A program made the translations under genes and the position numbers. A stretch of 64,000 bases of DNA from Fidelibacterota bacterium (GTDB taxonomy: Bacteria > Fidelibacterota > Marinisomatia > Marinisomatales > UBA1611), in NCBI GenBank assembly GCA_045568995.1, contig JBJKZY010000046.1:1575-65574 (forward strand), read 5' to 3'. Shown here one piece after another: positions 1 to 64,000 of this stretch. How positions within the stretch are numbered: position 1 is the first letter of the stretch; every line of letters starts with the position of its first letter. The notes beneath the pieces are model-generated. The model saw nothing but the letters and a program-made list of their open reading frames with translations. It had not been told where the DNA came from and searched no databases.

Positions 1-1268
1 TTATGACTTTTAGTCCAAATAGTAGCAGACAATCCATACTGAGTGTCATTCGCAATTTCAATAGCTTCTTTTTCTGATTGAAATGATTGGAGAGTAACCA
101 CAGGTCCAAAAATCTCTTCTTGGTTCAATCTACTTCTATTATCTAACCCCTCAATTACTGTAGGATCAATAAACCACCCCTTTTTGCATCTACCTTGTAA
201 TTGTATAGCATTGCCACCGAAAAGAATTTTACCATTCTCATCTTTTGCCACGTTTATATAATGCTTTATTTTTTTAAATTGACTCTCAGATGATATCGAT
301 CCAAATTGTGTTTTATCATCGATGGGATCTCCAATATTTAATTTTGAAATAGCATTGCAAAAACCAGTTTTAAATTTTTCAAATATAGAGTCCTCCACTA
401 ATATTCGAGAACTACAAAGACAAATCTGTCCTTGATTTGTAAAAGAAGATTTTACAACTGTTTTTAGCATAGATTCATAATCACAATCTGCAAAGATAAT
501 AGCCGGGTTTTTTCCACCCATTTCCAAAGATAATTTTTTAAAAGAATCAAATGAATTTTGATAAATTTGTTTACCAGTGGAAGTCCCACCTGTAAATGAA
601 ATAGCTTTTATATTTTTATTTTTTACTATTAAATCACCAGCAACTAATCCTGATCCATTTACAATGTTTAAAACACCTTTAGGAAGCCCAATATCTAAAC
701 AAATTTCAGCTAATTTTGATGCAGTCAGTGGTGTAATCTCAGATGGTTTGGCTAAAACAGTATTCCCAACAACTAGTGCAGGGGCAATCTTCCATGTAAA
801 AAGATACAGTGGCAGGTTCCAAGGAGAAATACATCCAACCACGCCCAAAGCTTGTTTAGAAACAGAATTAATAAAAAAATCACTTTCAATACGTGAATCA
901 AAATCAAATTTTTTTGAAAAATTTGCGAAAAAATTAAAATTCTTAACTGACCTTGGAATATCAACTTTTCTTGCTAAGGTAATTGGCTTACCCGTATCTC
1001 TAGATTCATATTCTGCTAAAATATTAGACCTGTTTTTTATTTCAACAGCAATTTTTTTTAGATAACCTGCCCGCTCAGCAACGGAAAGTCCAGACCAATA
1101 AGGAAAAGCATCTTTAGCAGACTCTACTGCTATTTTAATATCATGGATAGATGAATCAGCAACCTTACCATAGACTGAGCCAGTTGCAGGTTCGTATATA
1201 TCTAAATATTCTTTTTTATGGGGCTCTACAAATTCTCCATTAATAAAGTTATTTACTATTTCTAACAT
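1..1268 (-). CDS. Aldehyde dehydrogenase, ALDH8 / 2-aminomuconate (2-hydroxymuconate) semialdehyde dehydrogenase-like; C-terminus cut by window edge
   Basis: My translation of the minus strand from ATG at 1268 stays open to position 1: MLEIVNNFINGEFVEPHKKEYLDIYEPATGSVYGKV..DIPRSVKNFNFFAN..GCISPWNLPLYLFTWKIAPALVVGNTVLAKPSE..LSLEMGGKNPAIIF (catalytic Glu)..FTNQGQICLCSSRILV (catalytic Cys)..EEIFGPVV. Missing from the ORF track because it has no stop in the window; 577..1065(+) and 773..964(-) are shadow ORFs. Confidence 0.85.
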   Translation of the reverse strand, partial: MLEIVNNFINGEFVEPHKKEYLDIYEPATGSVYGKVADSSIHDIKIAVESAKDAFPYWSGLSVAERAGYLKKIAVEIKNRSNILAEYESRDTGKPITLARKVDIPRSVKNFNFFANFSKKFDFDSRIESDFFINSVSKQALGVVGCISPWNLPLYLFTWKIAPALVVGNTVLAKPSEITPLTASKLAEICLDIGLPKGVLNIVNGSGLVAGDLIVKNKNIKAISFTGGTSTGKQIYQNSFDSFKKLSLEMGGKNPAIIFADCDYESMLKTVVKSSFTNQGQICLCSSRILVEDSIFEKFKTGFCNAISKLNIGDPIDDKTQFGSISSESQFKKIKHYINVAKDENGKILFGGNAIQLQGRCKKGWFIDPTVIEGLDNRSRLNQEEIFGPVVTLQSFQSEKEAIEIANDTQYGLSATIWTKSH

Positions 1269-1298
1269 AAAATATATTGCTAATAAAATATATTCAGA

Positions 1299-2087
1299 TC
1301 AGGCACTGAACCTTCCTCCATCTACAGAGAAATTATGACCTGTTACGTAGCTTGATTCATTTGAGGCTAAAAACAAAACTGTATTTGCAATTTCATCAAC
1401 AGTTCCAATACGTTTAAGGGAAGTATTTTCAGCCCATTGATTCCGTATGTCTTCTATATCCACACCCAAAGATTTTGCCTTAGACTCTGCTAGATAATTC
1501 AATCTGTCTGTTGCAGTATATCCTGGTAAAATATTATTAACACATATTCCATTTTCTCCAAGCTCTAATGCCAAGGTCTTTCCCCACTGTGCAACACTTC
1601 CTCGAACGGTGTTCGAAACTCCTAACCCAGGAATTACCTGCTTAACAGATGTAGAAACAATATTAATTATTCTGCCTGATCCTTTCTCTTTCATTCCTGG
1701 AACAACTGCTTTAGCCATTACATGGTTACATATTAACAACCTTTCAAAAGCAACTCTAAACTCATCCTCACCTGCTTCAATTAGCGGACCTCCATGCGGC
1801 CCTCCTGAATTATTAACTAAAACATCAACCGATCTACCTAAAGAATCTATATGCATTTTTATTTTACTTTTCAGATCTAACGAATTATCAAAATCAGCAC
1901 AAACAGAATGATGTTTCTGATTGTGTTCTATATTCAATTCCGATTGCGTTTTATCTAGCTTATCTTGATTCCGGGCAACAAGAGTTATTTCACATCCTTG
2001 GTTTGCTAAAAGTAAAGCAGATGCCTTACCAATACCATCCGTACTTCCACAGATGATAGCGTGTTTATTCATTAATGATAGTTTCAT
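1299..2087 (-). CDS. Short-chain dehydrogenase/reductase, atypical BKR-like subgroup
   Basis: 262 aa; GSTDGIGKA dinucleotide motif, NNSGGP, PGYTATDR. The YxxxK position reads S-N-T-V-R (LGVSNTVRGSVAQWGKTLALEL). Its ATG overlaps the kynA stop (ATGA). Confidence 0.8.
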   Translation of the reverse strand: MKLSLMNKHAIICGSTDGIGKASALLLANQGCEITLVARNQDKLDKTQSELNIEHNQKHHSVCADFDNSLDLKSKIKMHIDSLGRSVDVLVNNSGGPHGGPLIEAGEDEFRVAFERLLICNHVMAKAVVPGMKEKGSGRIINIVSTSVKQVIPGLGVSNTVRGSVAQWGKTLALELGENGICVNNILPGYTATDRLNYLAESKAKSLGVDIEDIRNQWAENTSLKRIGTVDEIANTVLFLASNESSYVTGHNFSVDGGRFSA

Positions 2088-3172
2088 GGCTTAAATTGAT
2101 ATCCTAGGTTTTGTTTAATTTCTGCTGGTAGTTTAGGTAAAGCAGACCTGGGAATAAAAAAAGTAGAAAGATCTGCCAAATCCGAAAAAATTTTATGCTT
2201 ATCTACTGCTTCATGTAAATATTTATGTCCTGAAGACCCTCCTGTACCAATTTTAGCACCTATCATTCTTCTAACCATCAACGCATGTCTTTGTCGCCAG
2301 GAAGTAAATAATTCATCCATATCGATCAGTCTAGAAATCAGATTGAATGGTGAATGAAGGATAGGTTCATCTCGATACAATAATATTAACAGAGCAGCTT
2401 TTGTTGCCTTATGAGAGAGTCTCTTCCTACTATTTACTATTAATTCATTGTGCTTTTCCTCATCAATCATTGCCTCAAAAGATAAAACAGCATTTGCATG
2501 CTCATTTAAATGATATTCAACCTCTTTTTTTGAATAGTTTGGGTTGTTCTTTATAACAAGCTTTTCTTTTTTTAACATAGAGCGAACCGCTTTACTATAT
2601 TGTTCCCAAAAATCAAACCCCTTAAAAGACAGGAATGGTGTACGTTCCAACCAAGACTCAAGTAAATCAAAAAGTGATTTTTCTTCTTCTGAACTTTTGA
2701 CATTCGACTTCTCTTCTTCCTTAATAACAGAAGTATAGTCTTTCCCTCCATACATAATCCTATGATCATTTAAAAGCCCTAACTTGTTTTCCATTAGTCT
2801 AAACTGTGCACTCTGAAAACCAGAAGAAGGAAAAAGGTCATCTCTAAATTCTAGAAAATCCATCGGAGTCATCGTCTCTAAAACTCTTATTTGATCAATG
2901 AGAATTTTTTGTATTTCAATTATCCTGTGTAAACGCAAGACCACAAAACTAACATCTGATTCAATAATTGATTTTTGTTTAAAGATTTTAATCACTGAAT
3001 CAAGCTCATGCAAAATCTGTTTAAACCAAAGCTCATAAACTTGGTGGACAATAATAAATAACATCTCATCATGAGCAGGATTATCACGTTTAGCACTCAT
3101 TAGATCCTGACTTGATAAAATCTTTTCAAGTTTTAAATAGTCAGAATAATTCAACAATTTTTTATTTTTCAT
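2084..3172 (-). CDS. kynA: Tryptophan 2,3-dioxygenase
   Basis: 362 aa; HDEMLFIIVHQVYELWFKQILHEL, FRDDLFPSSGFQSAQFR and GTGGSSGHKYL are hallmark TDO motifs. Confidence 0.9.
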   Translation of the reverse strand: MKNKKLLNYSDYLKLEKILSSQDLMSAKRDNPAHDEMLFIIVHQVYELWFKQILHELDSVIKIFKQKSIIESDVSFVVLRLHRIIEIQKILIDQIRVLETMTPMDFLEFRDDLFPSSGFQSAQFRLMENKLGLLNDHRIMYGGKDYTSVIKEEEKSNVKSSEEEKSLFDLLESWLERTPFLSFKGFDFWEQYSKAVRSMLKKEKLVIKNNPNYSKKEVEYHLNEHANAVLSFEAMIDEEKHNELIVNSRKRLSHKATKAALLILLYRDEPILHSPFNLISRLIDMDELFTSWRQRHALMVRRMIGAKIGTGGSSGHKYLHEAVDKHKIFSDLADLSTFFIPRSALPKLPAEIKQNLGYQFKP

Positions 3173-3175
3173 ATC

Positions 3176-3553
3176 TTAATCCCATTCAAATCCAGATACA
3201 CTATCTGTTTTGGCACTTATTTCTATTATGTTGTAGTCTTGTATATCTGATATAAAATAATACAAAAATTTTGTGGTCTCCAAATCGTCCAACCAAACCG
3301 AATCAGGGAACCCAAAAGTATCTAGGACTTCCTTTTCTGATGGATTTTCTTTCAAAAACTCCCATATGTCATACTCTGACATATAGCCTAAAGTATAGAT
3401 TGTTTCTTGTTTTTCCTCACCCAAAGAATTTTTTAATGGAGGTATTAATATTGGACTTGGAGGTGGTGTAAAAACACAAGAATAGATAAAAATAAATAAA
3501 AATAGACGTAAAAACATTACCTGAAGATACCTAGAATGAATTTGTTCAATCAA
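3176..3553 (-). CDS. Hypothetical small lipoprotein, first gene of the kynA operon
   Basis: 125-aa ORF 3 nt upstream of kynA. Internal Met (start about 3517) gives MFLRLFLFIFIYSC, a lipobox-like signal; no recognisable domain. Confidence 0.5.
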   Translation of the reverse strand: MIEQIHSRYLQVMFLRLFLFIFIYSCVFTPPPSPILIPPLKNSLGEEKQETIYTLGYMSEYDIWEFLKENPSEKEVLDTFGFPDSVWLDDLETTKFLYYFISDIQDYNIIEISAKTDSVSGFEWD

Positions 3554-3565
3554 TACATTAGTTTC

Positions 3566-3587
3566 TAAAGAAAGATATCTTTCCTAG
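3566..3587. promoter_or_regulatory. 22-bp near-perfect palindrome CTAaGAAAGATATCTTTCcTAG in a divergent promoter region
   Basis: Core GAAAGATATCTTTC (3570..3583) is a perfect 14-bp palindrome; the outer CTA/TAG arms also pair, with one mismatch pair. It lies in the 83-nt spacer between the 3553(-) and 3637(+) starts. Confidence 0.4.
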
Positions 3588-3636
3588 AACCGTCAAAAGT
3601 TATATTTTTTTATCACCTTTAAAAGGAATTAACGAT

Positions 3637-4449
3637 ATGTCAAAAATCGATAAAAAAAATAGATTTTACTATGACTCCGATTTTCTTGGAAGCACTGGAG
3701 GAAGGTCATTAAGAATTTTATCTGAATATTATGGCCCTATACAGAAGCTGGACAGGAATAATGTATCCGAGACCATTGTCTTCTTTGGCTCTGCTAGAAT
3801 TCCATCTAAAGGAGAAGCAAAAGAAGCTCTTGAAAACCATTCAGATAAAACTGATATTCGAACAATTTCTAAACTAAAAATGGATCTTAAAATGAGTCGT
3901 TACTACGAAGAAGCAAGATCCCTGGCGAACAAATTCACCTCTTGGAGTAAAAACCTCAAAGATAGCAAACATCGTTACATTATTTGCTCTGGAGGAGGTC
4001 CAGGCATTATGGAAGCTGCTAATCGTGGTGCTTCAGAGGCGAATGGAATCAATGTTGGCCTTACCATCTCATTGCCTTTTGAATCTTCAGAAAATGAATG
4101 GATATCCGATGATCTGAATTTAAAATTTCATTACTTTTTCATGCGTAAATTTTGGTTCTTATACTTGGCTAAAGGATTAATTGTATGGCCAGGTGGTTTT
4201 GGAACACTAGATGAACTAATGGAATTATTAACCTTAATTCAAACTCGTAAAATTAAAAAACCTTTACCCATTGTTTTATATGGAAAGGAATTCTGGGAGA
4301 ATGTAGTTAATTGGGACTACCTTGTTGAAGTTGGAACTATATCTCCAGAAGATTTAGACTTATTTCATATTTCTGATGACGTAAATGATACTTTCGATTA
4401 TGTTACTAATTTTATAGAATCCAATGAATTAAAAGGGCCAAACTTTTGA
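3637..4449 (+). CDS. LOG-family / TIGR00730-type nucleotide 5'-monophosphate nucleosidase (lysine-decarboxylase-like)
   Basis: 270 aa; GGGPGIMEAANRGA and PGGFGTLDELMELLT motifs typical of the LOG family. Confidence 0.8.
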   Translation: MSKIDKKNRFYYDSDFLGSTGGRSLRILSEYYGPIQKLDRNNVSETIVFFGSARIPSKGEAKEALENHSDKTDIRTISKLKMDLKMSRYYEEARSLANKFTSWSKNLKDSKHRYIICSGGGPGIMEAANRGASEANGINVGLTISLPFESSENEWISDDLNLKFHYFFMRKFWFLYLAKGLIVWPGGFGTLDELMELLTLIQTRKIKKPLPIVLYGKEFWENVVNWDYLVEVGTISPEDLDLFHISDDVNDTFDYVTNFIESNELKGPNF

Positions 4450-7400
4450 TAAAAAAGATTTACCTACTTGTTTTTTCTCTTTTACTTGCACAGACCGAGC
4501 CTGTAAAGGATATCCGCGTTAATCCTCCGCGGGTGTGGGCACTTACCAATGCCATGATTCACACTGAGCCAGGTGATTCACTAAAAGATGCTACTGTGAT
4601 TATTCGCGATGGCCGAATTGATAAAGTAGGGAGATATATAAAAATTCCTCTGGATGCTTATGAAATTGATCTTGAAGGTGCCCACATATATCCTGGTTTT
4701 ATCGATGGTTGGTACGAAGTCAAAAAAGATGAAAAAATAATAAGCCCTGACGACCACTGGAATAAAAAAATTAGGGCAAACTATCGAGCAAAAGACGATC
4801 TTAAAATAAAAGAAAAGGATTTAAAATCTCTTAGAGCATTAGGTTTAACTGCTATACATATTGTTCCTCAAGAAGGCATTTTCAAAGGTAAATCTGACCT
4901 AGTTATGCTAGATAATGATTTTACATCGTTCAAAAAAGATGTCGCTCAAATTATAGAATTTAAAACAACAGGCTGGTCTGATAGAAGTTATCCAAACTCT
5001 CTTTTAGGTGTTATAGCGGTAATTCGACAAACACTACTGGATGCAAACTGGTATCAAGAATCAATTAAAATTGTTGAAAAATACCCAGAAGGGAACAAGC
5101 TTGTTCCTTTTCACCCTAGCCTAAGTCAACTGGCAGATTTTCAATTAAATAGGAAGCCCCTTCTTTTTATGACAAAAGAAGAACACGGCGCGCTACGCGC
5201 TCTAAAAATTGCGGATGAGTTCAATCTTACTCCGTGGCTTTTAGGAAGCGGATATGAGTACAGAAGAATTAATGAAATCGTAGAGCTCAATCCCTTTATC
5301 GTATTCCCTTTAGAATTTCCCTCGAAACCAAAAGTCAAAGATCCCCATATCGCTCTGCAATACTCTACGGAACAACTAAAGCACTGGGATATGGCTCCAG
5401 ATAATATTAAAAAAGTGTTTGAAAAAGGGATCCGATTTAGTTTCACTTCTGCAACACTAAAAAACAAAAAGGAATTTCGAAAAAATCTTCAAAAAATTAT
5501 TGATCGAGGTTTACCTAAGAGTGTAGCACTTTCTGCACTTACCACTTATCCAGCAGAGGCAATGGGAATCGAAAAAATAATGGGGAAAATCCAGCCTGGT
5601 TACCTTGCCAATTTGGTAGTTACAGACGGTGACTATTTTGACACCAAAAGTAGAGTAACATCTCTTTGGATGAATGGAAAAGAATACTATGTCGCAAATA
5701 AACATAAAACAGTTATAAAGGGAAATTGGGAGCTTGATATATCTGGAAAACTATATGAACTATCATTTAAAACTTCACAAAACAAAAAAGATGATAAAAA
5801 AGTGAACGTCCCTTTAAATAAAAAAGAAAAATTAATAGGAACTATTCAGGATAAAAATTTAATTGCGAACATAAGTGAAATAGAGACCTACGATACTACG
5901 ATTGAATTCAAGGCTGATGGATCCTTTTTGAATCAAGAAGGTATGCTTGCTTTTAAGGGACAGATCAGCAAAGATAAAATAATAGGGAAATTTTTTGATG
6001 GAGGTACTCAACAATCCTTTAAAGCAAAACGAGGAAAAAAAGGCAAAGATAAAAAAAGAACAAAGGAATTAAAAAGCGATACAAAACTCTTTTATCCAGA
6101 AGGCTCTTATGGTGTTGGTAAAGATCTACTTACTCCTAACGCAATTTTAATTGACAATGCTACCATATGGACCTGTGGTCCAAAAGGAGTTCTACAAGAT
6201 TGGGATATACTCTTTGTAAATGGTAAAATTGATAAAATAGCACCTGATATTAGCGTTCCTCTTGGGAGCGCTCTTACCATTGATGGAATGGGTAAACACG
6301 TAACTCCTGGTTTGATTGATTGTCATAGCCACTCCGCTGCATCTTCTATCAATGAGGGAGCACAATCTGTAACAGCAGAAGTAAGAATTCAAGATGTCCT
6401 CTACTCCGATGATATCAATATTTACAGGCAATTAGGTGGAGGATTGACTACAGCAAATATTCTACATGGTTCAGCAAACCCTATTGGTGGGCAAAATGCA
6501 GTTATTAAACTTCGTTGGGGATCTGCTCCTGATAAACTTCTTTTTAAGAATGCTCCTCAAGGCATCAAATTCGCCCTTGGTGAAAATGTAAAGCAAGCTA
6601 ACTGGCAAGGCACAGGAAGGTATCCTCAAACCAGAATGGGGGTGGAGCAAGTAATTAGGGATGCATTCCGTGCAGCACAAGACTATCGTCACACTCAAAA
6701 AACATATGAAAGAAATTCAAAGGCAAAAAAGAAAAATACACCGCCTAGAATAGATCTTGAGTTAGAGGCATTAGCCGAAATACTGGAAGGAAAAAGGCTA
6801 CTTCATTGTCACTCCTATCGCCAAGATGAAATTTGGATGCTCACCAGAATTGCTGAAGATTTTGGATTTACAATTGCAACCTTCCAACATGTTTTAGAGG
6901 GATATAAAGTAGCGGAGAGACTAGCAGAACATGGCGCTGGTGCTTCTACCTTTTCAGACTGGTGGCAATACAAATATGAAGTAATTGATGCTATACCATA
7001 CAACGGAACCATGATGGCAAAAAATAATGTTTTAGTATCTTTCAATAGCGATGACGCCGAGTTAGCACGAAGAATGAATACGGAAGCTGCAAAGGCAATA
7101 AAATATGGTGGACTCGATGAAATCGAGGCTCTCCATTTTGTAACGATCAATCCTGCAAAACAATTAAAAATTGAAAAATGGGTAGGGTCTTTAGAGGAAG
7201 AAAAAGATGCTGATTTTGTTATATGGGATGGCCCTCCTCTGTCCATTTATTCAAAAGTCCAAGAAACATGGATAGATGGCACCAGATATTGGTCAGTGGA
7301 TGAAAATGCCCAGATGGAAGACCGAGACCAGGCTCTCCGTGAAAATTTAATTAAAAAGATCTTGAATTCAACAACGCCTAATACTGGAAAAGATGTAAAA

Positions 7401-7481
7401 CCCAATGGGGAAACTCCGAACCATGGTCACAATTGCGATATAATTGACAGTGATCTTTTTAGTGGAGAATTTCTTCAATGA
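4446..7481 (+). CDS. Secreted two-domain amidohydrolase (degenerate N-terminal domain + catalytic C-terminal domain)
   Basis: 1011 aa; TTG start overlapping the LOG stop; signal peptide MIKKIYLLVFSLLLAQ. The N-domain has PGFIDGWYEV where HxH is expected. The C-domain has PGLIDCHSHSAAS (HxH), LHCHSYRQ, FQHVLEG, SFNSDDAE and a typical C-terminal DADFVIWDGPPL. Confidence 0.85.
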   Translation: MIKKIYLLVFSLLLAQTEPVKDIRVNPPRVWALTNAMIHTEPGDSLKDATVIIRDGRIDKVGRYIKIPLDAYEIDLEGAHIYPGFIDGWYEVKKDEKIISPDDHWNKKIRANYRAKDDLKIKEKDLKSLRALGLTAIHIVPQEGIFKGKSDLVMLDNDFTSFKKDVAQIIEFKTTGWSDRSYPNSLLGVIAVIRQTLLDANWYQESIKIVEKYPEGNKLVPFHPSLSQLADFQLNRKPLLFMTKEEHGALRALKIADEFNLTPWLLGSGYEYRRINEIVELNPFIVFPLEFPSKPKVKDPHIALQYSTEQLKHWDMAPDNIKKVFEKGIRFSFTSATLKNKKEFRKNLQKIIDRGLPKSVALSALTTYPAEAMGIEKIMGKIQPGYLANLVVTDGDYFDTKSRVTSLWMNGKEYYVANKHKTVIKGNWELDISGKLYELSFKTSQNKKDDKKVNVPLNKKEKLIGTIQDKNLIANISEIETYDTTIEFKADGSFLNQEGMLAFKGQISKDKIIGKFFDGGTQQSFKAKRGKKGKDKKRTKELKSDTKLFYPEGSYGVGKDLLTPNAILIDNATIWTCGPKGVLQDWDILFVNGKIDKIAPDISVPLGSALTIDGMGKHVTPGLIDCHSHSAASSINEGAQSVTAEVRIQDVLYSDDINIYRQLGGGLTTANILHGSANPIGGQNAVIKLRWGSAPDKLLFKNAPQGIKFALGENVKQANWQGTGRYPQTRMGVEQVIRDAFRAAQDYRHTQKTYERNSKAKKKNTPPRIDLELEALAEILEGKRLLHCHSYRQDEIWMLTRIAEDFGFTIATFQHVLEGYKVAERLAEHGAGASTFSDWWQYKYEVIDAIPYNGTMMAKNNVLVSFNSDDAELARRMNTEAAKAIKYGGLDEIEALHFVTINPAKQLKIEKWVGSLEEEKDADFVIWDGPPLSIYSKVQETWIDGTRYWSVDENAQMEDRDQALRENLIKKILNSTTPNTGKDVKPNGETPNHGHNCDIIDSDLFSGEFLQ

Positions 7482-8797
7482 AAAAACTGATTATTGCTCT
7501 GATTTTTTCAACAATATATGGGAACAATCAAATCCCTGGCACAGAACAAAAAAGACCAATCTTGCTTCGAGGAGGAACGCTCCATACTGTAACTGGCGAT
7601 GTTCTTGAAGAATATGACCTGCTTTTTGCTGAAGGTAAAATCATTACAATAGACGAACAGATTCAACCTTCACCGGAAACAGATGTACTTGATATTTATG
7701 GGAAACATGTAATCCCTGGTTTTATTGCTGGTTATACAAGAATCGGTCTCACAGAAATATCAGCGGTAAAGCAAACAAATGACCACTCTGAAATAGGTGA
7801 AATCAATCCAAATGTAAGAGCAAACGTAGCTTACAACCCAGACTCCGACTTAATACCAGTTACAAGATCCAATGGCGTATTAACTGTTAATTCAGCACCT
7901 ACCTCTGGAAGAATTGCAGGGCAATCTTCTGTGATGTATATGGATGGATGGACATGGGAAGATGCAACGCTTAAACATCCCAGCGCTTTAAATATAAATT
8001 GGCCATCTATGCGATTTAACTTTAGAAAAGATGCAAAGAAAAAAGAGAAGGAACAGAGAGAAGGATATAATAAAGCTGTCAGAGAGATGAATTTACTAGT
8101 CAGGGATGTTCGAGCCTACCACCATAGGAAAAATGCCAAAGAAAGAAAAGCAGAGCATAAACAAAAATCTGATCTAAGACTAGAATCCATGATCCCATTT
8201 ATAGTTTTCAAAGAACCCATTCACATTAAGGCAAACAATGTTAGACAAATTGAAGCTGCTGTAAAATGGTCTACGAAACATGACCTTAATATTGTAATCG
8301 TTGGCGGAGGAGACGCATGGAGAATATCTGAAATTCTTGTGGAGAAAAATATCCCAGTGATACTACTAGGCGTGCAAAATACACCAAGACGTAGATTTGA
8401 ACCAGTTCATACTCCATATAAAGTTCCTGCAATGCTACAAAAAGCAGGAGTGCATTTTTGTATATCCTTAGATCCTGGCTACCCTATGGATGGACATGTA
8501 AGGACATTACCAGATGAAGCTATGAGAGCAGCTTCATGGGGATTAACAAAAGATCAAGCACTTCGAGCGATCACTCTATCTGCTGCTGAAATACTAGGTG
8601 TTGATGAACAGATTGGATCTTTAGATCTTGGAAAAGATGCTACATTTTTTATTTCCGATAACGAACCTCTAACACAATCAAATCATCCCATTAAAGCTTA
8701 CATTCAAGGAAGAGAAATCGATTTATCAGATCGTCAAAAAAATCTTTGGAACAAATATAAAGAAAAATATAGACGACTAGGAAAACTTTCAGATTAA
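7478..8797 (+). CDS. Secreted amidohydrolase-fold protein lacking the HxH metal motif (probable non-catalytic partner)
   Basis: 439 aa; ATGA overlap with the upstream gene; signal peptide. PGFIAGYTRIG replaces PGxIDxHxH; amidohydrolase-like C-terminus DATFFISDNEPL..IKAYIQGREI. Confidence 0.75.
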   Translation: MKKLIIALIFSTIYGNNQIPGTEQKRPILLRGGTLHTVTGDVLEEYDLLFAEGKIITIDEQIQPSPETDVLDIYGKHVIPGFIAGYTRIGLTEISAVKQTNDHSEIGEINPNVRANVAYNPDSDLIPVTRSNGVLTVNSAPTSGRIAGQSSVMYMDGWTWEDATLKHPSALNINWPSMRFNFRKDAKKKEKEQREGYNKAVREMNLLVRDVRAYHHRKNAKERKAEHKQKSDLRLESMIPFIVFKEPIHIKANNVRQIEAAVKWSTKHDLNIVIVGGGDAWRISEILVEKNIPVILLGVQNTPRRRFEPVHTPYKVPAMLQKAGVHFCISLDPGYPMDGHVRTLPDEAMRAASWGLTKDQALRAITLSAAEILGVDEQIGSLDLGKDATFFISDNEPLTQSNHPIKAYIQGREIDLSDRQKNLWNKYKEKYRRLGKLSD

Positions 8798-8805
8798 TTT
8801 CATTT

Positions 8806-8839
8806 AGAAAACTTATTAAGATTATGCTGATAAGTTTCT
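8806..8839. terminator. Weak hairpin between convergent genes (possible bidirectional terminator)
   Basis: AAACTTAT (8809..8816) pairs with ATAAGTTT (8830..8837), plus 2-3 flanking bp after a 1-nt bulge; 13-nt loop; no clean U-tract. Confidence 0.25.
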
Positions 8840-8843
8840 AGTC

Positions 8844-8861
8844 TTAAAAAGCTATTTTTTG
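8844..8861. repeat. 18-nt exact repeat TTAAAAAGCTATTTTTTG, copy 1 (spans the TAG stop of TetR gene 8852..9451)
   Basis: Identical string at 10035..10052; both copies sit at convergent gene junctions. Confidence 0.9.
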
Positions 8862-9451
8862 GAAATGGTAGGGTCAGTTATAAGTTGATTTAAAAGTTTC
8901 TCAACGTCTTTGTCAGTAACAGGTTCTTCTCGATCCCCCATGAATACTAAACCCATAAAAAGGCCTCCCAGCGCCTTAAACATGTGATTTGGATTCACAT
9001 TGGGAAACTCGCCAGACTTCACACCATCTTCAAGTAAACCTTTTATAACACTATATAATCTCTCTTGATACTCTTTCCATGGCTGATTTTCAATTTTGAC
9101 AACTTTTGGAACATTGAATAAAAATTCAAATAGTCCTGGCCTGTTTTGCGCATTCTCAGCAATCTTTATTAAAACATTTATAAATGTTTTCCTTGGTGAT
9201 TTTTGTTCTCCGATAACGGGCTCAAGAGACTCCCAAATCTTTAACCATCCATCCAATAAAATTGCAGTCAATACATCTTCTTTTGATTTAAAATAATAAT
9301 ATAAAGTTGCCTTTCCAAAACCAGATGCATTTGCAATTTCATCCATAGTAGCGCCATCTATACCATTTTTCTTAAAAACTTGAAGAGCCCCAGATAAAAT
9401 CCGTTCCTTCCTCATTTGTCTTTCTTCTAATTGTCGTTGAGATTGTGGCAT
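8852..9451 (-). CDS. TetR/AcrR-family transcriptional regulator
   Basis: 199 aa; N-terminal HTH GATMDEIANASGFGKATLYYYFKSKEDV. Confidence 0.9.
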   Translation of the reverse strand: MPQSQRQLEERQMRKERILSGALQVFKKNGIDGATMDEIANASGFGKATLYYYFKSKEDVLTAILLDGWLKIWESLEPVIGEQKSPRKTFINVLIKIAENAQNRPGLFEFLFNVPKVVKIENQPWKEYQERLYSVIKGLLEDGVKSGEFPNVNPNHMFKALGGLFMGLVFMGDREEPVTDKDVEKLLNQLITDPTISKK

Positions 9452-9604
9452 TCTAATAAATATTTATCGAATTAATAGTCGAAAATTAGACTACAGAAGA
9501 TTATTTAACAACGTGTTTTGAATTATCTTTTATTGATTTAAACTTATAAATAAGTAGAAAAATCATTTAACTTTCATTTGTAATTATAAACAAGGTATAA
9601 AAAA

Positions 9605-10030
9605 ATGAAAGACGAAAAAGTAGTTACTTCGCTTAATAAAATTTTAGAATTAGAGCTAGCTGGAGTTGTAAAATATACTCACTATGCATTTATGGTACAG
9701 GGACCTTATCGTTTATCCATCGTAGAATGGCTCCGATCACAAGCACAAGAATCTCTTACCCATGCAGAAGCGGTTGGAGAACATATCACTAGTCTAGGTG
9801 AGCATCCTACTTTAAAAATAAGTGATCTTCTAGAAACTCATAAACATTCTACAGAAGATATCCTCAATGAATGCTTAGATCATGAAAGGACAGCAATTAA
9901 AGCTTATTATGAGCTTCTTCATTCAGTTAAAGATAATTCAATTATGTTAGAAGAATTTGCTCGTACACAAATTGCAGCAGAGGAAATGCACGAAGCAGAA
10001 TTGAAAAAAATGCTGAGAGATAACTTTTAA
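9605..10030 (+). CDS. Ferritin-like superfamily protein (bacterioferritin/Dps-like)
   Basis: 141 aa four-helix pattern; N-terminus VVTSLNKILELELAGVVKYTHYA resembles the Bfr N-terminus; C-terminal EEMHEAE (ExxH). The first-half ExxH is not clean, so the subfamily is uncertain. Confidence 0.6.
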   Translation: MKDEKVVTSLNKILELELAGVVKYTHYAFMVQGPYRLSIVEWLRSQAQESLTHAEAVGEHITSLGEHPTLKISDLLETHKHSTEDILNECLDHERTAIKAYYELLHSVKDNSIMLEEFARTQIAAEEMHEAELKKMLRDNF

Positions 10031-10034
10031 AAAA

Positions 10035-10052
10035 TTAAAAAGCTATTTTTTG
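10035..10052. repeat. 18-nt exact repeat TTAAAAAGCTATTTTTTG, copy 2 (spans the TAG stop of 10043..10468)
   Basis: Identical to 8844..8861. Confidence 0.9.
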
Positions 10053-10468
10053 ATTTTATCATAGGTATCCATGGCATTTTTAAAATCTAAAATTTCTAGA
10101 TGCCCATATCCCCGAAAAATAGCCTCAATTTGCATGGATAATCCCGATTGATAGTAATCAACTAGATAATCTAATCTTTTAACACCCTCATCATTTTGGT
10201 TCAGATTATTGGGATCAATTCTACCTATGGATTTTTTTACAGGAAGTAGTTCAATATTATCGAAATTTATAACTGCATCGTAAAACTCTTTATACGCTCT
10301 ATTTATATCACCCTCTTCCTCTCCTATCATTATGTGTAATTGATGATGATATATGCTTAAGAATTCAAATGCTTCTAGCTTCTGCTGAAGCAATGCTCTT
10401 TCATCTATCTTTGGTTTTGTTCCACAAGATGTCAATAATAAAGATAATACCAAACAAGAATACTTCAC
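10043..10468 (-). CDS. Hypothetical lipoprotein, last gene of the heme operon
   Basis: 141 aa; signal plus lipobox LLLTSCG; no recognisable domain. Confidence 0.6.
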   Translation of the reverse strand: MKYSCLVLSLLLTSCGTKPKIDERALLQQKLEAFEFLSIYHHQLHIMIGEEEGDINRAYKEFYDAVINFDNIELLPVKKSIGRIDPNNLNQNDEGVKRLDYLVDYYQSGLSMQIEAIFRGYGHLEILDFKNAMDTYDKIKK

Positions 10469-10499
10469 TACAAAACCATTTTAATGAAATTCAACTTAT

Positions 10500-11489
10500 T
10501 TACAAAGATTCTAAAAGAAACGGAGTAAAATATGATAAAATCCCGTCTGCTCCGGCTCTTTTAAAACAAATTATACTTTCTAAAATTGTATCTTTATTTC
10601 TTTTTTCACCAGCAAGGGATAAAATCATTGAATATTCACCAGAAACCTGGTAGGCAAATGTTGGAATATTAAATTCTTGTTTTGTTCGATAAACTATGTC
10701 TAAATATGGCATCCCAGGTTTTATAATTACCATATCAGCCCCCTCCTTTATGTCCAATGCAATCTCTTGCATAGCCTCATCAGAATTGGCTGAATTCATT
10801 TGGTATGTTTTTTTATCTTTTATTTCATCCAACTTTTGTGCCTTAATAGCATCTCGAAAAGGGCCATAAAATGAAGATGCATACTTTGCTGCATACGACA
10901 TAATTACTGTATCGTGCATTCCATTTTGCTCTAATTCTTTTCGAATAGAACCCACTCTTCCATCCATCATGTCTGAAGGAGCTAAGATATCGCATCCAGC
11001 TTCAGAAAAGACCATAGCTTGTTTTTTTAATACTTCTATAGTTTCATCATTTGCTATTTTACCACCCTTTATAATGCCATCGTGTCCATGTATCGTATAT
11101 GGATCCAAGGCAATATCAGCTATGATACCCAAATCAGGATAAGAAGATTTAATTTCTTTGATTGCTCTGCATACTAAATTATTTTGGTCATAAGAGTTGG
11201 TTCCATTTTCATCCTTTAAATCTTTTTCTATTTGAGGAAATAAAGCCACAGCCTGTAAACCATACTTCACTAAAATTTCCAATTCCTTAATTAGCTTATC
11301 AATTGAATACCGGTACACAAATGGCATTGATTTAATCTTTTGGTTCTGGTTTTCCCCTTCCACCAAAAATACGGGCCAAATTAAATCATTGCAGGATATT
11401 GATGCCTCAGAAACTATATTACGTATAAAAGGTTTCATCCTTAAGCGTCTCATACGAGAAAAAGGGAATTTTTTAATACTATAATTCAT
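10500..11489 (-). CDS. hemB: Porphobilinogen synthase (ALA dehydratase), Asp-rich Zn-independent type
   Basis: FPFSRMRRLRMKPFIRN, DIALDPYTIHGHDG (DxALDxYxxxGHDG instead of the Cys-rich Zn site), active-site Lys region MVIIKPGMPYLDI. I start it at the internal MNYSIKK (11489), because the track start 11531 would overlap hemJ by 32 nt. Confidence 0.9.
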   Translation of the reverse strand: MNYSIKKFPFSRMRRLRMKPFIRNIVSEASISCNDLIWPVFLVEGENQNQKIKSMPFVYRYSIDKLIKELEILVKYGLQAVALFPQIEKDLKDENGTNSYDQNNLVCRAIKEIKSSYPDLGIIADIALDPYTIHGHDGIIKGGKIANDETIEVLKKQAMVFSEAGCDILAPSDMMDGRVGSIRKELEQNGMHDTVIMSYAAKYASSFYGPFRDAIKAQKLDEIKDKKTYQMNSANSDEAMQEIALDIKEGADMVIIKPGMPYLDIVYRTKQEFNIPTFAYQVSGEYSMILSLAGEKRNKDTILESIICFKRAGADGILSYFTPFLLESL

Positions 11490-11499
11490 ATCATTATCC

Positions 11500-11934
11500 T
11501 TAAAAATTGAATTCGGGTTTGATAACAACAAAAAATAAAATTACAAACATGATTAAAAAAGGTATTTCATTTATTAACCTAAAAAACTTGGATGTTTTTT
11601 GATTATCATTTTGAGAAAACTTTACTAAGTATCGTCCAAGGTTGATATGATATAAAGTTAATAATATCACAAGGAAAAATTTTGCTATAAGCCAACCATA
11701 TAAACCTAAGGCATGAGCCATATACAAACCCGAAGCCCAAACAAGCAATGCCGAAGGGTGTCCAATATAGTAGTAAAGTCTCCTCTCCATTAGTTTAAAG
11801 ATATCGGATGTCTCACTAAAGTTTTTTACATTAGCATGATAGACGAAAATTCTAGGTAAGTATAATAAAACAGCCATCCAGGCTACTACAAAAGCAATAT
11901 GAATTATTTTTACCCATAAATAAGTATTACCCAT
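11500..11934 (-). CDS. hemJ: Protoporphyrinogen IX oxidase, HemJ type
   Basis: 144 aa, 4 TM; WVKIIHIAFVVAWMAVLLYLPRIFVYHA matches the HemJ/UPF0093 signature. Confidence 0.8.
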   Translation of the reverse strand: MGNTYLWVKIIHIAFVVAWMAVLLYLPRIFVYHANVKNFSETSDIFKLMERRLYYYIGHPSALLVWASGLYMAHALGLYGWLIAKFFLVILLTLYHINLGRYLVKFSQNDNQKTSKFFRLINEIPFLIMFVILFFVVIKPEFNF

Positions 11935-11937
11935 TAG

Positions 11938-12735
11938 TCATTCCCACTCTGCTAAAGGAGGAAGAGACATTAGAATTGCTTCTGTATTTCCACCTGTCTC
12001 CAATCCAAATTTTGTACCCCTATCATATAATAAATTAAATTCAACATACCTCCCCCTCTTAATTAGCTGACGCTTCCTTTCTTCCTGTGTCCAACTTTTA
12101 TCTTTATTCTTTATTATTATTTGATCTACATATTTATGAAAAAAACTTCCTACATCATGAATAAAATTAAAATCTTTTTCAAAATCATCGTTGTTCAGGT
12201 AATCAAAGAAAATTCCACCAATTCCTCTTGCTTCATTCCTATGTTTAAGAAAAAAATATTCGTCACACCACTTTTTATATTTTGGATAATAAGTACTATC
12301 ATGCCTTTCACACATTTGTTTGAGATTTTCATGAAATTTTTCTGTCTCTAATGTGAAATCAAGGCATGGCGTGATATCCATACCACCACCAAACCAACGC
12401 TTTTGAGTTACTAAGTATCGAGTGTTAAAATGCATAGATGGAACGTTAGGATTTACCGGATGCAACACTACGCTAATGCCTGTAGCCCAATAACTAGGAT
12501 CCTTATCAGCACCTGGAATGCGCTGTTGCATTTTTTCAGAAAATTTTCCTGCAACAGTTGATATGTTCACACCTCCTTTTTCAATAACATTTCCTTTTAT
12601 AACACTCATTGTTCCACCACCTTTCCCAGAGTGTTTCCAACGCTTTACCTTAAACTTAGCGCCATCATGATCTTCTATCATTTGCACTAAATTATTTCTT
12701 AAGCCTTCAAACCAATTTTTTGCTTTATTTCTCAT
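11938..12735 (-). CDS. hemF: Oxygen-dependent coproporphyrinogen III oxidase
   Basis: GGGTMSVIKGNVIEKGGVNIS, HPVNPNVPSMHFNTRY, WFGGGMDITP, RGIGGIFFDY, YVEFNLLYDRGTKFGL. Confidence 0.9.
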   Translation of the reverse strand: MRNKAKNWFEGLRNNLVQMIEDHDGAKFKVKRWKHSGKGGGTMSVIKGNVIEKGGVNISTVAGKFSEKMQQRIPGADKDPSYWATGISVVLHPVNPNVPSMHFNTRYLVTQKRWFGGGMDITPCLDFTLETEKFHENLKQMCERHDSTYYPKYKKWCDEYFFLKHRNEARGIGGIFFDYLNNDDFEKDFNFIHDVGSFFHKYVDQIIIKNKDKSWTQEERKRQLIKRGRYVEFNLLYDRGTKFGLETGGNTEAILMSLPPLAEWE

Positions 12736-13731
12736 TTACCATCCCAAAATATTTTCCTTCACAATAGATTGAAGCATATTTATTTGATCATCATTACTAT
12801 TCAAACAGGGAATATAAACAAGGTCCTCTCCTCCATTTTCTATAAACAATTCTTTATACTGAATTTGAATTTCTTCAAGAGTTTCTAAACAATCCACACT
12901 AAAGCCAGGAGAGATAATATGTAATTTTTTTACACCATTTTTTGCGAATTTTATTATTTCTTCATCAACATATGGCTTTAACCACTCTTCTCTGCCAAAC
13001 CTAGATTGAAAGGCGAGGCGGTATTTTTCTTTATCAATTTTAAGTTCTTCCGCAACTAATCTTGCTGTCTTATGACAAAAGCAATAGTATGGATCACCCT
13101 CTTTCAAATATCTAAAAGGCATACCATGGAAGCTGAAAACTAACATTTCAATTTCTTGCATATCAGGAATGAAAGCAGAAATAGATTTTTGTATAGCCTT
13201 GATATAATCTTCTCTATCATGATAGCCATTTACAAAACGTATATTAGGAACCCAAGGCCACTTATTTAATACGATATTTATTTTATCCAATGTGCTAGAT
13301 GAAGTGGGAGATCCTGCTTGAGGGTACAGAGGAATAATAAGAACTTTCATTATATTATTCTTTTTAAACTTTTCTAATGCATTTTCTATGGAAGGATTGC
13401 CATATCTCATACCCAATTCGATCATTAGGTTTTTTTGATCCATTTCAATTTTTAGTTTCTCCACAATTTCATTCATATATACCATCAACGGAGAGCCCTT
13501 TTCCGTCCATATTTTCTCATAAAGTTTTGCTGACCTTTTTGGTCGTACGTTTAAAATAATTCCATGAAGAATGAGAAACCATAAAACTCTATTATAATCA
13601 ACAACCCTCACATCCGATAAAAATTCTTTGAGGTATTTTCTTAGACTCTTTTTTGTTGGATTATCTGGAGTACCAAGATTGGTAAGCAAAACTCCTATTT
13701 TATTTTGATAATTTGGATCAAAGCCTTCCAT
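12736..13731 (-). CDS. hemH: Ferrochelatase
   Basis: 331 aa; GVLLTNLGTPDNPTKKSLRKYLKEFLSDVRVV N-terminal signature; SFHGMP; abuts hemF with no spacer. Confidence 0.9.
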   Translation of the reverse strand: MEGFDPNYQNKIGVLLTNLGTPDNPTKKSLRKYLKEFLSDVRVVDYNRVLWFLILHGIILNVRPKRSAKLYEKIWTEKGSPLMVYMNEIVEKLKIEMDQKNLMIELGMRYGNPSIENALEKFKKNNIMKVLIIPLYPQAGSPTSSSTLDKINIVLNKWPWVPNIRFVNGYHDREDYIKAIQKSISAFIPDMQEIEMLVFSFHGMPFRYLKEGDPYYCFCHKTARLVAEELKIDKEKYRLAFQSRFGREEWLKPYVDEEIIKFAKNGVKKLHIISPGFSVDCLETLEEIQIQYKELFIENGGEDLVYIPCLNSNDDQINMLQSIVKENILGW

Positions 13732-14761
13732 TTTTCACCTTTGAAAATGTATTCCTAATTTCTCTAACAAAATGTCGAACATTTTTTTCTGGAGTTTTTG
13801 GTAACACGCCATGGCTGAGACTGCAAAGCCATCCCTTTCGATCATTTTTACTTAGTTGCTGCATCCTACTTACAAATTGTTGGTAATCAGGTAGATATTC
13901 TGAGTGCTCTTTTCGCATAGAGTCGGGAGAAAAATTACCTTGGACAAAAAAGGATTTCTCATACTTTAAAAATTCAATGAAACCTTGATTATCTGGATAA
14001 ACAACTCCTGCTAAACCATAACTATTTAAATGCTCAATATTCTGTTCATAAAACTTTTTGTTTTTTGAGAAATAGGCAATTTTTTTCTTGAATTCTAAAA
14101 ATAAATCTGATTTCATTTTTTCCATATAAGTTCCAAGAAAATATTCTTTTTCTAATTGAATACTATTTGTATCGAAAACGTATACTAAATCAGCCCCTTC
14201 ATCGATCTGCATTTGAATATTTTTCCTTAAAATTGGAAACATAATATCATACAATAATTTTTCTATTACGCTATCATGCGTATCAATTTTTATTGAATGT
14301 TCATTCTTCATGTTCATTCCATAAGATAGAACAGTCCAAGGACCTCCAACAAACCCCACAAGACTTTTATTTTTTTCTAAAGATTTCCTTGTTAAATCAA
14401 GGGCTTTGGTTTGAAAATTTAATTTTTCCTCTACCTCATTATCACCTATTTTTAGCTTTATATGTTGCTCAGTCAAATAATTTTCAAAAGTAGGTCCTGG
14501 CTTATAACTTAATTTTAAACCCAATAACTCCAAGGGAAATAATATATCACTAAATAAGATTGCAATATCGTAATCAAAATCAGTCATAGGACCACATGCA
14601 ACCTCTGCCGCAAGCTCAGGAGTTTTGCAAAGTTCCTCAAAAGAATGTCTTTTCCTTAGCTCTTGATAATGTGAATGGTACCTTCCAGCTTGACGCATAA
14701 ACCATATCGGCGGAGTCGATTGCGGTATACCTTTTAGAAGTTTTTCAAATCTTTCATTCAT
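13718..14761 (-). CDS. hemE: Uroporphyrinogen decarboxylase
   Basis: PPIWFMRQAGRYHS signature. Start placed at MNERFEKLL (14761), 2 nt after the hemC stop; the track start 14794 overlaps hemC. Confidence 0.9.
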   Translation of the reverse strand: MNERFEKLLKGIPQSTPPIWFMRQAGRYHSHYQELRKRHSFEELCKTPELAAEVACGPMTDFDYDIAILFSDILFPLELLGLKLSYKPGPTFENYLTEQHIKLKIGDNEVEEKLNFQTKALDLTRKSLEKNKSLVGFVGGPWTVLSYGMNMKNEHSIKIDTHDSVIEKLLYDIMFPILRKNIQMQIDEGADLVYVFDTNSIQLEKEYFLGTYMEKMKSDLFLEFKKKIAYFSKNKKFYEQNIEHLNSYGLAGVVYPDNQGFIEFLKYEKSFFVQGNFSPDSMRKEHSEYLPDYQQFVSRMQQLSKNDRKGWLCSLSHGVLPKTPEKNVRHFVREIRNTFSKVKNGRL

Positions 14762-14763
14762 AA

Positions 14764-16281
14764 CTATTCTCTTTTTTTGTAATAAGATAACCAATGCTTA
14801 TAAGATAGAAAACATTCTATCGCACTAGGATTAGGTAATTTTGTTTTTAAGTAATCAAATGTTTTCCCAAAGCCGCTACTATGCTTTGCATCTAATATTT
14901 CAGGGTAGCGCTCAACTACTACTTCGAATTGAACTGGACTCATCCAATAAAAATATTTTTTTCCTTTAATAGAAAGATTCTCAAGAGCATCTTTATTTAC
15001 TTTTAGTTCATACGTAGGAATTAATTCATAACTATTTGAAGTAGCTTTTGTATGGCTAAGATTAAAACGTAGAATTTGTTCAGAAACAAAGTTCTTAAGA
15101 TCCTTAAGTTCATGATTGCCCATGCTATCACTGGATCCATTGATCCAATACCCTTTTTTTACAGCATAATACCAGCACTTTAATCCACTAGTCCAAAGAT
15201 AGTTACTATCTTTTAATTTATGATTGTTATCTAGAACATTTTTTCTACTTAAGTAAATAAAACTATTTTCTAACATACTTAATTTATCATTATTATCGAC
15301 CTGAACACGTTGAAATAAATTTTTATCACCTTGGAGTGGATAAAGTGATTTTTGTGGTATTTTCTTATAATTTTTATCGAAATCTTGATCAAAAAAATCA
15401 TGCTTATTAATGTCTTCACCCTGTTCTGTTTGCCCTTTCATAGAAAATATAGTTCTTCCATTTTTAGAATAAATGGAGACACCTATCTTTTGCTGACAAC
15501 CCCCACCATATTTACTTAAAATGTTTTTTTCTTTCAGAACATTATCAAAAACAACCTTATTGTTAATTTTATCAACTATATTTTTTAAATCTTTCCGATC
15601 TTTCCTTGCCTCTATTCCAATTGCACCTTGCCCAGGAGCAGTAGGAAATATAGAAAGAGGTAAAATTATCCATTTATTTTTGCTAATGATATTTTTAATG
15701 AACTCAATTGCTTTGCTATCATTGGATTCTAAGATTCTATCAATAGCTACTTTTGCCATTACAATTCCATCTGCGTCTCCTTGAACAAACTTTTTTAATC
15801 TTGTTTCAATATTTCCTCTTACATCTAAAAACGTTAAACGATCGATGTTAAATGGAACAAGTTTTTGCAAGTATATTTCTAGATTATGCTTTCTGCGTGG
15901 GGAAGATGAAAGTATTTGAAAAATTTCTTTCTTTTTATTTTTGATAATATTTTTTTTTACAATTAAGATATCTCTCATATCTCCTCTATTAACAGTACCA
16001 ATAATTTCCGTTTGAGTTGATGGCTCTACCGGAACATCTTTCCAAGAGTGAATCGCAATATCAAATTTTTTATTTATAATTTTATCACTTATGTCCTTCG
16101 TAAAAAGACCAACACTATCAGATTTTGCGATATTGATTTCCATATCCCTATCAGCAATTGTTGTGGTAGTGTGATATTCAATCTCTAATTCTGGATAGCA
16201 ATCTTCCAATTGCTTACCTATAATTTCAGCTTGAATTTTCGCAAGCATACTTGCTCTGGACACAATTTTTATTTTTTCCAA
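14764..16281 (-). CDS. hemC: Hydroxymethylbilane synthase with about 200-aa C-terminal extension (candidate uroporphyrinogen-III synthase domain)
   Basis: The N-terminal ~300 aa are HemC: KIVSRASMLAKIQAE, IHSWKDVP, RGNIETRL, PAPGQGAIGIE, cofactor Cys in GGGCQQKIG. Residues ~300-505 are extra; WMSPVQFEVV and SSGFGKTFDYL loosely resemble the HemD FTSxxAV / IGxxTA motifs. Confidence 0.85.
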   Translation of the reverse strand: MEKIKIVSRASMLAKIQAEIIGKQLEDCYPELEIEYHTTTTIADRDMEINIAKSDSVGLFTKDISDKIINKKFDIAIHSWKDVPVEPSTQTEIIGTVNRGDMRDILIVKKNIIKNKKKEIFQILSSSPRRKHNLEIYLQKLVPFNIDRLTFLDVRGNIETRLKKFVQGDADGIVMAKVAIDRILESNDSKAIEFIKNIISKNKWIILPLSIFPTAPGQGAIGIEARKDRKDLKNIVDKINNKVVFDNVLKEKNILSKYGGGCQQKIGVSIYSKNGRTIFSMKGQTEQGEDINKHDFFDQDFDKNYKKIPQKSLYPLQGDKNLFQRVQVDNNDKLSMLENSFIYLSRKNVLDNNHKLKDSNYLWTSGLKCWYYAVKKGYWINGSSDSMGNHELKDLKNFVSEQILRFNLSHTKATSNSYELIPTYELKVNKDALENLSIKGKKYFYWMSPVQFEVVVERYPEILDAKHSSGFGKTFDYLKTKLPNPSAIECFLSYKHWLSYYKKRE

Positions 16282-16377
16282 GATTTTAATCTTCTATTTG
16301 TTAAAACTGACGATATATTCGTATTTTCGACCGAGGATTCTAATTATATTTTAATTAGATCTAAAACATAAAATACT

Positions 16378-17640
16378 ATGGATTACAAAGAGTTACTTCA
16401 AAAACAGCTAAATCAATTTAGCTCTAAAGGATATAAAAGAACCTTTACATCTATTTATAGATACCAAGAAACATTTCCTTTTACCAAAATTGATTTACCA
16501 AACGAAGAACAGAAAAAAGAAAATATAAATCCCGATACTACTATTTGGTGCTCTAATGACTATCTAAACATGAGCCATAACAAAGAGGTTATCAATAGAA
16601 TGATCCAAGTAATTAAGGAAGTAGGAACAGGATCTGGAGGAACTCGAAATATTTCTGGTACTACGCCCTATCATGATCAACTTGAAAATAAATTAGCTAA
16701 TTTTCATGAACGGGATGCGGCTCTCATTTTTACTTCTGCGTATGTTGCAAATCAGACTACACTAGCAACATTGTGTAAGAGGATTCCAAATATAGAAGTG
16801 TTTTCTGATCAGCTAAACCACGCTTCCCTAATCGAAGGTATTAAAAATTCCAAAGCATCGTGCTCTATCTTTAGGCACAATGATCTAGAACATTTGGAAT
16901 TACTCCTTTCTGAAAAAAATTTAAATCAACCAAAAATTATTGTTTTTGAGTCTTTATATTCCATGGATGGAACGGAAACCAATGTTTCTGAATACGTAAA
17001 ACTTGCAAAAAAATACAATGCCCTCACATATCTTGATGAAGTCCACGCCGTAGGTTTATATGGAAAAGGTGGAAGAGGAGTTGCTTATGAAAATAATGTA
17101 TCAGACCAAATTGATATCATTAATGGAACTCTCGCAAAAGGCTTTGGGCAAATAGGAGGTTATATCGTTGCAGATCAAACTACTATAGATTTCATTAGAT
17201 CCTTTGCTCCTGGTTTTATTTTTACAACATCTATGATGCCTTCTATCGCTGCTGCTGCTTCAAAAAGTATTGAAATAGTAGAAAATCTTGATGAAGAACG
17301 AGATGATATTTTTAACAAAGCAAAGTACTTTAGACAAAAATTAAATCTTTTAGATATACCTTTCATTGATAGTAATAGCCATATAATTCCCATTCTCACC
17401 TATAGTACAAAAAAAGCAAAACTCTTTTCAAAACTTCTCCTAAAACAATTCAATAGTTACATACAGCCTATCTTCTATCCTACTGTACCTGAAGGGTCTG
17501 CTCGTTTAAGAATTACAATTACACCCAAGCATTCGATACAAGATATTGACAACTTAATTGCTGCTTTAAAGCGATTGTTTGATAACGAAAAATCAGAACA
17601 GCATATAAATACTGCAACCAGGCAAAATCAAGTCGCTTAA
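16378..17640 (+). CDS. hemA: 5-aminolevulinate synthase (C4/Shemin pathway)
   Basis: 420 aa; WCSNDYLNMS, GSGGTRNISGT, FTSAYVANQ, NHASLIEGI, FESLYSMDG, DEVHAVGLYG, GTLAKGFG (PLP Lys), GFIFTTS, SHIIPI, QPIFYPTVPEGSARLRITITPKH. This combination distinguishes ALAS from KBL/BioF. Confidence 0.85.
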   Translation: MDYKELLQKQLNQFSSKGYKRTFTSIYRYQETFPFTKIDLPNEEQKKENINPDTTIWCSNDYLNMSHNKEVINRMIQVIKEVGTGSGGTRNISGTTPYHDQLENKLANFHERDAALIFTSAYVANQTTLATLCKRIPNIEVFSDQLNHASLIEGIKNSKASCSIFRHNDLEHLELLLSEKNLNQPKIIVFESLYSMDGTETNVSEYVKLAKKYNALTYLDEVHAVGLYGKGGRGVAYENNVSDQIDIINGTLAKGFGQIGGYIVADQTTIDFIRSFAPGFIFTTSMMPSIAAAASKSIEIVENLDEERDDIFNKAKYFRQKLNLLDIPFIDSNSHIIPILTYSTKKAKLFSKLLLKQFNSYIQPIFYPTVPEGSARLRITITPKHSIQDIDNLIAALKRLFDNEKSEQHINTATRQNQVA

Positions 17641-17929
17641 GAAAGGTCCTTTACAACTAAATCCTACTTAAATTCATTTATAATTTTTCCATGGATCAGG
17701 ATCAATAAATATTAAACACCTTGAAGCTTTTTAAATCTAATTTTATTAAGTCCTGCATAGAATCATATAAACGTGGCGGGATAAAAAATCTCATTGAAGA
17801 AAAAGGACTCAAAGTAGTAATTATTTTCTTTCTATTTTTTTCCATTAAAGGATCTCTATATATTATAATACCTTGGCTAGGTTTATCATATTTCAGTACC
17901 TGTTTTTAAAAATTTTGATATTATTATAT

Positions 17930-20347
17930 TTAAAAATTAAATATTAAAGAGGAAATGTATTGTCTAGGCATTATTGGCCTAAAACCTGCTGGTCTAGTAG
18001 ATGCAACAGCACTAAGGTTTGTTAAATTATTAATTTTGAAATTTAAAGAAATGTTTTTATTAAATTGATAGTTAGTAACTAAGTCAAATATTTTAAGAGA
18101 GCTTGTACTGTTTGCCATTATAAAATCTCCTTGCCCTGCAACTGTTCGGGTTTTATCAACATACTTAAAACGAACATATGATTTTATATTTTTCTTATTG
18201 ACACCCAATTTTAGGTGTAACATTTTTTTAGGAATATAGGGTAGTTCATCATTTATTTTGACATTTCCCCAAGGATCAAAATCACTGTTAAAATTATTTT
18301 TAAATCTTGCGTCAGTAAACGTGAATGAAAGAGAAGCTGGAAATAGAAAATCATTAATAGAAATTAAATTACTTAGTGATAATTCAATTCCTTGAATCAA
18401 AACCTTACCACCATTAAACTGAGCATAGGTGCCTTCACCTGTTGCATCAGTATCTTCGCCTAATAAGTTCTTATAATTATTATGGAAAAGAACTAATTCT
18501 GACGATTGAAACCCCCTATTATATCTTGCACCTAATTCAAAGTTTACGCTTTCCTCAGGTAATATTTCATCTTCATCATCAATTCCTGGTCCTGGTGGAG
18601 AAAAGCCAGAATGAATACCTGCAAAACCTTGAATCCCATTAGCTAATTGGTATGAAAAAGCTAGACCTGGAATGAAAATATTAAGTGATGCTTTTTTGAT
18701 AGAATTTGCAGTCGAATCTCTATCCAAATCATTCCCCCAATCTTTTCTTTCAAGTGAAATAGTTTCAATTCGTGATCCTGCAGTTATTATAATTTTATCA
18801 TACTGTAATTCATTTTCTACAAAAAAAGATCTTGCATTAGCTGAGTATAATCTATTGTTTTTACTTCCTTCACCTTTGATTCCTGGTGATGTGATAAATA
18901 ATTCTCCACCTTGCATTTTATAGAGATCAGACCACTGAAATCGATCCATTTTATCTAAATGCTGCCTTACTCCAATCATCAGATTGTGGTTTGTTTTTAA
19001 AAAAGAAAAATTTGATCTCAAAATAGATTGAATTCCTCTTGAGTTATATTGTCTATTATTTGCTTTAATATTGTATTCATCATCATTTGAATTTAGAGCA
19101 GATAATAAATTGTATGCATATTCTGTACCTTCATCTTGATTAAGAATGGATCCTATTTTTTTTCCATTTACGGTGTTTAGCTTATACCAATTTCGGTGAA
19201 AATTATTGTTATATAATGTTGTTGTTATGTCAAAATTTGAGTTGAAACTAATGGCAGATGTAAGAGTAATTTGGTCATGATTTGCATTCATTTGATCATT
19301 TTTTGAGGCAAGATATCTCCTATATGGATTCTCATTATAATCATCAAAAGTTAAACCTAAATAAGTTTCATTACTTAATTCTTCAGTTTGACTAACCTTC
19401 AGTTCTAATGCAGCATTATTAGAACTAGTATTAATTCGGGTTTTAAGTAAAAAATCTTTTTTATCATAGCCCGTATTACCACCTAAATCTAATTCCTTAA
19501 ATCCTTCTGCATTATCCAAATGACTCTGAACCATTAATCCAAAATTTTTAGAAGAAACTCCGGTCTTAAATTTTGCAAGTTTTTTATTTTGATCACCGTA
19601 TGAAATAGTTCCTTTAAAATCTAATTTTTGTGGGATTGTAGCCGAAACATAGTTAATGGACCCCCCTGTAGAATGAGGTCCATATTTAATTTGTGATGAT
19701 CCTTTTCTTATTTCAAAGGACTCCATCCTGCCTGCAGTTGGGGAATAATATGCCGCTGGGGAAGAATAAGGTGCAGGAGCAATCAATATACCATCTTCCA
19801 TTAAATTAATTTTAGCACTTCTTTCTAGACCTGTTCCTCTCATGCCAATATTTGGTCTAAGACCATATCCATCCTCCTCTTGCGTATAAACTCCAGGAAT
19901 CTGAGAAACCACACGATTAATATCAGTGTCATTAAACTCCAGTACTTCTTTTTTTGAAATAAGACCTATAGATCCAGGTAACCTGTAATAGTTTTGCCCA
20001 AAACCTGAGATCCTAGATCTTTCAGCAATCACATCAATGGGAGAGAATTCAACGGTATTCTGTTCTAATTCAAACATCGTTAGATCGGTATTGTAATTAC
20101 TATTAAAAACTTCAAGTTTATCATAGCCTACTGCGGTAATTCTTAAGGATACTATTTCTGAAGTAAGTAATCTAAGGGAGAATATACCATTTTCATCGGA
20201 AGTTGTGCCTTCATTAGAATGTCCAATTAATTCAATATTCGCTTCAATAATAGGCATCCCCGATTTGGAGTCAATTACTTTTCCAAGAAAAGTGTTTGCT
20301 AAGGAAGGACTAATAATGATAAAAGTACTTATTATAAAATTTTTCAT
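17930..20347 (-). CDS. TonB-dependent outer-membrane receptor with CarboxypepD_reg-like N-domain
   Basis: 805 aa; signal peptide; N-domain GKVIDSKSGMPIIEANIELIG..TSDENGIFSL; plug region; beta-barrel repeats; terminal ..LIFNF. Confidence 0.9.
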   Translation of the reverse strand: MKNFIISTFIIISPSLANTFLGKVIDSKSGMPIIEANIELIGHSNEGTTSDENGIFSLRLLTSEIVSLRITAVGYDKLEVFNSNYNTDLTMFELEQNTVEFSPIDVIAERSRISGFGQNYYRLPGSIGLISKKEVLEFNDTDINRVVSQIPGVYTQEEDGYGLRPNIGMRGTGLERSAKINLMEDGILIAPAPYSSPAAYYSPTAGRMESFEIRKGSSQIKYGPHSTGGSINYVSATIPQKLDFKGTISYGDQNKKLAKFKTGVSSKNFGLMVQSHLDNAEGFKELDLGGNTGYDKKDFLLKTRINTSSNNAALELKVSQTEELSNETYLGLTFDDYNENPYRRYLASKNDQMNANHDQITLTSAISFNSNFDITTTLYNNNFHRNWYKLNTVNGKKIGSILNQDEGTEYAYNLLSALNSNDDEYNIKANNRQYNSRGIQSILRSNFSFLKTNHNLMIGVRQHLDKMDRFQWSDLYKMQGGELFITSPGIKGEGSKNNRLYSANARSFFVENELQYDKIIITAGSRIETISLERKDWGNDLDRDSTANSIKKASLNIFIPGLAFSYQLANGIQGFAGIHSGFSPPGPGIDDEDEILPEESVNFELGARYNRGFQSSELVLFHNNYKNLLGEDTDATGEGTYAQFNGGKVLIQGIELSLSNLISINDFLFPASLSFTFTDARFKNNFNSDFDPWGNVKINDELPYIPKKMLHLKLGVNKKNIKSYVRFKYVDKTRTVAGQGDFIMANSTSSLKIFDLVTNYQFNKNISLNFKINNLTNLSAVASTRPAGFRPIMPRQYISSLIFNF

Positions 20348-20430
20348 CTCAATAAACCTTTAATAATTATAAAATTTAAAATTGTGCAATTCTAACCACA
20401 GTAAATCAAGCCTAATTATTTTTAAATTTT

Positions 20431-20499
20431 GGGGCTTCAAATTATATCTTGGGATTTAGACCTTGGATTTCGAAACAAGGAAAAATATTTCAGAGCCCC
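20431..20499. promoter_or_regulatory. Nested inverted repeats in the 302-nt spacer between the TBDR and the fad regulator
   Basis: GGGGCT (20431..20436) pairs with AGCCCC (20494..20499). The inner hairpin is CCTTG (20461..20465) / CAAGG (20476..20480) with a loop containing TTTCGAAA. G/C-rich arms stand out in AT-rich DNA. Confidence 0.3.
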
Positions 20500-20626
20500 G
20501 GGATTACATATCTTATTGTTAATGAGACTTAATCTCAATAAGCTAAGCTACAAAAAGATTTATTATTCTGTCAACTATTATTTAGTTAATAATATTATTG
20601 TCACCAAATTTATTTCTTTTTAAATT

Positions 20627-20648
20627 ATACCGACCAGTCAGTCAATAT
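20627..20648. promoter_or_regulatory. Imperfect palindrome ATACCGAC-N6-GTCAATAT abutting the TetR start (candidate operator)
   Basis: 6 of 8 arm positions are complementary; it ends 1 nt before the ATG at 20650. Confidence 0.2.
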
Positions 20649-20649
20649 T

Positions 20650-21252
20650 ATGAATAAAGATCTAAAAGACATACGAAAAGAGCAAATAATGTCCGCTGCC
20701 CAAGCTGTTGTTGTTAGCAAAGGATATGACCAAAGTCGAATGGATGATATAGTAGAAAAAGCACAATTATCAAAAGGGGCTATCTACTGGTATTACAAAT
20801 CAAAAAAAGACGTCTATCTATCTTTAATAGATTACTGGTTTAATGAATATAGCGAAGGAATATTTAATTGCCTTGAAGACAAACAATCCTCGTCAGATAA
20901 ACTGAGAACATTATTTCAATATTTTGTAGATCAGTTTGATGAAAATCCGGACACTTTCAAAATTATGGTTGAATTTTGGAGAACTTCTGGATTAGACTCT
21001 GATTTTAATGCCAAGCTTCAAGAGATTTATTCTCATTTTTTAGAATACATAATTGATATTATCAAAAACGGCATTGATAATAATGAGTTCAAAAAAGTAG
21101 ACCCTAGGATTACCGCATTATCCATCCTTGTTAATATTGAAGGAATTCACTGGTTTACCCTATTTGATAAGTCGGGTGTGGAAGCACACGAATATATAAA
21201 TACCATTTCAAATTTTATTTTAAACGGTCTCAAAAAGAAGAGTGAAGAATGA
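20650..21252 (+). CDS. TetR-family regulator, FadR(YsiA)-like by context
   Basis: 200 aa; HTH SRMDDIVEKAQLSKGAIYWYYKSKKDV; ATGA overlap with the acyl-CoA dehydrogenase gene. Confidence 0.85.
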   Translation: MNKDLKDIRKEQIMSAAQAVVVSKGYDQSRMDDIVEKAQLSKGAIYWYYKSKKDVYLSLIDYWFNEYSEGIFNCLEDKQSSSDKLRTLFQYFVDQFDENPDTFKIMVEFWRTSGLDSDFNAKLQEIYSHFLEYIIDIIKNGIDNNEFKKVDPRITALSILVNIEGIHWFTLFDKSGVEAHEYINTISNFILNGLKKKSEE

Positions 21253-23039
21253 ATATTAAAGAAATACTTGATCTAAAAATTGGTGGACAGTGGCTAGTCT
21301 CTCCAGCTGCTAAAGAAAACATTCTTTGCAGGGAGAACTTTAGCCAGGAACATAAAGATATTGAAAAAATGGTTTTGAAATTCGTTAGTGAAAGATTGCA
21401 TCCTAATATTAAAAAAATTGAAAAATTGGATGAGGATTTTAGTCGATCTATTATGGAAGAAATGGGGAACCTTGGACTTATCGGCATAGATGCGCCAGAA
21501 GAATATGGAGGAACCGAGCTTGATAAGATTACGTCTTGCATTGTATCAGAAGGTGTTGGTTTTGGTGGATCTGCTTCTTTTGGATGTACCTTTGGAGTCC
21601 AAACTGGGATTGGTAGTCTAGGTATTGTATTCTTTGGTACTCCAGAACAAAAGAAAAAATACTTACCGAAGCTAATGAGCGGTGAATCGATTGCAGCCTA
21701 CGGACTCACAGAACCTTCTTCTGGATCTGATGCACTGTCAGCCAAAACATCTGCGGTTTTATCTGAAGATGGTACACATTACGTATTAAATGGAGAAAAA
21801 CAATTTATCAGCAATGGTGGATGGGCAGATGTCTATACAGTACTTGCCCAGGTCGATGGAAATAAATTTTCAGGTTTTATCGTAGATCGAGATACAAAAG
21901 GGTTTTCTATAGGACCAGAAGAAAAAAAAATGGGGATGAAAGGTTCGTCTACCACATCCTTAAAATTCACCAATGCTGAAGTTCCAGTAGAAAATCTACT
22001 TTATGAAGTTGGTAAAGGAGCAAGTATTGCTTTTAATGCATTAAATATTGGTCGTTATAAGCTTGCAGCAGCAAGCGTTGGAGGATCAAAACTAGCAATC
22101 CGTGAAACCATAAGCTACGCGCTTCAAAGAAGACAATTTGGTCAACCTCTTTCCAAATTTGACTCTATTATAGGAAAAATTGCAGATATAACGATTCAGA
22201 CTTATGTGGCAGATACGATGCTATATCGAACGGTTGGTATGATTCAAGATGCTGTTGAAGACTTAGATAAATCTGACTCCAGTTATTATAAAAAGATGGG
22301 CGAAACCATGGAAAGATTTGCTGTAGAAGCATCGATGGCAAAAATTTATGGCAGCGAGACTTCTTCGATGGTCGTAGATCATTGTCTCCAAATTTTTGGA
22401 GGATATGGATTTATCGAAGAGTACCCTATGGCAATGCCTTATCGAGATGATAGGATAAATCAAATTTGGGAAGGAACCAATGAAATAAACCGTGCAATCA
22501 TCACTGGATACATGATGAAAAAAGTTCTTATGGAGGAAATTTCACTACGAGATTATTTAAAAAATCTGGATGACTTTTTGGGTACTTCTGCTAAGGAAAA
22601 TAAAAAAGATCTTTTCCATAAAGAAAAACACGCTCTAGAATCAGCAAAAATGTTGACAGCTTTGATTTTTCAAGAAGCGCTTTGTTCCTTTGGCCAGGAT
22701 CTAAAACATGAACAACAGCTAAGTGAAACTTTAGCAGATATGTTTACTCACCTTTTCACGTCTGAATCATTGATCGCAAGAGTAAAGCAAACAATGTCCT
22801 CAGAGAGAAACTCTGCCATGGCAATGAACATTGCAAAAATTGATGTAACAGAGTCCTTTCTAGATATCATTCTCATGAGTGGGAAATGTTTAAATAGAAT
22901 TTTTGAAGAAAAGACTCCAGGACATATATCAGATACAGTAAAAAAACTTACATCTAAAATGAAACTGAATACAGATACCATCATGCTTAAGAAGTTGTTA
23001 GGTGAGTATATGTTTGAACAAAAAAAATACCCCTTTTAG
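21249..23039 (+). CDS. fadE: Long-form acyl-CoA dehydrogenase (B. subtilis FadE/YusJ-like)
   Basis: 596 aa; YGLTEPSSGSDA, QIFGGYGFIEEYPMAMPYRDDRINQIWEGTNEI. Confidence 0.9.
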   Translation: MNIKEILDLKIGGQWLVSPAAKENILCRENFSQEHKDIEKMVLKFVSERLHPNIKKIEKLDEDFSRSIMEEMGNLGLIGIDAPEEYGGTELDKITSCIVSEGVGFGGSASFGCTFGVQTGIGSLGIVFFGTPEQKKKYLPKLMSGESIAAYGLTEPSSGSDALSAKTSAVLSEDGTHYVLNGEKQFISNGGWADVYTVLAQVDGNKFSGFIVDRDTKGFSIGPEEKKMGMKGSSTTSLKFTNAEVPVENLLYEVGKGASIAFNALNIGRYKLAAASVGGSKLAIRETISYALQRRQFGQPLSKFDSIIGKIADITIQTYVADTMLYRTVGMIQDAVEDLDKSDSSYYKKMGETMERFAVEASMAKIYGSETSSMVVDHCLQIFGGYGFIEEYPMAMPYRDDRINQIWEGTNEINRAIITGYMMKKVLMEEISLRDYLKNLDDFLGTSAKENKKDLFHKEKHALESAKMLTALIFQEALCSFGQDLKHEQQLSETLADMFTHLFTSESLIARVKQTMSSERNSAMAMNIAKIDVTESFLDIILMSGKCLNRIFEEKTPGHISDTVKKLTSKMKLNTDTIMLKKLLGEYMFEQKKYPF

Positions 23040-23048
23040 GAGAAAATA

Positions 23049-23192
23049 ATGAGCGAGTTACAAGAATCAATTGTTAGAAGTCAAGCTATATTAATGCTGA
23101 ACAGAAATCCAGGAAAAACTTACATTTGGAAACGTGTGCATAATCGATTTATGAGATGTATCAACATATCAAAAAAAATTAATAAACTTTAA
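23049..23192 (+). CDS. Small basic ORF (47 aa) between fadE and fadA
   Basis: Not in the track (<60 aa). ATG at 23049 is preceded by AGGAG with a 6-nt spacer (TAGGAGAAAATAATG). Product MSELQESIVRSQAILMLNRNPGKTYIWKRVHNRFMRCINISKKINKL. No homology recognised. Confidence 0.4.
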   Translation: MSELQESIVRSQAILMLNRNPGKTYIWKRVHNRFMRCINISKKINKL

Positions 23193-23208
23193 TTGGTAGG
23201 ATAAAAAT

Positions 23209-24339
23209 ATGAATGAATCAGTAATTATTGATGCGGTTCGATCTCCAATCGGTCTAAAAAATGGCGGATTAGTTGGTATACGGCCAGATGACCTTACAGC
23301 ACAGGTGGTAACAGGGCTTTTAGATAGAAATCCAAATCTCAATTCAAATAAAATTGAGGATTTTATTTTAGGATGCGCATTTCCAGAAGGTCCCCAGGGT
23401 ATGTTAATGGCAAAAGGAGTCGCTATACTATCAAGAATTCCAGAGAATTGTGCAGGTGCAGTGGTAAATCGATTTTGTGGTTCCTCTATGGATGCATTGC
23501 ATCAGATAAGCTCAAAAATTGAGACGGGGGATATTCAATGTGGGATCGCTGCAGGTGTTGAAGATATGTTTTCAGTTCCTATGGGAGGATTCAATCCTGA
23601 TTTTCATCCAGACCTCGCAGAACAGGAATACTATATTGGTATGGGCGAAACAGCAGAGATACTGGCTAAAGAGGGAAACATATCACGTGAGCAACAGGAA
23701 GAATTTTCAGTTAAGTCACACGAAAAGGCTCTAAAGGCGTGGAAAGAAAATCATTTTGAAAATGAAATTGTTCCTATTGATATGTATGGTGAATCGACAA
23801 TAGAACAAGATGAAGGCCCAAGAGAACCTAATTTAAAAAAGATTAAGAGTCTTGATCCTGCATTTTTAGAGGGGGGTACTATTACCGCAGCAACTTCTAG
23901 CCCTGTATCTATTGGTGCAGCCGCAGTATTGCTAACAAGCAGAGATTTTGCTGAAAAAAACGGACTAAAAATACGAGCTAACATTAAAGGCAGATCAGTC
24001 GCCGGAGTTGACTGGAGACGAATGGGAATGGGGCCACTACCAGCAACGCAAAAAATTCTATCTAAGACAGGATTATCCATGGATGAAATTGATGTAATTG
24101 AACTTAATGAAGCTTTCGCTGCACAATCCCTTTACGTTATTCAAAAAGGAAACTGGGATATATCTAAAGTGAATCATAATGGCGGAGCAATCGCATTGGG
24201 ACATCCTCTAGGTTGTTCTGGGGCAAGAATCATTACAACACTGGTGAATGTTTTAGAACAACAAGATGCCAAAAGAGGCCTCGCTACTATGTGTATTGGT
24301 ACCGGACAGGGCATTGCAACTATTTTGGAAAGGGACTGA
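23209..24339 (+). CDS. fadA: Acetyl-CoA C-acyltransferase (3-ketoacyl-CoA thiolase)
   Basis: 376 aa; NRFCGSSMDAL (nucleophilic Cys), NEAFAAQ, NGGAIALGHPLGCSGARI. Confidence 0.9.
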   Translation: MNESVIIDAVRSPIGLKNGGLVGIRPDDLTAQVVTGLLDRNPNLNSNKIEDFILGCAFPEGPQGMLMAKGVAILSRIPENCAGAVVNRFCGSSMDALHQISSKIETGDIQCGIAAGVEDMFSVPMGGFNPDFHPDLAEQEYYIGMGETAEILAKEGNISREQQEEFSVKSHEKALKAWKENHFENEIVPIDMYGESTIEQDEGPREPNLKKIKSLDPAFLEGGTITAATSSPVSIGAAAVLLTSRDFAEKNGLKIRANIKGRSVAGVDWRRMGMGPLPATQKILSKTGLSMDEIDVIELNEAFAAQSLYVIQKGNWDISKVNHNGGAIALGHPLGCSGARIITTLVNVLEQQDAKRGLATMCIGTGQGIATILERD

Positions 24340-24342
24340 TCT

Positions 24343-26688
24343 ATGGAAAAAAAGATTAAAAAAGTAGCAGTACTTGGTGCCGGAGTAATGGGAGCCCAAA
24401 TAGCAGGACACTTGGGCAACGCTGGTATCCCCTCTTATCTTTTTGATATGAATAAAGAATTATCAGAGAAAGGCAAGAGCACACTGACATCCCTAAAACC
24501 AAAACCACTATACAAACCAAAAAATGTGGATCTGGTTACGACCTGCACCTATGATGATGACATAGAAAAAATTTCTGAAGTGGACTGGGTAATTGAGGTA
24601 GTAGTGGAACGCCTAGATATTAAAGAAACAATATACCAAAAATTATTACCACACCTTAAGAAAAAAGCCATACTTACCTCAAACACCTCGGGAATCCCTT
24701 TACAGGACCTCACTAAAAATCTGCCAGATAATGTAAAAGAACGTTTCATGATCACTCACTTTTTCAATCCACCTAGGTACATGCAATTATTAGAATTGGT
24801 ACGTGGAAAGGAGACTACAGATGAAACCTATGAAACAATGATGGAATTTGGAGAATCTATTTTAGGGAAAGGAATTGTTCATGCTAAAGATACTCCAAAC
24901 TTTATTGGAAATCGTATCGGTGTCTATGGTATGATGATCGCAATTAATCTTGCTCAAGAATACGGACTCACAGTTGAAGAGGTTGATAAATTAACTGGTC
25001 CGATTTCAGGTCGGCCAAAAAGCGCGACCTTCCGAACTGCTGATGTTGTCGGTCTGGATACATTAAAGAGCGTATCGCTTACAACCTATGATAAGGCTCA
25101 GGAGGATGAAGAGCGTGATATATTTCAGATTCCAGCCATTTTAGAAAGCCTAATAGCATCAGACCGATTGGGACAAAAAACAAAAGCAGGTTTTTATAAA
25201 AAAAATGAAGACCGTTCTATCCACTCAGTAGATCTAAAAACTGGTGAATATAGTCCAATGGGGCAGGTACGATTTGACTGCTTCAGAATCGCAAAAGACA
25301 GGCAACGATTATCGGATAAAATTACAGCCCTGTGCTTTGGTGATGATAGAGGTAGTAAATATTTTTGGGAGATTACTGCCAAAATGTTTATCTATAGCGC
25401 AAATCGCGTTCCTGAAATTTCAGATAACATTCTAAATATAGACAATGCTATGAAATGGGGATTTGGCTGGGAGGCAGGTCCTTTTGAAACCTGGGATATG
25501 CTTGGAATTAAAAAAACTATCGATAGAATGAAATCAGAAGGTAAAACTGTTCCCCAATGGGTATTGGATATGTTAAAATCAGGGAGAGAAACATTCTACC
25601 AAGTTGATAATGGTATAAAATCTTATTGGTGCCCCATAGAAAAGAGCGCACTAAACATTAATAACAATTCAAAGGTTTTCAATATATCAATCCACAAGAC
25701 TGGGAACAATACCATTAAAAGAGACCTTAGTGCTAGTCTTAATGATATGGGAGATGGCGTACTAAATGTTGAATTCCATTCTATTCTACAGCCTACCCTT
25801 CATCCTATCGACAGCTCGTATATTGAGATGATCAATCTTGCAATTGACATGATTGAAAAAGGTGACTATATGGCCATGGTTCTTGGTCATCAGGGTGCAA
25901 ATTTTTGTGCTGGAGCTAACCTGAACCTACTACTGGAATTAAGCCAAAACAATCAATGGGAGGCACTTGATTTTGCAGTAAAGACATTGCAAGACATGAC
26001 TCAAAGGATCAGATTCTCTCCAGGGCCCGTTGTAGCAGCACCATTTCAGCTAACACTAGGTGGAGGTGTCGAACTGGTACAGCCTGCAGCCCACAGAATT
26101 GCAGCAGCGGAGACCTATATGGGTCTGGTTGAAGTAGGCGTAGGACTAATTCCTGGCGGCGGTGGTAATCTAAGAATGATTTTGAATGCTATGGATGGAG
26201 GAACCGGTAGAATGGGAGCCTTTCAAAAAATACAAAAAACATTTGAGACAGTTGGATTTGCTAAAATTGCGACCAGTGCAGATGAGGCAAAACACCTTGG
26301 TTATTTAAAAAAAGATGACACGGTTATATTGAACCGGGACTACCTCATTCAGGCTGCCAAAGATAAGGCTATTGAACTAGCTCAAAACTATACTTTACCT
26401 ACCTATCGAGATGATCTAAAACTTCCTGGAGCTGGTGGTAGAACTGCCATGGCTATGGCACTAAAAGGATTTAAGATGCAGGGGAAAATTTCTGATCATG
26501 ACCAAAAAATAGGAGAAAAGCTTGCTTATGTTTTAACAGGAGGAGACAAAGCTGGACTTACCAAATCAGTGGATGAACAATACATCCTTGATATTGAGAG
26601 AGAGGCTTTTGTCTCTCTTGCTGGAGAACAATTAACCCAGGACCGAATTAAATATATATTAAAGAAAGGAAAACCCTTACGAAATTAG
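24343..26688 (+). CDS. fadN: Bifunctional 3-hydroxyacyl-CoA dehydrogenase (N-terminal) / enoyl-CoA hydratase (C-terminal), FadN type
   Basis: 781 aa; KVAVLGAGVMGAQIAGH Rossmann motif, NTSGIP, HFFNPPRYM; C-terminal crotonase-like NFCAGANL..GGGVEL. Confidence 0.9.
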   Translation: MEKKIKKVAVLGAGVMGAQIAGHLGNAGIPSYLFDMNKELSEKGKSTLTSLKPKPLYKPKNVDLVTTCTYDDDIEKISEVDWVIEVVVERLDIKETIYQKLLPHLKKKAILTSNTSGIPLQDLTKNLPDNVKERFMITHFFNPPRYMQLLELVRGKETTDETYETMMEFGESILGKGIVHAKDTPNFIGNRIGVYGMMIAINLAQEYGLTVEEVDKLTGPISGRPKSATFRTADVVGLDTLKSVSLTTYDKAQEDEERDIFQIPAILESLIASDRLGQKTKAGFYKKNEDRSIHSVDLKTGEYSPMGQVRFDCFRIAKDRQRLSDKITALCFGDDRGSKYFWEITAKMFIYSANRVPEISDNILNIDNAMKWGFGWEAGPFETWDMLGIKKTIDRMKSEGKTVPQWVLDMLKSGRETFYQVDNGIKSYWCPIEKSALNINNNSKVFNISIHKTGNNTIKRDLSASLNDMGDGVLNVEFHSILQPTLHPIDSSYIEMINLAIDMIEKGDYMAMVLGHQGANFCAGANLNLLLELSQNNQWEALDFAVKTLQDMTQRIRFSPGPVVAAPFQLTLGGGVELVQPAAHRIAAAETYMGLVEVGVGLIPGGGGNLRMILNAMDGGTGRMGAFQKIQKTFETVGFAKIATSADEAKHLGYLKKDDTVILNRDYLIQAAKDKAIELAQNYTLPTYRDDLKLPGAGGRTAMAMALKGFKMQGKISDHDQKIGEKLAYVLTGGDKAGLTKSVDEQYILDIEREAFVSLAGEQLTQDRIKYILKKGKPLRN

Positions 26689-26704
26689 TATAAAAAAGAT
26701 GTAG

Positions 26705-27445
26705 TTATTTTGGCAAGCGTTTCAGGTTCTTTTCGTGAAAAAGATCATCTCTCAAGCCTTTATCAATTTTTATATCTGTAAAAGTAATTTCTGTGGAATG
26801 TTTTTTTGTAATATTTTCCACAAATACCTTTTTTAAAACATGATAGGGTTTTATATGTTCATATTGAAAGACTTTGTTCTTTTCAATGTCCCCTCTTTTA
26901 TTATAAGAACTTTCTTTCAATAGATTTAGCGTCTTTTTTTCTATCCATGATATATGTTTACCATAAGAGGACTTAACTTTCTTTTTTGGAATAATTTCTA
27001 ATACGTAACAATCTAAATTATCTACAATTTCATCACTCAAGCGTGTATAGTTATTATTATTAACGTTACGGTTTGAAAGATCTTCAAAGCTTAAATCAGA
27101 TCCCATAAATGAATCACCTTTTTTCTTAGCAGAAATACGACGAACTCTTTTAAACGCCGGAAGCCACATACGCATATCATCGCCAGAATCATGTTCCACT
27201 TTTAAAAAAGATACCCCTCGATCATCTTTCGGCTCTTGAAACCAAATCATTTGTTTCTTATTTTTATTTAGTGATTTTGAAATCATTATGTTGGTACGAG
27301 ACTTACCCTTTTGATTGGTAAGAATCATTCTTGTTGTATTACTTAAATCTTTTGGAGCAGGTTTTTGATCTAACATTTGGGCAATTTCAAGTCCCGTTTG
27401 TGCACACAAAAAAATTTGAGTAAGCAATATAAATATCCATTTCAT
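26705..27445 (-). CDS. LolA-like outer-membrane lipoprotein-sorting family protein (module A)
   Basis: 246 aa; signal peptide; family motif SFMGSDLSFEDLSNR; ATGA overlap with the upstream RND gene. Confidence 0.75.
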   Translation of the reverse strand: MKWIFILLTQIFLCAQTGLEIAQMLDQKPAPKDLSNTTRMILTNQKGKSRTNIMISKSLNKNKKQMIWFQEPKDDRGVSFLKVEHDSGDDMRMWLPAFKRVRRISAKKKGDSFMGSDLSFEDLSNRNVNNNNYTRLSDEIVDNLDCYVLEIIPKKKVKSSYGKHISWIEKKTLNLLKESSYNKRGDIEKNKVFQYEHIKPYHVLKKVFVENITKKHSTEITFTDIKIDKGLRDDLFHEKNLKRLPK

Positions 27446-29766
27446 TCCATCTTACCTTTTTGGATTAATCTATTTTTCAATAACTCAGTTGTAGTAGCCA
27501 AAAGAGTAATGGTACCTAGAGATGTAGAGATCATTGCAAAAACCATCAGTCCACCAATATATTGGACAGGAATAAAAGCAGAAAACAGAAGAGCACCAAA
27601 TCCCATATTGGACCCTGCATCCAACATTATAGGGTAGCCTACATCTTGAATGACATCCTTGCTAATATTTGATTTATCGGATGTTTTAGCAAGACTACGA
27701 AATTGTGAAATAAAGTGAATTGCAAAGTCAACACCAACTCCAATGATAATTGATGATAGAATAGCAGTAACATGATTAAAAGTAATACCAAAATGTCCCA
27801 TCAGACCAAAGTTAAGTATTATCGCACCGGTAAGAGGTATAATAGAAATCACACCCCATAAAAAACGTTTAAAAAAGAAAGAAATAATTCCTCCTATCAA
27901 GACTAAAGATATTAAAATACTTAATAATGATGATTCAATAACCATCACAACCATATCTCTTATAACAACAATCATTCCTGTCACATCTACTTGACCATGG
28001 AAAGAAGAATTATCTTGAAAGTATTTTGATATTTTGCTGACAAAAGAAAACACCTCCTCTGTACTCATTGTAGAGGAAAAAGATGTAATAAGTGCAGTAG
28101 TATACTCAAAGTTAACAAGGCTCGAAAAACTTTCTGAATCTCCTGACATGGAGTACGCAGTAAACAAATTATTTATCTTTTCTCTTTCCTCCGGTATCGT
28201 TTCATATTTTAGACTATCATCCATAACTGCTCTGTGCATTTGCTTTACAACGTCTGCTACTGAAAAAGAAACCGATATCTTTTCATTTTGATCTATAAAT
28301 ACCTGCAATGAGTCCATGCTTTTCAAAACTCTAGGCTCTTTTATGTCACCTTCCACAAGTACCCTTAAATCCATCGTCCCGCTCATTTCTCTATCCATAA
28401 AATCCATGCTATCTCTTATTTCAGAGCCCTGCTTAAAAAAACTTGCGACATTCACATCTACATTTACCTTAAATAATCCTGCGATGCCAAAAACAACAAT
28501 TAAAATTCCAGAAATCAAGACAGTTCTAGGAGACTTAACTACAAGTTCACTTAATTTTTCCATAATTCTTTCAAATATACTAGAGTCAGTTATTGCTTTG
28601 GACTTTAGGTCCCAATCTTTCAACTTTATTAAAGCAGGTAATGTTAAAGAGCTTAGTAACCATGCCCAAACTATACCAACAGAAATACTAATCCCATATC
28701 CTACTAGAGGTTCTAGCGGAGATGTACTCAAGGTTAAAAAAGCTCCTACGGTTGTGATACTGGTTAAAAAAATTGGTGTTAGAAGAGCATCCATGCTGGA
28801 GGCTATGGCATTATCAACATTCTTATCCTTTCTAATCTCTCGAAAGAATTTGGTCATTACATGTACACCGTCTGAATTCGCAATGGTTAGTAATATAATT
28901 GGCATGGAAGTACTCAATAATGCAAACAAAAACTTATCTGATCCGGTAAATTTAAATGCCCATCCCATAAATCCCATCATGGCTAATAAAGAAAAAACAA
29001 TTACTACCAATACCATACCTACAGCTGGTATGCTACGAAGATTCATTAATAGAACAGATATCATTATTAGCAAACCTGTTTTAACCAATGATTGAACATC
29101 ATCTCGTATCATTCCAGGTATTGAACCTGTTACATAGGCAGTTCCTCCAAAATGAATATCATAGTCAGTTAATACAGATTTACTCAACTCTACAACCTCA
29201 TTTCTAAATTGATCCAAACCTCCTGCATCATACGGATGAACGGTAGTTAACAAATAATCATTTGATTGACTAACATATTGATTTTTTATATTATCATTTT
29301 TTCGAAGATAAGACTCTACCCTTTCAATTCCTTCCTCAGAGAGATTTTGTGATTTCTGAAGGTCTTCAACTTCTATAAAACCATCTATCTGATCAATTCG
29401 AGAAGAAGTGGATATACTAGAAACTTTTTTTACAGTAGAAAGATTTACTAACCCATTTGATAAAACCCAAAGATCGGATAAAGCTCGAGAATTGTAGATG
29501 GACTCACCCTTGTTTCCATAAGCTATAAAAATGATTTCAGTACTTCCAAATTCATTTTGAACCGCATCCCATGTTATTTTTGATTTTAAATTATTTGGCA
29601 ACATTTTCATCATGTCATCATCCATAATAAGAAACTGTATACCCGATGCCATAAAAATGGTAACCAACACAGTGAATAGAATAGTTCTTTTTGGATGAAT
29701 CAAAGCTTGATCTATGCACCAAGCCTTGATGGGTGATTTTGAGGAATTATTCTTCATAGCATTCAA
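27442..29766 (-). CDS. COG1033-type RND/MMPL-family exporter (module A)
   Basis: 774 aa; two blocks of about 6 TM, each preceded by a large periplasmic loop; architecture of predicted lipid exporters (HpnN/MMPL-like). Confidence 0.85.
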   Translation of the reverse strand: MNAMKNNSSKSPIKAWCIDQALIHPKRTILFTVLVTIFMASGIQFLIMDDDMMKMLPNNLKSKITWDAVQNEFGSTEIIFIAYGNKGESIYNSRALSDLWVLSNGLVNLSTVKKVSSISTSSRIDQIDGFIEVEDLQKSQNLSEEGIERVESYLRKNDNIKNQYVSQSNDYLLTTVHPYDAGGLDQFRNEVVELSKSVLTDYDIHFGGTAYVTGSIPGMIRDDVQSLVKTGLLIMISVLLMNLRSIPAVGMVLVVIVFSLLAMMGFMGWAFKFTGSDKFLFALLSTSMPIILLTIANSDGVHVMTKFFREIRKDKNVDNAIASSMDALLTPIFLTSITTVGAFLTLSTSPLEPLVGYGISISVGIVWAWLLSSLTLPALIKLKDWDLKSKAITDSSIFERIMEKLSELVVKSPRTVLISGILIVVFGIAGLFKVNVDVNVASFFKQGSEIRDSMDFMDREMSGTMDLRVLVEGDIKEPRVLKSMDSLQVFIDQNEKISVSFSVADVVKQMHRAVMDDSLKYETIPEEREKINNLFTAYSMSGDSESFSSLVNFEYTTALITSFSSTMSTEEVFSFVSKISKYFQDNSSFHGQVDVTGMIVVIRDMVVMVIESSLLSILISLVLIGGIISFFFKRFLWGVISIIPLTGAIILNFGLMGHFGITFNHVTAILSSIIIGVGVDFAIHFISQFRSLAKTSDKSNISKDVIQDVGYPIMLDAGSNMGFGALLFSAFIPVQYIGGLMVFAMISTSLGTITLLATTTELLKNRLIQKGKME

Positions 29767-29803
29767 AAATGATAAACGAGAATACTATAGCAAGCAAAGA
29801 CTA

Positions 29804-31261
29804 TTAATTATTTAGAATGAACTGTACCAAAGTAATCCAATCGGAAGTATTTACTAATCCATCTCCAGTGTAGTCGGCCGCAGGAGTTTCATCATAGCCG
29901 TATCCAAAATCCATATCTAATATCATAAGAACATCTTGAATATTCATAGCGCTATCAAAATTAACATCACCAGCTACATATTCAGGAAATCCAGGGCCTA
30001 AATAGTCCATAGCATATTTTTGCGCTCTTGCAATCATAGTCTGTCCTCCACCATAATCAAGATCCCAAACAACATTTCCATCACTGGTGACTTCAAACAT
30101 ATGAGCATCATCGCAATCAGTGATAAGGGTGTTCCCATTGGGAAGCCTAAATGCACCCCCCTGCATTTGAGTGTGAAAATTATCTGTGTAAGACCAAATT
30201 GGTGATTCTGGTCCAAAAGGATCCCCATCTAAAATATCATACGCACCACTGTCATTTATTGGTGTTACAAGCTCGAGAACCGCAGAATTGTTTCCATTAT
30301 CATTATTATTGAATAATATGAGATTCCCCGCACCTGGATATCCTTCAGGAATCCAATTCACACTATGCTGATCTCCTAGAAGATGATTAGAATTATTTCC
30401 TCTACCATACGACTGTGGGTTTCCCCATCTGTATAAATAATCTCCTCCCATTCCTGAATTTCCACCCGTGTGCCCTGATGCCTCTTCAGTAGTTGTGCTA
30501 TGATCGATAATATAAATTTCATCATGGTGTCTTGAAGAAAGTGCTATTTGATCAAGCTCTTCATTGTATGCGATGGCATTAAAATGCTTCCAATCAGCAT
30601 TCGATCCTCCAGGCCCTCCGTTACTTCCTACTGTGCCATAGTTTACATCCTGAAGTTCTGGGTGATCTGATACTACTCCGTAATTTGGTAATTCAGGATC
30701 CACATCTTGAACCAAATGATCCCATATGTGCCACTCCCAAACTATGTTGGCATCATTACTGCCTACTGGTTCAATTTCTAAAACTGCTTCTGCCCACATC
30801 TCGTTTAATGAATTATCTATAGTTTCTCTTCCAACAGCATAGGCCTCATTTGCAGTTTTTCTTTCCCAAACAATAACTAATATATTTCCATTTGGAAGTG
30901 GTTCCACATCATGATGATGTTGGTAGGTGTTATTTGCAATTTCATAACTCCAAAGCAGTTCACCATCCCAAGAATATTTCGATATGCCACCACCAACCCC
31001 TCCAGAATTCATCGTAACATTTTGTACTCTGTATGGATATAAAAGTGTACTATCTTGGAGCAAATAAGGCATGCTAGCAGCACCTCTAGTATGACTCCAA
31101 ACATTAATTTCATTTAGGTCATTATCAATTAAATAAGAATAGAAGGTACCTCCACCTCCGCCTCCACCTTGAGCAGGTGAGAATATAGTCATGCCTTCAA
31201 AGGCTTGCCCAATTAATAGGCTAAGTAAATAAAAAGAAAGAATGGTAATTTTTTTCATCAT
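29804..31261 (-). CDS. Secreted arylsulfotransferase (ASST)-family beta-propeller with C-terminal dockerin-like repeats
   Basis: 485 aa; signal peptide; HHHDVEPLPNGNILV, WEWHIWDH, WKHFNAIAYN..ALSSRHHDEIYIIDH, FRLPNGNTLI. C-terminus GDVNFDSAMNIQDVLMIL and DYTGDGLVNTSDWITLVQFIL (two dockerin/EF-hand loops). Confidence 0.7.
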   Translation of the reverse strand: MMKKITILSFYLLSLLIGQAFEGMTIFSPAQGGGGGGGTFYSYLIDNDLNEINVWSHTRGAASMPYLLQDSTLLYPYRVQNVTMNSGGVGGGISKYSWDGELLWSYEIANNTYQHHHDVEPLPNGNILVIVWERKTANEAYAVGRETIDNSLNEMWAEAVLEIEPVGSNDANIVWEWHIWDHLVQDVDPELPNYGVVSDHPELQDVNYGTVGSNGGPGGSNADWKHFNAIAYNEELDQIALSSRHHDEIYIIDHSTTTEEASGHTGGNSGMGGDYLYRWGNPQSYGRGNNSNHLLGDQHSVNWIPEGYPGAGNLILFNNNDNGNNSAVLELVTPINDSGAYDILDGDPFGPESPIWSYTDNFHTQMQGGAFRLPNGNTLITDCDDAHMFEVTSDGNVVWDLDYGGGQTMIARAQKYAMDYLGPGFPEYVAGDVNFDSAMNIQDVLMILDMDFGYGYDETPAADYTGDGLVNTSDWITLVQFILNN

Positions 31262-31370
31262 ATTTATAAAAAAATCTAATTGAATATTTATAAAAACAAA
31301 ATAGGAGTCTATGCAATTATTTGTTTTTTTATCCTTTTAAAATGAAAGTAAATTTACATTAAGATATACA

Positions 31371-32453
31371 ATGACACTTAAAAGAATTTCACGGTTATAC
31401 ATCATACTTGGAAAAAATTTTTCCATCTGGGTATCACCGATTTTTTCAGGTATTTTTGTTTTCTTTCTTCGATTATTTGTTGGAGTAGGACGATTTTTAG
31501 ATCGCATCTTCTACAAATCATTAAAAAATGACCTTTACAATCCAATAATTATTGTTGGAAATCCTAGATCCGGGACCACTTTCCTCCATCGTTTTTTAAT
31601 TAAACAAAATATCGGAAGCGGATCTCAATTATGGCAAATGATTTATCCTTCTATTTTTATTCAAAAACTAATAAAACCACTACTGCCAATCCTGGAAAAA
31701 ATTAGTCCTGCCCGACACCATTCAACAGAAGCTCATAAAACAAGCTTATCTTCCGTTGAAACGGATGACGTTTCTTTATTATTTAGATATCTAGATGGTT
31801 TCTTTTTTTATGGTTTTTTTCTTACGTTTGATGAAAAAAACCTTTTTCATTGGGTAGATCCAAAATTAAGAGATTCATCCGTTCGAGACTTTGCGTGGTT
31901 TGAATCCATGTGGAAGCGAAACCTAATCTCAAATAAAAGAGACAGATATATTGGGAAATTATTTAGTCTGAGTAGCAACCTCCCTTTGTTCCAAAAAAAG
32001 TTTCCTGATGCGAAAATATTGTACATGGTTCGAGATCCATTAAGTGTTATACCTTCTGGTTTGAGTTTAGTGACTGGAGTACTACATAAAAGATTTAATT
32101 TTTGGTCTCTAAATGATAAAATAAAAAATCGTTTTATTAAAAGACTATATAGAGCATTGGTTGAACTTTTAATTAGATTTCACGAAGACTGGGAAAATGG
32201 AAAAATAAATAAGGAAAAAGTGTTTATAGTTCGTTTTGATAGTATGATGAGTGAATTTGATATTCTTATGGATAGTGTACTTGATTTTCTTGACGTGGAT
32301 AAGGATGATGAATTGATCAAAGAAATCAAAATAACATCAGAAAAGCAAAAGCAATATAAAAGTGGGCACAAATATGATCTTGAAAAATTTGGGTTAACTG
32401 AAAATGAAATCAGAACCGATTGTAAAAAAATATATGATACATTTCTTACGTAG
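31371..32453 (+). CDS. PAPS-dependent sulfotransferase with hydrophobic N-terminus
   Basis: 360 aa; 5'-PSB loop IIVGNPRSGTTFLHRFL, 3'-PB motif YMVRDPLSVIPS; N-terminal hydrophobic stretch FSIWVSPIFSGIFVFFLRLFVGV. Confidence 0.8.
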   Translation: MTLKRISRLYIILGKNFSIWVSPIFSGIFVFFLRLFVGVGRFLDRIFYKSLKNDLYNPIIIVGNPRSGTTFLHRFLIKQNIGSGSQLWQMIYPSIFIQKLIKPLLPILEKISPARHHSTEAHKTSLSSVETDDVSLLFRYLDGFFFYGFFLTFDEKNLFHWVDPKLRDSSVRDFAWFESMWKRNLISNKRDRYIGKLFSLSSNLPLFQKKFPDAKILYMVRDPLSVIPSGLSLVTGVLHKRFNFWSLNDKIKNRFIKRLYRALVELLIRFHEDWENGKINKEKVFIVRFDSMMSEFDILMDSVLDFLDVDKDDELIKEIKITSEKQKQYKSGHKYDLEKFGLTENEIRTDCKKIYDTFLT

Positions 32454-32456
32454 AAC

Positions 32457-33059
32457 ATGAAATTGTTTTTCCTACTTATTTTTATCCATAGTTTTTCCGT
32501 AGGCTTAGATCTTCGAGATATTAAAAGTCTGAAAAACTGGAATCTATTGAAAGATAATTCCATAAAAATAGAGTCGTGCATTTATAAAGGCTATCCCATT
32601 AGCAAAGCGGAAACAATACTTGAGCATGATATAAAAGATGTAGCAAGCATTATTAAAGACCTTGATAATTATCCAAAAATCTTTGAAAGAGTGACAAATA
32701 CTCATCGTCTTGGTGAAAATTTAGTCCATATTATTTTGGATATGCCTTTTCCATTTGATGGTCGAGATTATATAGTTGAATATGAAATAATAGAAAAAGT
32801 TGATTCCTGGGTGTTCTCGTTTTCTGCGCAAAAGAACAAGAGGAATCCAAAAATAGATGGCCACATTCGTCTTCCAAATGCTGCGGGTGTATGGATCTTA
32901 AATAAGACTTCAGAGAATAGTACAAAAGTTACCTATGCTTGGAATGGAGAGTTATTAGGAAGTTTCCCTGATTTTGGTTTAGAAAGAGCCTGGATCCAAC
33001 AAGGATCAGAGGTATTAGAGTGGCTTAATCAAGCACTTATAAATAAACAAAAAATATGA
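32457..33059 (+). CDS. Secreted START/SRPBCC-fold lipid-binding protein
   Basis: 200 aa; signal peptide MKLFFLLIFIHSFS; ..MPFPFDGRDYIVEY.. (START-type RD[FY]V motif); length typical of a single START domain. Confidence 0.65.
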   Translation: MKLFFLLIFIHSFSVGLDLRDIKSLKNWNLLKDNSIKIESCIYKGYPISKAETILEHDIKDVASIIKDLDNYPKIFERVTNTHRLGENLVHIILDMPFPFDGRDYIVEYEIIEKVDSWVFSFSAQKNKRNPKIDGHIRLPNAAGVWILNKTSENSTKVTYAWNGELLGSFPDFGLERAWIQQGSEVLEWLNQALINKQKI

Positions 33060-35092
33060 AAAATTTTATACTAATCTTCTTTATATCCTCTGCATTTAGT
33101 AACCTAATTACTCCCGAAGATGGTGCTACCCTTAATCATATTCATGTCTTATTTAAATGGAAGCAAGTTCCAGAAGCTATCAGCTATGACATTCAAATTT
33201 CTGAAGATATAAATTTTTCTTCGATAATTTATGAAGCAACAGATTCGAGCCTTGCGCATATAGATAGAAATAATCTAAGCTGGCAAACAACCTACTACTG
33301 GCGAATTCGAGCTAATTTTAATAACCAAAGCTCCAACTGGTATACACCTTTTTCATTTACAACAACCCAGGCTCTTTCCTCATCATCTATAGATTATGTA
33401 GATGAATCACAATACCAAGGTGGGATAACCGTTTTTGGAGCATTTTTCAATTATTTTTCTGCCGCTATTGATCAAACAGGAAAAGAGATATGGAACTCTG
33501 GAGCAAATAACTTTGTTTACTATAGCTCAAATTCATTTGGTAATGTTTTTGGGTGTAATCTTTTATCAGGTGCTGAAAATAATCTACCGGGAATGGAAAT
33601 TTCCTTTCAAAACGAGATAATCTGGGAAGAACCAAATGATGAATTCCTCCATCATGATATCATTAAACTTCCCAATGGTAATTATTTAGGAATTGTTGAA
33701 ACGAATTCTTTAGGACCTATACCAATAGGAGGATGGACTGCCTCTTTTCAAAACCTAGGATTCCAAGCAGATGGTGTAACGATTGAATTCCCATGGGTAG
33801 GAGATAAACTAGTTGAGTGGGATAAGGACACAAAAGAAGTAGTCTGGACCTGGAGTACTTTTGACCACTTCAGCATGCTAGACTATGATCAGTTTGGAGG
33901 AACCTGGACAGAGGCATACCTAAGTTTACACTATGACTGGACCCATGTGAATGCAGTAATATTTGATGAAAGCGAAAGCGCAATTTATATATCCACCAGA
34001 CATCTTTCTCGCATAACAAAGATTGATTATCCATCTGGTGAAATCATATGGAACCTCGGACATGAAATGCCCTCGGGTCAAGTAAATATAGGAACAGAAA
34101 TCGGATTTAGTTTTCAACATAGTCTTCAAAAATTGGAAAATGGAAATATTCTAACATTCGATAATGGAAACCTTTCTCCTGAATTTCGTGGTACAGACCA
34201 GCCTATTTCGCGAGCAATTGAAATTGAGATAAATGATACCAATGCTAGTCTTGCATGGTCTTATGATTTGCCTCCTGATCTTTTTGGATTTGCTTCCGGA
34301 AATGCACAAAAGCTAGAAAATGGGAATGTGTTAATGACTACAGTAGGAGGAGGTGGTCGGAGTCTTGAAATTAACCCTCAAGGTGAACTTATTTGGGAAG
34401 GTTTATATAATCTTAGTCTACCTGACGGTGCTGTTTACAGAGCTCACAGGATACCAGGACTTTATCCAGCAGCATTTAGCATTATAATTAATAATTATAT
34501 GGAAAATAATGGAGATCCTGGAATTTATCTTCAGCCAGGGTCATCAAATATTTCATTCTCGATTACGAACGAGGGTAGATACATTTTACCATTATTGATC
34601 CAGATTACTGATAGTGAGAATTGGTTTGGATCCCAGACAACAGAAATAATCATAGGCCCTGAGTCAACGCAATCAGTTTCTTTTTCCGGGAACATCACAA
34701 ACTCCACGTACGCGAACCCTATTCAATTGATTGCAGAGCCTATTCATCACCCAAATAAGACTAAAACAGTTTCTGTTAATGCATTCACCAACCCTCTTAG
34801 CAATGACAACCCTAAGAATATTATCTCTAACTTTTTTTCTTTAGAAAGCCCATTCCCAAATCCCTTTAATTCAAATATTTCTATTCATTATAAACTCGAA
34901 AAAGATCAGACAGTACTTCTCCAGATTTTCAATATAAATGGTAAACCAATTCACACATTAATTCATGAAAGACTATCAGCAGGTAGTCACCATAGCCATT
35001 GGAACGCTTTGAATGAATCTACAGGAGTATATATAGTTAAATTAACTTCCTCTAATCAGGTAGAAACTCAAAAGATCCTTTATCTTAAATAA
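33056..35092 (+). CDS. Secreted ASST-family beta-propeller with T9SS-type C-terminal sorting domain
   Basis: 678 aa; ATGA overlap with the START gene; FLHHDIIKLPNGNYLGIVE, HYDWTHVNAVIFDE..YISTRHLSRITKID, FQHSLQKLENGNILTFDNGN. C-terminus PFPNPFNSNISIHY..GVYIVKLTS..QKILYLK. Confidence 0.7.
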   Translation: MKNFILIFFISSAFSNLITPEDGATLNHIHVLFKWKQVPEAISYDIQISEDINFSSIIYEATDSSLAHIDRNNLSWQTTYYWRIRANFNNQSSNWYTPFSFTTTQALSSSSIDYVDESQYQGGITVFGAFFNYFSAAIDQTGKEIWNSGANNFVYYSSNSFGNVFGCNLLSGAENNLPGMEISFQNEIIWEEPNDEFLHHDIIKLPNGNYLGIVETNSLGPIPIGGWTASFQNLGFQADGVTIEFPWVGDKLVEWDKDTKEVVWTWSTFDHFSMLDYDQFGGTWTEAYLSLHYDWTHVNAVIFDESESAIYISTRHLSRITKIDYPSGEIIWNLGHEMPSGQVNIGTEIGFSFQHSLQKLENGNILTFDNGNLSPEFRGTDQPISRAIEIEINDTNASLAWSYDLPPDLFGFASGNAQKLENGNVLMTTVGGGGRSLEINPQGELIWEGLYNLSLPDGAVYRAHRIPGLYPAAFSIIINNYMENNGDPGIYLQPGSSNISFSITNEGRYILPLLIQITDSENWFGSQTTEIIIGPESTQSVSFSGNITNSTYANPIQLIAEPIHHPNKTKTVSVNAFTNPLSNDNPKNIISNFFSLESPFPNPFNSNISIHYKLEKDQTVLLQIFNINGKPIHTLIHERLSAGSHHSHWNALNESTGVYIVKLTSSNQVETQKILYLK

Positions 35093-35093
35093 A

Positions 35094-36161
35094 ATGAGAA
35101 GACAAATACTTATCATCATTATTACCCTTACAGCGGAGGCAGTATACAGTCAATGTGATAGCACTTTTACCTATTTTTCTGATCTGCCTAATAATGTTAC
35201 TATTTTAGTAGGAGATTCCTGCCTTTCCAATAGTGATCTTGCAGTCCTAGACAGTATTATATCACAAAATAATTTAGATTATAGCTCAGCTTTAGATATT
35301 GGTACACAGACATGGTTTAATGGTAGACTTCGATTTTTTGTAGGAGGAAACTATGGAAATAGTTCCGGAGTTAACGATACTATTTATTTACTTCCAGAAA
35401 ACTTTGGAGATCTTACTGGACTTGCTACACTTTACTTGGAATGGCATAGAATATCCGAACTTCCTGAGTCCTTCAGTAATTTGACAGGGCTAATGTCTTT
35501 ATATGTAAATAATAATATTCTAACTTCAATTGGAGACAGCATTGGAAACCTTACGAACCTATATTTTTTAGATCTTGGATATAATGAACTTCTTGAAATC
35601 CCTACATCTATCTGTAGCCTACAAAACCTAACCTACTTGTGGCTTTTCAATAATAATCTCCAAAACCTACCAGATTGCTTTTGCGATATGGGTTTAGATT
35701 GGATTAATGATGATAATGGAGGATATCCTTATTTCGCGATAGGAGCCAACCAGCTTTGTGATAATATAGCAAGCTGTATTGATAGCACTGAACATTTTAC
35801 ATTGAGCCTGGATCAATTTTATTATTCCTTTCCAGTTTATTCCCCTCAAGACTGCGACACAACAACTGCGGCTATTAGAGATCCTATTTTGCCCTACCAA
35901 TTCCAAGTTTCCCCCCCCTATCCCAATCCATTTAATCCAACAGTTCACCTAGATATATATATTCCCCATGATCGAAGAATGGATATCCGAGTATTTGATA
36001 TATTAGGGAATGAGGTTGATATTATTTCCAACCATTCAATCTATGAGTTTGGTCCTCACAGAATATATTGGACATCAAAAAATCATCCATCTGGAGTGTA
36101 TTATATCAGGTTTTCAGATGGTATAGATTCTCAAGTAAAAAAACTAATGTTGATAAAGTAG
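35094..36161 (+). CDS. Leucine-rich-repeat surface protein with T9SS-type C-terminal sorting domain
   Basis: 355 aa; LRRs LTGLATLYLEWHRISELPESFSNLTGLMSLYVNNNILTSIGDSIGNLTNLYFLDLGYNELLEIP..LQNLTYLWLFNNNLQNLP; C-terminus PPYPNPFNPTVHLDI..SGVYYIRFS..VKKLMLIK. Confidence 0.8.
   Translation: MRRQILIIIITLTAEAVYSQCDSTFTYFSDLPNNVTILVGDSCLSNSDLAVLDSIISQNNLDYSSALDIGTQTWFNGRLRFFVGGNYGNSSGVNDTIYLLPENFGDLTGLATLYLEWHRISELPESFSNLTGLMSLYVNNNILTSIGDSIGNLTNLYFLDLGYNELLEIPTSICSLQNLTYLWLFNNNLQNLPDCFCDMGLDWINDDNGGYPYFAIGANQLCDNIASCIDSTEHFTLSLDQFYYSFPVYSPQDCDTTTAAIRDPILPYQFQVSPPYPNPFNPTVHLDIYIPHDRRMDIRVFDILGNEVDIISNHSIYEFGPHRIYWTSKNHPSGVYYIRFSDGIDSQVKKLMLIK
35911..35918 (+). repeat. C8 homopolymer inside the LRR gene, immediately upstream of its T9SS sorting domain
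   Basis: GTT TCC CCC CCC TAT (V-S-P-P-Y). It is the longest G/C homopolymer I saw in the window; others are 6-7 nt. Confidence 0.95.
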
Positions 36162-36168
36162 CATTTAT

Positions 36169-37623
36169 ATGACAAATCGAATCCTATTTTTGGCAAAATT
36201 TTCCTTTCTTATACATCTTATTTTCTTTTCAAAAATCTTATCTGAAAATACAAAACCTCTTTTTTCTGGCTACTTAGACTTCACCTATATAGCAAGACAA
36301 TCCGATCAATCTCTCATTAATATCCCATACAGAATGGGTATTCTTAATATGGAAAGAGAAAGTGAAAATCTTATTTTAAATACCACCTTTGCTCTTGAAT
36401 ATCATGTCAGAGAGGATTCCTATTTCTTAAGTACTAGCAGCCCTCAGGACTTTATCCTTGATATGCGTGAATTATATTTAACCTATAGATCTGGCTCTTA
36501 TGAATTCCGTATGGGCAAGCAGATACACTCATGGGGAAGCGTAGACGAAAATAGCCCCATTGACAATGCTAGTTCATTTGATTATTATTATATGTTTTTC
36601 GGAGGGACAGAGAGAAAAATGGCAACTCTCTCTGGTTCACTGGATTATTATATCGGTAATCTGAAAATAAATACGGTTTTTTCACCATTGCATTCGACCA
36701 ATCGAATCCCACTTGGTGATGATGATTTTCCTGTTGAACTTCCTGTATATCCAGATGCTACAGAAATTCTCCCTATTTCTGGTAGGCCCTATGAAGGTGG
36801 AATACATGGAACTTATTCCTTTGGTTTTGGGGATATCTCTCTTTCTTATTTTTCTGGATATGATAGGACCTTTAATCTTACTGGAGTGAATGTCTATGGC
36901 AGAGGTAGTGATATATCTTTTCCCTATGTTGATATTGTTTATGGGTATAGAAAGACAAATGTTTTGGGTCTTGGAGGTGTGCTACTTAATGATTGGTTTA
37001 CTCTCAGGCTTGATGTTGGATATTTTTCAACTAAAGATAAAAATAAAACTATTGATAGACCTAGCTCTTTTAACACCGTGTATTATGACTCGCTCCATTT
37101 TTCATATCCTCTACATGAAGAATCAATCTATCAACAGGCTACTTTACAGATAGAAATGGAACTACCTTTTAATATTAACCTTTCTGCTCAATATTTTACC
37201 CATGACACACTTAGCTATAGCTCGGACAGTCTACCCGTTGATCAGGAAATAAACATTCCTAATCTTCAGATAGATCCGGAGAATATAACTCCATCTAACT
37301 TTTTTACTCCAGGCATGGGAGTACCAATAGCAATTCTAACCAAAAGCGCTGTCTTTGTTGTAATGGATAGAAAATTTTTCAATAACAGGTTAACTGTTTC
37401 TCTAACATCTATGTTAGATATAGCTGAATATCCTAATATATCTGGAGTCGCAGGTTCCTTGTCAGAGCTTAAAGCTGAATACTCTATCATCCAAAACCTC
37501 CATGGGCTCATTGGTATAACTAGTGTCAAGGGTAACGATTCACATCCAGATAAAGAACTTTACCCATTTAATAAGATGGAAGATTTTTCACATACTAGAT
37601 TTGAAGTAAAATATTTTTTCTAA
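36169..37623 (+). CDS. Outer-membrane beta-barrel protein, DUF1302-like
   Basis: 484 aa; signal peptide; MRELYLTYRSGSYEFRMGKQIHSWGSVDENSPID (the R-E-x-Y..G-[KR]-Q-x-x-x-W-G motif I associate with DUF1302/alginate-export-type barrels); alternating beta pattern; terminal ..FEVKYFF. Confidence 0.65.
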   Translation: MTNRILFLAKFSFLIHLIFFSKILSENTKPLFSGYLDFTYIARQSDQSLINIPYRMGILNMERESENLILNTTFALEYHVREDSYFLSTSSPQDFILDMRELYLTYRSGSYEFRMGKQIHSWGSVDENSPIDNASSFDYYYMFFGGTERKMATLSGSLDYYIGNLKINTVFSPLHSTNRIPLGDDDFPVELPVYPDATEILPISGRPYEGGIHGTYSFGFGDISLSYFSGYDRTFNLTGVNVYGRGSDISFPYVDIVYGYRKTNVLGLGGVLLNDWFTLRLDVGYFSTKDKNKTIDRPSSFNTVYYDSLHFSYPLHEESIYQQATLQIEMELPFNINLSAQYFTHDTLSYSSDSLPVDQEINIPNLQIDPENITPSNFFTPGMGVPIAILTKSAVFVVMDRKFFNNRLTVSLTSMLDIAEYPNISGVAGSLSELKAEYSIIQNLHGLIGITSVKGNDSHPDKELYPFNKMEDFSHTRFEVKYFF

Positions 37624-37636
37624 AAAGGGAAAAAGA

Positions 37637-38602
37637 TTGAAAATAAAGATCAGTGGAACGGGACTATATCTTCCACCAGATATAGAAACATCTAAAAATA
37701 TTGCACCATTAATTGGTAAATCTGAGAATTGGATTCTTGAAAAATCAGGAGTATCAGAGCGTCGTGTTTCAAAAATTGATGTAGATAAAATGGGTGCTAT
37801 AGCAGGTAAACAGGCGCTTGGAGAGCTAAAAAAACCTGACCTAATTATTAATGCATCTGGAGTCCCAAAGCAGACTATACCTGACACATCTACATTTTTT
37901 CAAAAAGAGATGGGGTTTGAAGGAATTCCCTCTTTTAGTATCCATGCTACCTGCCTATCTTTTATAACAGCCTTTCATACTGCCTCAACTCTAATCTCAT
38001 CTAATGCATATAAAAGAATATTAATTATCTCATCTGACAGAGGAACGCGGGGAAGAAATTTTGATGAGCCTGAAAGTTCATCTTTACTTGGAGATGGAGC
38101 AGCTGCAATTTTAGTAGAAGCTTCTACAAAACCAGATCAAAGTGAGTTAATATATTTTAATATGAAGACCTGGCCCAGTGGTGCAAATTTAACTGAAGTT
38201 AAAGGAGGTGGGACAAACAAACATCCACAAGATGATTCTACATCAGTCGCTGATAATTTATTCACAATGGACGGTCCTGCGATCTATAAGATTGCACGAA
38301 AACAAGTTTATAAAATGATGCTTAAAACTCTAAAAAATACTAAGTTAGAAAAAAAAGATATAAATTGGATTATCCCACACCAAGCATCAGGGAAAGCCGT
38401 AGAGGCTTACACTTCAGCTGGTGGTTTTGAAAAAGATAAAGTCATCAATATCGTTTCAAAATTTGGTAACTGTGTTGCTGCTTCTGTTCCAATGGCACTT
38501 TCAATAGCTGTACAAGATGGTAGGATAAAACGTGGAGATATAATTTTATTAATCGGAACTGGAGCTGGTTTATCAGCTGCCTGCGCATTAATTAAGTATT
38601 AA
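37637..38602 (+). CDS. KAS III (FabH)-like condensing enzyme, orphan
   Basis: 321 aa; TTG start. Cys-His-Asn triad motifs are intact: SIHATCLSFITA, IIPHQASGKAVE, FGNCVAASVPMAL. No ACP or other FAS/PKS genes in the locus. Confidence 0.8.
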   Translation: MKIKISGTGLYLPPDIETSKNIAPLIGKSENWILEKSGVSERRVSKIDVDKMGAIAGKQALGELKKPDLIINASGVPKQTIPDTSTFFQKEMGFEGIPSFSIHATCLSFITAFHTASTLISSNAYKRILIISSDRGTRGRNFDEPESSSLLGDGAAAILVEASTKPDQSELIYFNMKTWPSGANLTEVKGGGTNKHPQDDSTSVADNLFTMDGPAIYKIARKQVYKMMLKTLKNTKLEKKDINWIIPHQASGKAVEAYTSAGGFEKDKVINIVSKFGNCVAASVPMALSIAVQDGRIKRGDIILLIGTGAGLSAACALIKY

Positions 38603-39372
38603 TTTCTATTTTTTACTAAAAAATCTTTTGTGAAGATATCATCTTTCAGACCCATATCTGGTTTGTAAGACATTACAGACATTATAGTTTTATTACCGTT
38701 CTCTTTTTCCATTATCATTCTACCAGCGATACTAAAGCCATTTTTAATAATAAAATCAGATACGTATAGGGTTTTATCTTTATTAGACTCACTGATATAA
38801 TATTCAACCTTAGATATGCGCCATGTTTGGCTGTTTACCCATATTTTTCTTGAAAAATAAGAGCTAACATCTTTAGGCCAAGCCATAATGACCTTACATT
38901 GAACACCATCATAATATTCATTTCCGATGTTCATAAGACTATCGGATCCCACATCCCTATTCTCTAAATCTTCATAAGTAAAATCCGTATTTAAAAAAGT
39001 CTTAGATTTTTCTTTAGCTTTTACTTTTTTCGCTTTTTTTATTTTTGGTAAAGAGAACCACTGATCTGTTTTTCCATTGGCATAGACCCAACTTAAAAAG
39101 CCAGTCCCTTTTACAATCTTTGGCTTATGAAATCGTGCCAATGATTTTGATTTAAATATTCCAACATTGTAAAATTTTTCATAGCGCGTAAATTCTCTAA
39201 TTTTGGTTTTTATTTTACGTTTTTTCTTTCTTGTTATTTCGAGCTTTATTTCCGTGATAGAAGTTTCAGGTTTTGGATGGGAGGCCACATATGATAAAAT
39301 CTCTTCAGGTGTTAAATCTTGAGCAATAATAAAGCCACTAATTAAAAAGATTCTAATAATTTGAATTATCAT
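38599..39372 (-). CDS. LolA-like outer-membrane lipoprotein-sorting family protein (module B)
   Basis: 257 aa; signal peptide; family motif TFLNTDFTYEDLENR; paralog of 26705..27445. Confidence 0.75.
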   Translation of the reverse strand: MIIQIIRIFLISGFIIAQDLTPEEILSYVASHPKPETSITEIKLEITRKKKRKIKTKIREFTRYEKFYNVGIFKSKSLARFHKPKIVKGTGFLSWVYANGKTDQWFSLPKIKKAKKVKAKEKSKTFLNTDFTYEDLENRDVGSDSLMNIGNEYYDGVQCKVIMAWPKDVSSYFSRKIWVNSQTWRISKVEYYISESNKDKTLYVSDFIIKNGFSIAGRMIMEKENGNKTIMSVMSYKPDMGLKDDIFTKDFLVKNRN

Positions 39373-39674
39373 TTTTTTTCTTTGTAGACAAAAAAGATCG
39401 ATAATGGAGTAAACAATATACTTACAATAGAAATTGTTAAAAAATCTTGTTTATGTTTAAGCTCCAAATAACCTGCAATTTGCAAGCACAAGAAAACATA
39501 ACCAATAATAATAAAATCAAAATAAAATTGAAAAATATATGTTCCAAGTTCTTTTATTGTCATAGAGTATTTTAATGATAAGCCACCATCTGCACCCAAT
39601 ATGTACATAATACATAATAGAGTAACTAATATTAAGGCACCACTTAAATTCTTATCTTTATTGACTGATTTCAT
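39369..39674 (-). CDS. Small 3-TM membrane protein specific to module B
   Basis: 101 aa; ATGA overlaps on both sides (with the RND and LolA-like genes); three hydrophobic segments. Confidence 0.6.
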   Translation of the reverse strand: MKSVNKDKNLSGALILVTLLCIMYILGADGGLSLKYSMTIKELGTYIFQFYFDFIIIGYVFLCLQIAGYLELKHKQDFLTISIVSILFTPLSIFFVYKEKK

Positions 39675-41974
39675 TTAAATAAAAATTTTGGTTTTGTTAA
39701 ACTAGTTAATGCTGGAAGAGTTGCTAGTGCACCAAATAGACAAAAAGATATAGATCCCATCACCAAAGTTCCAAATATTTGCACAGGAACAAATACAGAA
39801 AAAAGAAGAGCTGAAAAACCAATAACAACCGATAAACCATTAAACAATATTCCTTTACCAGATATACGAAAGGTATTTGTAATCGCCTGATCAAGAGAAT
39901 CACCATTTCTAATATGGTCACGTAAGTGCCAGAGAAAATGAACCGTATAATCAACACCAACACCAACAAGAATACTCGTAAGAAGCATTGTCGTAACATC
40001 CAAGGGAATATTTAAATAACCCATTAATCCAAACATCATAATTACCGAAACTCCCATAGGTAGTGTTGCAAATAGTCCACCTACGAAAGACCGAAATACA
40101 ATGGCCATGATAATAAAGATAATAATTACAGAAACAAGGAGACTAATTAATTGTCCATTTACAATCATTCGACTCAAAACTCCAAGCAATGTGGCTCCTC
40201 CTGTCAATTCCATAGGTGCATCATCATAAAAATTAGCTTTAATAAATTGTTCAGTATCATCGACAATATCAGCTATTGTACTCGTTCTAACCTCTTTCAT
40301 TCTAAGCAGTATTTGCGTATAGTTAGGCTCTTCCATATCATCTAAAAGGACATCAAACTCATCATCATCACCTGCGATCGAATATAAAAACATGTATTGA
40401 GATATTAAATCTCTCTCTTTAGGGATCACGTCATACTCAGACTTTCCAGCATTAAACCCAGAGTGCATTTTTTTTATTACATCAACAATGGAATATGATT
40501 TAGTGACAATATTATATTTATTTTTGATATGATCAGTCAATTGTTCGATATTCTTTAATACTTTTGGATCAAAGATATCACCCTCAACAAGAATACTCAA
40601 TTGCGTTGATCCTCCAAATGCATTACTAATTTTACTATTCGCAATTTTGACGCTAGAGTTTGCAGGAAAATAACTGTCAGGATTTGTGTCAACTTTTAAA
40701 TCTTTTATCCCCATACTCAACCATAAACCACCAAATATCAAAATTGATAATACTTGAATATTATATTTTGTGAAAAATCTTCCCATAGACACTAAAAATG
40801 CATTTATATAAACCATACTTTTTTCTTTTGATAAATAAGTTGGTCGCGGTAACAAAATAAGTATCGATGGTATTAATAAAATACTAAGTACAAACCCTAC
40901 TAATATACCAAAAGAAACTAATACACCCATTTCTCTAGCGCGAGGTAAGAGATGTGATAATAATGATAAAAAGCTAACCATTGTAGTTAATCCAGCAAGC
41001 AAAATAGGAATCCCAACCTTTCGAATTGTCCTTTTTAATATTTGCTCTCTTTGACCGTTAGGGTCTACTTTAGAATATTCAAAATAATGGGAAATGATAT
41101 GAATCCCATAATTACTCGCAATAGCAACAAGCATAACAGGGATTAATGTTCCCACAAATGCTAAGGGTAAATCAAGCCATCCCATAATTCCAAATGTCCA
41201 TATTATAGATAGGACCACAACAAAAAAGGGCAGGAATACACCAGTCCAGCTCCTAAAAGATATCATAAGCAGAAGAATACCTAAACCCAATGCTATGGGA
41301 GTATATACCCTCATATCACGCTGCATACTTTCTACAACTGTTGCCCTAGTGATAGGCAAACTGGAAACATAAAATTCTTCTGGTCCATTATACCTATTCA
41401 CTAACTCAAATATTTTTTTTCTGAATTCAAATTCATCATATTCAAAAGAAGAATTTATTTGGCCTATAAAACACATTGTCTTAAAATCGATAGAAACTAG
41501 GTTACCCAAAGCTCCCGATTTTTCAATGCGATCTCTTAGTACAGAAAAACTGAGAGAATCACCAGGGATTTCCTCCAAAATAGATTCAATATTAAAGCCA
41601 TTTTGATCTGGTATGATTTGCTTTTGATTGAATATTGATGTCACTTTACTTATCAGACTAATTGATTCTAAAGAGTCATTAAACGAAGCTAATTTACTTA
41701 GAGTGCTTTTAGAGAATAGGCTATCGGATTCAACCCCAATAATTACGATATCACTACCTGAAAATAATTCATCAATTTTTTCCATTGACTTGACAATCGC
41801 ATGTTCTCTTGGCAATCCTGATCTTAATCCCGCATCCATCTCTAATTTAAAAATTTTCCAACCAAGTATTACTGTCAGCAATAATACTGCGGCTATGATG
41901 CTCCTAGGATAATGTGCATCAAATTCAAATAGTTTGTTTGAAATTCTTCTCAGATTCATAATATTACAGATCAT
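39671..41974 (-). CDS. COG1033-type RND/MMPL-family exporter (module B)
   Basis: 767 aa; same 2 x (loop + ~6 TM) architecture as 27442..29766. An alternative start MNLRRISNK at 41959 is possible. Confidence 0.85.
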   Translation of the reverse strand: MICNIMNLRRISNKLFEFDAHYPRSIIAAVLLLTVILGWKIFKLEMDAGLRSGLPREHAIVKSMEKIDELFSGSDIVIIGVESDSLFSKSTLSKLASFNDSLESISLISKVTSIFNQKQIIPDQNGFNIESILEEIPGDSLSFSVLRDRIEKSGALGNLVSIDFKTMCFIGQINSSFEYDEFEFRKKIFELVNRYNGPEEFYVSSLPITRATVVESMQRDMRVYTPIALGLGILLLMISFRSWTGVFLPFFVVVLSIIWTFGIMGWLDLPLAFVGTLIPVMLVAIASNYGIHIISHYFEYSKVDPNGQREQILKRTIRKVGIPILLAGLTTMVSFLSLLSHLLPRAREMGVLVSFGILVGFVLSILLIPSILILLPRPTYLSKEKSMVYINAFLVSMGRFFTKYNIQVLSILIFGGLWLSMGIKDLKVDTNPDSYFPANSSVKIANSKISNAFGGSTQLSILVEGDIFDPKVLKNIEQLTDHIKNKYNIVTKSYSIVDVIKKMHSGFNAGKSEYDVIPKERDLISQYMFLYSIAGDDDEFDVLLDDMEEPNYTQILLRMKEVRTSTIADIVDDTEQFIKANFYDDAPMELTGGATLLGVLSRMIVNGQLISLLVSVIIIFIIMAIVFRSFVGGLFATLPMGVSVIMMFGLMGYLNIPLDVTTMLLTSILVGVGVDYTVHFLWHLRDHIRNGDSLDQAITNTFRISGKGILFNGLSVVIGFSALLFSVFVPVQIFGTLVMGSISFCLFGALATLPALTSLTKPKFLFK

Positions 41975-42057
41975 AAATTTAAGAGTTTAAAACTCATTAT
42001 GGAATTTTATATCCATTTCAAATTTTTAAATTTTAAACACATAAAAGAATACAAATA

Positions 42058-42678
42058 ATGAATTTGAAGCAACCATATGCATTAATTGGAAATGGTCCAG
42101 AACCAACACATCCAATCGTTAAAGACAAACTAAAAAAGATGAAAACATTTTTATGTGTTGACGGCGGTGCTGATAAGGCGTTAAAAATGGGTTATAAACC
42201 CGATGTTATTATTGGAGATATGGATTCAATTATTAAGAGCAAGACCAAATACGATTGTCATATCGTTCTGATGGAAGATCAATCAAAAAATGATTTAGAG
42301 AAAAGTTTAGCCTGGTGTTTAAAAAACAATATTAAAGCACTTAACCTTTTTGGATTTTCTCATGGCCGAGATGATCATAATTTAGCTAATCTTTTCATCA
42401 TGCAATTCTTTTCTGAAAGAATAAAAATGAAAATGTATACTGATAAATCCGAAATTTATTACATCAAGAAGCACACAAATTTTTCTTCAGCGCCAAATCA
42501 AATTGTTTCTATTTTTTCATATAACAAAGACACAAAAATTTCAACAACAGGATTAAAATACAAATTAAATGATTCCTCTCTAAAATTTCCAAGCCATGGA
42601 TTAAGTAATTTATCAAAAGGATCTGAGTTTTCGATACACCCTTCTGATTGGGTTTGTGTTATACTGAATTATATGTAA
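42058..42678 (+). CDS. thiN: Thiamine pyrophosphokinase
   Basis: 206 aa; CVDGGADKALKMGYKPDVIIGDMDSI and DQSKNDLEKSL match TPK catalytic-domain motifs. Confidence 0.8.
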   Translation: MNLKQPYALIGNGPEPTHPIVKDKLKKMKTFLCVDGGADKALKMGYKPDVIIGDMDSIIKSKTKYDCHIVLMEDQSKNDLEKSLAWCLKNNIKALNLFGFSHGRDDHNLANLFIMQFFSERIKMKMYTDKSEIYYIKKHTNFSSAPNQIVSIFSYNKDTKISTTGLKYKLNDSSLKFPSHGLSNLSKGSEFSIHPSDWVCVILNYM

Positions 42679-44069
42679 TGGCGTCCTTACACTTATTAGA
42701 TTGGGCTATTATAACGACCTACTTCCTTTTTATTCTTTGGGTAGGCGTTTTTAAATTCAAAAAGCAGCTCAGAACAGAAAATGAATTTATTCTTTCTGGT
42801 AGAAGATTAAGTTTGGTTGGCTTTATAGCCACATTAGTTACTACATGGTATGGAGGGATACTAGGCGTTGGTGAAAACACGTTATTATACGGAATTCAGA
42901 CTTGGTTTATCTTTGCTCTTCCTTACTATTTTTTTGCAATTATTTACGCATTTTTTATAGCACCAAAAATACGAGAAAAAGGGTTTTTATCTCTACCGGA
43001 TCATTTTCATAATAGCTTTGGAGAGCGAGCAGGAATCACCTCCGCTCTTATCATATCTTTTCTTGCCAGTCCCGCACCTTATATTTTAAGTCTAGGTGTA
43101 ATCTTACAATTTTTATTTGGAATTGAATTAGGCATTAGTCTTCTTTTATCTACTTTTATTAGCATTATATATATATGGAATGGTGGTTTTTCAGCAATTG
43201 TGGCCACAGACAGGATACAATTTATTTTAATGTTTGCTGGATTCATCAGTCTTTTCACATTTCTTTATATAGATAGTGGCTCTCCAATAAAATTATTGCA
43301 TAGTCTTCCAGTAGCCATGATGGATCCGTTAGGAGGAAATAGTTTACAATACTTACTTGTTTGGTTTTTTATTGCTTCATGGACATTTATTGATCCTGGT
43401 TTTTATCAGAGGTGCTCTGCTGCTGAAAACCCAGATACTGCGAAAAAAGGAATTCTACTTTCTATTTTTTTCTGGGCTATATTTGATTTTCTAACCCTAG
43501 TTTGTGGCTTATATGCAATAGGAAAAATTTCTCCGGAACAAGCACTCCTTACTTATCCCTTATTAGCATTTGAAGTTCTTCCTAGTGGCTTTCTAGGCGT
43601 ATTTCTTATAGGAACAATAGCTACTATTATGTCAACAATTGATTCACTGAGCCTAGTAAGCGCCATAACATTTGGAAGGGATATTTTATGGAGGATTGAG
43701 AACAACAGGTCTACACAAAACCCCATCTCCTACATGAAAAAAGGGTTAATCATTATTTCTTTTTTTTCTTTAGTCATATCTTATTTGTTACCCTCTGTAG
43801 TAGCTCTTTTTTATACTCTCGGATCCATATTAATTCCAGGTCTTATCCTTCCTTTCCTTTACAGCCTTAAACAAGAGAATAGTTTGGTTAAGAAAAATAT
43901 TACATGGTGGATGACTCTTCCAATTTTTGTCTCTGCGTTCTGGTTTATGCTTTCAAAGTTAACAAATCAATTACCTTTGGGGATGGAACCTTTTTACCCA
44001 GGGATGGCTACATCTTTCCTATATTACACAATTCTAAAATTAAAGGTTTATAATGGCAATAGAGATTGA
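42678..44069 (+). CDS. Sodium:solute symporter family transporter (ThiV-like by context)
   Basis: About 463 aa from ATG at 42678 (TAATG junction with the thiN stop; the track's TTG start at 42648 overlaps thiN); 12-13 TM; SSS-like WYGGILGVGEN region. Confidence 0.8.
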   Translation: MASLHLLDWAIITTYFLFILWVGVFKFKKQLRTENEFILSGRRLSLVGFIATLVTTWYGGILGVGENTLLYGIQTWFIFALPYYFFAIIYAFFIAPKIREKGFLSLPDHFHNSFGERAGITSALIISFLASPAPYILSLGVILQFLFGIELGISLLLSTFISIIYIWNGGFSAIVATDRIQFILMFAGFISLFTFLYIDSGSPIKLLHSLPVAMMDPLGGNSLQYLLVWFFIASWTFIDPGFYQRCSAAENPDTAKKGILLSIFFWAIFDFLTLVCGLYAIGKISPEQALLTYPLLAFEVLPSGFLGVFLIGTIATIMSTIDSLSLVSAITFGRDILWRIENNRSTQNPISYMKKGLIIISFFSLVISYLLPSVVALFYTLGSILIPGLILPFLYSLKQENSLVKKNITWWMTLPIFVSAFWFMLSKLTNQLPLGMEPFYPGMATSFLYYTILKLKVYNGNRD

Positions 44070-44520
44070 ACGAAAATTTCTTGTAAAAAGAATCCCAAAA
44101 GATAAAATCAAATACTCACATTACATAAAACAAGGTTATATAGTAAGTGACAAACATAAGGCAATACGAATAAGACAAAAAAAGGATGATTTTTTTATCA
44201 CCATTAAAGGTAATAAAACTGGATTATCAAGATTTGAGTTTGAGTATAAGATCCCAAAAGATGATGCAGAGCAATTATTTAAAAATTTCTGTAATGAAGG
44301 TATAATTGAAAAAACACGACACTACATTGAACACAAGGAGCATACTTGGGAATTGGATGTTTTCCATGGTGAAAATGAAGGGCTAATAGTTGCGGAAATT
44401 GAACTAAAATCAGAAAAAGAAACTTTTTCTGTACCTGAATGGGTGGATCAGGAGGTTACAGAACAAGATAAGTATTACAATGTGAACCTAATAACAAAGC
44501 CGTTTAAAAACTGGCCTTAG
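44053..44520 (+). CDS. CYTH-domain (triphosphate tunnel metalloenzyme) protein
   Basis: 155 aa; begins MAIEIERKFLV (ExExK signature), later WELDVFHGENEGLIVAEIEL; overlaps the SSS gene by 17 nt. Confidence 0.85.
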   Translation: MAIEIERKFLVKRIPKDKIKYSHYIKQGYIVSDKHKAIRIRQKKDDFFITIKGNKTGLSRFEFEYKIPKDDAEQLFKNFCNEGIIEKTRHYIEHKEHTWELDVFHGENEGLIVAEIELKSEKETFSVPEWVDQEVTEQDKYYNVNLITKPFKNWP

Positions 44521-44540
44521 TTTTTACAAACTCAATTAAA

Positions 44541-45614
44541 TTAGACAGCTAAAGTCTTACCAGTTGATCCTAAATCAGAAAATGCTTCATCTAATCGATC
44601 CACCATAGAAACCTCTCCTGCTCTAAGCCATACTCTCGGATCATATTTCTTTTTATATGGCGTGCCATCATCAGGATCGATCTGATATTTAAATGCTTTT
44701 GAATTTTCTTCTACATACTTGCCTACAGCATTAGAAAAAGCGAACTGAGTATCTGTATCAATATTCATTTTAAAAACTCCATAAGATAAAGCTTCAGAAA
44801 TTTTTGCTTTATCAGATCCAGATCCACCATGGAAAACAAGATCCAGTGGTTTTTCCTTGGTATTGCAAGTACTCTGAACAAGCTCTTGTGCGTTTTTTAA
44901 AATTTCTGGAGTTAACTTAACATTCCCTGGTTTATAAACACCATGAACGTTGCCAAATGAAGCAGCTAAACTAAAATGACCAATCGGAGATAGAAGCTTA
45001 TAGGCTCTCAAACAATCCTCTGGTTGAGTATATAGCAAAGGATTATCAGCTCCAATATCATCATCCGATCCAACTCCATCTTCCTCACCTCCAGTTACTC
45101 CAAGCTCTATTTCTAAACTCATACCAATTGGAGACATCCTTTTTAATAAACGTTCGCACTCTGATAAATTAAATTCAATATCTTCTGCAGATAAATCTAA
45201 CATATGGGAGGAAAAAAGAGGACTCCCTGTTTTTTTATAGTGTTCTTCGCTAAATCCAACAAGTGCCTCTACCCAGGGGATAAGTGCTTTATTTGCATGA
45301 TCCGTATGGATTACAACACAGACTCCATATTTTTCTGCTAGTAAATGTATGTGCTGGGCTGCAGAAACGGTTCCAAGAACTTTTGCCTCAAATGCATCGG
45401 TTAAGCTCTTACCTGCAAAAAATTGCCCCCCGCTATTTGAAAACTGGATTATAACATCTGATTTGTTTTTCGCAGCAGATTCCATAACAGCATTTAGCGA
45501 GTTTGTTCCAACTACATTAACAGCTGGAAGTGCATATCCACCCTCTTTAGCAGCCTTTAATAAAACTTTATAATCTTCTCCAGTTACCACACCAGGTTTA
45601 AGTGAATATGACAT
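44541..45614 (-). CDS. fba: Fructose-bisphosphate aldolase, class II (type A)
   Basis: VVIHTDHA, LVFHGGSGS, FKMNIDTDTQ. Start placed at MSYSLKPGVVTGEDY (45614; AGGA lies 6 nt upstream); the track's TTG start at 45641 overlaps the pfp stop. Confidence 0.9.
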   Translation of the reverse strand: MSYSLKPGVVTGEDYKVLLKAAKEGGYALPAVNVVGTNSLNAVMESAAKNKSDVIIQFSNSGGQFFAGKSLTDAFEAKVLGTVSAAQHIHLLAEKYGVCVVIHTDHANKALIPWVEALVGFSEEHYKKTGSPLFSSHMLDLSAEDIEFNLSECERLLKRMSPIGMSLEIELGVTGGEEDGVGSDDDIGADNPLLYTQPEDCLRAYKLLSPIGHFSLAASFGNVHGVYKPGNVKLTPEILKNAQELVQSTCNTKEKPLDLVFHGGSGSDKAKISEALSYGVFKMNIDTDTQFAFSNAVGKYVEENSKAFKYQIDPDDGTPYKKKYDPRVWLRAGEVSMVDRLDEAFSDLGSTGKTLAV

Positions 45615-45627
45615 ATTCATTCCTTTA

Positions 45628-46818
45628 TTATTGTTGACCAATATTCTTAGTCATTGTTTGAAACCAATCCAACGAAAGGTCAAAAGGTTTTCCACCTTTT
45701 ATTCTTTCAAATTCTATTAACCTTAACTGATTGTCGTTATCTTCATCTAAACCAGCAAGTCCACTTTTTCCATTCAGCCCTTGTTCGGCAGCAAAAAATG
45801 CAGAACGCTTAATTAATTCAAGATCCTGAGCATTTGCTTTAGCAGATCGGGCAAAATAACCACTTTTTTGCACAAGCGTTTTTTCAGCTTTTAGTGCAGA
45901 TGAAAACTGTTTTGCAAACCACTGCCCGGGATTTATTTCATCTAAACGAACATGGCCAAAAGCGTCCCTGGGAACTTTCTCACCCTTCTCTTCCATTTCT
46001 CTAACAATCGCATCTTGCCCCGCACCTTCACTCAAAAAAATATTAATATTATCTTTTTTGTCCATAAGACTTCGTAAACGATCTACTTCATGTTGAAAAT
46101 TAAAATCCTGCTCCGGGATATAGATTGCATCTATATCCCATTTTGACTTTTCCACCATTAATTCTGGTAAAAATACTTTTTTATTTAACCTTTCTCGATA
46201 ATCTTTGGCAGTTTTTGCAGTTAACCATCCACAGTGTCTTCCCATCACCTCATGAATAATCAGTTGTCTGGTGCTAGTTGTATTTTCATTCACAATATTT
46301 TCAAAAAATATTGCTCCTTGCTCTGCTGCAGTCCAGGCTCCTAAAGTTTGAGAAACTGGAAACACATCATTATCCACAGTTTTTGGAAGACCTACGACTG
46401 TTAATTCATATCCATTTTTTTCTAGGTAGAAGGAGAGTTGTGCAGCCATTGTATTGGTGTCATCTCCCCCAATTGTATGTAAAATATTTATTTTATCTTT
46501 TGTTAGCTGGTTCGCAGCCACTTCTAAAGGATCTAAACCTTCTTTCACATATCCTTTTTTCACACAATCTTCAACATTCGTGAGCTTTACTCTACTATTT
46601 CCAATAGGTGAGCCTCCATAATCATATAATACCTCGAAATTTATTTTTACTGATTCCGGAAATACGATGGTTTCGCCTAGAAGTAGACCTCGATAACCGT
46701 TGAGATAACCAACGAGTTCAGCATCTGGATATAAATCATTATATTTATGAATAAGAGATCCTATCGATGCGGATAAACATGGTGCTATGCCACCAGCGGT
46801 AAGAAATGCTATTTTCAT
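45628..46818 (-). CDS. pfp: Pyrophosphate-dependent 6-phosphofructokinase
   Basis: 396 aa; TIGGDDTN (Asp rather than the Gly of ATP-PFK GGDGS) and LPKTVDNDV (Lys rather than Gly), MGRHCGWL: residues diagnostic of PPi specificity. Confidence 0.8.
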   Translation of the reverse strand: MKIAFLTAGGIAPCLSASIGSLIHKYNDLYPDAELVGYLNGYRGLLLGETIVFPESVKINFEVLYDYGGSPIGNSRVKLTNVEDCVKKGYVKEGLDPLEVAANQLTKDKINILHTIGGDDTNTMAAQLSFYLEKNGYELTVVGLPKTVDNDVFPVSQTLGAWTAAEQGAIFFENIVNENTTSTRQLIIHEVMGRHCGWLTAKTAKDYRERLNKKVFLPELMVEKSKWDIDAIYIPEQDFNFQHEVDRLRSLMDKKDNINIFLSEGAGQDAIVREMEEKGEKVPRDAFGHVRLDEINPGQWFAKQFSSALKAEKTLVQKSGYFARSAKANAQDLELIKRSAFFAAEQGLNGKSGLAGLDEDNDNQLRLIEFERIKGGKPFDLSLDWFQTMTKNIGQQ

Positions 46819-46931
46819 TTATTCGTAGAAAACCCTTTAAAAGCCACGATAGAACTTAAAAAAAAGAAACGACCTGTCTATATAGCAATTACTATTATTA
46901 CTAAAAATATTTTTATAATTTTTATACTAGA

Positions 46932-48875
46932 ATGACAAAAATACTCTGGAGACCCAAAAATATTCACAGCACCCATATGATGAAATTCATGGATCGTATA
47001 AATAATGTTTATGATTTACATCTCAAGTCTTATCAAGACCTACACAATTGGTCCATTAAAAATATCCCTGATTTTTGGAAAGAGGTTTGGAATCAATCAG
47101 AAATAATTCATTCAAATACATACACAGATATAGTTGACGACGCGAATAAAATACCTGGTGCTAAATGGTTTTCAGGATCACGATTAAATTTCGCTGAAAA
47201 TTTATTACGCTATCGCAATGATCATATTGCAATCTATGCTAAAGCTGAGAACCTTCCATTGAGAAGTATTACATACAATGAACTCTTTAACAAGGTAGAA
47301 GCACTTGCACATTCATTGAAATCTTTAGGCATAAAAGAAGGTGATCGTGTTGCTGGCTTTATCCCTAATATTCCTGAAGCTGTGATCGCAATGCTTGCGA
47401 CAAGTGCAATCGGAGCCATCTGGAGTTCTGCCTCTCCGGATTTTGGTGTAAAGGGAGTATTAGACAGGTTCAAACAAATAGAACCAAAAATAGTTTTTGC
47501 ATCTGATGGCTATTACTATAATGGTAAAGAATTTGACTCTTTAGAAAAATTAAATAATATATTAAAAGATCTTCCTTCAGTTGAAAAAACTATAATCATA
47601 AATCAAATAAATAATCAAAAAAGTACTGGGCTTTCTTTTGATTTTGTTAATTTTGATGAATTTCTAAGTAAATCTCCAGACAAACTTCATTTTACTCAAC
47701 TTCCTTTTGATCATCCACTTTATATAATGTACTCTTCAGGGACAACCGGACTTCCAAAATCTATTGTCCACTCTTCAGGAGGTACACTTATCCAGCATTG
47801 GAAAGAATTACGCCTGCATTGCAATTTAAGCAAAGAGGATACGATTTTTTACTTTACAACATGTGGTTGGATGATGTGGAATTGGCTTATTTCTGCTTTG
47901 TCTATTGGATCCTCAATCGTTTTATTTGATGGTGGTCCCTTTTATCCAGATAATAAAAAATTATGGGAGATAGCAGAACAATTAAAAATTACTATTTTTG
48001 GAACAAGCGCAAAATATATTGACTCCTGTAAAGAATCTGGATTAAAACCAAAAGACGTATTCAATCTTTCAAAGCTAAAGACTATCCTTTCCACGGGATC
48101 TCCATTGTCAAACGAAAATTTTAGATATGTTTATGAAAATATAAAATCTAATGTCTTGTTAGGATCAATTTCAGGAGGTACAGATATTATATCTTGCTTT
48201 GCCTTGGCAAATCCAATTTTACCTGTTGAAGAAGGCGAATTACAATCTATTGGGCTAGGAATGGATGTTCATGCTTTTGATGAAAATGGGCAACAATTTC
48301 TCAATCAGAAAGGAGAATTGGTTTGCACTTCAATATTTCCTTCAATGCCAATTTATTTCTGGAACGATCCTGATCACCAAAAATATCAGAATGCTTATTT
48401 CAATAAATTTGAAAAAGTTTGGTATCATGGGGATTATATCAGAATATCAAAAAATGGTAGTATGAAAATTTATGGCAGAAGCGATGCCACACTTAATCCT
48501 GGAGGAGTCAGAATTGGGACAGCAGAAATTTATCGAGTCATTGAAAAAATAGATGGGATATCAGATAGCCTTGTTGTTGGCCAATCATGGAAAGGGGATC
48601 AACGAATTATACTATTTTTAAAAATGAATAAAAATCATGTTTTTAATAAAAGAATAGTAGAAGAAGTAAAACAAATGATCAAAAACAGCTGTTCACCTAG
48701 ACATATCCCCGAGATCATATTAGAAACAAACGGAATACCATATACGATGAATGGAAAAAAAATAGAAATAGCTGTAAAAGAGATTATTGATGGCAAAAAA
48801 GTTGATAATATTGATTCTATTCAGAACCCTGAAGTACTTAACTATTACAAAAATATTTCTGAGCTAAGTGCTTAA
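46932..48875 (+). CDS. aacS: Acetoacetyl-CoA synthetase
   Basis: 647 aa; N-terminal LWRPKN..KFM..SYQDLHNWSI..DFWKEVW typical of AacS; AMP-binding motif YSSGTTGLPKSIVHS. Confidence 0.8.
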   Translation: MTKILWRPKNIHSTHMMKFMDRINNVYDLHLKSYQDLHNWSIKNIPDFWKEVWNQSEIIHSNTYTDIVDDANKIPGAKWFSGSRLNFAENLLRYRNDHIAIYAKAENLPLRSITYNELFNKVEALAHSLKSLGIKEGDRVAGFIPNIPEAVIAMLATSAIGAIWSSASPDFGVKGVLDRFKQIEPKIVFASDGYYYNGKEFDSLEKLNNILKDLPSVEKTIIINQINNQKSTGLSFDFVNFDEFLSKSPDKLHFTQLPFDHPLYIMYSSGTTGLPKSIVHSSGGTLIQHWKELRLHCNLSKEDTIFYFTTCGWMMWNWLISALSIGSSIVLFDGGPFYPDNKKLWEIAEQLKITIFGTSAKYIDSCKESGLKPKDVFNLSKLKTILSTGSPLSNENFRYVYENIKSNVLLGSISGGTDIISCFALANPILPVEEGELQSIGLGMDVHAFDENGQQFLNQKGELVCTSIFPSMPIYFWNDPDHQKYQNAYFNKFEKVWYHGDYIRISKNGSMKIYGRSDATLNPGGVRIGTAEIYRVIEKIDGISDSLVVGQSWKGDQRIILFLKMNKNHVFNKRIVEEVKQMIKNSCSPRHIPEIILETNGIPYTMNGKKIEIAVKEIIDGKKVDNIDSIQNPEVLNYYKNISELSA

Positions 48876-49873
48876 TCTAAACTATATAATTTACCTAATA
48901 AATCTGCCACTCTGTTTGAATAACCCCACTCATTATCATACCAATTAAGTGTCTTTACAAAATTACCATCGATCACGCGTGTAAAGGGTGCATCGAAAAT
49001 AGATGAATGTGGGTTTCCAATAATATCTGTTGAAACTACAGGCATGGTCGAATATTCCAAAACATTTTTTAAAGTCCCAGATTCTGCAGAGCTGTATACA
49101 GCATCATTTATCTGATCTACTGTGACATCTTTTTCTAGACGAACGTTGAAGTCTACTACAGATCCATCTGGTACAGGAACACGCATTGCAATGCCATCAA
49201 GCTTCCCATTTAATTCAGGTAAAACTTTTCCAACAGCTCTTGCAGCACCTGTTGTTGTTGGTATAACATTCTCAGCAGCAGCTCTACTTCTTCTCCAATC
49301 GGAGTGAGGAACATCAGCAAGTCTTTGGTCATTGGTATATGCATGAATAGTATTGATCACGCCAAGTTCAATTCCAAATGCATCATTTAAAACTTTTGCC
49401 ATAGGAGCTAAACAATTTGTAGTACAGGAAGCATTCGACACAATTTTATGCTCAGGCAATAAACCATCATCATTAACACCTAAAACAACTGTGTAGTCTA
49501 TTTCATCTTTTGCGGGAACTGTAAGAACTACTCTTTTCGCTCCAGCCTTGAGATGATTCTCAAGCTGCGATTTTTGACGAAAAATTCCTGTTGATTCAAT
49601 AACTATATCTACTCCCATATCTCCCCATGGCAGAGAAGCTGGATCTCGCTCCGCTAAGAGCTTAACAGATTGACTATTTGTTTTTAATATATCCCCATCG
49701 AGGGTCACCTCTCCTGGGAATCGACCCATTACTGTATCATATTTAAGTAGATAGGTGAGAGCCTCTTTATCAAAAATATCATTGATTGCGACAAGATTAA
49801 CATCTTCTTTAGAGTCCAAAATTCGAAAAACTGAACGTCCTATTCTTCCAAAACCATTTATAGCTATATTCAT
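48872..49873 (-). CDS. gap: Glyceraldehyde-3-phosphate dehydrogenase, canonical type I
   Basis: 333 aa; INGFGRIGR, SNASCTTNCLAP (catalytic Cys), TIHAYTNDQ, RRSRAAAENVIP, TGAARAVGKVLPEL, MRVPVP, WYDNEWGYS. Confidence 0.95.
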   Translation of the reverse strand: MNIAINGFGRIGRSVFRILDSKEDVNLVAINDIFDKEALTYLLKYDTVMGRFPGEVTLDGDILKTNSQSVKLLAERDPASLPWGDMGVDIVIESTGIFRQKSQLENHLKAGAKRVVLTVPAKDEIDYTVVLGVNDDGLLPEHKIVSNASCTTNCLAPMAKVLNDAFGIELGVINTIHAYTNDQRLADVPHSDWRRSRAAAENVIPTTTGAARAVGKVLPELNGKLDGIAMRVPVPDGSVVDFNVRLEKDVTVDQINDAVYSSAESGTLKNVLEYSTMPVVSTDIIGNPHSSIFDAPFTRVIDGNFVKTLNWYDNEWGYSNRVADLLGKLYSLD

Positions 49874-50889
49874 GATGTCTCCTCTAATTTTGCATATGCA
49901 TCCACTACTTCAAGAATTCTTTTTGAAAATCCCCACCCATTATCATACCAGCAAAGTGTTTTTAATAAAGCGTCCTTAGTAATCATCGTTGCTTTTTCAT
50001 CAAAAACCATCGTCTCCTCTCTACCACTAACATCACTTGAGACTATTGGATCAGAAGTATAACCAACAATTCCATTTAATTTATTTTCCGAGAATTCTTT
50101 AATGGCTTTGTTTGCCTGTTCAACTGTTGGTGTTCGCTCTAGCTCTGTAGTTAAATCCACACAAGAACCATTTGGAACAGGCACATTAAAAGCAATGCCA
50201 TCAATCTTATCTTTATACTCAGGCATAATTTTCTCCACAAGGTCTGGAGACTGCGTACTATTTGGGATAATATTTTCAACAGCTGATCTACTTCTTCTTA
50301 AATCTGCCCCGGCTACATCTGCCAATGGCTGATCTGCAGTGTAAGCATGAACCGTGGTCATCATTGCCCTCTTTAATCCAAATGCCTCATCAAGCATTTT
50401 AACCATAAGAGCAAGCACCTGGGTCGTAGAGGATGTAGTAGAAATAATTTTATCCGACAATAAAATACTTGATTCATTTAAACCTGGAATCACATACCTA
50501 TCAATTTCATTTTTTGGATTCCTTGTAAGGAAAACTCTCTTTGCTCCTGATTCAAGATGGGGTACTAGTTTTTCTCGAGTTAAAAATCTACCCGTAGCAT
50601 CAATCACTACATCTGCCTGCAAGGCATCCCAAGGAATAGTACCAGGATCTCCGCCACTAATCACCCTTACACGCTGATCTTTTACCTTTAGATAGTTTCC
50701 ATCTAATTCAACAGGATCTTCCATAGCACCATGGATAGAATCTCTTGCTAATAAATATTGAAGGGTTTCTGCGGATCCAAAGTCACTTATTGCTACAAAA
50801 TTATAATTTGGGTTATCGTATCCTAGCCTAAAAAGATTTCTTCCAATTCTTCCAAAACCATACAATGCTATGTTTATTTTTTTTGTCAT
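49870..50889 (-). CDS. GAPDH paralog lacking the catalytic cysteine
   Basis: 339 aa; YGFGRIGR retained, but SNASCTTNCLAP is replaced by STTSSTTQVLAL (Cys->Ser, codon TCT at 50428..50430). MRVP becomes FNVP (Arg->Asn) and STGAAKAVGKV becomes STQSPDLVEKI. TVHAYTADQ and RRSRSAVENIIP are retained. ATGA overlap with canonical gap. Confidence 0.85.
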   Translation of the reverse strand: MTKKINIALYGFGRIGRNLFRLGYDNPNYNFVAISDFGSAETLQYLLARDSIHGAMEDPVELDGNYLKVKDQRVRVISGGDPGTIPWDALQADVVIDATGRFLTREKLVPHLESGAKRVFLTRNPKNEIDRYVIPGLNESSILLSDKIISTTSSTTQVLALMVKMLDEAFGLKRAMMTTVHAYTADQPLADVAGADLRRSRSAVENIIPNSTQSPDLVEKIMPEYKDKIDGIAFNVPVPNGSCVDLTTELERTPTVEQANKAIKEFSENKLNGIVGYTSDPIVSSDVSGREETMVFDEKATMITKDALLKTLCWYDNGWGFSKRILEVVDAYAKLEETS

Positions 50890-51009
50890 ACCGAAATTTC
50901 TTTTAATTATTAAAAAATGAAGAGCAAATATTACTAATTATATCTACACAAAAATAGGTTCAAATACTTAAAATGGATATTATAACAGATCTATTCAAAA
51001 TATCATTTT

Positions 51010-51873
51010 TTAATTAACCCATTTCTCATGTTTAACCCAGTCTATTTCCATTTCCCATCCACCATCTGTGTAGTCATTACTAATTTTAGCATAATTTAAA
51101 ATAGCAAACATAGGTTCACGTAGTTTTTCAGCAATACCAATATTTCTACCAACTTCTATACCATTTAAACGAAAGACTAAATCGTTTTCTGTCCATTCAA
51201 CAGAATATTCATTATACTCAGTTAATTTTGATGATAGATTTACCTGATTAGTCCACCAATCTCCTCCATCATCACATGTACCTAATGGCAAAATACTACG
51301 ACCAACATATCCAGTTTGGCCTCCGTGTTGGCCATGATGCTCCATTATATCAATTTCACCAGAACCAGGTAATGGCCAGCAAATGTTTTCATCTGGCTCT
51401 TGGATAGGAGGCTCATTGTTACGGGCACCTAATATCCACCAAGCGGGGAACATCCCAACTTCACCTGCATTATTCAGTTTTATCTTTGCTGTCCAACGCC
51501 CTCCAGTAAATTCTTGAAGATTCTTAGATGCTAAGCGTCCCGAAACATAGCGTGTATCAGGATGATACTCTCCAAATTTAGAAACATTGCTTGAGCAAGG
51601 CCTTTCATGTTCTAATTTGATAAGTCTTAACTTTAAAGAACCATTGCTAACTTCACGGGTTTTGTATTCGCCTTCCCTTACATAGCATTGATCTTCGTTA
51701 TTTACCCAAAGTAATTGATCTTGCCAATTTTTATCATTAAAAAATTCAAACTCATCTATAAAGTCAATTACCCATCCTTTTTTTTTAATATTTTGTTTAG
51801 ATTTTTCTGTACATGAAAAAAAAGCCATACCTAAAGCTAATAAAGTAATTATTATGAAATTTACATTTTGCAT
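51010..51873 (-). CDS. Glycoside hydrolase family 16 (laminarinase/beta-glucanase-like) lipoprotein
   Basis: 287 aa; signal plus Cys (GMAFFSC); catalytic GEIDIMEH (ExDxxE). Confidence 0.85.
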   Translation of the reverse strand: MQNVNFIIITLLALGMAFFSCTEKSKQNIKKKGWVIDFIDEFEFFNDKNWQDQLLWVNNEDQCYVREGEYKTREVSNGSLKLRLIKLEHERPCSSNVSKFGEYHPDTRYVSGRLASKNLQEFTGGRWTAKIKLNNAGEVGMFPAWWILGARNNEPPIQEPDENICWPLPGSGEIDIMEHHGQHGGQTGYVGRSILPLGTCDDGGDWWTNQVNLSSKLTEYNEYSVEWTENDLVFRLNGIEVGRNIGIAEKLREPMFAILNYAKISNDYTDGGWEMEIDWVKHEKWVN

Positions 51874-51891
51874 TTTAAGATGATTTACTAT

Positions 51892-52245
51892 TTATTTTTT
51901 ACCAGTCTGAGTATATCCTACCGCACCATATCGATCACTTAGTACAATGACTCCATCCATATCTCTATTGGAACCAATATAGGCTGTTGGTTCTTCGTAT
52001 TTATTATAGGTTTGTACATAACCATTAGCATCTTTACCCGTACCTAGATAAAGTGTGCGCTTTTGATCTTGATTATAAGCAGTAATAAATCCCCCATGCC
52101 CATCATCTTTAATGGTAATTGAATTCACAACAATGTCACCAAAATTTTTATTGTCTGATTCTAAATCATCTGCTGCAATTAACACAAAAATCAGACACGA
52201 TCCTAAGAATCCTATTAAAACACTTTTTATATCAATTTGGTTCAT
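51892..52245 (-). CDS. Hypothetical membrane-anchored protein
   Basis: 117 aa; one N-terminal TM; no recognised domain. Confidence 0.5.
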   Translation of the reverse strand: MNQIDIKSVLIGFLGSCLIFVLIAADDLESDNKNFGDIVVNSITIKDDGHGGFITAYNQDQKRTLYLGTGKDANGYVQTYNKYEEPTAYIGSNRDMDGVIVLSDRYGAVGYTQTGKK

Positions 52246-52289
52246 ATTCTTCTCCTATTTAAATAATTTTTTTAAAAAACATCTCAAAC

Positions 52290-52556
52290 TTATTCTTCTT
52301 CGGCTAAGGCATCCATTTTTTCAAGAAAATCACTCATTTTTTGAATATTCTTATCACCACTTATTTTGGATGTTTGAGGATCAGTGTGCCATTCTTTTTT
52401 TGCATAAAGAATTTTTGAAACTAATATTACAGTATATAATAGCAGTAAAATAATATATCCTGTAACATGAGCAAAGTTATCTCGATCTAGAAATATCAAT
52501 AAGAAAAACAGTATTACCGGCATCCATTTTATTAATATTTGAAGAACTCGAAACAT
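52290..52556 (-). CDS. Hypothetical 2-TM membrane protein
   Basis: 88 aa; two hydrophobic helices, acidic C-terminus. Confidence 0.45.
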   Translation of the reverse strand: MFRVLQILIKWMPVILFFLLIFLDRDNFAHVTGYIILLLLYTVILVSKILYAKKEWHTDPQTSKISGDKNIQKMSDFLEKMDALAEEE

Positions 52557-52560
52557 ATAA

Positions 52561-53337
52561 CTAGTCTAAGACTTGCTCAATAAATTTCAACATTTTTTTT
52601 TGCTTGGATAGATAACCTAATCTTGTTTCGACATTTAGATATCTAACATTTCTTCTTAACGCTTCCCATGATAGACTTCCATCATCATTTTCTGGTAATT
52701 TATTTTGTAATACTACATTAAAAGGGCCAGAACTTAATTTTTCATAATCATTTGCATCTGTGCATATAATAAAGTCCCTTGGGTTTTCAGTTTTTTTAAT
52801 GGATACCTTTTGACTTTTACTTTTTTCTTTGTGAACGTTATAACCACGAAAATTATTATGCAATGAAATGAGGTAACCAGATTCTGCAGGCATAAGGATA
52901 TCCAAGAAATCCTCTCTTTCTCTATCTAAGATATCCAAAGCCTTTTTTAAGTTGCCTGGAGGCCAATCTGGTTTAAATTTTCTCAAGGCATGGTAAGAAC
53001 CTTTTCTAGAAAAAATTCTATTTGGGTCTATTATGGTTGATTGGAAAGGTACCTCACGAGTTTCACTATCAATAAAAAATGCTATCCCTTGATATTTTTT
53101 TATATGGTACTCCAAAGCCATCTTAGCAGTTTGTTCATCTCCATGCAACCATATGTAACGATTAGATGAATTACCATTTGAAATAATATCAAATTTTGCT
53201 TTCGCAAAAGAAATATAGGAATGTGGAAAAGAAACATTCTTAGTTTCTCCTGCAAAAACAAAAGAGAGAATATGTATGATTATAGTTTTATTTAAGAAGG
53301 ATTGCCTTCTGAGTATCATAAGATTGCTTTGATTCAA
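52561..53337 (-). CDS. Hypothetical protein with M14-carboxypeptidase-like metal motifs (tentative)
   Basis: 258 aa; WLHGDEQTA (HxxE), IIDPNRIFS (resembles DxNRNF), LISLHNN (third His). Order and spacing resemble a minimal M14/MpaA-like fold. The 5' end overlaps the upstream gene. Confidence 0.35.
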   Translation of the reverse strand: MNQSNLMILRRQSFLNKTIIIHILSFVFAGETKNVSFPHSYISFAKAKFDIISNGNSSNRYIWLHGDEQTAKMALEYHIKKYQGIAFFIDSETREVPFQSTIIDPNRIFSRKGSYHALRKFKPDWPPGNLKKALDILDREREDFLDILMPAESGYLISLHNNFRGYNVHKEKSKSQKVSIKKTENPRDFIICTDANDYEKLSSGPFNVVLQNKLPENDDGSLSWEALRRNVRYLNVETRLGYLSKQKKMLKFIEQVLD

Positions 53338-54826
53338 CTTTTATAAAATAAATTCCGCTCGGTAATTTTCGAGCATCCCATATGAAAACATGGTTCCCAA
53401 TTTCAAGAAATGTATTCCATTTTTCAACCAATTTACCCTGCAAATCATGAACTGTTAAATCAATAAAACTAGGATCATTAATAGAAATTGAAATATTAGT
53501 AATAGGGTTAAATGGATTAGGATAATTAGGACTCAAATGAAAGCTACTCAGTGGAATTACTGGATCAATTTTAGTAAAATCAATATCATGACAACTATCT
53601 AAATCCCAAGCATTCAAAGGGTATACTTCAAATGAGTCTGGAGGGCATTCTTCAAAATAATTATGATGTGCATAAATTTGGTCCAAAATCAATGAATCTG
53701 CTGGAAAATTTTTATACAGATCCTCTCCTATATCTGCATAATTATCATAGAAAATATTTCCAATTGTGACAGAACCTCCAAGGATAGGCCAAGAAAGAGA
53801 GTCCACATAAATACCACCACCGAAATAACAGATACAATCACAATCCCCTTGGACAGTATTATCAAAAATTTCATTTCCAAATATATGAGGATAAGATGTG
53901 CCTATAATTGCAATTCCGCCTCCGCCTCCACCACAGGAACCTGCGATGTTGTTATGTATAATATTACGATCAATGGTAGGACTAGAATCTTCAATCAATA
54001 TTCCTCCACCATAATTTTGGCTATATCCATTTTGAATTTCAAACCCTAACAATATAGATGATTGATCCTGCCCATTATTTATTGTGACAACGCTACCTTG
54101 CCCTCCTCCATCCAGCACTACAGGTCCTGAAGTATTATCTTCATATCCACTATAAGGAAGAGCAACCAAAGAAATATTTTTATCTAAAAAATTAATATGT
54201 TCATAATAAACCCCTGGGTCTACTAATATTATATCACCATCGCTTGCATTCTCTATTGCATTTTGAATTACTATAAAATCTTCACTCACTCTCAAAACAT
54301 TAGGCCCATTATTTGCTCTAAAGTCTAGAATCAAATTTATGAAATAACTATAATCCTCAGGATTTTCTGGATCCAAAGTGGTTATGTTAAATTGATAAAT
54401 CAATTCGCCTTGTCTATCCAAAAAATATGTACTTCGCTGTACTGCTTCATAATCTTCCCATACAGGATAGCCTTCTTCTTCTATATCCTCTACCCATGGT
54501 AATATATTTTGATCAATCATGCCATCCAGACTACTATTATATGCATCTTTTCCTACCCCAACCATATTCACATCTTCTATGCCAATGGCAAGTAAGTCAT
54601 TATAAACTAGGTTTAGAAAATCGAACCGACTTCTACAAGCGCTTCAATATTCATGTCCAAAAAATATAATACTGATTTCACCTAAAAAATCGTCTGGCCC
54701 AATTACCTGTCCATAGAATTCGGAATTTGGATTTAAGTCTTCTAATTCAAAGTTGCTTTGAGAAAAAAGAGATTTAACGAAAAAAAATATAAGGAGGGGG
54801 AAAAACTTACTCATCCTGATCTTCAT
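53288..54826 (-). CDS. Candidate selenoprotein: signal peptide + thioredoxin-fold U-x-x-C domain + right-handed beta-helix + T9SS-type C-terminal sorting domain (in-frame TGA at 54644..54646)
   Basis: Track ORFs 54644..54826 and 53288..54571 are in the same frame. My translation across the gap reads ..GEISIIFFGHEY-TGA-SACRSRFDFLNLVYNDLLAIGIEDVNMVGVGKDAY.. with no other stop. Beta-helix repeats (NNIAGSCGGGGGGIAI, YFGGGIYV). C-terminus YPNPFNPITNISISI..SGIYFIKVES..QKAILLK. The start may be 54814 (MSKFFPLL). Confidence 0.6.
54614..54635 (-). promoter_or_regulatory. SECIS-like hairpin 9 nt downstream of the in-frame UGA
   Basis: RNA UAGAAGUCGGUUCGAUUUUCUA: stem U-A, A-U, G-C, A-U, A-U, G.U, (bulged U), U-A, C-G; apical loop GGUUC beginning 16 nt after the UGA. 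Confidence 0.45.
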
Positions 54827-54908
54827 TCATCCTATACCAAAGCGCGAGCAATAATGACCCAACCACAAAGACAACCATGACTATAAATATTATTAATTTT
54901 AAATTCAA
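54807..54908 (-). CDS. Small single-TM ORF (33 aa) overlapping the start of the candidate selenoprotein gene
   Basis: TTG start preceded by AGAGGA with a 7-nt spacer. Product (M)NLKLIIFIVMVVFVVGSLLLALWYRMNEDQDE. Its TAA lies 2 nt after the ATG at 54814. Not in the track (<60 aa). Confidence 0.3.
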   Translation of the reverse strand: MNLKLIIFIVMVVFVVGSLLLALWYRMNEDQDE

Positions 54909-55012
54909 AATAAAGTCCTCTAAAAAATAGTAATTATAAAATTAATTTATAATTCCAAAAATGTTACATCTCATTCAAGAATACCACATAAAAATTACGA
55001 AGATTTAAAACT

Positions 55013-56029
55013 TCAATCCCATACTAGAATTTTTTTTGGCACAATATATTTGGATAATTCTTGTTTTAATTTTTCCATCATGAAAATCCTTATGTTTTTT
55101 GGAAGTGCTACAGTATTTTTTTCAGTAACATATTCTGAGTAATATATTTCGGATTGTGGATTTCTACGATTTATTCGATTAAAATAATCTTTATTCATTC
55201 GAAAAGTTCCCAAAGTTATATCATATAATTTTTTATTATTTATTTTTTGAAATAAATATAAAAAAAACTCGGAATATATTTTATCCCAATTTTCTATGTT
55301 CATCACAGGATCAAAACATAGTCTGACCTTCCATCCTCTATCCATAGCAGATTGTATAGCTGAGATCCTTCGAGAAAGTGGAGGTGCTAAATGTTCATAT
55401 GCCTTACTGACTTCCTCAGGAGATATTGTCCAACTAAGTAATACATTCTGGTTCGAATCCATGGTATCAATTGGCTTAAAATTAGAGCTCTTTGTTCTTA
55501 TCTCAATTATAAGGTTTTTGCTCTCTGAAGCAAATTTTATCCAACTTTTTGTTATGGGAAATAAATTTTCCATAGCTAATAAATCGGTATTATAAGATAT
55601 TGAAACAGTTACGACTTCTTTTGAAGCTTTGTTTTGTTGTAATTTTAATTTTATATAATCCTGAAAGTCCTCCTGATTTACAAATATAACGATATTCCCG
55701 CTGGAATACATCCCCTGCAAAAAACAATATTCACAATTATATAAACAGTTAAGCATAGGCGTAGTATAAAAAAAACCTGGCATATGATGTCCCTGAACCA
55801 TATCCGTTACTTGATAAAGAAAAGGTGGGCTTTTTTTGGCAAGAATTATATTCATCGACTTTTTTTGAGTTTGAAAATCTTGTTTCGGTCGATTAAAAAC
55901 ATCCTTATAATTCTTAATACCTACGATTGAAGAATTGGGGAATTTATTGAGGATGGTATCTGACAAACGGTACCCGTAGGCTTCTTCCTCAATGTATATA
56001 TGTGAAAATTTAGGCTGTAAGATTTTCAC
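55013..56029 (-). CDS. Spore-photoproduct-lyase-family radical SAM enzyme
   Basis: 338 aa; CLYNCEYC (CxxxCxxC, residues 95-102) followed by FLQGMY; the overall length and N-terminal region (IYIEEEA..) resemble the SplB family. Confidence 0.75.
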   Translation of the reverse strand: MKILQPKFSHIYIEEEAYGYRLSDTILNKFPNSSIVGIKNYKDVFNRPKQDFQTQKKSMNIILAKKSPPFLYQVTDMVQGHHMPGFFYTTPMLNCLYNCEYCFLQGMYSSGNIVIFVNQEDFQDYIKLKLQQNKASKEVVTVSISYNTDLLAMENLFPITKSWIKFASESKNLIIEIRTKSSNFKPIDTMDSNQNVLLSWTISPEEVSKAYEHLAPPLSRRISAIQSAMDRGWKVRLCFDPVMNIENWDKIYSEFFLYLFQKINNKKLYDITLGTFRMNKDYFNRINRRNPQSEIYYSEYVTEKNTVALPKNIRIFMMEKLKQELSKYIVPKKILVWD

Positions 56030-56828
56030 AAATTTTTTTAAATATTTGATTTCTTTCGAACTTGGATTCTGGTTTTTTCAAAGGTATTCTTGAATACAAA
56101 TAACTGGGATCCCGAATCATTTTACCTTTGAAATATTTTTCTATTAACACACTCTGTGTCTTTGTTAATCTAAGGATTGCTATTATTTGCGCTAACCATT
56201 TCTGATCAAGATCATTAAGAATCTTATGAGTCTTATCATTACTTGGATTGCTATTTTTAATAAGATTCGCTATCTCTTCTATGTTCAATTTTATCAAATT
56301 TGAAAAATGATTTTTACCAAAATTTTCAAGACTTTTATCCATGTAATCAGAAACAATTTTTATAAAAATCAAATTGTGTACAGGGGTTAATTTAGAGCAA
56401 ACCTTGAAAATTTCAGAAGCCTCCATATCCACTAAGCCTGAGAATTCAGCACCCCCATTAGTTATTTCTTCACAAACTGTTGTAATCCCAGATTCTTTAA
56501 ATGAATGTTTGTATAGAATATCTGGGAAGTAAAACTTCTTAGAATTTTCATATCTTATTTTATTTATAATAAAAATATCACCGATAACATGGTTGTTTTT
56601 TTTGCCTCCAGCTAATCCCACATTTATAAATTGAATCGGTGTCTTCCCTACTTTTTGAATGAAATCATTTACTCTTTTTTCGATATATTTTTTACCTACA
56701 CCAATTCCGACAAGATAAAGATCTTTATTTCTAAAAACTGGAAATGAGAATCTTCTTTCCTTCTTTAAGTTGTAGAGTTCTATGAAAGGCTGAGATTCAG
56801 ATTTTAAAGCAGAAAGGATACACTGCAT
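56010..56828 (-). CDS. PNP/MTAN-fold nucleosidase-like protein with C-terminal extension
   Basis: 272 aa; INVGLAGGKKNNHVIGDIFII and GLVDMEASEIFKVC match the phosphorylase-superfamily (Pfs-like) motifs. About 100 extra C-terminal residues. 20-nt overlap with the radical SAM gene. Confidence 0.6.
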   Translation of the reverse strand: MQCILSALKSESQPFIELYNLKKERRFSFPVFRNKDLYLVGIGVGKKYIEKRVNDFIQKVGKTPIQFINVGLAGGKKNNHVIGDIFIINKIRYENSKKFYFPDILYKHSFKESGITTVCEEITNGGAEFSGLVDMEASEIFKVCSKLTPVHNLIFIKIVSDYMDKSLENFGKNHFSNLIKLNIEEIANLIKNSNPSNDKTHKILNDLDQKWLAQIIAILRLTKTQSVLIEKYFKGKMIRDPSYLYSRIPLKKPESKFERNQIFKKICENLTA

Positions 56829-56837
56829 ATTAATTAT

Positions 56838-57455
56838 TTAAAAAAATGAAAATCGAACTATTTTCTTTTTTGGTTTATATTTCGTTTTCCAAGGCTTTTT
56901 TCCTTCCCATGATAATTTCAGGCCTTCTAATCTTCCTTCTGGCCCAGGCATAAACTTACTTTCTTTATTCTTCTTTTGGACATCTAAGCTTATAGATTCT
57001 AATATGAGTTTTTTCGTAGAACTTGATAAACGGTCAAAATCTTCATAAATGATATCTCTGCCAAATCTAAATCCTATAAGTCTTAATAATTTCCCAAAAT
57101 AAAAAAGAGCTATCCCACCTCCAACACCGATTAGGATTCCTTGTGAATTTTCAAAAGCTGTATTTAGCTGCCCTGCTGCTCCAAGCCCTGCTGTAGCTGC
57201 AAGCGTGACAGATCCTAGAAAGACAAATGGCGTTCCGCAATACCGATAAGATTTTTCTGAATAACGGACCTCAACCAAATTTTTTATTGGAACTGTCATA
57301 AGTACTACACCATCCTCTTCAATAAATACTACCTCTCGGGGCTTTACTTTAAACTGATTGGATGATGTGAAAACATCGTTTGCTTTTGTAAAAAGTTGAA
57401 CACGCTGTGCATACCCAATAGAAAGGAGAATTAATGTAATAACTAATTTTTTCAA
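56838..57455 (-). CDS. Hypothetical secreted/membrane protein
   Basis: 205 aa; signal peptide; two Gly-rich hydrophobic segments; Lys-rich C-terminus. Confidence 0.55.
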   Translation of the reverse strand: MKKLVITLILLSIGYAQRVQLFTKANDVFTSSNQFKVKPREVVFIEEDGVVLMTVPIKNLVEVRYSEKSYRYCGTPFVFLGSVTLAATAGLGAAGQLNTAFENSQGILIGVGGGIALFYFGKLLRLIGFRFGRDIIYEDFDRLSSSTKKLILESISLDVQKKNKESKFMPGPEGRLEGLKLSWEGKKPWKTKYKPKKKIVRFSFF

Positions 57456-57480
57456 AACAGGATCCTAATATTATGCAAAT

Positions 57481-58617
57481 TTAAATAATTGATCGCAATG
57501 CATTCATCAAAGAATCTATATCTTTTTGATCATTATAGATATGGATAGATAATCGTATAAATTTTTCTTTATTCCATTCAAAAATAGGAATTTCAATTTT
57601 ATAATTTTCCCAAAGTATATTTTTAATCTTATTATTAGTATTTTTTGGCAGAGGGAATGAAATCATTTGCCCTAAGAAATCATCGCCTCTAGATATGGGA
57701 TCAGTTCGTAAAACTTTCTGAAATTGATCCCCTGTATTCAGAATTAGTTTTTTACTATCCTCTTGAAAACTTTCTATATCATTTTTAAAAAAATTAATTA
57801 CCTTAGGAACCGTTAAAAATGCTGACATATCTCGGGTCCCTTGCCATTGAAAATCTTGCAAAAACTCAGAACGTTCTGGGTCATCTCCATCTTTACCCCA
57901 GCTATATATAACAGGCTTAATCCATTTTTGGTGTTCCTTTTTGACAAATAAAAAAGAGGCTCCTTTGGGACCACACATCCATTTATGCAAAGCCCCTGTA
58001 TAAAAGTCACACCCAAGTTTATGAATATTTAAATCAATATGACCTGGTACATGAGCACCGTCCACTATAGTAATTATTTTCCTTTTCTTTGCATAATCAA
58101 TTATGTCTTGTATTGGAAAGATTAAACCTGTTGGACTAGTAATTTGAGAAAGGAAAATGACTTTTGTTTTTGATGATATCTTGTTATAAATATCCTCAAA
58201 GAACTTATCTTTTGATTCTAAAGGCAATGTAATATGTGCATTTTTAATATATACCTTAGACTTTTTACCCCAGGCATTCCAAGCTCTAACCAAAGCTCCA
58301 TATTCATGATCTGTCATAAGAACTTCATCTCCAGGCTTTAAGTCTAAATTATAAATGATATTGGATATAGCTGTGGTGGGGTTTGGGAAAAACAAAACTT
58401 CATCTTGATCGCATCCTAAAAATGCAGCCAAAGATTCCCTAGATTCTTTCAAAGCGGGATATAATTCTTCCGTTAAAAACTGTACTGGTTGTTTTTCCAA
58501 TTTAACTTGCCAATTTTGATAATCTTCAAAGATTTCTCTAGGACAAGCACCAAAGGATCCGTGATTTAAATAGGTAATACCTTCTTCAAGTAAAAAAGAG
58601 TTTTTATTTCCATTCAT
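57481..58617 (-). CDS. Class V aminotransferase-fold PLP enzyme (isopenicillin-N-epimerase / cysteine desulfurase-like)
   Basis: 378 aa; ITYLNHGSFGACP N-terminus, DGAHVPGH, GALHKWMCGPKGASFLFV (PLP Lys). Confidence 0.8.
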   Translation of the reverse strand: MNGNKNSFLLEEGITYLNHGSFGACPREIFEDYQNWQVKLEKQPVQFLTEELYPALKESRESLAAFLGCDQDEVLFFPNPTTAISNIIYNLDLKPGDEVLMTDHEYGALVRAWNAWGKKSKVYIKNAHITLPLESKDKFFEDIYNKISSKTKVIFLSQITSPTGLIFPIQDIIDYAKKRKIITIVDGAHVPGHIDLNIHKLGCDFYTGALHKWMCGPKGASFLFVKKEHQKWIKPVIYSWGKDGDDPERSEFLQDFQWQGTRDMSAFLTVPKVINFFKNDIESFQEDSKKLILNTGDQFQKVLRTDPISRGDDFLGQMISFPLPKNTNNKIKNILWENYKIEIPIFEWNKEKFIRLSIHIYNDQKDIDSLMNALRSII

Positions 58618-58657
58618 ATAGAAGTTTATGAAATATTAATTATTAGAATAAATCATA

Positions 58658-59350
58658 TCAATAAGGGAGAGGCTTGAATAATTTATACGCTTTGAAAAAT
58701 ATGTATATATGGATAAAGCCTAAAACCTCAAATCCAAGGATATACCACGGCCAATATCCAATAATCATTGGATTCCTCACCAATGGTCTTTCTGCTAAGT
58801 ACATGTAATTAGCATCCAATATATAATTGGATAAACCAATAAACACCAATAAAAACTGAAGCAAAATAAATACCTGTACCCAGGCTTTATCTTGGATCCT
58901 ATATCCTAATACAATTGCAAATATGATGGGAGTTAAGATTATACCTGTGTGACTAGCATAATACTCGAAAATCATAAAATCGGTTCTACCATGATTTAGT
59001 TGAGGTGTAAGCAAAGCATGTAGTGCACCTGGAGATCCAATTAATGCTAAAAATTGGAACCCTGTTTTATTTGGCTTTATCAGAAGAATACCTGCTAATA
59101 TTCTAGAGATACCGCAAAGATGAATAGGTAAAGATGCGGAAACCGACCAGCGACCTAATTCATATAGGTGATAATGTCGTATCAGTTCTAAAGAAAGCAA
59201 AAATAGTCCAAGAAAAACCATAAGCATTTTTCTACGATCGGGGGGGATTCTTATAGCCAACTGAATAATCAAAATAGAAATGGTAATTGAAAAAATAATT
59301 CCAAACCACCAAAGATTAGAAAAAACATTTATTATTTCAGGAACTACCAT
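58658..59350 (-). CDS. Integral membrane protein (YwaF/TIGR02206-like, tentative)
   Basis: 230 aa; 6-7 TM; LPIHLCGISRIL resembles the family signature as I recall it. Confidence 0.6.
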   Translation of the reverse strand: MVVPEIINVFSNLWWFGIIFSITISILIIQLAIRIPPDRRKMLMVFLGLFLLSLELIRHYHLYELGRWSVSASLPIHLCGISRILAGILLIKPNKTGFQFLALIGSPGALHALLTPQLNHGRTDFMIFEYYASHTGIILTPIIFAIVLGYRIQDKAWVQVFILLQFLLVFIGLSNYILDANYMYLAERPLVRNPMIIGYWPWYILGFEVLGFIHIYIFFKAYKLFKPLPY

Positions 59351-59358
59351 TCGACATC

Positions 59359-60165
59359 TTAAAATCTTCTGATTCGTTTTTTAAATGTTATGGCTTGTTC
59401 TATCATACTTGATATAAGATTATCGCCTAATGATTTCGGAAAGTGATAATTCGATATATTCTGAATATCTTTATCAGTTTTGTTGAGATAATCTAACGCA
59501 GGCTTTTGCAATGATATTTTAATATTATCTCTGTCTCCTTCTTTCCAGTCCACATCAAATGTATTGAATAAGTTTTGTACGATAGTGATTTGATCTTTCT
59601 GGGTAAATCTGATGGTTTTAAGATTTCTAAAAAATTTTCCCATTGCAATTTGAAGGCCAGTTAAATGTCCTGCTCTTGGCATATTTTTCCTATAATTATG
59701 CTCTATTTCTAAATCTTTTTTTATTATCGTAAGTATATCAAAAACAATGGATATACCCTTATGCTTAGAAATTGGATCATTGAATTGTTTTGGTGCTAAT
59801 AATTCAGGATCTTGAATAATTATATTAATCCTATCCAAGTAATTACTTAACAACCCAGAATAAAAAGCTCTCATTTTTTGGGTGATATCTAATCTGTCTT
59901 TTTTTGAAAGTCCCATAAAATAGGTACTATCTTTCAATGTAGACAATAAATCATTGATTAAATGGTTATAATGATGATTATTGGTATCTGCTTCTAAAAA
60001 GGATAGCTGCTGAACTGTATTATAATTATGAATAGGACTATCTTTATGAGAAATACAGGATCTAAGTTTTTCAATATTTCTTTCATAAGTGACATTAATA
60101 TCTTTTAAAACAGTTTCTGGATCATACTTGGATCGAATTTGCTTAGTAGTCAATAAATTTTTCAC
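59359..60165 (-). CDS. Hypothetical cytoplasmic protein
   Basis: 268 aa; no signal peptide, no recognised motifs. Confidence 0.55.
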   Translation of the reverse strand: MKNLLTTKQIRSKYDPETVLKDINVTYERNIEKLRSCISHKDSPIHNYNTVQQLSFLEADTNNHHYNHLINDLLSTLKDSTYFMGLSKKDRLDITQKMRAFYSGLLSNYLDRINIIIQDPELLAPKQFNDPISKHKGISIVFDILTIIKKDLEIEHNYRKNMPRAGHLTGLQIAMGKFFRNLKTIRFTQKDQITIVQNLFNTFDVDWKEGDRDNIKISLQKPALDYLNKTDKDIQNISNYHFPKSLGDNLISSMIEQAITFKKRIRRF

Positions 60166-60218
60166 AGAGGGCTAAATGTAGTTGAGGATTACAATTAAAT
60201 GCAATAAAGCATAATATC

Positions 60219-63200
60219 TTACTTTAAGAAAATAACCTTTTGATTTTTTACCATTCCGCCATAGCGAAGCTGAGCAAAATATATACCGGAAGCATGGTGC
60301 TGTGCATACCATTTCACTTTGTATGTCCCAGGAATTAATTCCTGCTTCAATAGAGTATCAACTACCCTACCCTTAACATCATAAATTAATAGAAGAACAT
60401 TTTGTGAACCTTCTATCGATAAAGGAATATCAAATTTAAATGTAGCAATAGGATTAAATGGGTTGGGATAGGCAGGAAACAAAGATAATTTTTTAGGTAG
60501 AGGTTCATGATTTAGCATATAGTCGCCTTTTTGTATACCATTTTTATTTTTAAATGTATACAATAATTTTCCTTGCGAAATAGAGCTGATATCTATCTTA
60601 ATCGTGTCATTGACCAATAATCCTGATCGAGCAAATTCAATTATAGAATAGCCTCTTTCTGGAAAATGGTTATTTAAATACAACTTGTTTTCTTTGGATG
60701 CCGGTAAGTGAAAACTGGGAGTATTTCCTCCCTTATCATAAACAAATTGAATTTGACCACATAACGCGCTGTCGTTTATTGGAATCGACAGAAATTTATC
60801 TGTCTGAAAAATATTCACAAGACTTCCATAAGATGCAGAATCATCAATGATTTCTCCAAAGCTACTCTGATACCATGACCATATTTGTACAAAAGCCATA
60901 CCATCATCTATATTAAATTTTGAATCTGGTAATGATATTAGATGGGGAACTGTTCCTTCAAAAGGGCCAAGTTCATAATTAAAGTTTTTCGCCTCCCAAT
61001 TTTCTACTAAATCCCACATGTCATTGTATGATATCTTCCCATCAAAATCATAATCTCCTAAAATCGGTGTCCGGTAAGTATATGCAATATCAACCGTTGT
61101 AAGACTTGACTGATCCTCTAAGTATGGGAAATCAATTGAAATCGAATCATAACTCGCAAAAGGAGGTTCAAGAGTTATTTGTAGATAATCATCTGTTAGT
61201 ATTGAGGAAAACTTAACTGTATCCATTGCATACGAAGAGACGGTAAAAGCAACTGAATCTAATTTTTCATTAAACCGGAAAATAATAGGGTTACTTTCCA
61301 TTAATACAATAAATGAATCTATCGGTACTGAAATTGAATCAATACTTGGAGGTAGCATATCATTCAACTCCAATTGTCCTGTGAAATTATTACTAGGGAA
61401 AGGTATCCCAGCATCATCATATAGGAAGAGACTGTCCGAAGGACTTAAGGATATTTTCTCTCCTCCTTCCGGTGTACCATTATATTCCAGATTTATCCGA
61501 ATACTGTCTTCTCCACCAATTAAAAAATTACTATTTGTATTGGATACACTTGTAACAAAACATGAATCAACATTACTACCATCAGCATCAATAAACACCT
61601 GTACATTATTAACTTCTAAAGGCGATGATGCCTCTTCGTCTCCAAAAATTTTATCATTGAAAATTAAATCAACATAGGAGTTATCTTCTGCTAATTGGTA
61701 AGTAAGAATCGCAGGAGGAATATTATCAACTGTTTCAAAATATAAGTCTAAGTTAAGTAACGATTCGTTACCCTTCCCATCTCCAAACAGACCACTAAAA
61801 TTAAAATAAACTGTTTGATCACTTAATAAAGCTATATTTGGAACAATCTTTATCGTAGTGTTGTCGTCCTCTAATTCAATATCAAATGGGATGTCAATCC
61901 CAAGACTATCACCATATTTCAGAGTGAAAAATTCCTCTAGATCTATGTTACTAAGTAGTTCATTTGTTTCCACATTATAGAGAGGCTCTGATAATGAAAT
62001 CTCTATTTCTGAATCTAATGAAATACTTTCAGATCCATCCGGAAAGTTTGTATCCACAACCGTTGGTGGTGAACTATCTGATAAACTTTGAGTAATGGAT
62101 GCACTTCTTTTCATGCCCATCCCAAATGAGTTAAATATAGATGCATTGTTTTGCGTCCTAATCGTAATTAACTCTTGTCCTGTAGATTCACCAATAACTG
62201 TAATATAAAACCGAATTGTATCTTCACCGCTAGAAAGTGGATTCCCATCATTATCCGCTATATATTCCAAATTTATGCCAGTTGCGGTACCACCTGTATT
62301 TTGATCAAAAATCATTTCAAAATCAGAAGGATCAACTGCTCCTTCTGCTGTTGCATTTGTATACATATTTTCACTAAAACGTATCTCTAAATAACTATCA
62401 TCTTCCGCAATATCGGAAGAAACAATCTCAGGAAGAGTTCCCACAGAAAGTGCATAATTTCCTAGGACTCCACTGTATCCATCTACAATTAAGTAATAAG
62501 TCCCTGCCTGTAACGTTATGCTATCAATAATACTAGCGTAGTAAGCGGGTTCAACACTTGAAATAGGACAAAAAAGACTATCTCCGTCATCAAATTCTGT
62601 AATAGAAACAGGATTCCCGCAAGTGTCTTTAACGGCAAGTATGGTATCAAAATCAGTTAAAGGGTCACATGTATCAATGAAAAGACTTTTTTGTGTAGGC
62701 AAATTAATTTGGTAAGAATAATCATTCCCATTTGGATAATTTTGAAAGCTCCAATCATCTCCCATATTATTTTCTAGGGCAGATAGATGGTAAAATGGGA
62801 AGCTAGTTATCACCGTATCCACGCATGACCCTAAGCAAGCACCCTCATAAACATCTGCATCCCAATATCCTTCGCCTCCAATAACTAGAGTACCATTATT
62901 TCCATTACCTGTTAGATCTGATATGGTTGCATCATTTCCATCATTGAAACTCCAATAAGCCATCAAAAAACTAGCTCCTGCAGTTGGGGGTATACACATT
63001 GTACTTTGTATTTGGTTTGCTTCAAGAGAGTAATTCCAAAGTCGAACTTCATCAATAGATCCACTAAAATATCCATCCAATTCTCCAATATCTACGTTTA
63101 CACTTCTACCAATTTTCATATCCATGTCTGAAATATAGTTCCAATTTATAAGACCTCCTTGTGTAGCAAAGCTATCTTGTTCATATCCGTTTTTAAAAAT

Positions 63201-63602
63201 TTTTGCAATCCCCGTTTCAGAATCATATGTCCCTGCAATATGAGTCCAGGTATCACTATTTACTGTAACTCCAGGCCAGAGCTCAAGGCCATCTTCAAAA
63301 ATTCCATTTTGTCCACTTCCAACACTTACAATAAATCGAAACATATCTTCATAATATATAATAGAAAAACCAGATTCTTCATCTATCCCATTAAATCTTA
63401 AATATTGTATAATAGGGTCGAAATTTTCATAATTTACCTGATCTGGGTTTACCCAACATTCAATTGTCATAGCATTCTCTGGTTGAATAGTGCTCGCGCT
63501 CTGAATATTTACATAATCATTTTGTTGAAATGTAAAACTTGAATCCTGTGCAAAAACGAATCCAATTAGAAGAGATGTAATCCAAAAATGTCTATTCAAC
63601 AC
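60219..63602 (-). CDS. Large surface protein: LamG/ConA-like domain, PPC-like domain, Ig-like repeats, dockerin-like Ca loop, T9SS-type C-terminal sorting domain
   Basis: 1127 aa; signal peptide; GSIDEVRLWNYSLEANQI (LamG_3-type), AGTYYLIVDGYSGVLGNYALSV (pre-peptidase C-terminal type), DYDFDGKISYND (DxDxDGxIxxxD). C-terminus YPNPFNPIATFKFDI..SGIYFAQLRY..QKVIFLK. Confidence 0.8.
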   Translation of the reverse strand: MLNRHFWITSLLIGFVFAQDSSFTFQQNDYVNIQSASTIQPENAMTIECWVNPDQVNYENFDPIIQYLRFNGIDEESGFSIIYYEDMFRFIVSVGSGQNGIFEDGLELWPGVTVNSDTWTHIAGTYDSETGIAKIFKNGYEQDSFATQGGLINWNYISDMDMKIGRSVNVDIGELDGYFSGSIDEVRLWNYSLEANQIQSTMCIPPTAGASFLMAYWSFNDGNDATISDLTGNGNNGTLVIGGEGYWDADVYEGACLGSCVDTVITSFPFYHLSALENNMGDDWSFQNYPNGNDYSYQINLPTQKSLFIDTCDPLTDFDTILAVKDTCGNPVSITEFDDGDSLFCPISSVEPAYYASIIDSITLQAGTYYLIVDGYSGVLGNYALSVGTLPEIVSSDIAEDDSYLEIRFSENMYTNATAEGAVDPSDFEMIFDQNTGGTATGINLEYIADNDGNPLSSGEDTIRFYITVIGESTGQELITIRTQNNASIFNSFGMGMKRSASITQSLSDSSPPTVVDTNFPDGSESISLDSEIEISLSEPLYNVETNELLSNIDLEEFFTLKYGDSLGIDIPFDIELEDDNTTIKIVPNIALLSDQTVYFNFSGLFGDGKGNESLLNLDLYFETVDNIPPAILTYQLAEDNSYVDLIFNDKIFGDEEASSPLEVNNVQVFIDADGSNVDSCFVTSVSNTNSNFLIGGEDSIRINLEYNGTPEGGEKISLSPSDSLFLYDDAGIPFPSNNFTGQLELNDMLPPSIDSISVPIDSFIVLMESNPIIFRFNEKLDSVAFTVSSYAMDTVKFSSILTDDYLQITLEPPFASYDSISIDFPYLEDQSSLTTVDIAYTYRTPILGDYDFDGKISYNDMWDLVENWEAKNFNYELGPFEGTVPHLISLPDSKFNIDDGMAFVQIWSWYQSSFGEIIDDSASYGSLVNIFQTDKFLSIPINDSALCGQIQFVYDKGGNTPSFHLPASKENKLYLNNHFPERGYSIIEFARSGLLVNDTIKIDISSISQGKLLYTFKNKNGIQKGDYMLNHEPLPKKLSLFPAYPNPFNPIATFKFDIPLSIEGSQNVLLLIYDVKGRVVDTLLKQELIPGTYKVKWYAQHHASGIYFAQLRYGGMVKNQKVIFLK

Positions 63603-64000
63603 TTATATAACCTTTACCAAAATCCTTAATACGAACCGAATCATTGTTTGCATCTCTAAGAATTGTATTTGATCCATACAATAGTTCAGATTCTCCTGTA
63701 GATATTGTTGAAAGATATACCGTTGCCAGGGACCATGTTCCTCCTTCATTCTGGTTATTTTGTACATCTGGTAAATAGTAGAGATATATATCAAGTACTC
63801 CTTGCTCATCCACCGTTATTTCCATTGGATTATTTTGTCCTGCAAAAAAAGGTCCCGGAATCACAGAGTCAACGGTTACACTTCCCCAGTCATATCTAAT
63901 ATCTAAATGAGCTGCTGCTGCAGGCTCGAGCTCTAATCCATACAATTCAATGGAAATAGAGGTATCAATTGTGGTAAGTATTTCCGGAGGATGAAAGAAA
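63592..64000 (-). CDS. C-terminal part of a secreted protein, possibly cohesin-like; N-terminus lies beyond the window
   Basis: The frame stays open from 64000 (..FFHPPEILTTIDTSISIELYGLELEPAAAAHLDIRYDWGSVTVDSVIPGPFFAG..). The track's start at 63945 is only an internal TTG. Overlaps the downstream gene by 11 nt. Confidence 0.6.
   Translation of the reverse strand, partial: FFHPPEILTTIDTSISIELYGLELEPAAAAHLDIRYDWGSVTVDSVIPGPFFAGQNNPMEITVDEQGVLDIYLYYLPDVQNNQNEGGTWSLATVYLSTISTGESELLYGSNTILRDANNDSVRIKDFGKGYISVE

Follow-up and report, generated by a model that had tools for sequence, protein, structure and literature searches.

Selenocysteine (Sec) proteins can be exported after their synthesis in the cytoplasm, as is the case for the periplasmic formate dehydrogenases and the [NiFeSe] hydrogenase. 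A marine-biased family of selenoproteins with a UxxC motif, 'Prx-like 2', was reported in the GOS selenoproteome (Zhang and Gladyshev 2008; PMC2398784) with 99 Sec sequences, in a set that also included DsbA-like and DsbG-like UxxC selenoproteins. There, a weak resemblance of the family to selenoprotein P, in the N-terminal domain of the latter, was noted, and none of the genomes then sequenced had a strong homolog; the fusions reported for the family were 'distant Secretin_N' and 'Unknown_2', while no organism, signal peptide, secretion route, beta-helix, or PNPFNP tail was described. The curated NCBI model NF053656.1 ('TUGYCR motif thioredoxin fold (seleno)protein') covers the redox domain only, without a beta-helix or T9SS domain. 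Among characterized thioredoxin folds, the closest are ResA, CcmG (DsbE), TlpA, and StoA, which are periplasmic, membrane-anchored, carry Cys rather than Sec, and are reduced by CcdA/DsbD. For the phylum SAR406 (Marinimicrobia), three single-cell genomes were classified as 'orphan SelD', with SelD present but other Sec machinery and selenoprotein genes not found (Peng et al. 2016).

We analyzed a 64-kb stretch of DNA (hereafter, the window) in which two split ORFs are predicted to be one gene. Its product, from a marine SAR406/Marinimicrobia bacterium, would be a single secreted protein of 512 residues, and the in-frame TGA almost certainly encodes selenocysteine. We assign a probability of about 0.88 to the proposal as a whole, i.e., an exported 512-residue Marinimicrobia selenoprotein with UGA read as Sec at codon 61. 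The selenoprotein itself is already known: its family has been on record since 2008, and NCBI curates a model for it. A preliminary description of this DNA had named it a candidate selenoprotein; the Sec reading is supported by our data, but it is not a discovery, since the protein falls within NF053656 and 'Prx-like 2'. What we found to be undescribed is the predicted architecture, which combines a signal peptide, a Sec redoxin, a beta-helix, and a T9SS sorting domain.

Results

One reading frame with a conserved in-frame TGA

Translation of 53288..54826 (minus strand) yielded one frame of 513 codons, with a sole internal stop, at codon 61, and a terminal stop (Table 1). The internal stop is a TGA (54646..54644, minus strand; context IIFFGHEY-stop-SACRSRFDFLN), and the 60-aa ORF (54644..54826) and the GTG-started 427-aa ORF (53288..54571) in the ORF list lie in the identical frame. 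The preliminary description had joined these ORFs into one gene, and the single frame, the one internal TGA, and the sequence all agree with what it gave.

Table 1. Features at the selenoprotein locus, in window positions.
Feature	Position	Strand	Remarks
Complete selenoprotein gene (predicted)	53288..54826	-	512 residues including one Sec, plus TAA stop
Alternative start of the gene, second ATG	54814	-	
TGA, inferred selenocysteine codon (U61, U-S-A-C motif)	54644..54646	-	in-frame; TGA in 26/26 sequences
Candidate bacterial SECIS hairpin	54616..54634	-	begins 11 nt past UGA
Hairpin stem	54633..54629 with 54621..54617	-	RNAalifold consensus
Hairpin loop CGGUUCG	54628..54622	-	
N-terminal Sec-type signal peptide (predicted; MKIRMSKFFPLLIFFFVKSLFS, cut before QSNF)	54761..54826	-	cleavage site judged by eye
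Thioredoxin-fold redox domain	54323..54757	-	aa 24-168; NF053656 redoxin_TUGYCR = 'Prx-like 2'
Right-handed parallel beta-helix domain	53537..54301	-	aa ~176-430
T9SS type A C-terminal sorting domain	53300..53524	-	aa 435-509
Conserved upstream small ORF	54807..54908	-	~33 aa, one hydrophobic helix, ending ..VVFVVGSLLLALWYRMNEDQDE

Upon replacing U by C, tblastn matched residues 1-512 across the junction in ~20 loci. We found TGA at the equivalent column in 25 further loci from separate GTDB species representatives of Marinimicrobia, at 43-85% protein identity to the window protein, and TAA, TAG, or TGY at this column in none of the 26 sequences. The motif FFGHE[YT]-U-xxCR[SND]RF[GD]FLN was kept around the TGA, and such conservation of an in-frame TGA exceeds chance by far. 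The codon-position entropy was highest at the third position both upstream of the TGA (1.18, vs 0.54 and 0.34 at positions 1 and 2) and in the 25 codons from the TGA to the annotated GTG (1.17, vs 0.68 and 0.35), and purifying selection acts on both sides of the TGA. Whether relatives terminate at this point had been raised as a check; functionally, they do not, as the 25 codons after the TGA match the upstream third-position variability. As had been anticipated, homologs align across the junction, where 25 species-level genomes carry TGA and two homologs from the same curated family carry Cys.

These observations bear on the reading in which the TGA is a true stop, the upstream ORF giving a secreted peptide of 60 aa and the GTG at 54571 starting a second, independent protein of 427 aa. 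Every gene caller handled the locus in this way: the ~76 clusters of homologs that the protein database contains are all cut at the TGA. Most orthologs also have some start codon downstream. Yet, the stretch between TGA and GTG is under same-frame coding constraint, with CRSRFGFLN near-invariant, and the column holds always TGA and never another stop in 26 sequences, while Cys homologs read through it; moreover, the 427-aa product would start inside strand 2 of the thioredoxin fold, without strand 1, active site, and helix 1, and its T9SS tail would come with no signal peptide. We consider a true stop strongly disfavoured and very improbable on this comparison.

An apparent lesion was seen in two copies, namely, a 1-nt deletion directly after the hairpin in L022, a single-cell genome copy, and a similar apparent frameshift in P0142. 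Both would fit a pseudogene, or else a mistake at the TGA codon made in sequencing or assembly, but selection acts on both flanks of the TGA, which 25 independent species-level assemblies share with a contig from a different sample (99% identical) and with Sanger reads from 2008. For the lineage this explanation is refuted, its probability being negligible, and it could apply to L022 alone; the independent assemblies and the Sanger reads exclude the sequencing error that the preliminary description had flagged.

Elsewhere in the window, TGA is an ordinary stop, as had been claimed before: among stop-to-stop ORFs 200 codons long or longer, it ends 16 of 46 (TAA, 23; TAG, 7), a clear case being the TGA at 24337, with a complete thiolase on one side and FadB on the other. 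When all in-frame TGAs in the window were screened, with at least 45 open codons required on both sides, no second Sec candidate was obtained, only gene junctions and antisense frames. The small upstream ORF was detected by tblastn directly 5' of the selenoprotein gene in 21 loci, with identities of 50-100%. In a different frame, it extends over the start codon of that gene, and translational coupling of the two is possible.

The redox domain belongs to a known selenoprotein family

The U-to-C window protein matched NCBIfam NF053656 with 132.6 bits (cut-off 100; E 9.3e-39), spanning model positions 2-145 of 146, and its motif is Y-U-S-A-C-R, compared to T-U-G-Y-C-R in the name of the model. 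Orthologs of the gene are listed under '#Prx-like 2' in Dataset S1 of PMC2398784 (JCVI_READ_1050161, ..FFGHEYUGACRSRFGFLNTVHEDL..), where a further read, JCVI_READ_1093016149783, continues into the beta-helix; 'Prx-like 2' is the identical family and includes the orthologous group of the window gene.

We obtained a structural model for P0032, a full-length relative (pLDDT 86.6), in which S64, the equivalent of U61, follows strand 54-60 and precedes helix 65-83, and the best PDB fold matches of the redox domain were ResA, CcmG/DsbE, and StoA (TM ~0.77 on the target, E ~3e-6). The modeled fold shows the U-x-x-C motif opening helix 1 of what is predicted to be a ResA/TlpA-like extracytoplasmic thioredoxin fold, and this placement at strand 1/helix 1 bears out the earlier claim that the TGA occupies the N-terminal redox position of a thioredoxin fold. 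ResA, CcmG, TlpA, and StoA share the strand-CxxC-helix geometry and the extracytoplasmic site with the window domain at only 13-20% identity, and a T9SS-exported protein would lie outside the reach of the CcdA/DsbD system that reduces them. No Prx family occurred among the Pfam or NCBIfam matches of the window protein at E up to 1, and a peroxiredoxin assignment (AhpC/TSA, PF00578) was rejected given this lack of a profile match and the UxxC motif, which is that of thioredoxins and not the peroxidatic T/S-x-x-C(U). 'Prx-like' is a historical name.

A Sec/Cys pair exists inside this one curated family: set against the TGA of the window protein are P0181, with TGC/Cys at the Sec column (CGTC), and P0169, with Cys (CGIC), which scored 121 and 152 bits, respectively, against NF053656 (cut-off 100). 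Across the 17 representatives spanning the Sec column, Cys was printed in 2 and 'W' in 15; for two of these 15, both distant members, we checked the DNA and found an in-frame TGA each time, and a real Trp in distant members was rejected on these two cases. P0032 is the sole ortholog without the TGA; Ser stands in both its U column (TCA) and its Cys column (AGT). It also scores above the NF053656 cut-off and was rejected as a Cys homolog, as it has neither Sec nor Cys but SxxS.

A candidate SECIS hairpin and the search for Sec machinery

Downstream of the UGA, a consensus hairpin was obtained with RNAalifold, for which pair counts gave pairing in 89% of cells, compared to 36-62% in slid controls. 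Compensatory changes occurred at two stem pairs, from G-C to A-U in 4 sequences and from C-G to U-A in 3, and GGUU in the loop was invariant among orthologs. The Arg codon in the loop was NGG in 26/26, while NGG makes up 19% of the Arg codons in the window. The published bSECIS consensus (as quoted in PMC13188914) has an apical loop of 3-9 nt with a G within its two leading positions, a stem of 4-16 bp, a distance of 16-37 nt from the UGA, and a minimum free energy (MFE) of at most -7.5 kcal/mol. With a loop of GUU or CGGUUCG, a stem of 5-8 bp, and a spacing of 15-17 nt, the geometry and loop of the putative element fit this consensus; its energy is -3.8 kcal/mol for the window copy and -5.7 kcal/mol on average, and reaches -7.5 kcal/mol or lower in 4/26.

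In P0032, which lacks the TGA, the hairpin is lost. Because the loop doubles as codons for a conserved Arg-Phe that is retained in a Cys homolog, part of the hairpin conservation is at the protein level. Rfam gave no family at gathering thresholds over the whole window and, at permissive E-values around the TGA, chance miRNA/lncRNA matches only, so that it lends no SECIS support. The single-sequence MFE structure, with the UGA paired in a stem and a GUAG loop, was rejected as it is not conserved in orthologs. Overall, the SECIS check proposed in the preliminary description had a divided outcome, with a conserved, compensated GGUU-loop hairpin on the one hand and weak energy and no Rfam match on the other, and we rate the evidence for a SECIS function of the candidate hairpin as moderate.

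With ARAGORN, neither the window nor 32 related loci gave a tRNA-Sec, and the window and ~350 kb of related loci yielded none of selA, selB, selD, and tRNA-Sec. A tblastn search with approximate E. coli sequences of SelD and SelB as queries returned nothing relevant; a weak match in locus L029 was rejected as an unrelated GTPase region. This lack of Sec machinery in the loci searched, the 'orphan SelD' status of SAR406 (Peng et al. 2016), and a hairpin weaker than the bSECIS energy threshold would agree with UGA being read through as a standard residue (near-cognate decoding as Trp or Cys, or a lineage-specific suppressor), without Sec from SelA/SelB. We nonetheless consider such readthrough improbable: the SAR406 single-cell genomes are incomplete yet carry SelD, the column is that of the catalytic Cys and is paired with Cys in homologs, TGA serves as a stop for many long ORFs of the window, the position of the hairpin and its GGUU loop match SelB-type elements, and NCBI curates the family as a (seleno)protein, with Sec predicted in 2008 by field-standard criteria.

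Predicted export via a signal peptide and a type IX sorting domain

By eye, the N-terminus has the n-region, hydrophobic core, and c-region of a signal peptide, with the K/R n-region and the hydrophobic core conserved in orthologs. At the other end, the sorting domain scored 41.7 bits against TIGR04183 (cut-off 23) and 38.9 bits against PF18962 (Por_Secre_tail; cut-off 27). T9SS cargo requires a signal peptide. As this sits on the upstream piece only, the T9SS tail makes sense only when the two ORFs are joined.

Between redox and sorting domains, Pfam Beta_helix scored 25.2 bits, just below its cut-off of 25.9, with a weak match to NosD_copper_fam, and the AlphaFold model of this segment reached a pLDDT of 88.2. 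The segment contains six invariant Cys (C298, C329, C331, C333, C394, and C412) and a GxCDCxCYFGGG motif. Its PDB matches, to PL6 lyases and pectin methylesterases, were weak (best E 1.5e-3, TM ~0.4), and a lyase or esterase role was rejected, as these are only generic carbohydrate-active beta-helices. The domain claims of the preliminary description hold up, with the Por_Secre_tail above both curated cut-offs and the beta-helix modeled by AlphaFold while just under the Pfam cut-off.

T9SS-like tails occurred in 17 of 102 family representatives. Dockerin-like tails were also observed on family members. Four CTD-bearing proteins are encoded within the 64 kb, which indirectly favors T9SS machinery in the host, and no T9SS core genes (PorU/V, SprA, GldKLMN) were found in the window. 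A full-text literature search yielded no description of secretion for this selenoprotein family or of a T9SS-sorted selenoprotein, and PMC2398784 does not mention signal peptides, in line with the earlier claim that such a protein had not been described. Formate dehydrogenases, [NiFeSe] hydrogenase, and the predicted Sec-containing DsbA/DsbG-like proteins stop in the periplasm, whereas the window protein bears an outer-membrane (T9SS) sorting signal.

Discussion

In the mechanism that we propose, the ribosome would read the UGA at codon 61 as selenocysteine, and the hairpin 11 nt downstream may aid this recoding by offering its GGUU loop to SelB. The signal peptide would then carry the protein over the inner membrane, and the type A C-terminal domain would pass it on for release or cell-surface anchoring by the type IX secretion system. 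Outside the cytoplasm, the selenol/thiol pair could perform thiol-disulfide or peroxide chemistry, with the beta-helix between the redox and sorting domains acting as a stalk or a ligand-binding module. We know of no reductant for a surface-exposed UxxC.

The Sec reading has direct consequences for annotation, as nearly all public copies of the gene carry the wrong label of a truncated "hypothetical protein", and distant members carry a spurious Trp that stems from the TGA being read as Trp. Furthermore, an abundant marine selenoprotein family that consisted only of anonymous reads in 2008 is now assigned to Marinimicrobia, and the phylum would therefore use Sec, despite the 'orphan SelD' entry for three of its single-cell genomes. 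If this is true, the status of the phylum as having an orphan SelD and no selenoproteins is overturned.

The basic classification as a selenoprotein family is established and unchanged by the observations on secretion tails. It is a more tentative suggestion, to which we give slightly less than even odds, that SAR406/Marinimicrobia place a Sec redox center outside the cell, in oxic seawater, in the form of a T9SS-sorted beta-helix UxxC enzyme that is surface-anchored or released. If true, this would make it the first selenoenzyme from bacteria with demonstrated activity beyond the periplasm. As a less likely extension, the lineage may decode this UGA without the canonical SelA/SelB. As many family members carry T9SS or dockerin-like tails, selenium redox chemistry may act on or outside the surface of ocean bacteria and, if indeed extracellular, would bear on the demand for trace selenium and on extracellular redox processes in seawater.

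Conservation of one reading frame across an internal TGA

We found that the selenoprotein gene (54826..53288, minus strand) consists of a single 513-codon frame that ends in TAA, with codon 61 as its sole internal stop. Translation thereby confirmed, exactly as put forward in the preliminary description, that two split open reading frames (ORFs) form one frame with a single internal TGA. TGA had also been described as a normal stop elsewhere in the window, and indeed 16 of the 46 long ORFs terminate in TGA (23 in TAA, 7 in TAG), while the TGA at 24337 marks the boundary between a complete thiolase and FadB. Upon screening all in-frame TGAs in the window flanked on either side by 45 or more open codons, we obtained no second candidate.

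Features of the selenoprotein gene, its protein, its neighbours and selected homologs
Feature	Position	Strand	Remarks
60-aa ORF	54644..54826	minus	upstream piece, in frame with 427-aa ORF
Internal stop TGA	54646..54644	minus	codon 61 of selenoprotein gene
427-aa ORF	53288..54571	minus	GTG start; downstream piece, in frame with 60-aa ORF
Signal peptide	aa 1 to about 22		judged by eye
Selenocysteine (Sec) redoxin domain	aa 24-168		NF053656.1
Right-handed beta-helix	aa about 176-430		model pLDDT 88; weak Pfam Beta_helix and NosD-like matches; PDB matches generic only
Type A T9SS sorting domain	aa 435-509		exceeds both curated cut-offs
Small ORF, ~33 aa	54807-54908	minus	one hydrophobic helix and acidic tail; overlaps selenoprotein start codon
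258-aa protein	52561-53337	minus	..WLHGDEQTA.. motif; abuts or overlaps selenoprotein gene end; 27 loci
88-aa membrane protein	52290-52556	minus	position kept, 26 loci
T9SS type A sorting-domain protein, 678 aa	33056-35092	plus	
T9SS type A sorting-domain leucine-rich-repeat protein, 355 aa	35094-36161	plus	
T9SS type A sorting-domain protein, 1127 aa	60219-63602	minus	
Homolog P0032	L033:694-2271		Tahi Moana vent metagenome; TCA (Ser) for TGA, AGT (Ser) for resolving Cys
Homolog P0175	L034:541-1320		Trp printed at Sec column (..FT-W-GTC..), DNA TGA
Homolog P0163	L035:26-688		Trp printed at Sec column (..FT-W-GTC..), DNA TGA

Searching with the protein in which U was replaced by C yielded ~76 clusters of close homologs (45-99% identity), whose source names point to Candidatus Marinimicrobia/Neomarinimicrobiota (SAR406) from marine samples. 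As all of these are 425-453 aa long and cover just 83-86% of the query, gene callers truncate each one at the same point. An ortholog scan in which each GTDB species was represented by a single genome returned 32 loci, 25 of which carry TGA at the same column as the window, and TAA, TAG, TGC and TGT never occur there. The context reads FFGHE[YT]-TGA-xxCR[SND]RF[GD]FLN, with synonymous variation throughout its surroundings. In 24 orthologs, per-site entropy averaged 0.54, 0.34 and 1.18 at the first, second and third positions of the 36 codons upstream of the TGA, and 0.68, 0.35 and 1.17 at those of the 25 codons that lead from the TGA to the annotated GTG, a likeness that indicates one frame under purifying selection on both sides. 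This two-sided constraint rules out a sequencing error at the TGA, a pseudogene, and a pair of independent genes alike. One single-cell genome copy (AG-470-O07, locus L022, 6166-6231) has lost 1 nt from a T run directly 3' of the hairpin described below, causing a frameshift that may be a homopolymer sequencing error or mark a decaying or dead gene; the homolog P0142 looks frameshifted in a similar way.

Identity of the residue at the TGA

With the residues after the TGA as query, an exhaustive HMMER search returned 103 cluster representatives, among which 17 span the Sec column: two carry Cys (P0181, CGTC, with TGC as its codon in the DNA; P0169, CGIC) and 15 a "W". Both Cys homologs pass the NF053656 cut-off of 100 (121 and 152 bits, respectively), as does the window protein. 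Homologs therefore align across the junction, as the preliminary description had anticipated, with TGA or, in these two, Cys at the column. A genuine Trp was rejected for both of the "W" members checked (2 of 15; P0175 and P0163), which have an in-frame TGA in their DNA, and the printed residue probably reflects source pipelines that translated TGA as Trp under a code-4 gene-calling model. The further 13 representatives that print Trp likewise come from low-GC contigs. This systematic artefact in public protein sets conceals selenoproteins as "WxxC" proteins.

The sole full-length ortholog in the protein database, P0032, has an AlphaFold model (pLDDT 86.6) in which the U-equivalent S64 sits between strand 54-60 and helix 65-83, which is where a thioredoxin fold has its CxxC site. 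In the PDB, the redox domain is matched best by ResA, CcmG/DsbE and StoA (TM about 0.77), all of them extracytoplasmic thiol-disulfide oxidoreductases, and the earlier placement of the TGA at the redox position is thus borne out. P0032 itself, representing a cluster of 42 member sequences, has Ser at both redox positions and lacks the downstream hairpin, while it retains the beta-helix with all six cysteines as well as the T9SS (type IX secretion system) tail, and is by its sequence a redox-dead SxxS variant. The joint loss of TGA, Cys and hairpin is telling.

A candidate SECIS hairpin

Downstream of the UGA, a 26-sequence alignment revealed a consensus hairpin that begins 11 nt past it, with a stem of 5 bp that can be lengthened to 8 bp and the loop CGGUUCG, of which GGUU is invariant. 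We found 89% of the hairpin cells to be paired, versus 36-62% with partners slid, and compensatory changes in the stem (G-C to A-U in 4 sequences, C-G to U-A in 3). The in-loop Arg codon is NGG in 26/26 sequences and CGG in 18, while in the window (34% G+C) CGG and AGG make up 3% and 16% of Arg codons. The geometry agrees with the published bacterial SECIS consensus (small loop with G then G/U, stem of 4-16 bp, ~16 nt from the UGA). The folding energy is weak (-3.8 kcal/mol in the window, mean -5.7), with 4/26 sequences reaching the -7.5 threshold, and since the loop encodes a conserved Arg-Phe that is kept in a Cys homolog too, its conservation is partly protein-level. We consider this moderate SECIS evidence. 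Overall, the Sec interpretation is supported, with comparative sequence evidence that reaches the field's usual standard for selenoprotein prediction.

A known selenoprotein family with undescribed export signals

Residues 24-168, with U replaced by C, match the NCBIfam model NF053656.1, "TUGYCR motif thioredoxin fold (seleno)protein" (132.6 bits, cut-off 100, E 9e-39). Dataset S1 of Zhang and Gladyshev 2008 (PMC2398784) places orthologs of the window gene under "#Prx-like 2", including JCVI_READ_1050161 (..FFGHEYUGACRSRFGFLNTVHEDL..) and JCVI_READ_1093016149783, which extends into the beta-helix (..GPGVIRVKDDYVTIQAAIENAVNGDIILVEPGTY..), and also lists short members with terminal NYPNPFNP.. 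tails. That study counted 99 Sec sequences in the family, which bears a UxxC motif and is enriched in marine material; its resemblance to the N-terminal domain of selenoprotein P was faint, and no genome available by then had a strong homolog. The fusions it reported involve other domains than those of the window protein, and neither signal peptides nor secretion come up in it for this family. A 2005 Sargasso Sea study also has a "Prx-like" UxxC family, matched by name and motif and not necessarily the same subfamily. Hence, the proposed T9SS-cargo selenoprotein is already known as a selenoprotein, from the 2008 data and the curated model. What is added here is its placement in Marinimicrobia and the recurrence of T9SS/dockerin export signals, neither of which we found discussed for this family in the literature searched.

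Profile matches and the beta-helix model bore out the proposed fusion of a Sec redoxin, a beta-helix and a Por/T9SS sorting domain. The beta-helix contains six invariant cysteines, including the motif GxCDCxCYFGGG, and as these are retained even in the SxxS ortholog, it likely has a role independent of the redox site. Passage of the inner membrane through the Sec translocation system is an obligatory first step for T9SS cargo. As the signal peptide is present on the upstream ORF alone, the T9SS tail makes biological sense solely on the joined protein. Within the family, a PNPFN motif occurs in 17/102 representatives and dockerin-like repeats in 10 others, with P0175 as the minimal case (signal peptide, U-redoxin, tail). 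The product would be an exported selenol/thiol oxidoreductase, released or displayed at the cell surface, where the ResA-type reductant system of the inner membrane would be out of reach. The 64 kb hold four T9SS cargo candidates including the selenoprotein, and no T9SS core genes.

Genomic neighbourhood and Sec machinery

The gene order of small hydrophobic ORF, selenoprotein gene, 258-aa protein and 88-aa membrane protein is conserved. The small ORF lies directly upstream in 21 related loci, and the two downstream genes, present in every locus with the TGA site, are possibly in one operon with the selenoprotein gene. Neither the small ORF nor its two downstream counterparts could be assigned to a known family, the 258-aa and 88-aa proteins having no significant Pfam/NCBIfam match. 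The remaining window encodes aerobic heterotroph housekeeping (haem synthesis, beta-oxidation, glycolysis, tryptophan dioxygenase). Two tandem glyceraldehyde-3-phosphate dehydrogenase paralogs (48872-50889, minus) are syntenic in 17 related loci. An arylsulfotransferase (ASST-type; 29804-31261, minus) adjoins a sulfotransferase (31371-32453, plus), near two HAE3/RND transporters, each with a LolA-like gene (26705-29766, 38599-41974).

Four genes upstream of the selenoprotein gene lies a class V aminotransferase (cysteine desulfurase-like; 57481-58617, minus), syntenic in 17 loci, which reaches 110 of the 475 bits required for SufS and 76 of the 525 required for selenocysteine lyase SclA, far too low in both cases. 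Cysteine desulfurase-like genes adjoining orphan selD genes were reported by Peng et al. 2016; no selD is found near this aminotransferase in the window. Neither the window nor ~350 kb of related loci contains tRNA-Sec, selD or selB. The same authors listed three SAR406 single-cell genomes under "orphan SelD" (SelD present, other Sec components and selenoprotein genes not found). As single-cell genomes are incomplete and the gene is always mis-called, the simplest reading is that the trait was missed in these genomes. Of the readings that survive, the most novel is a selenoenzyme displayed at the cell surface, in a phylum formerly credited with orphan SelD only.
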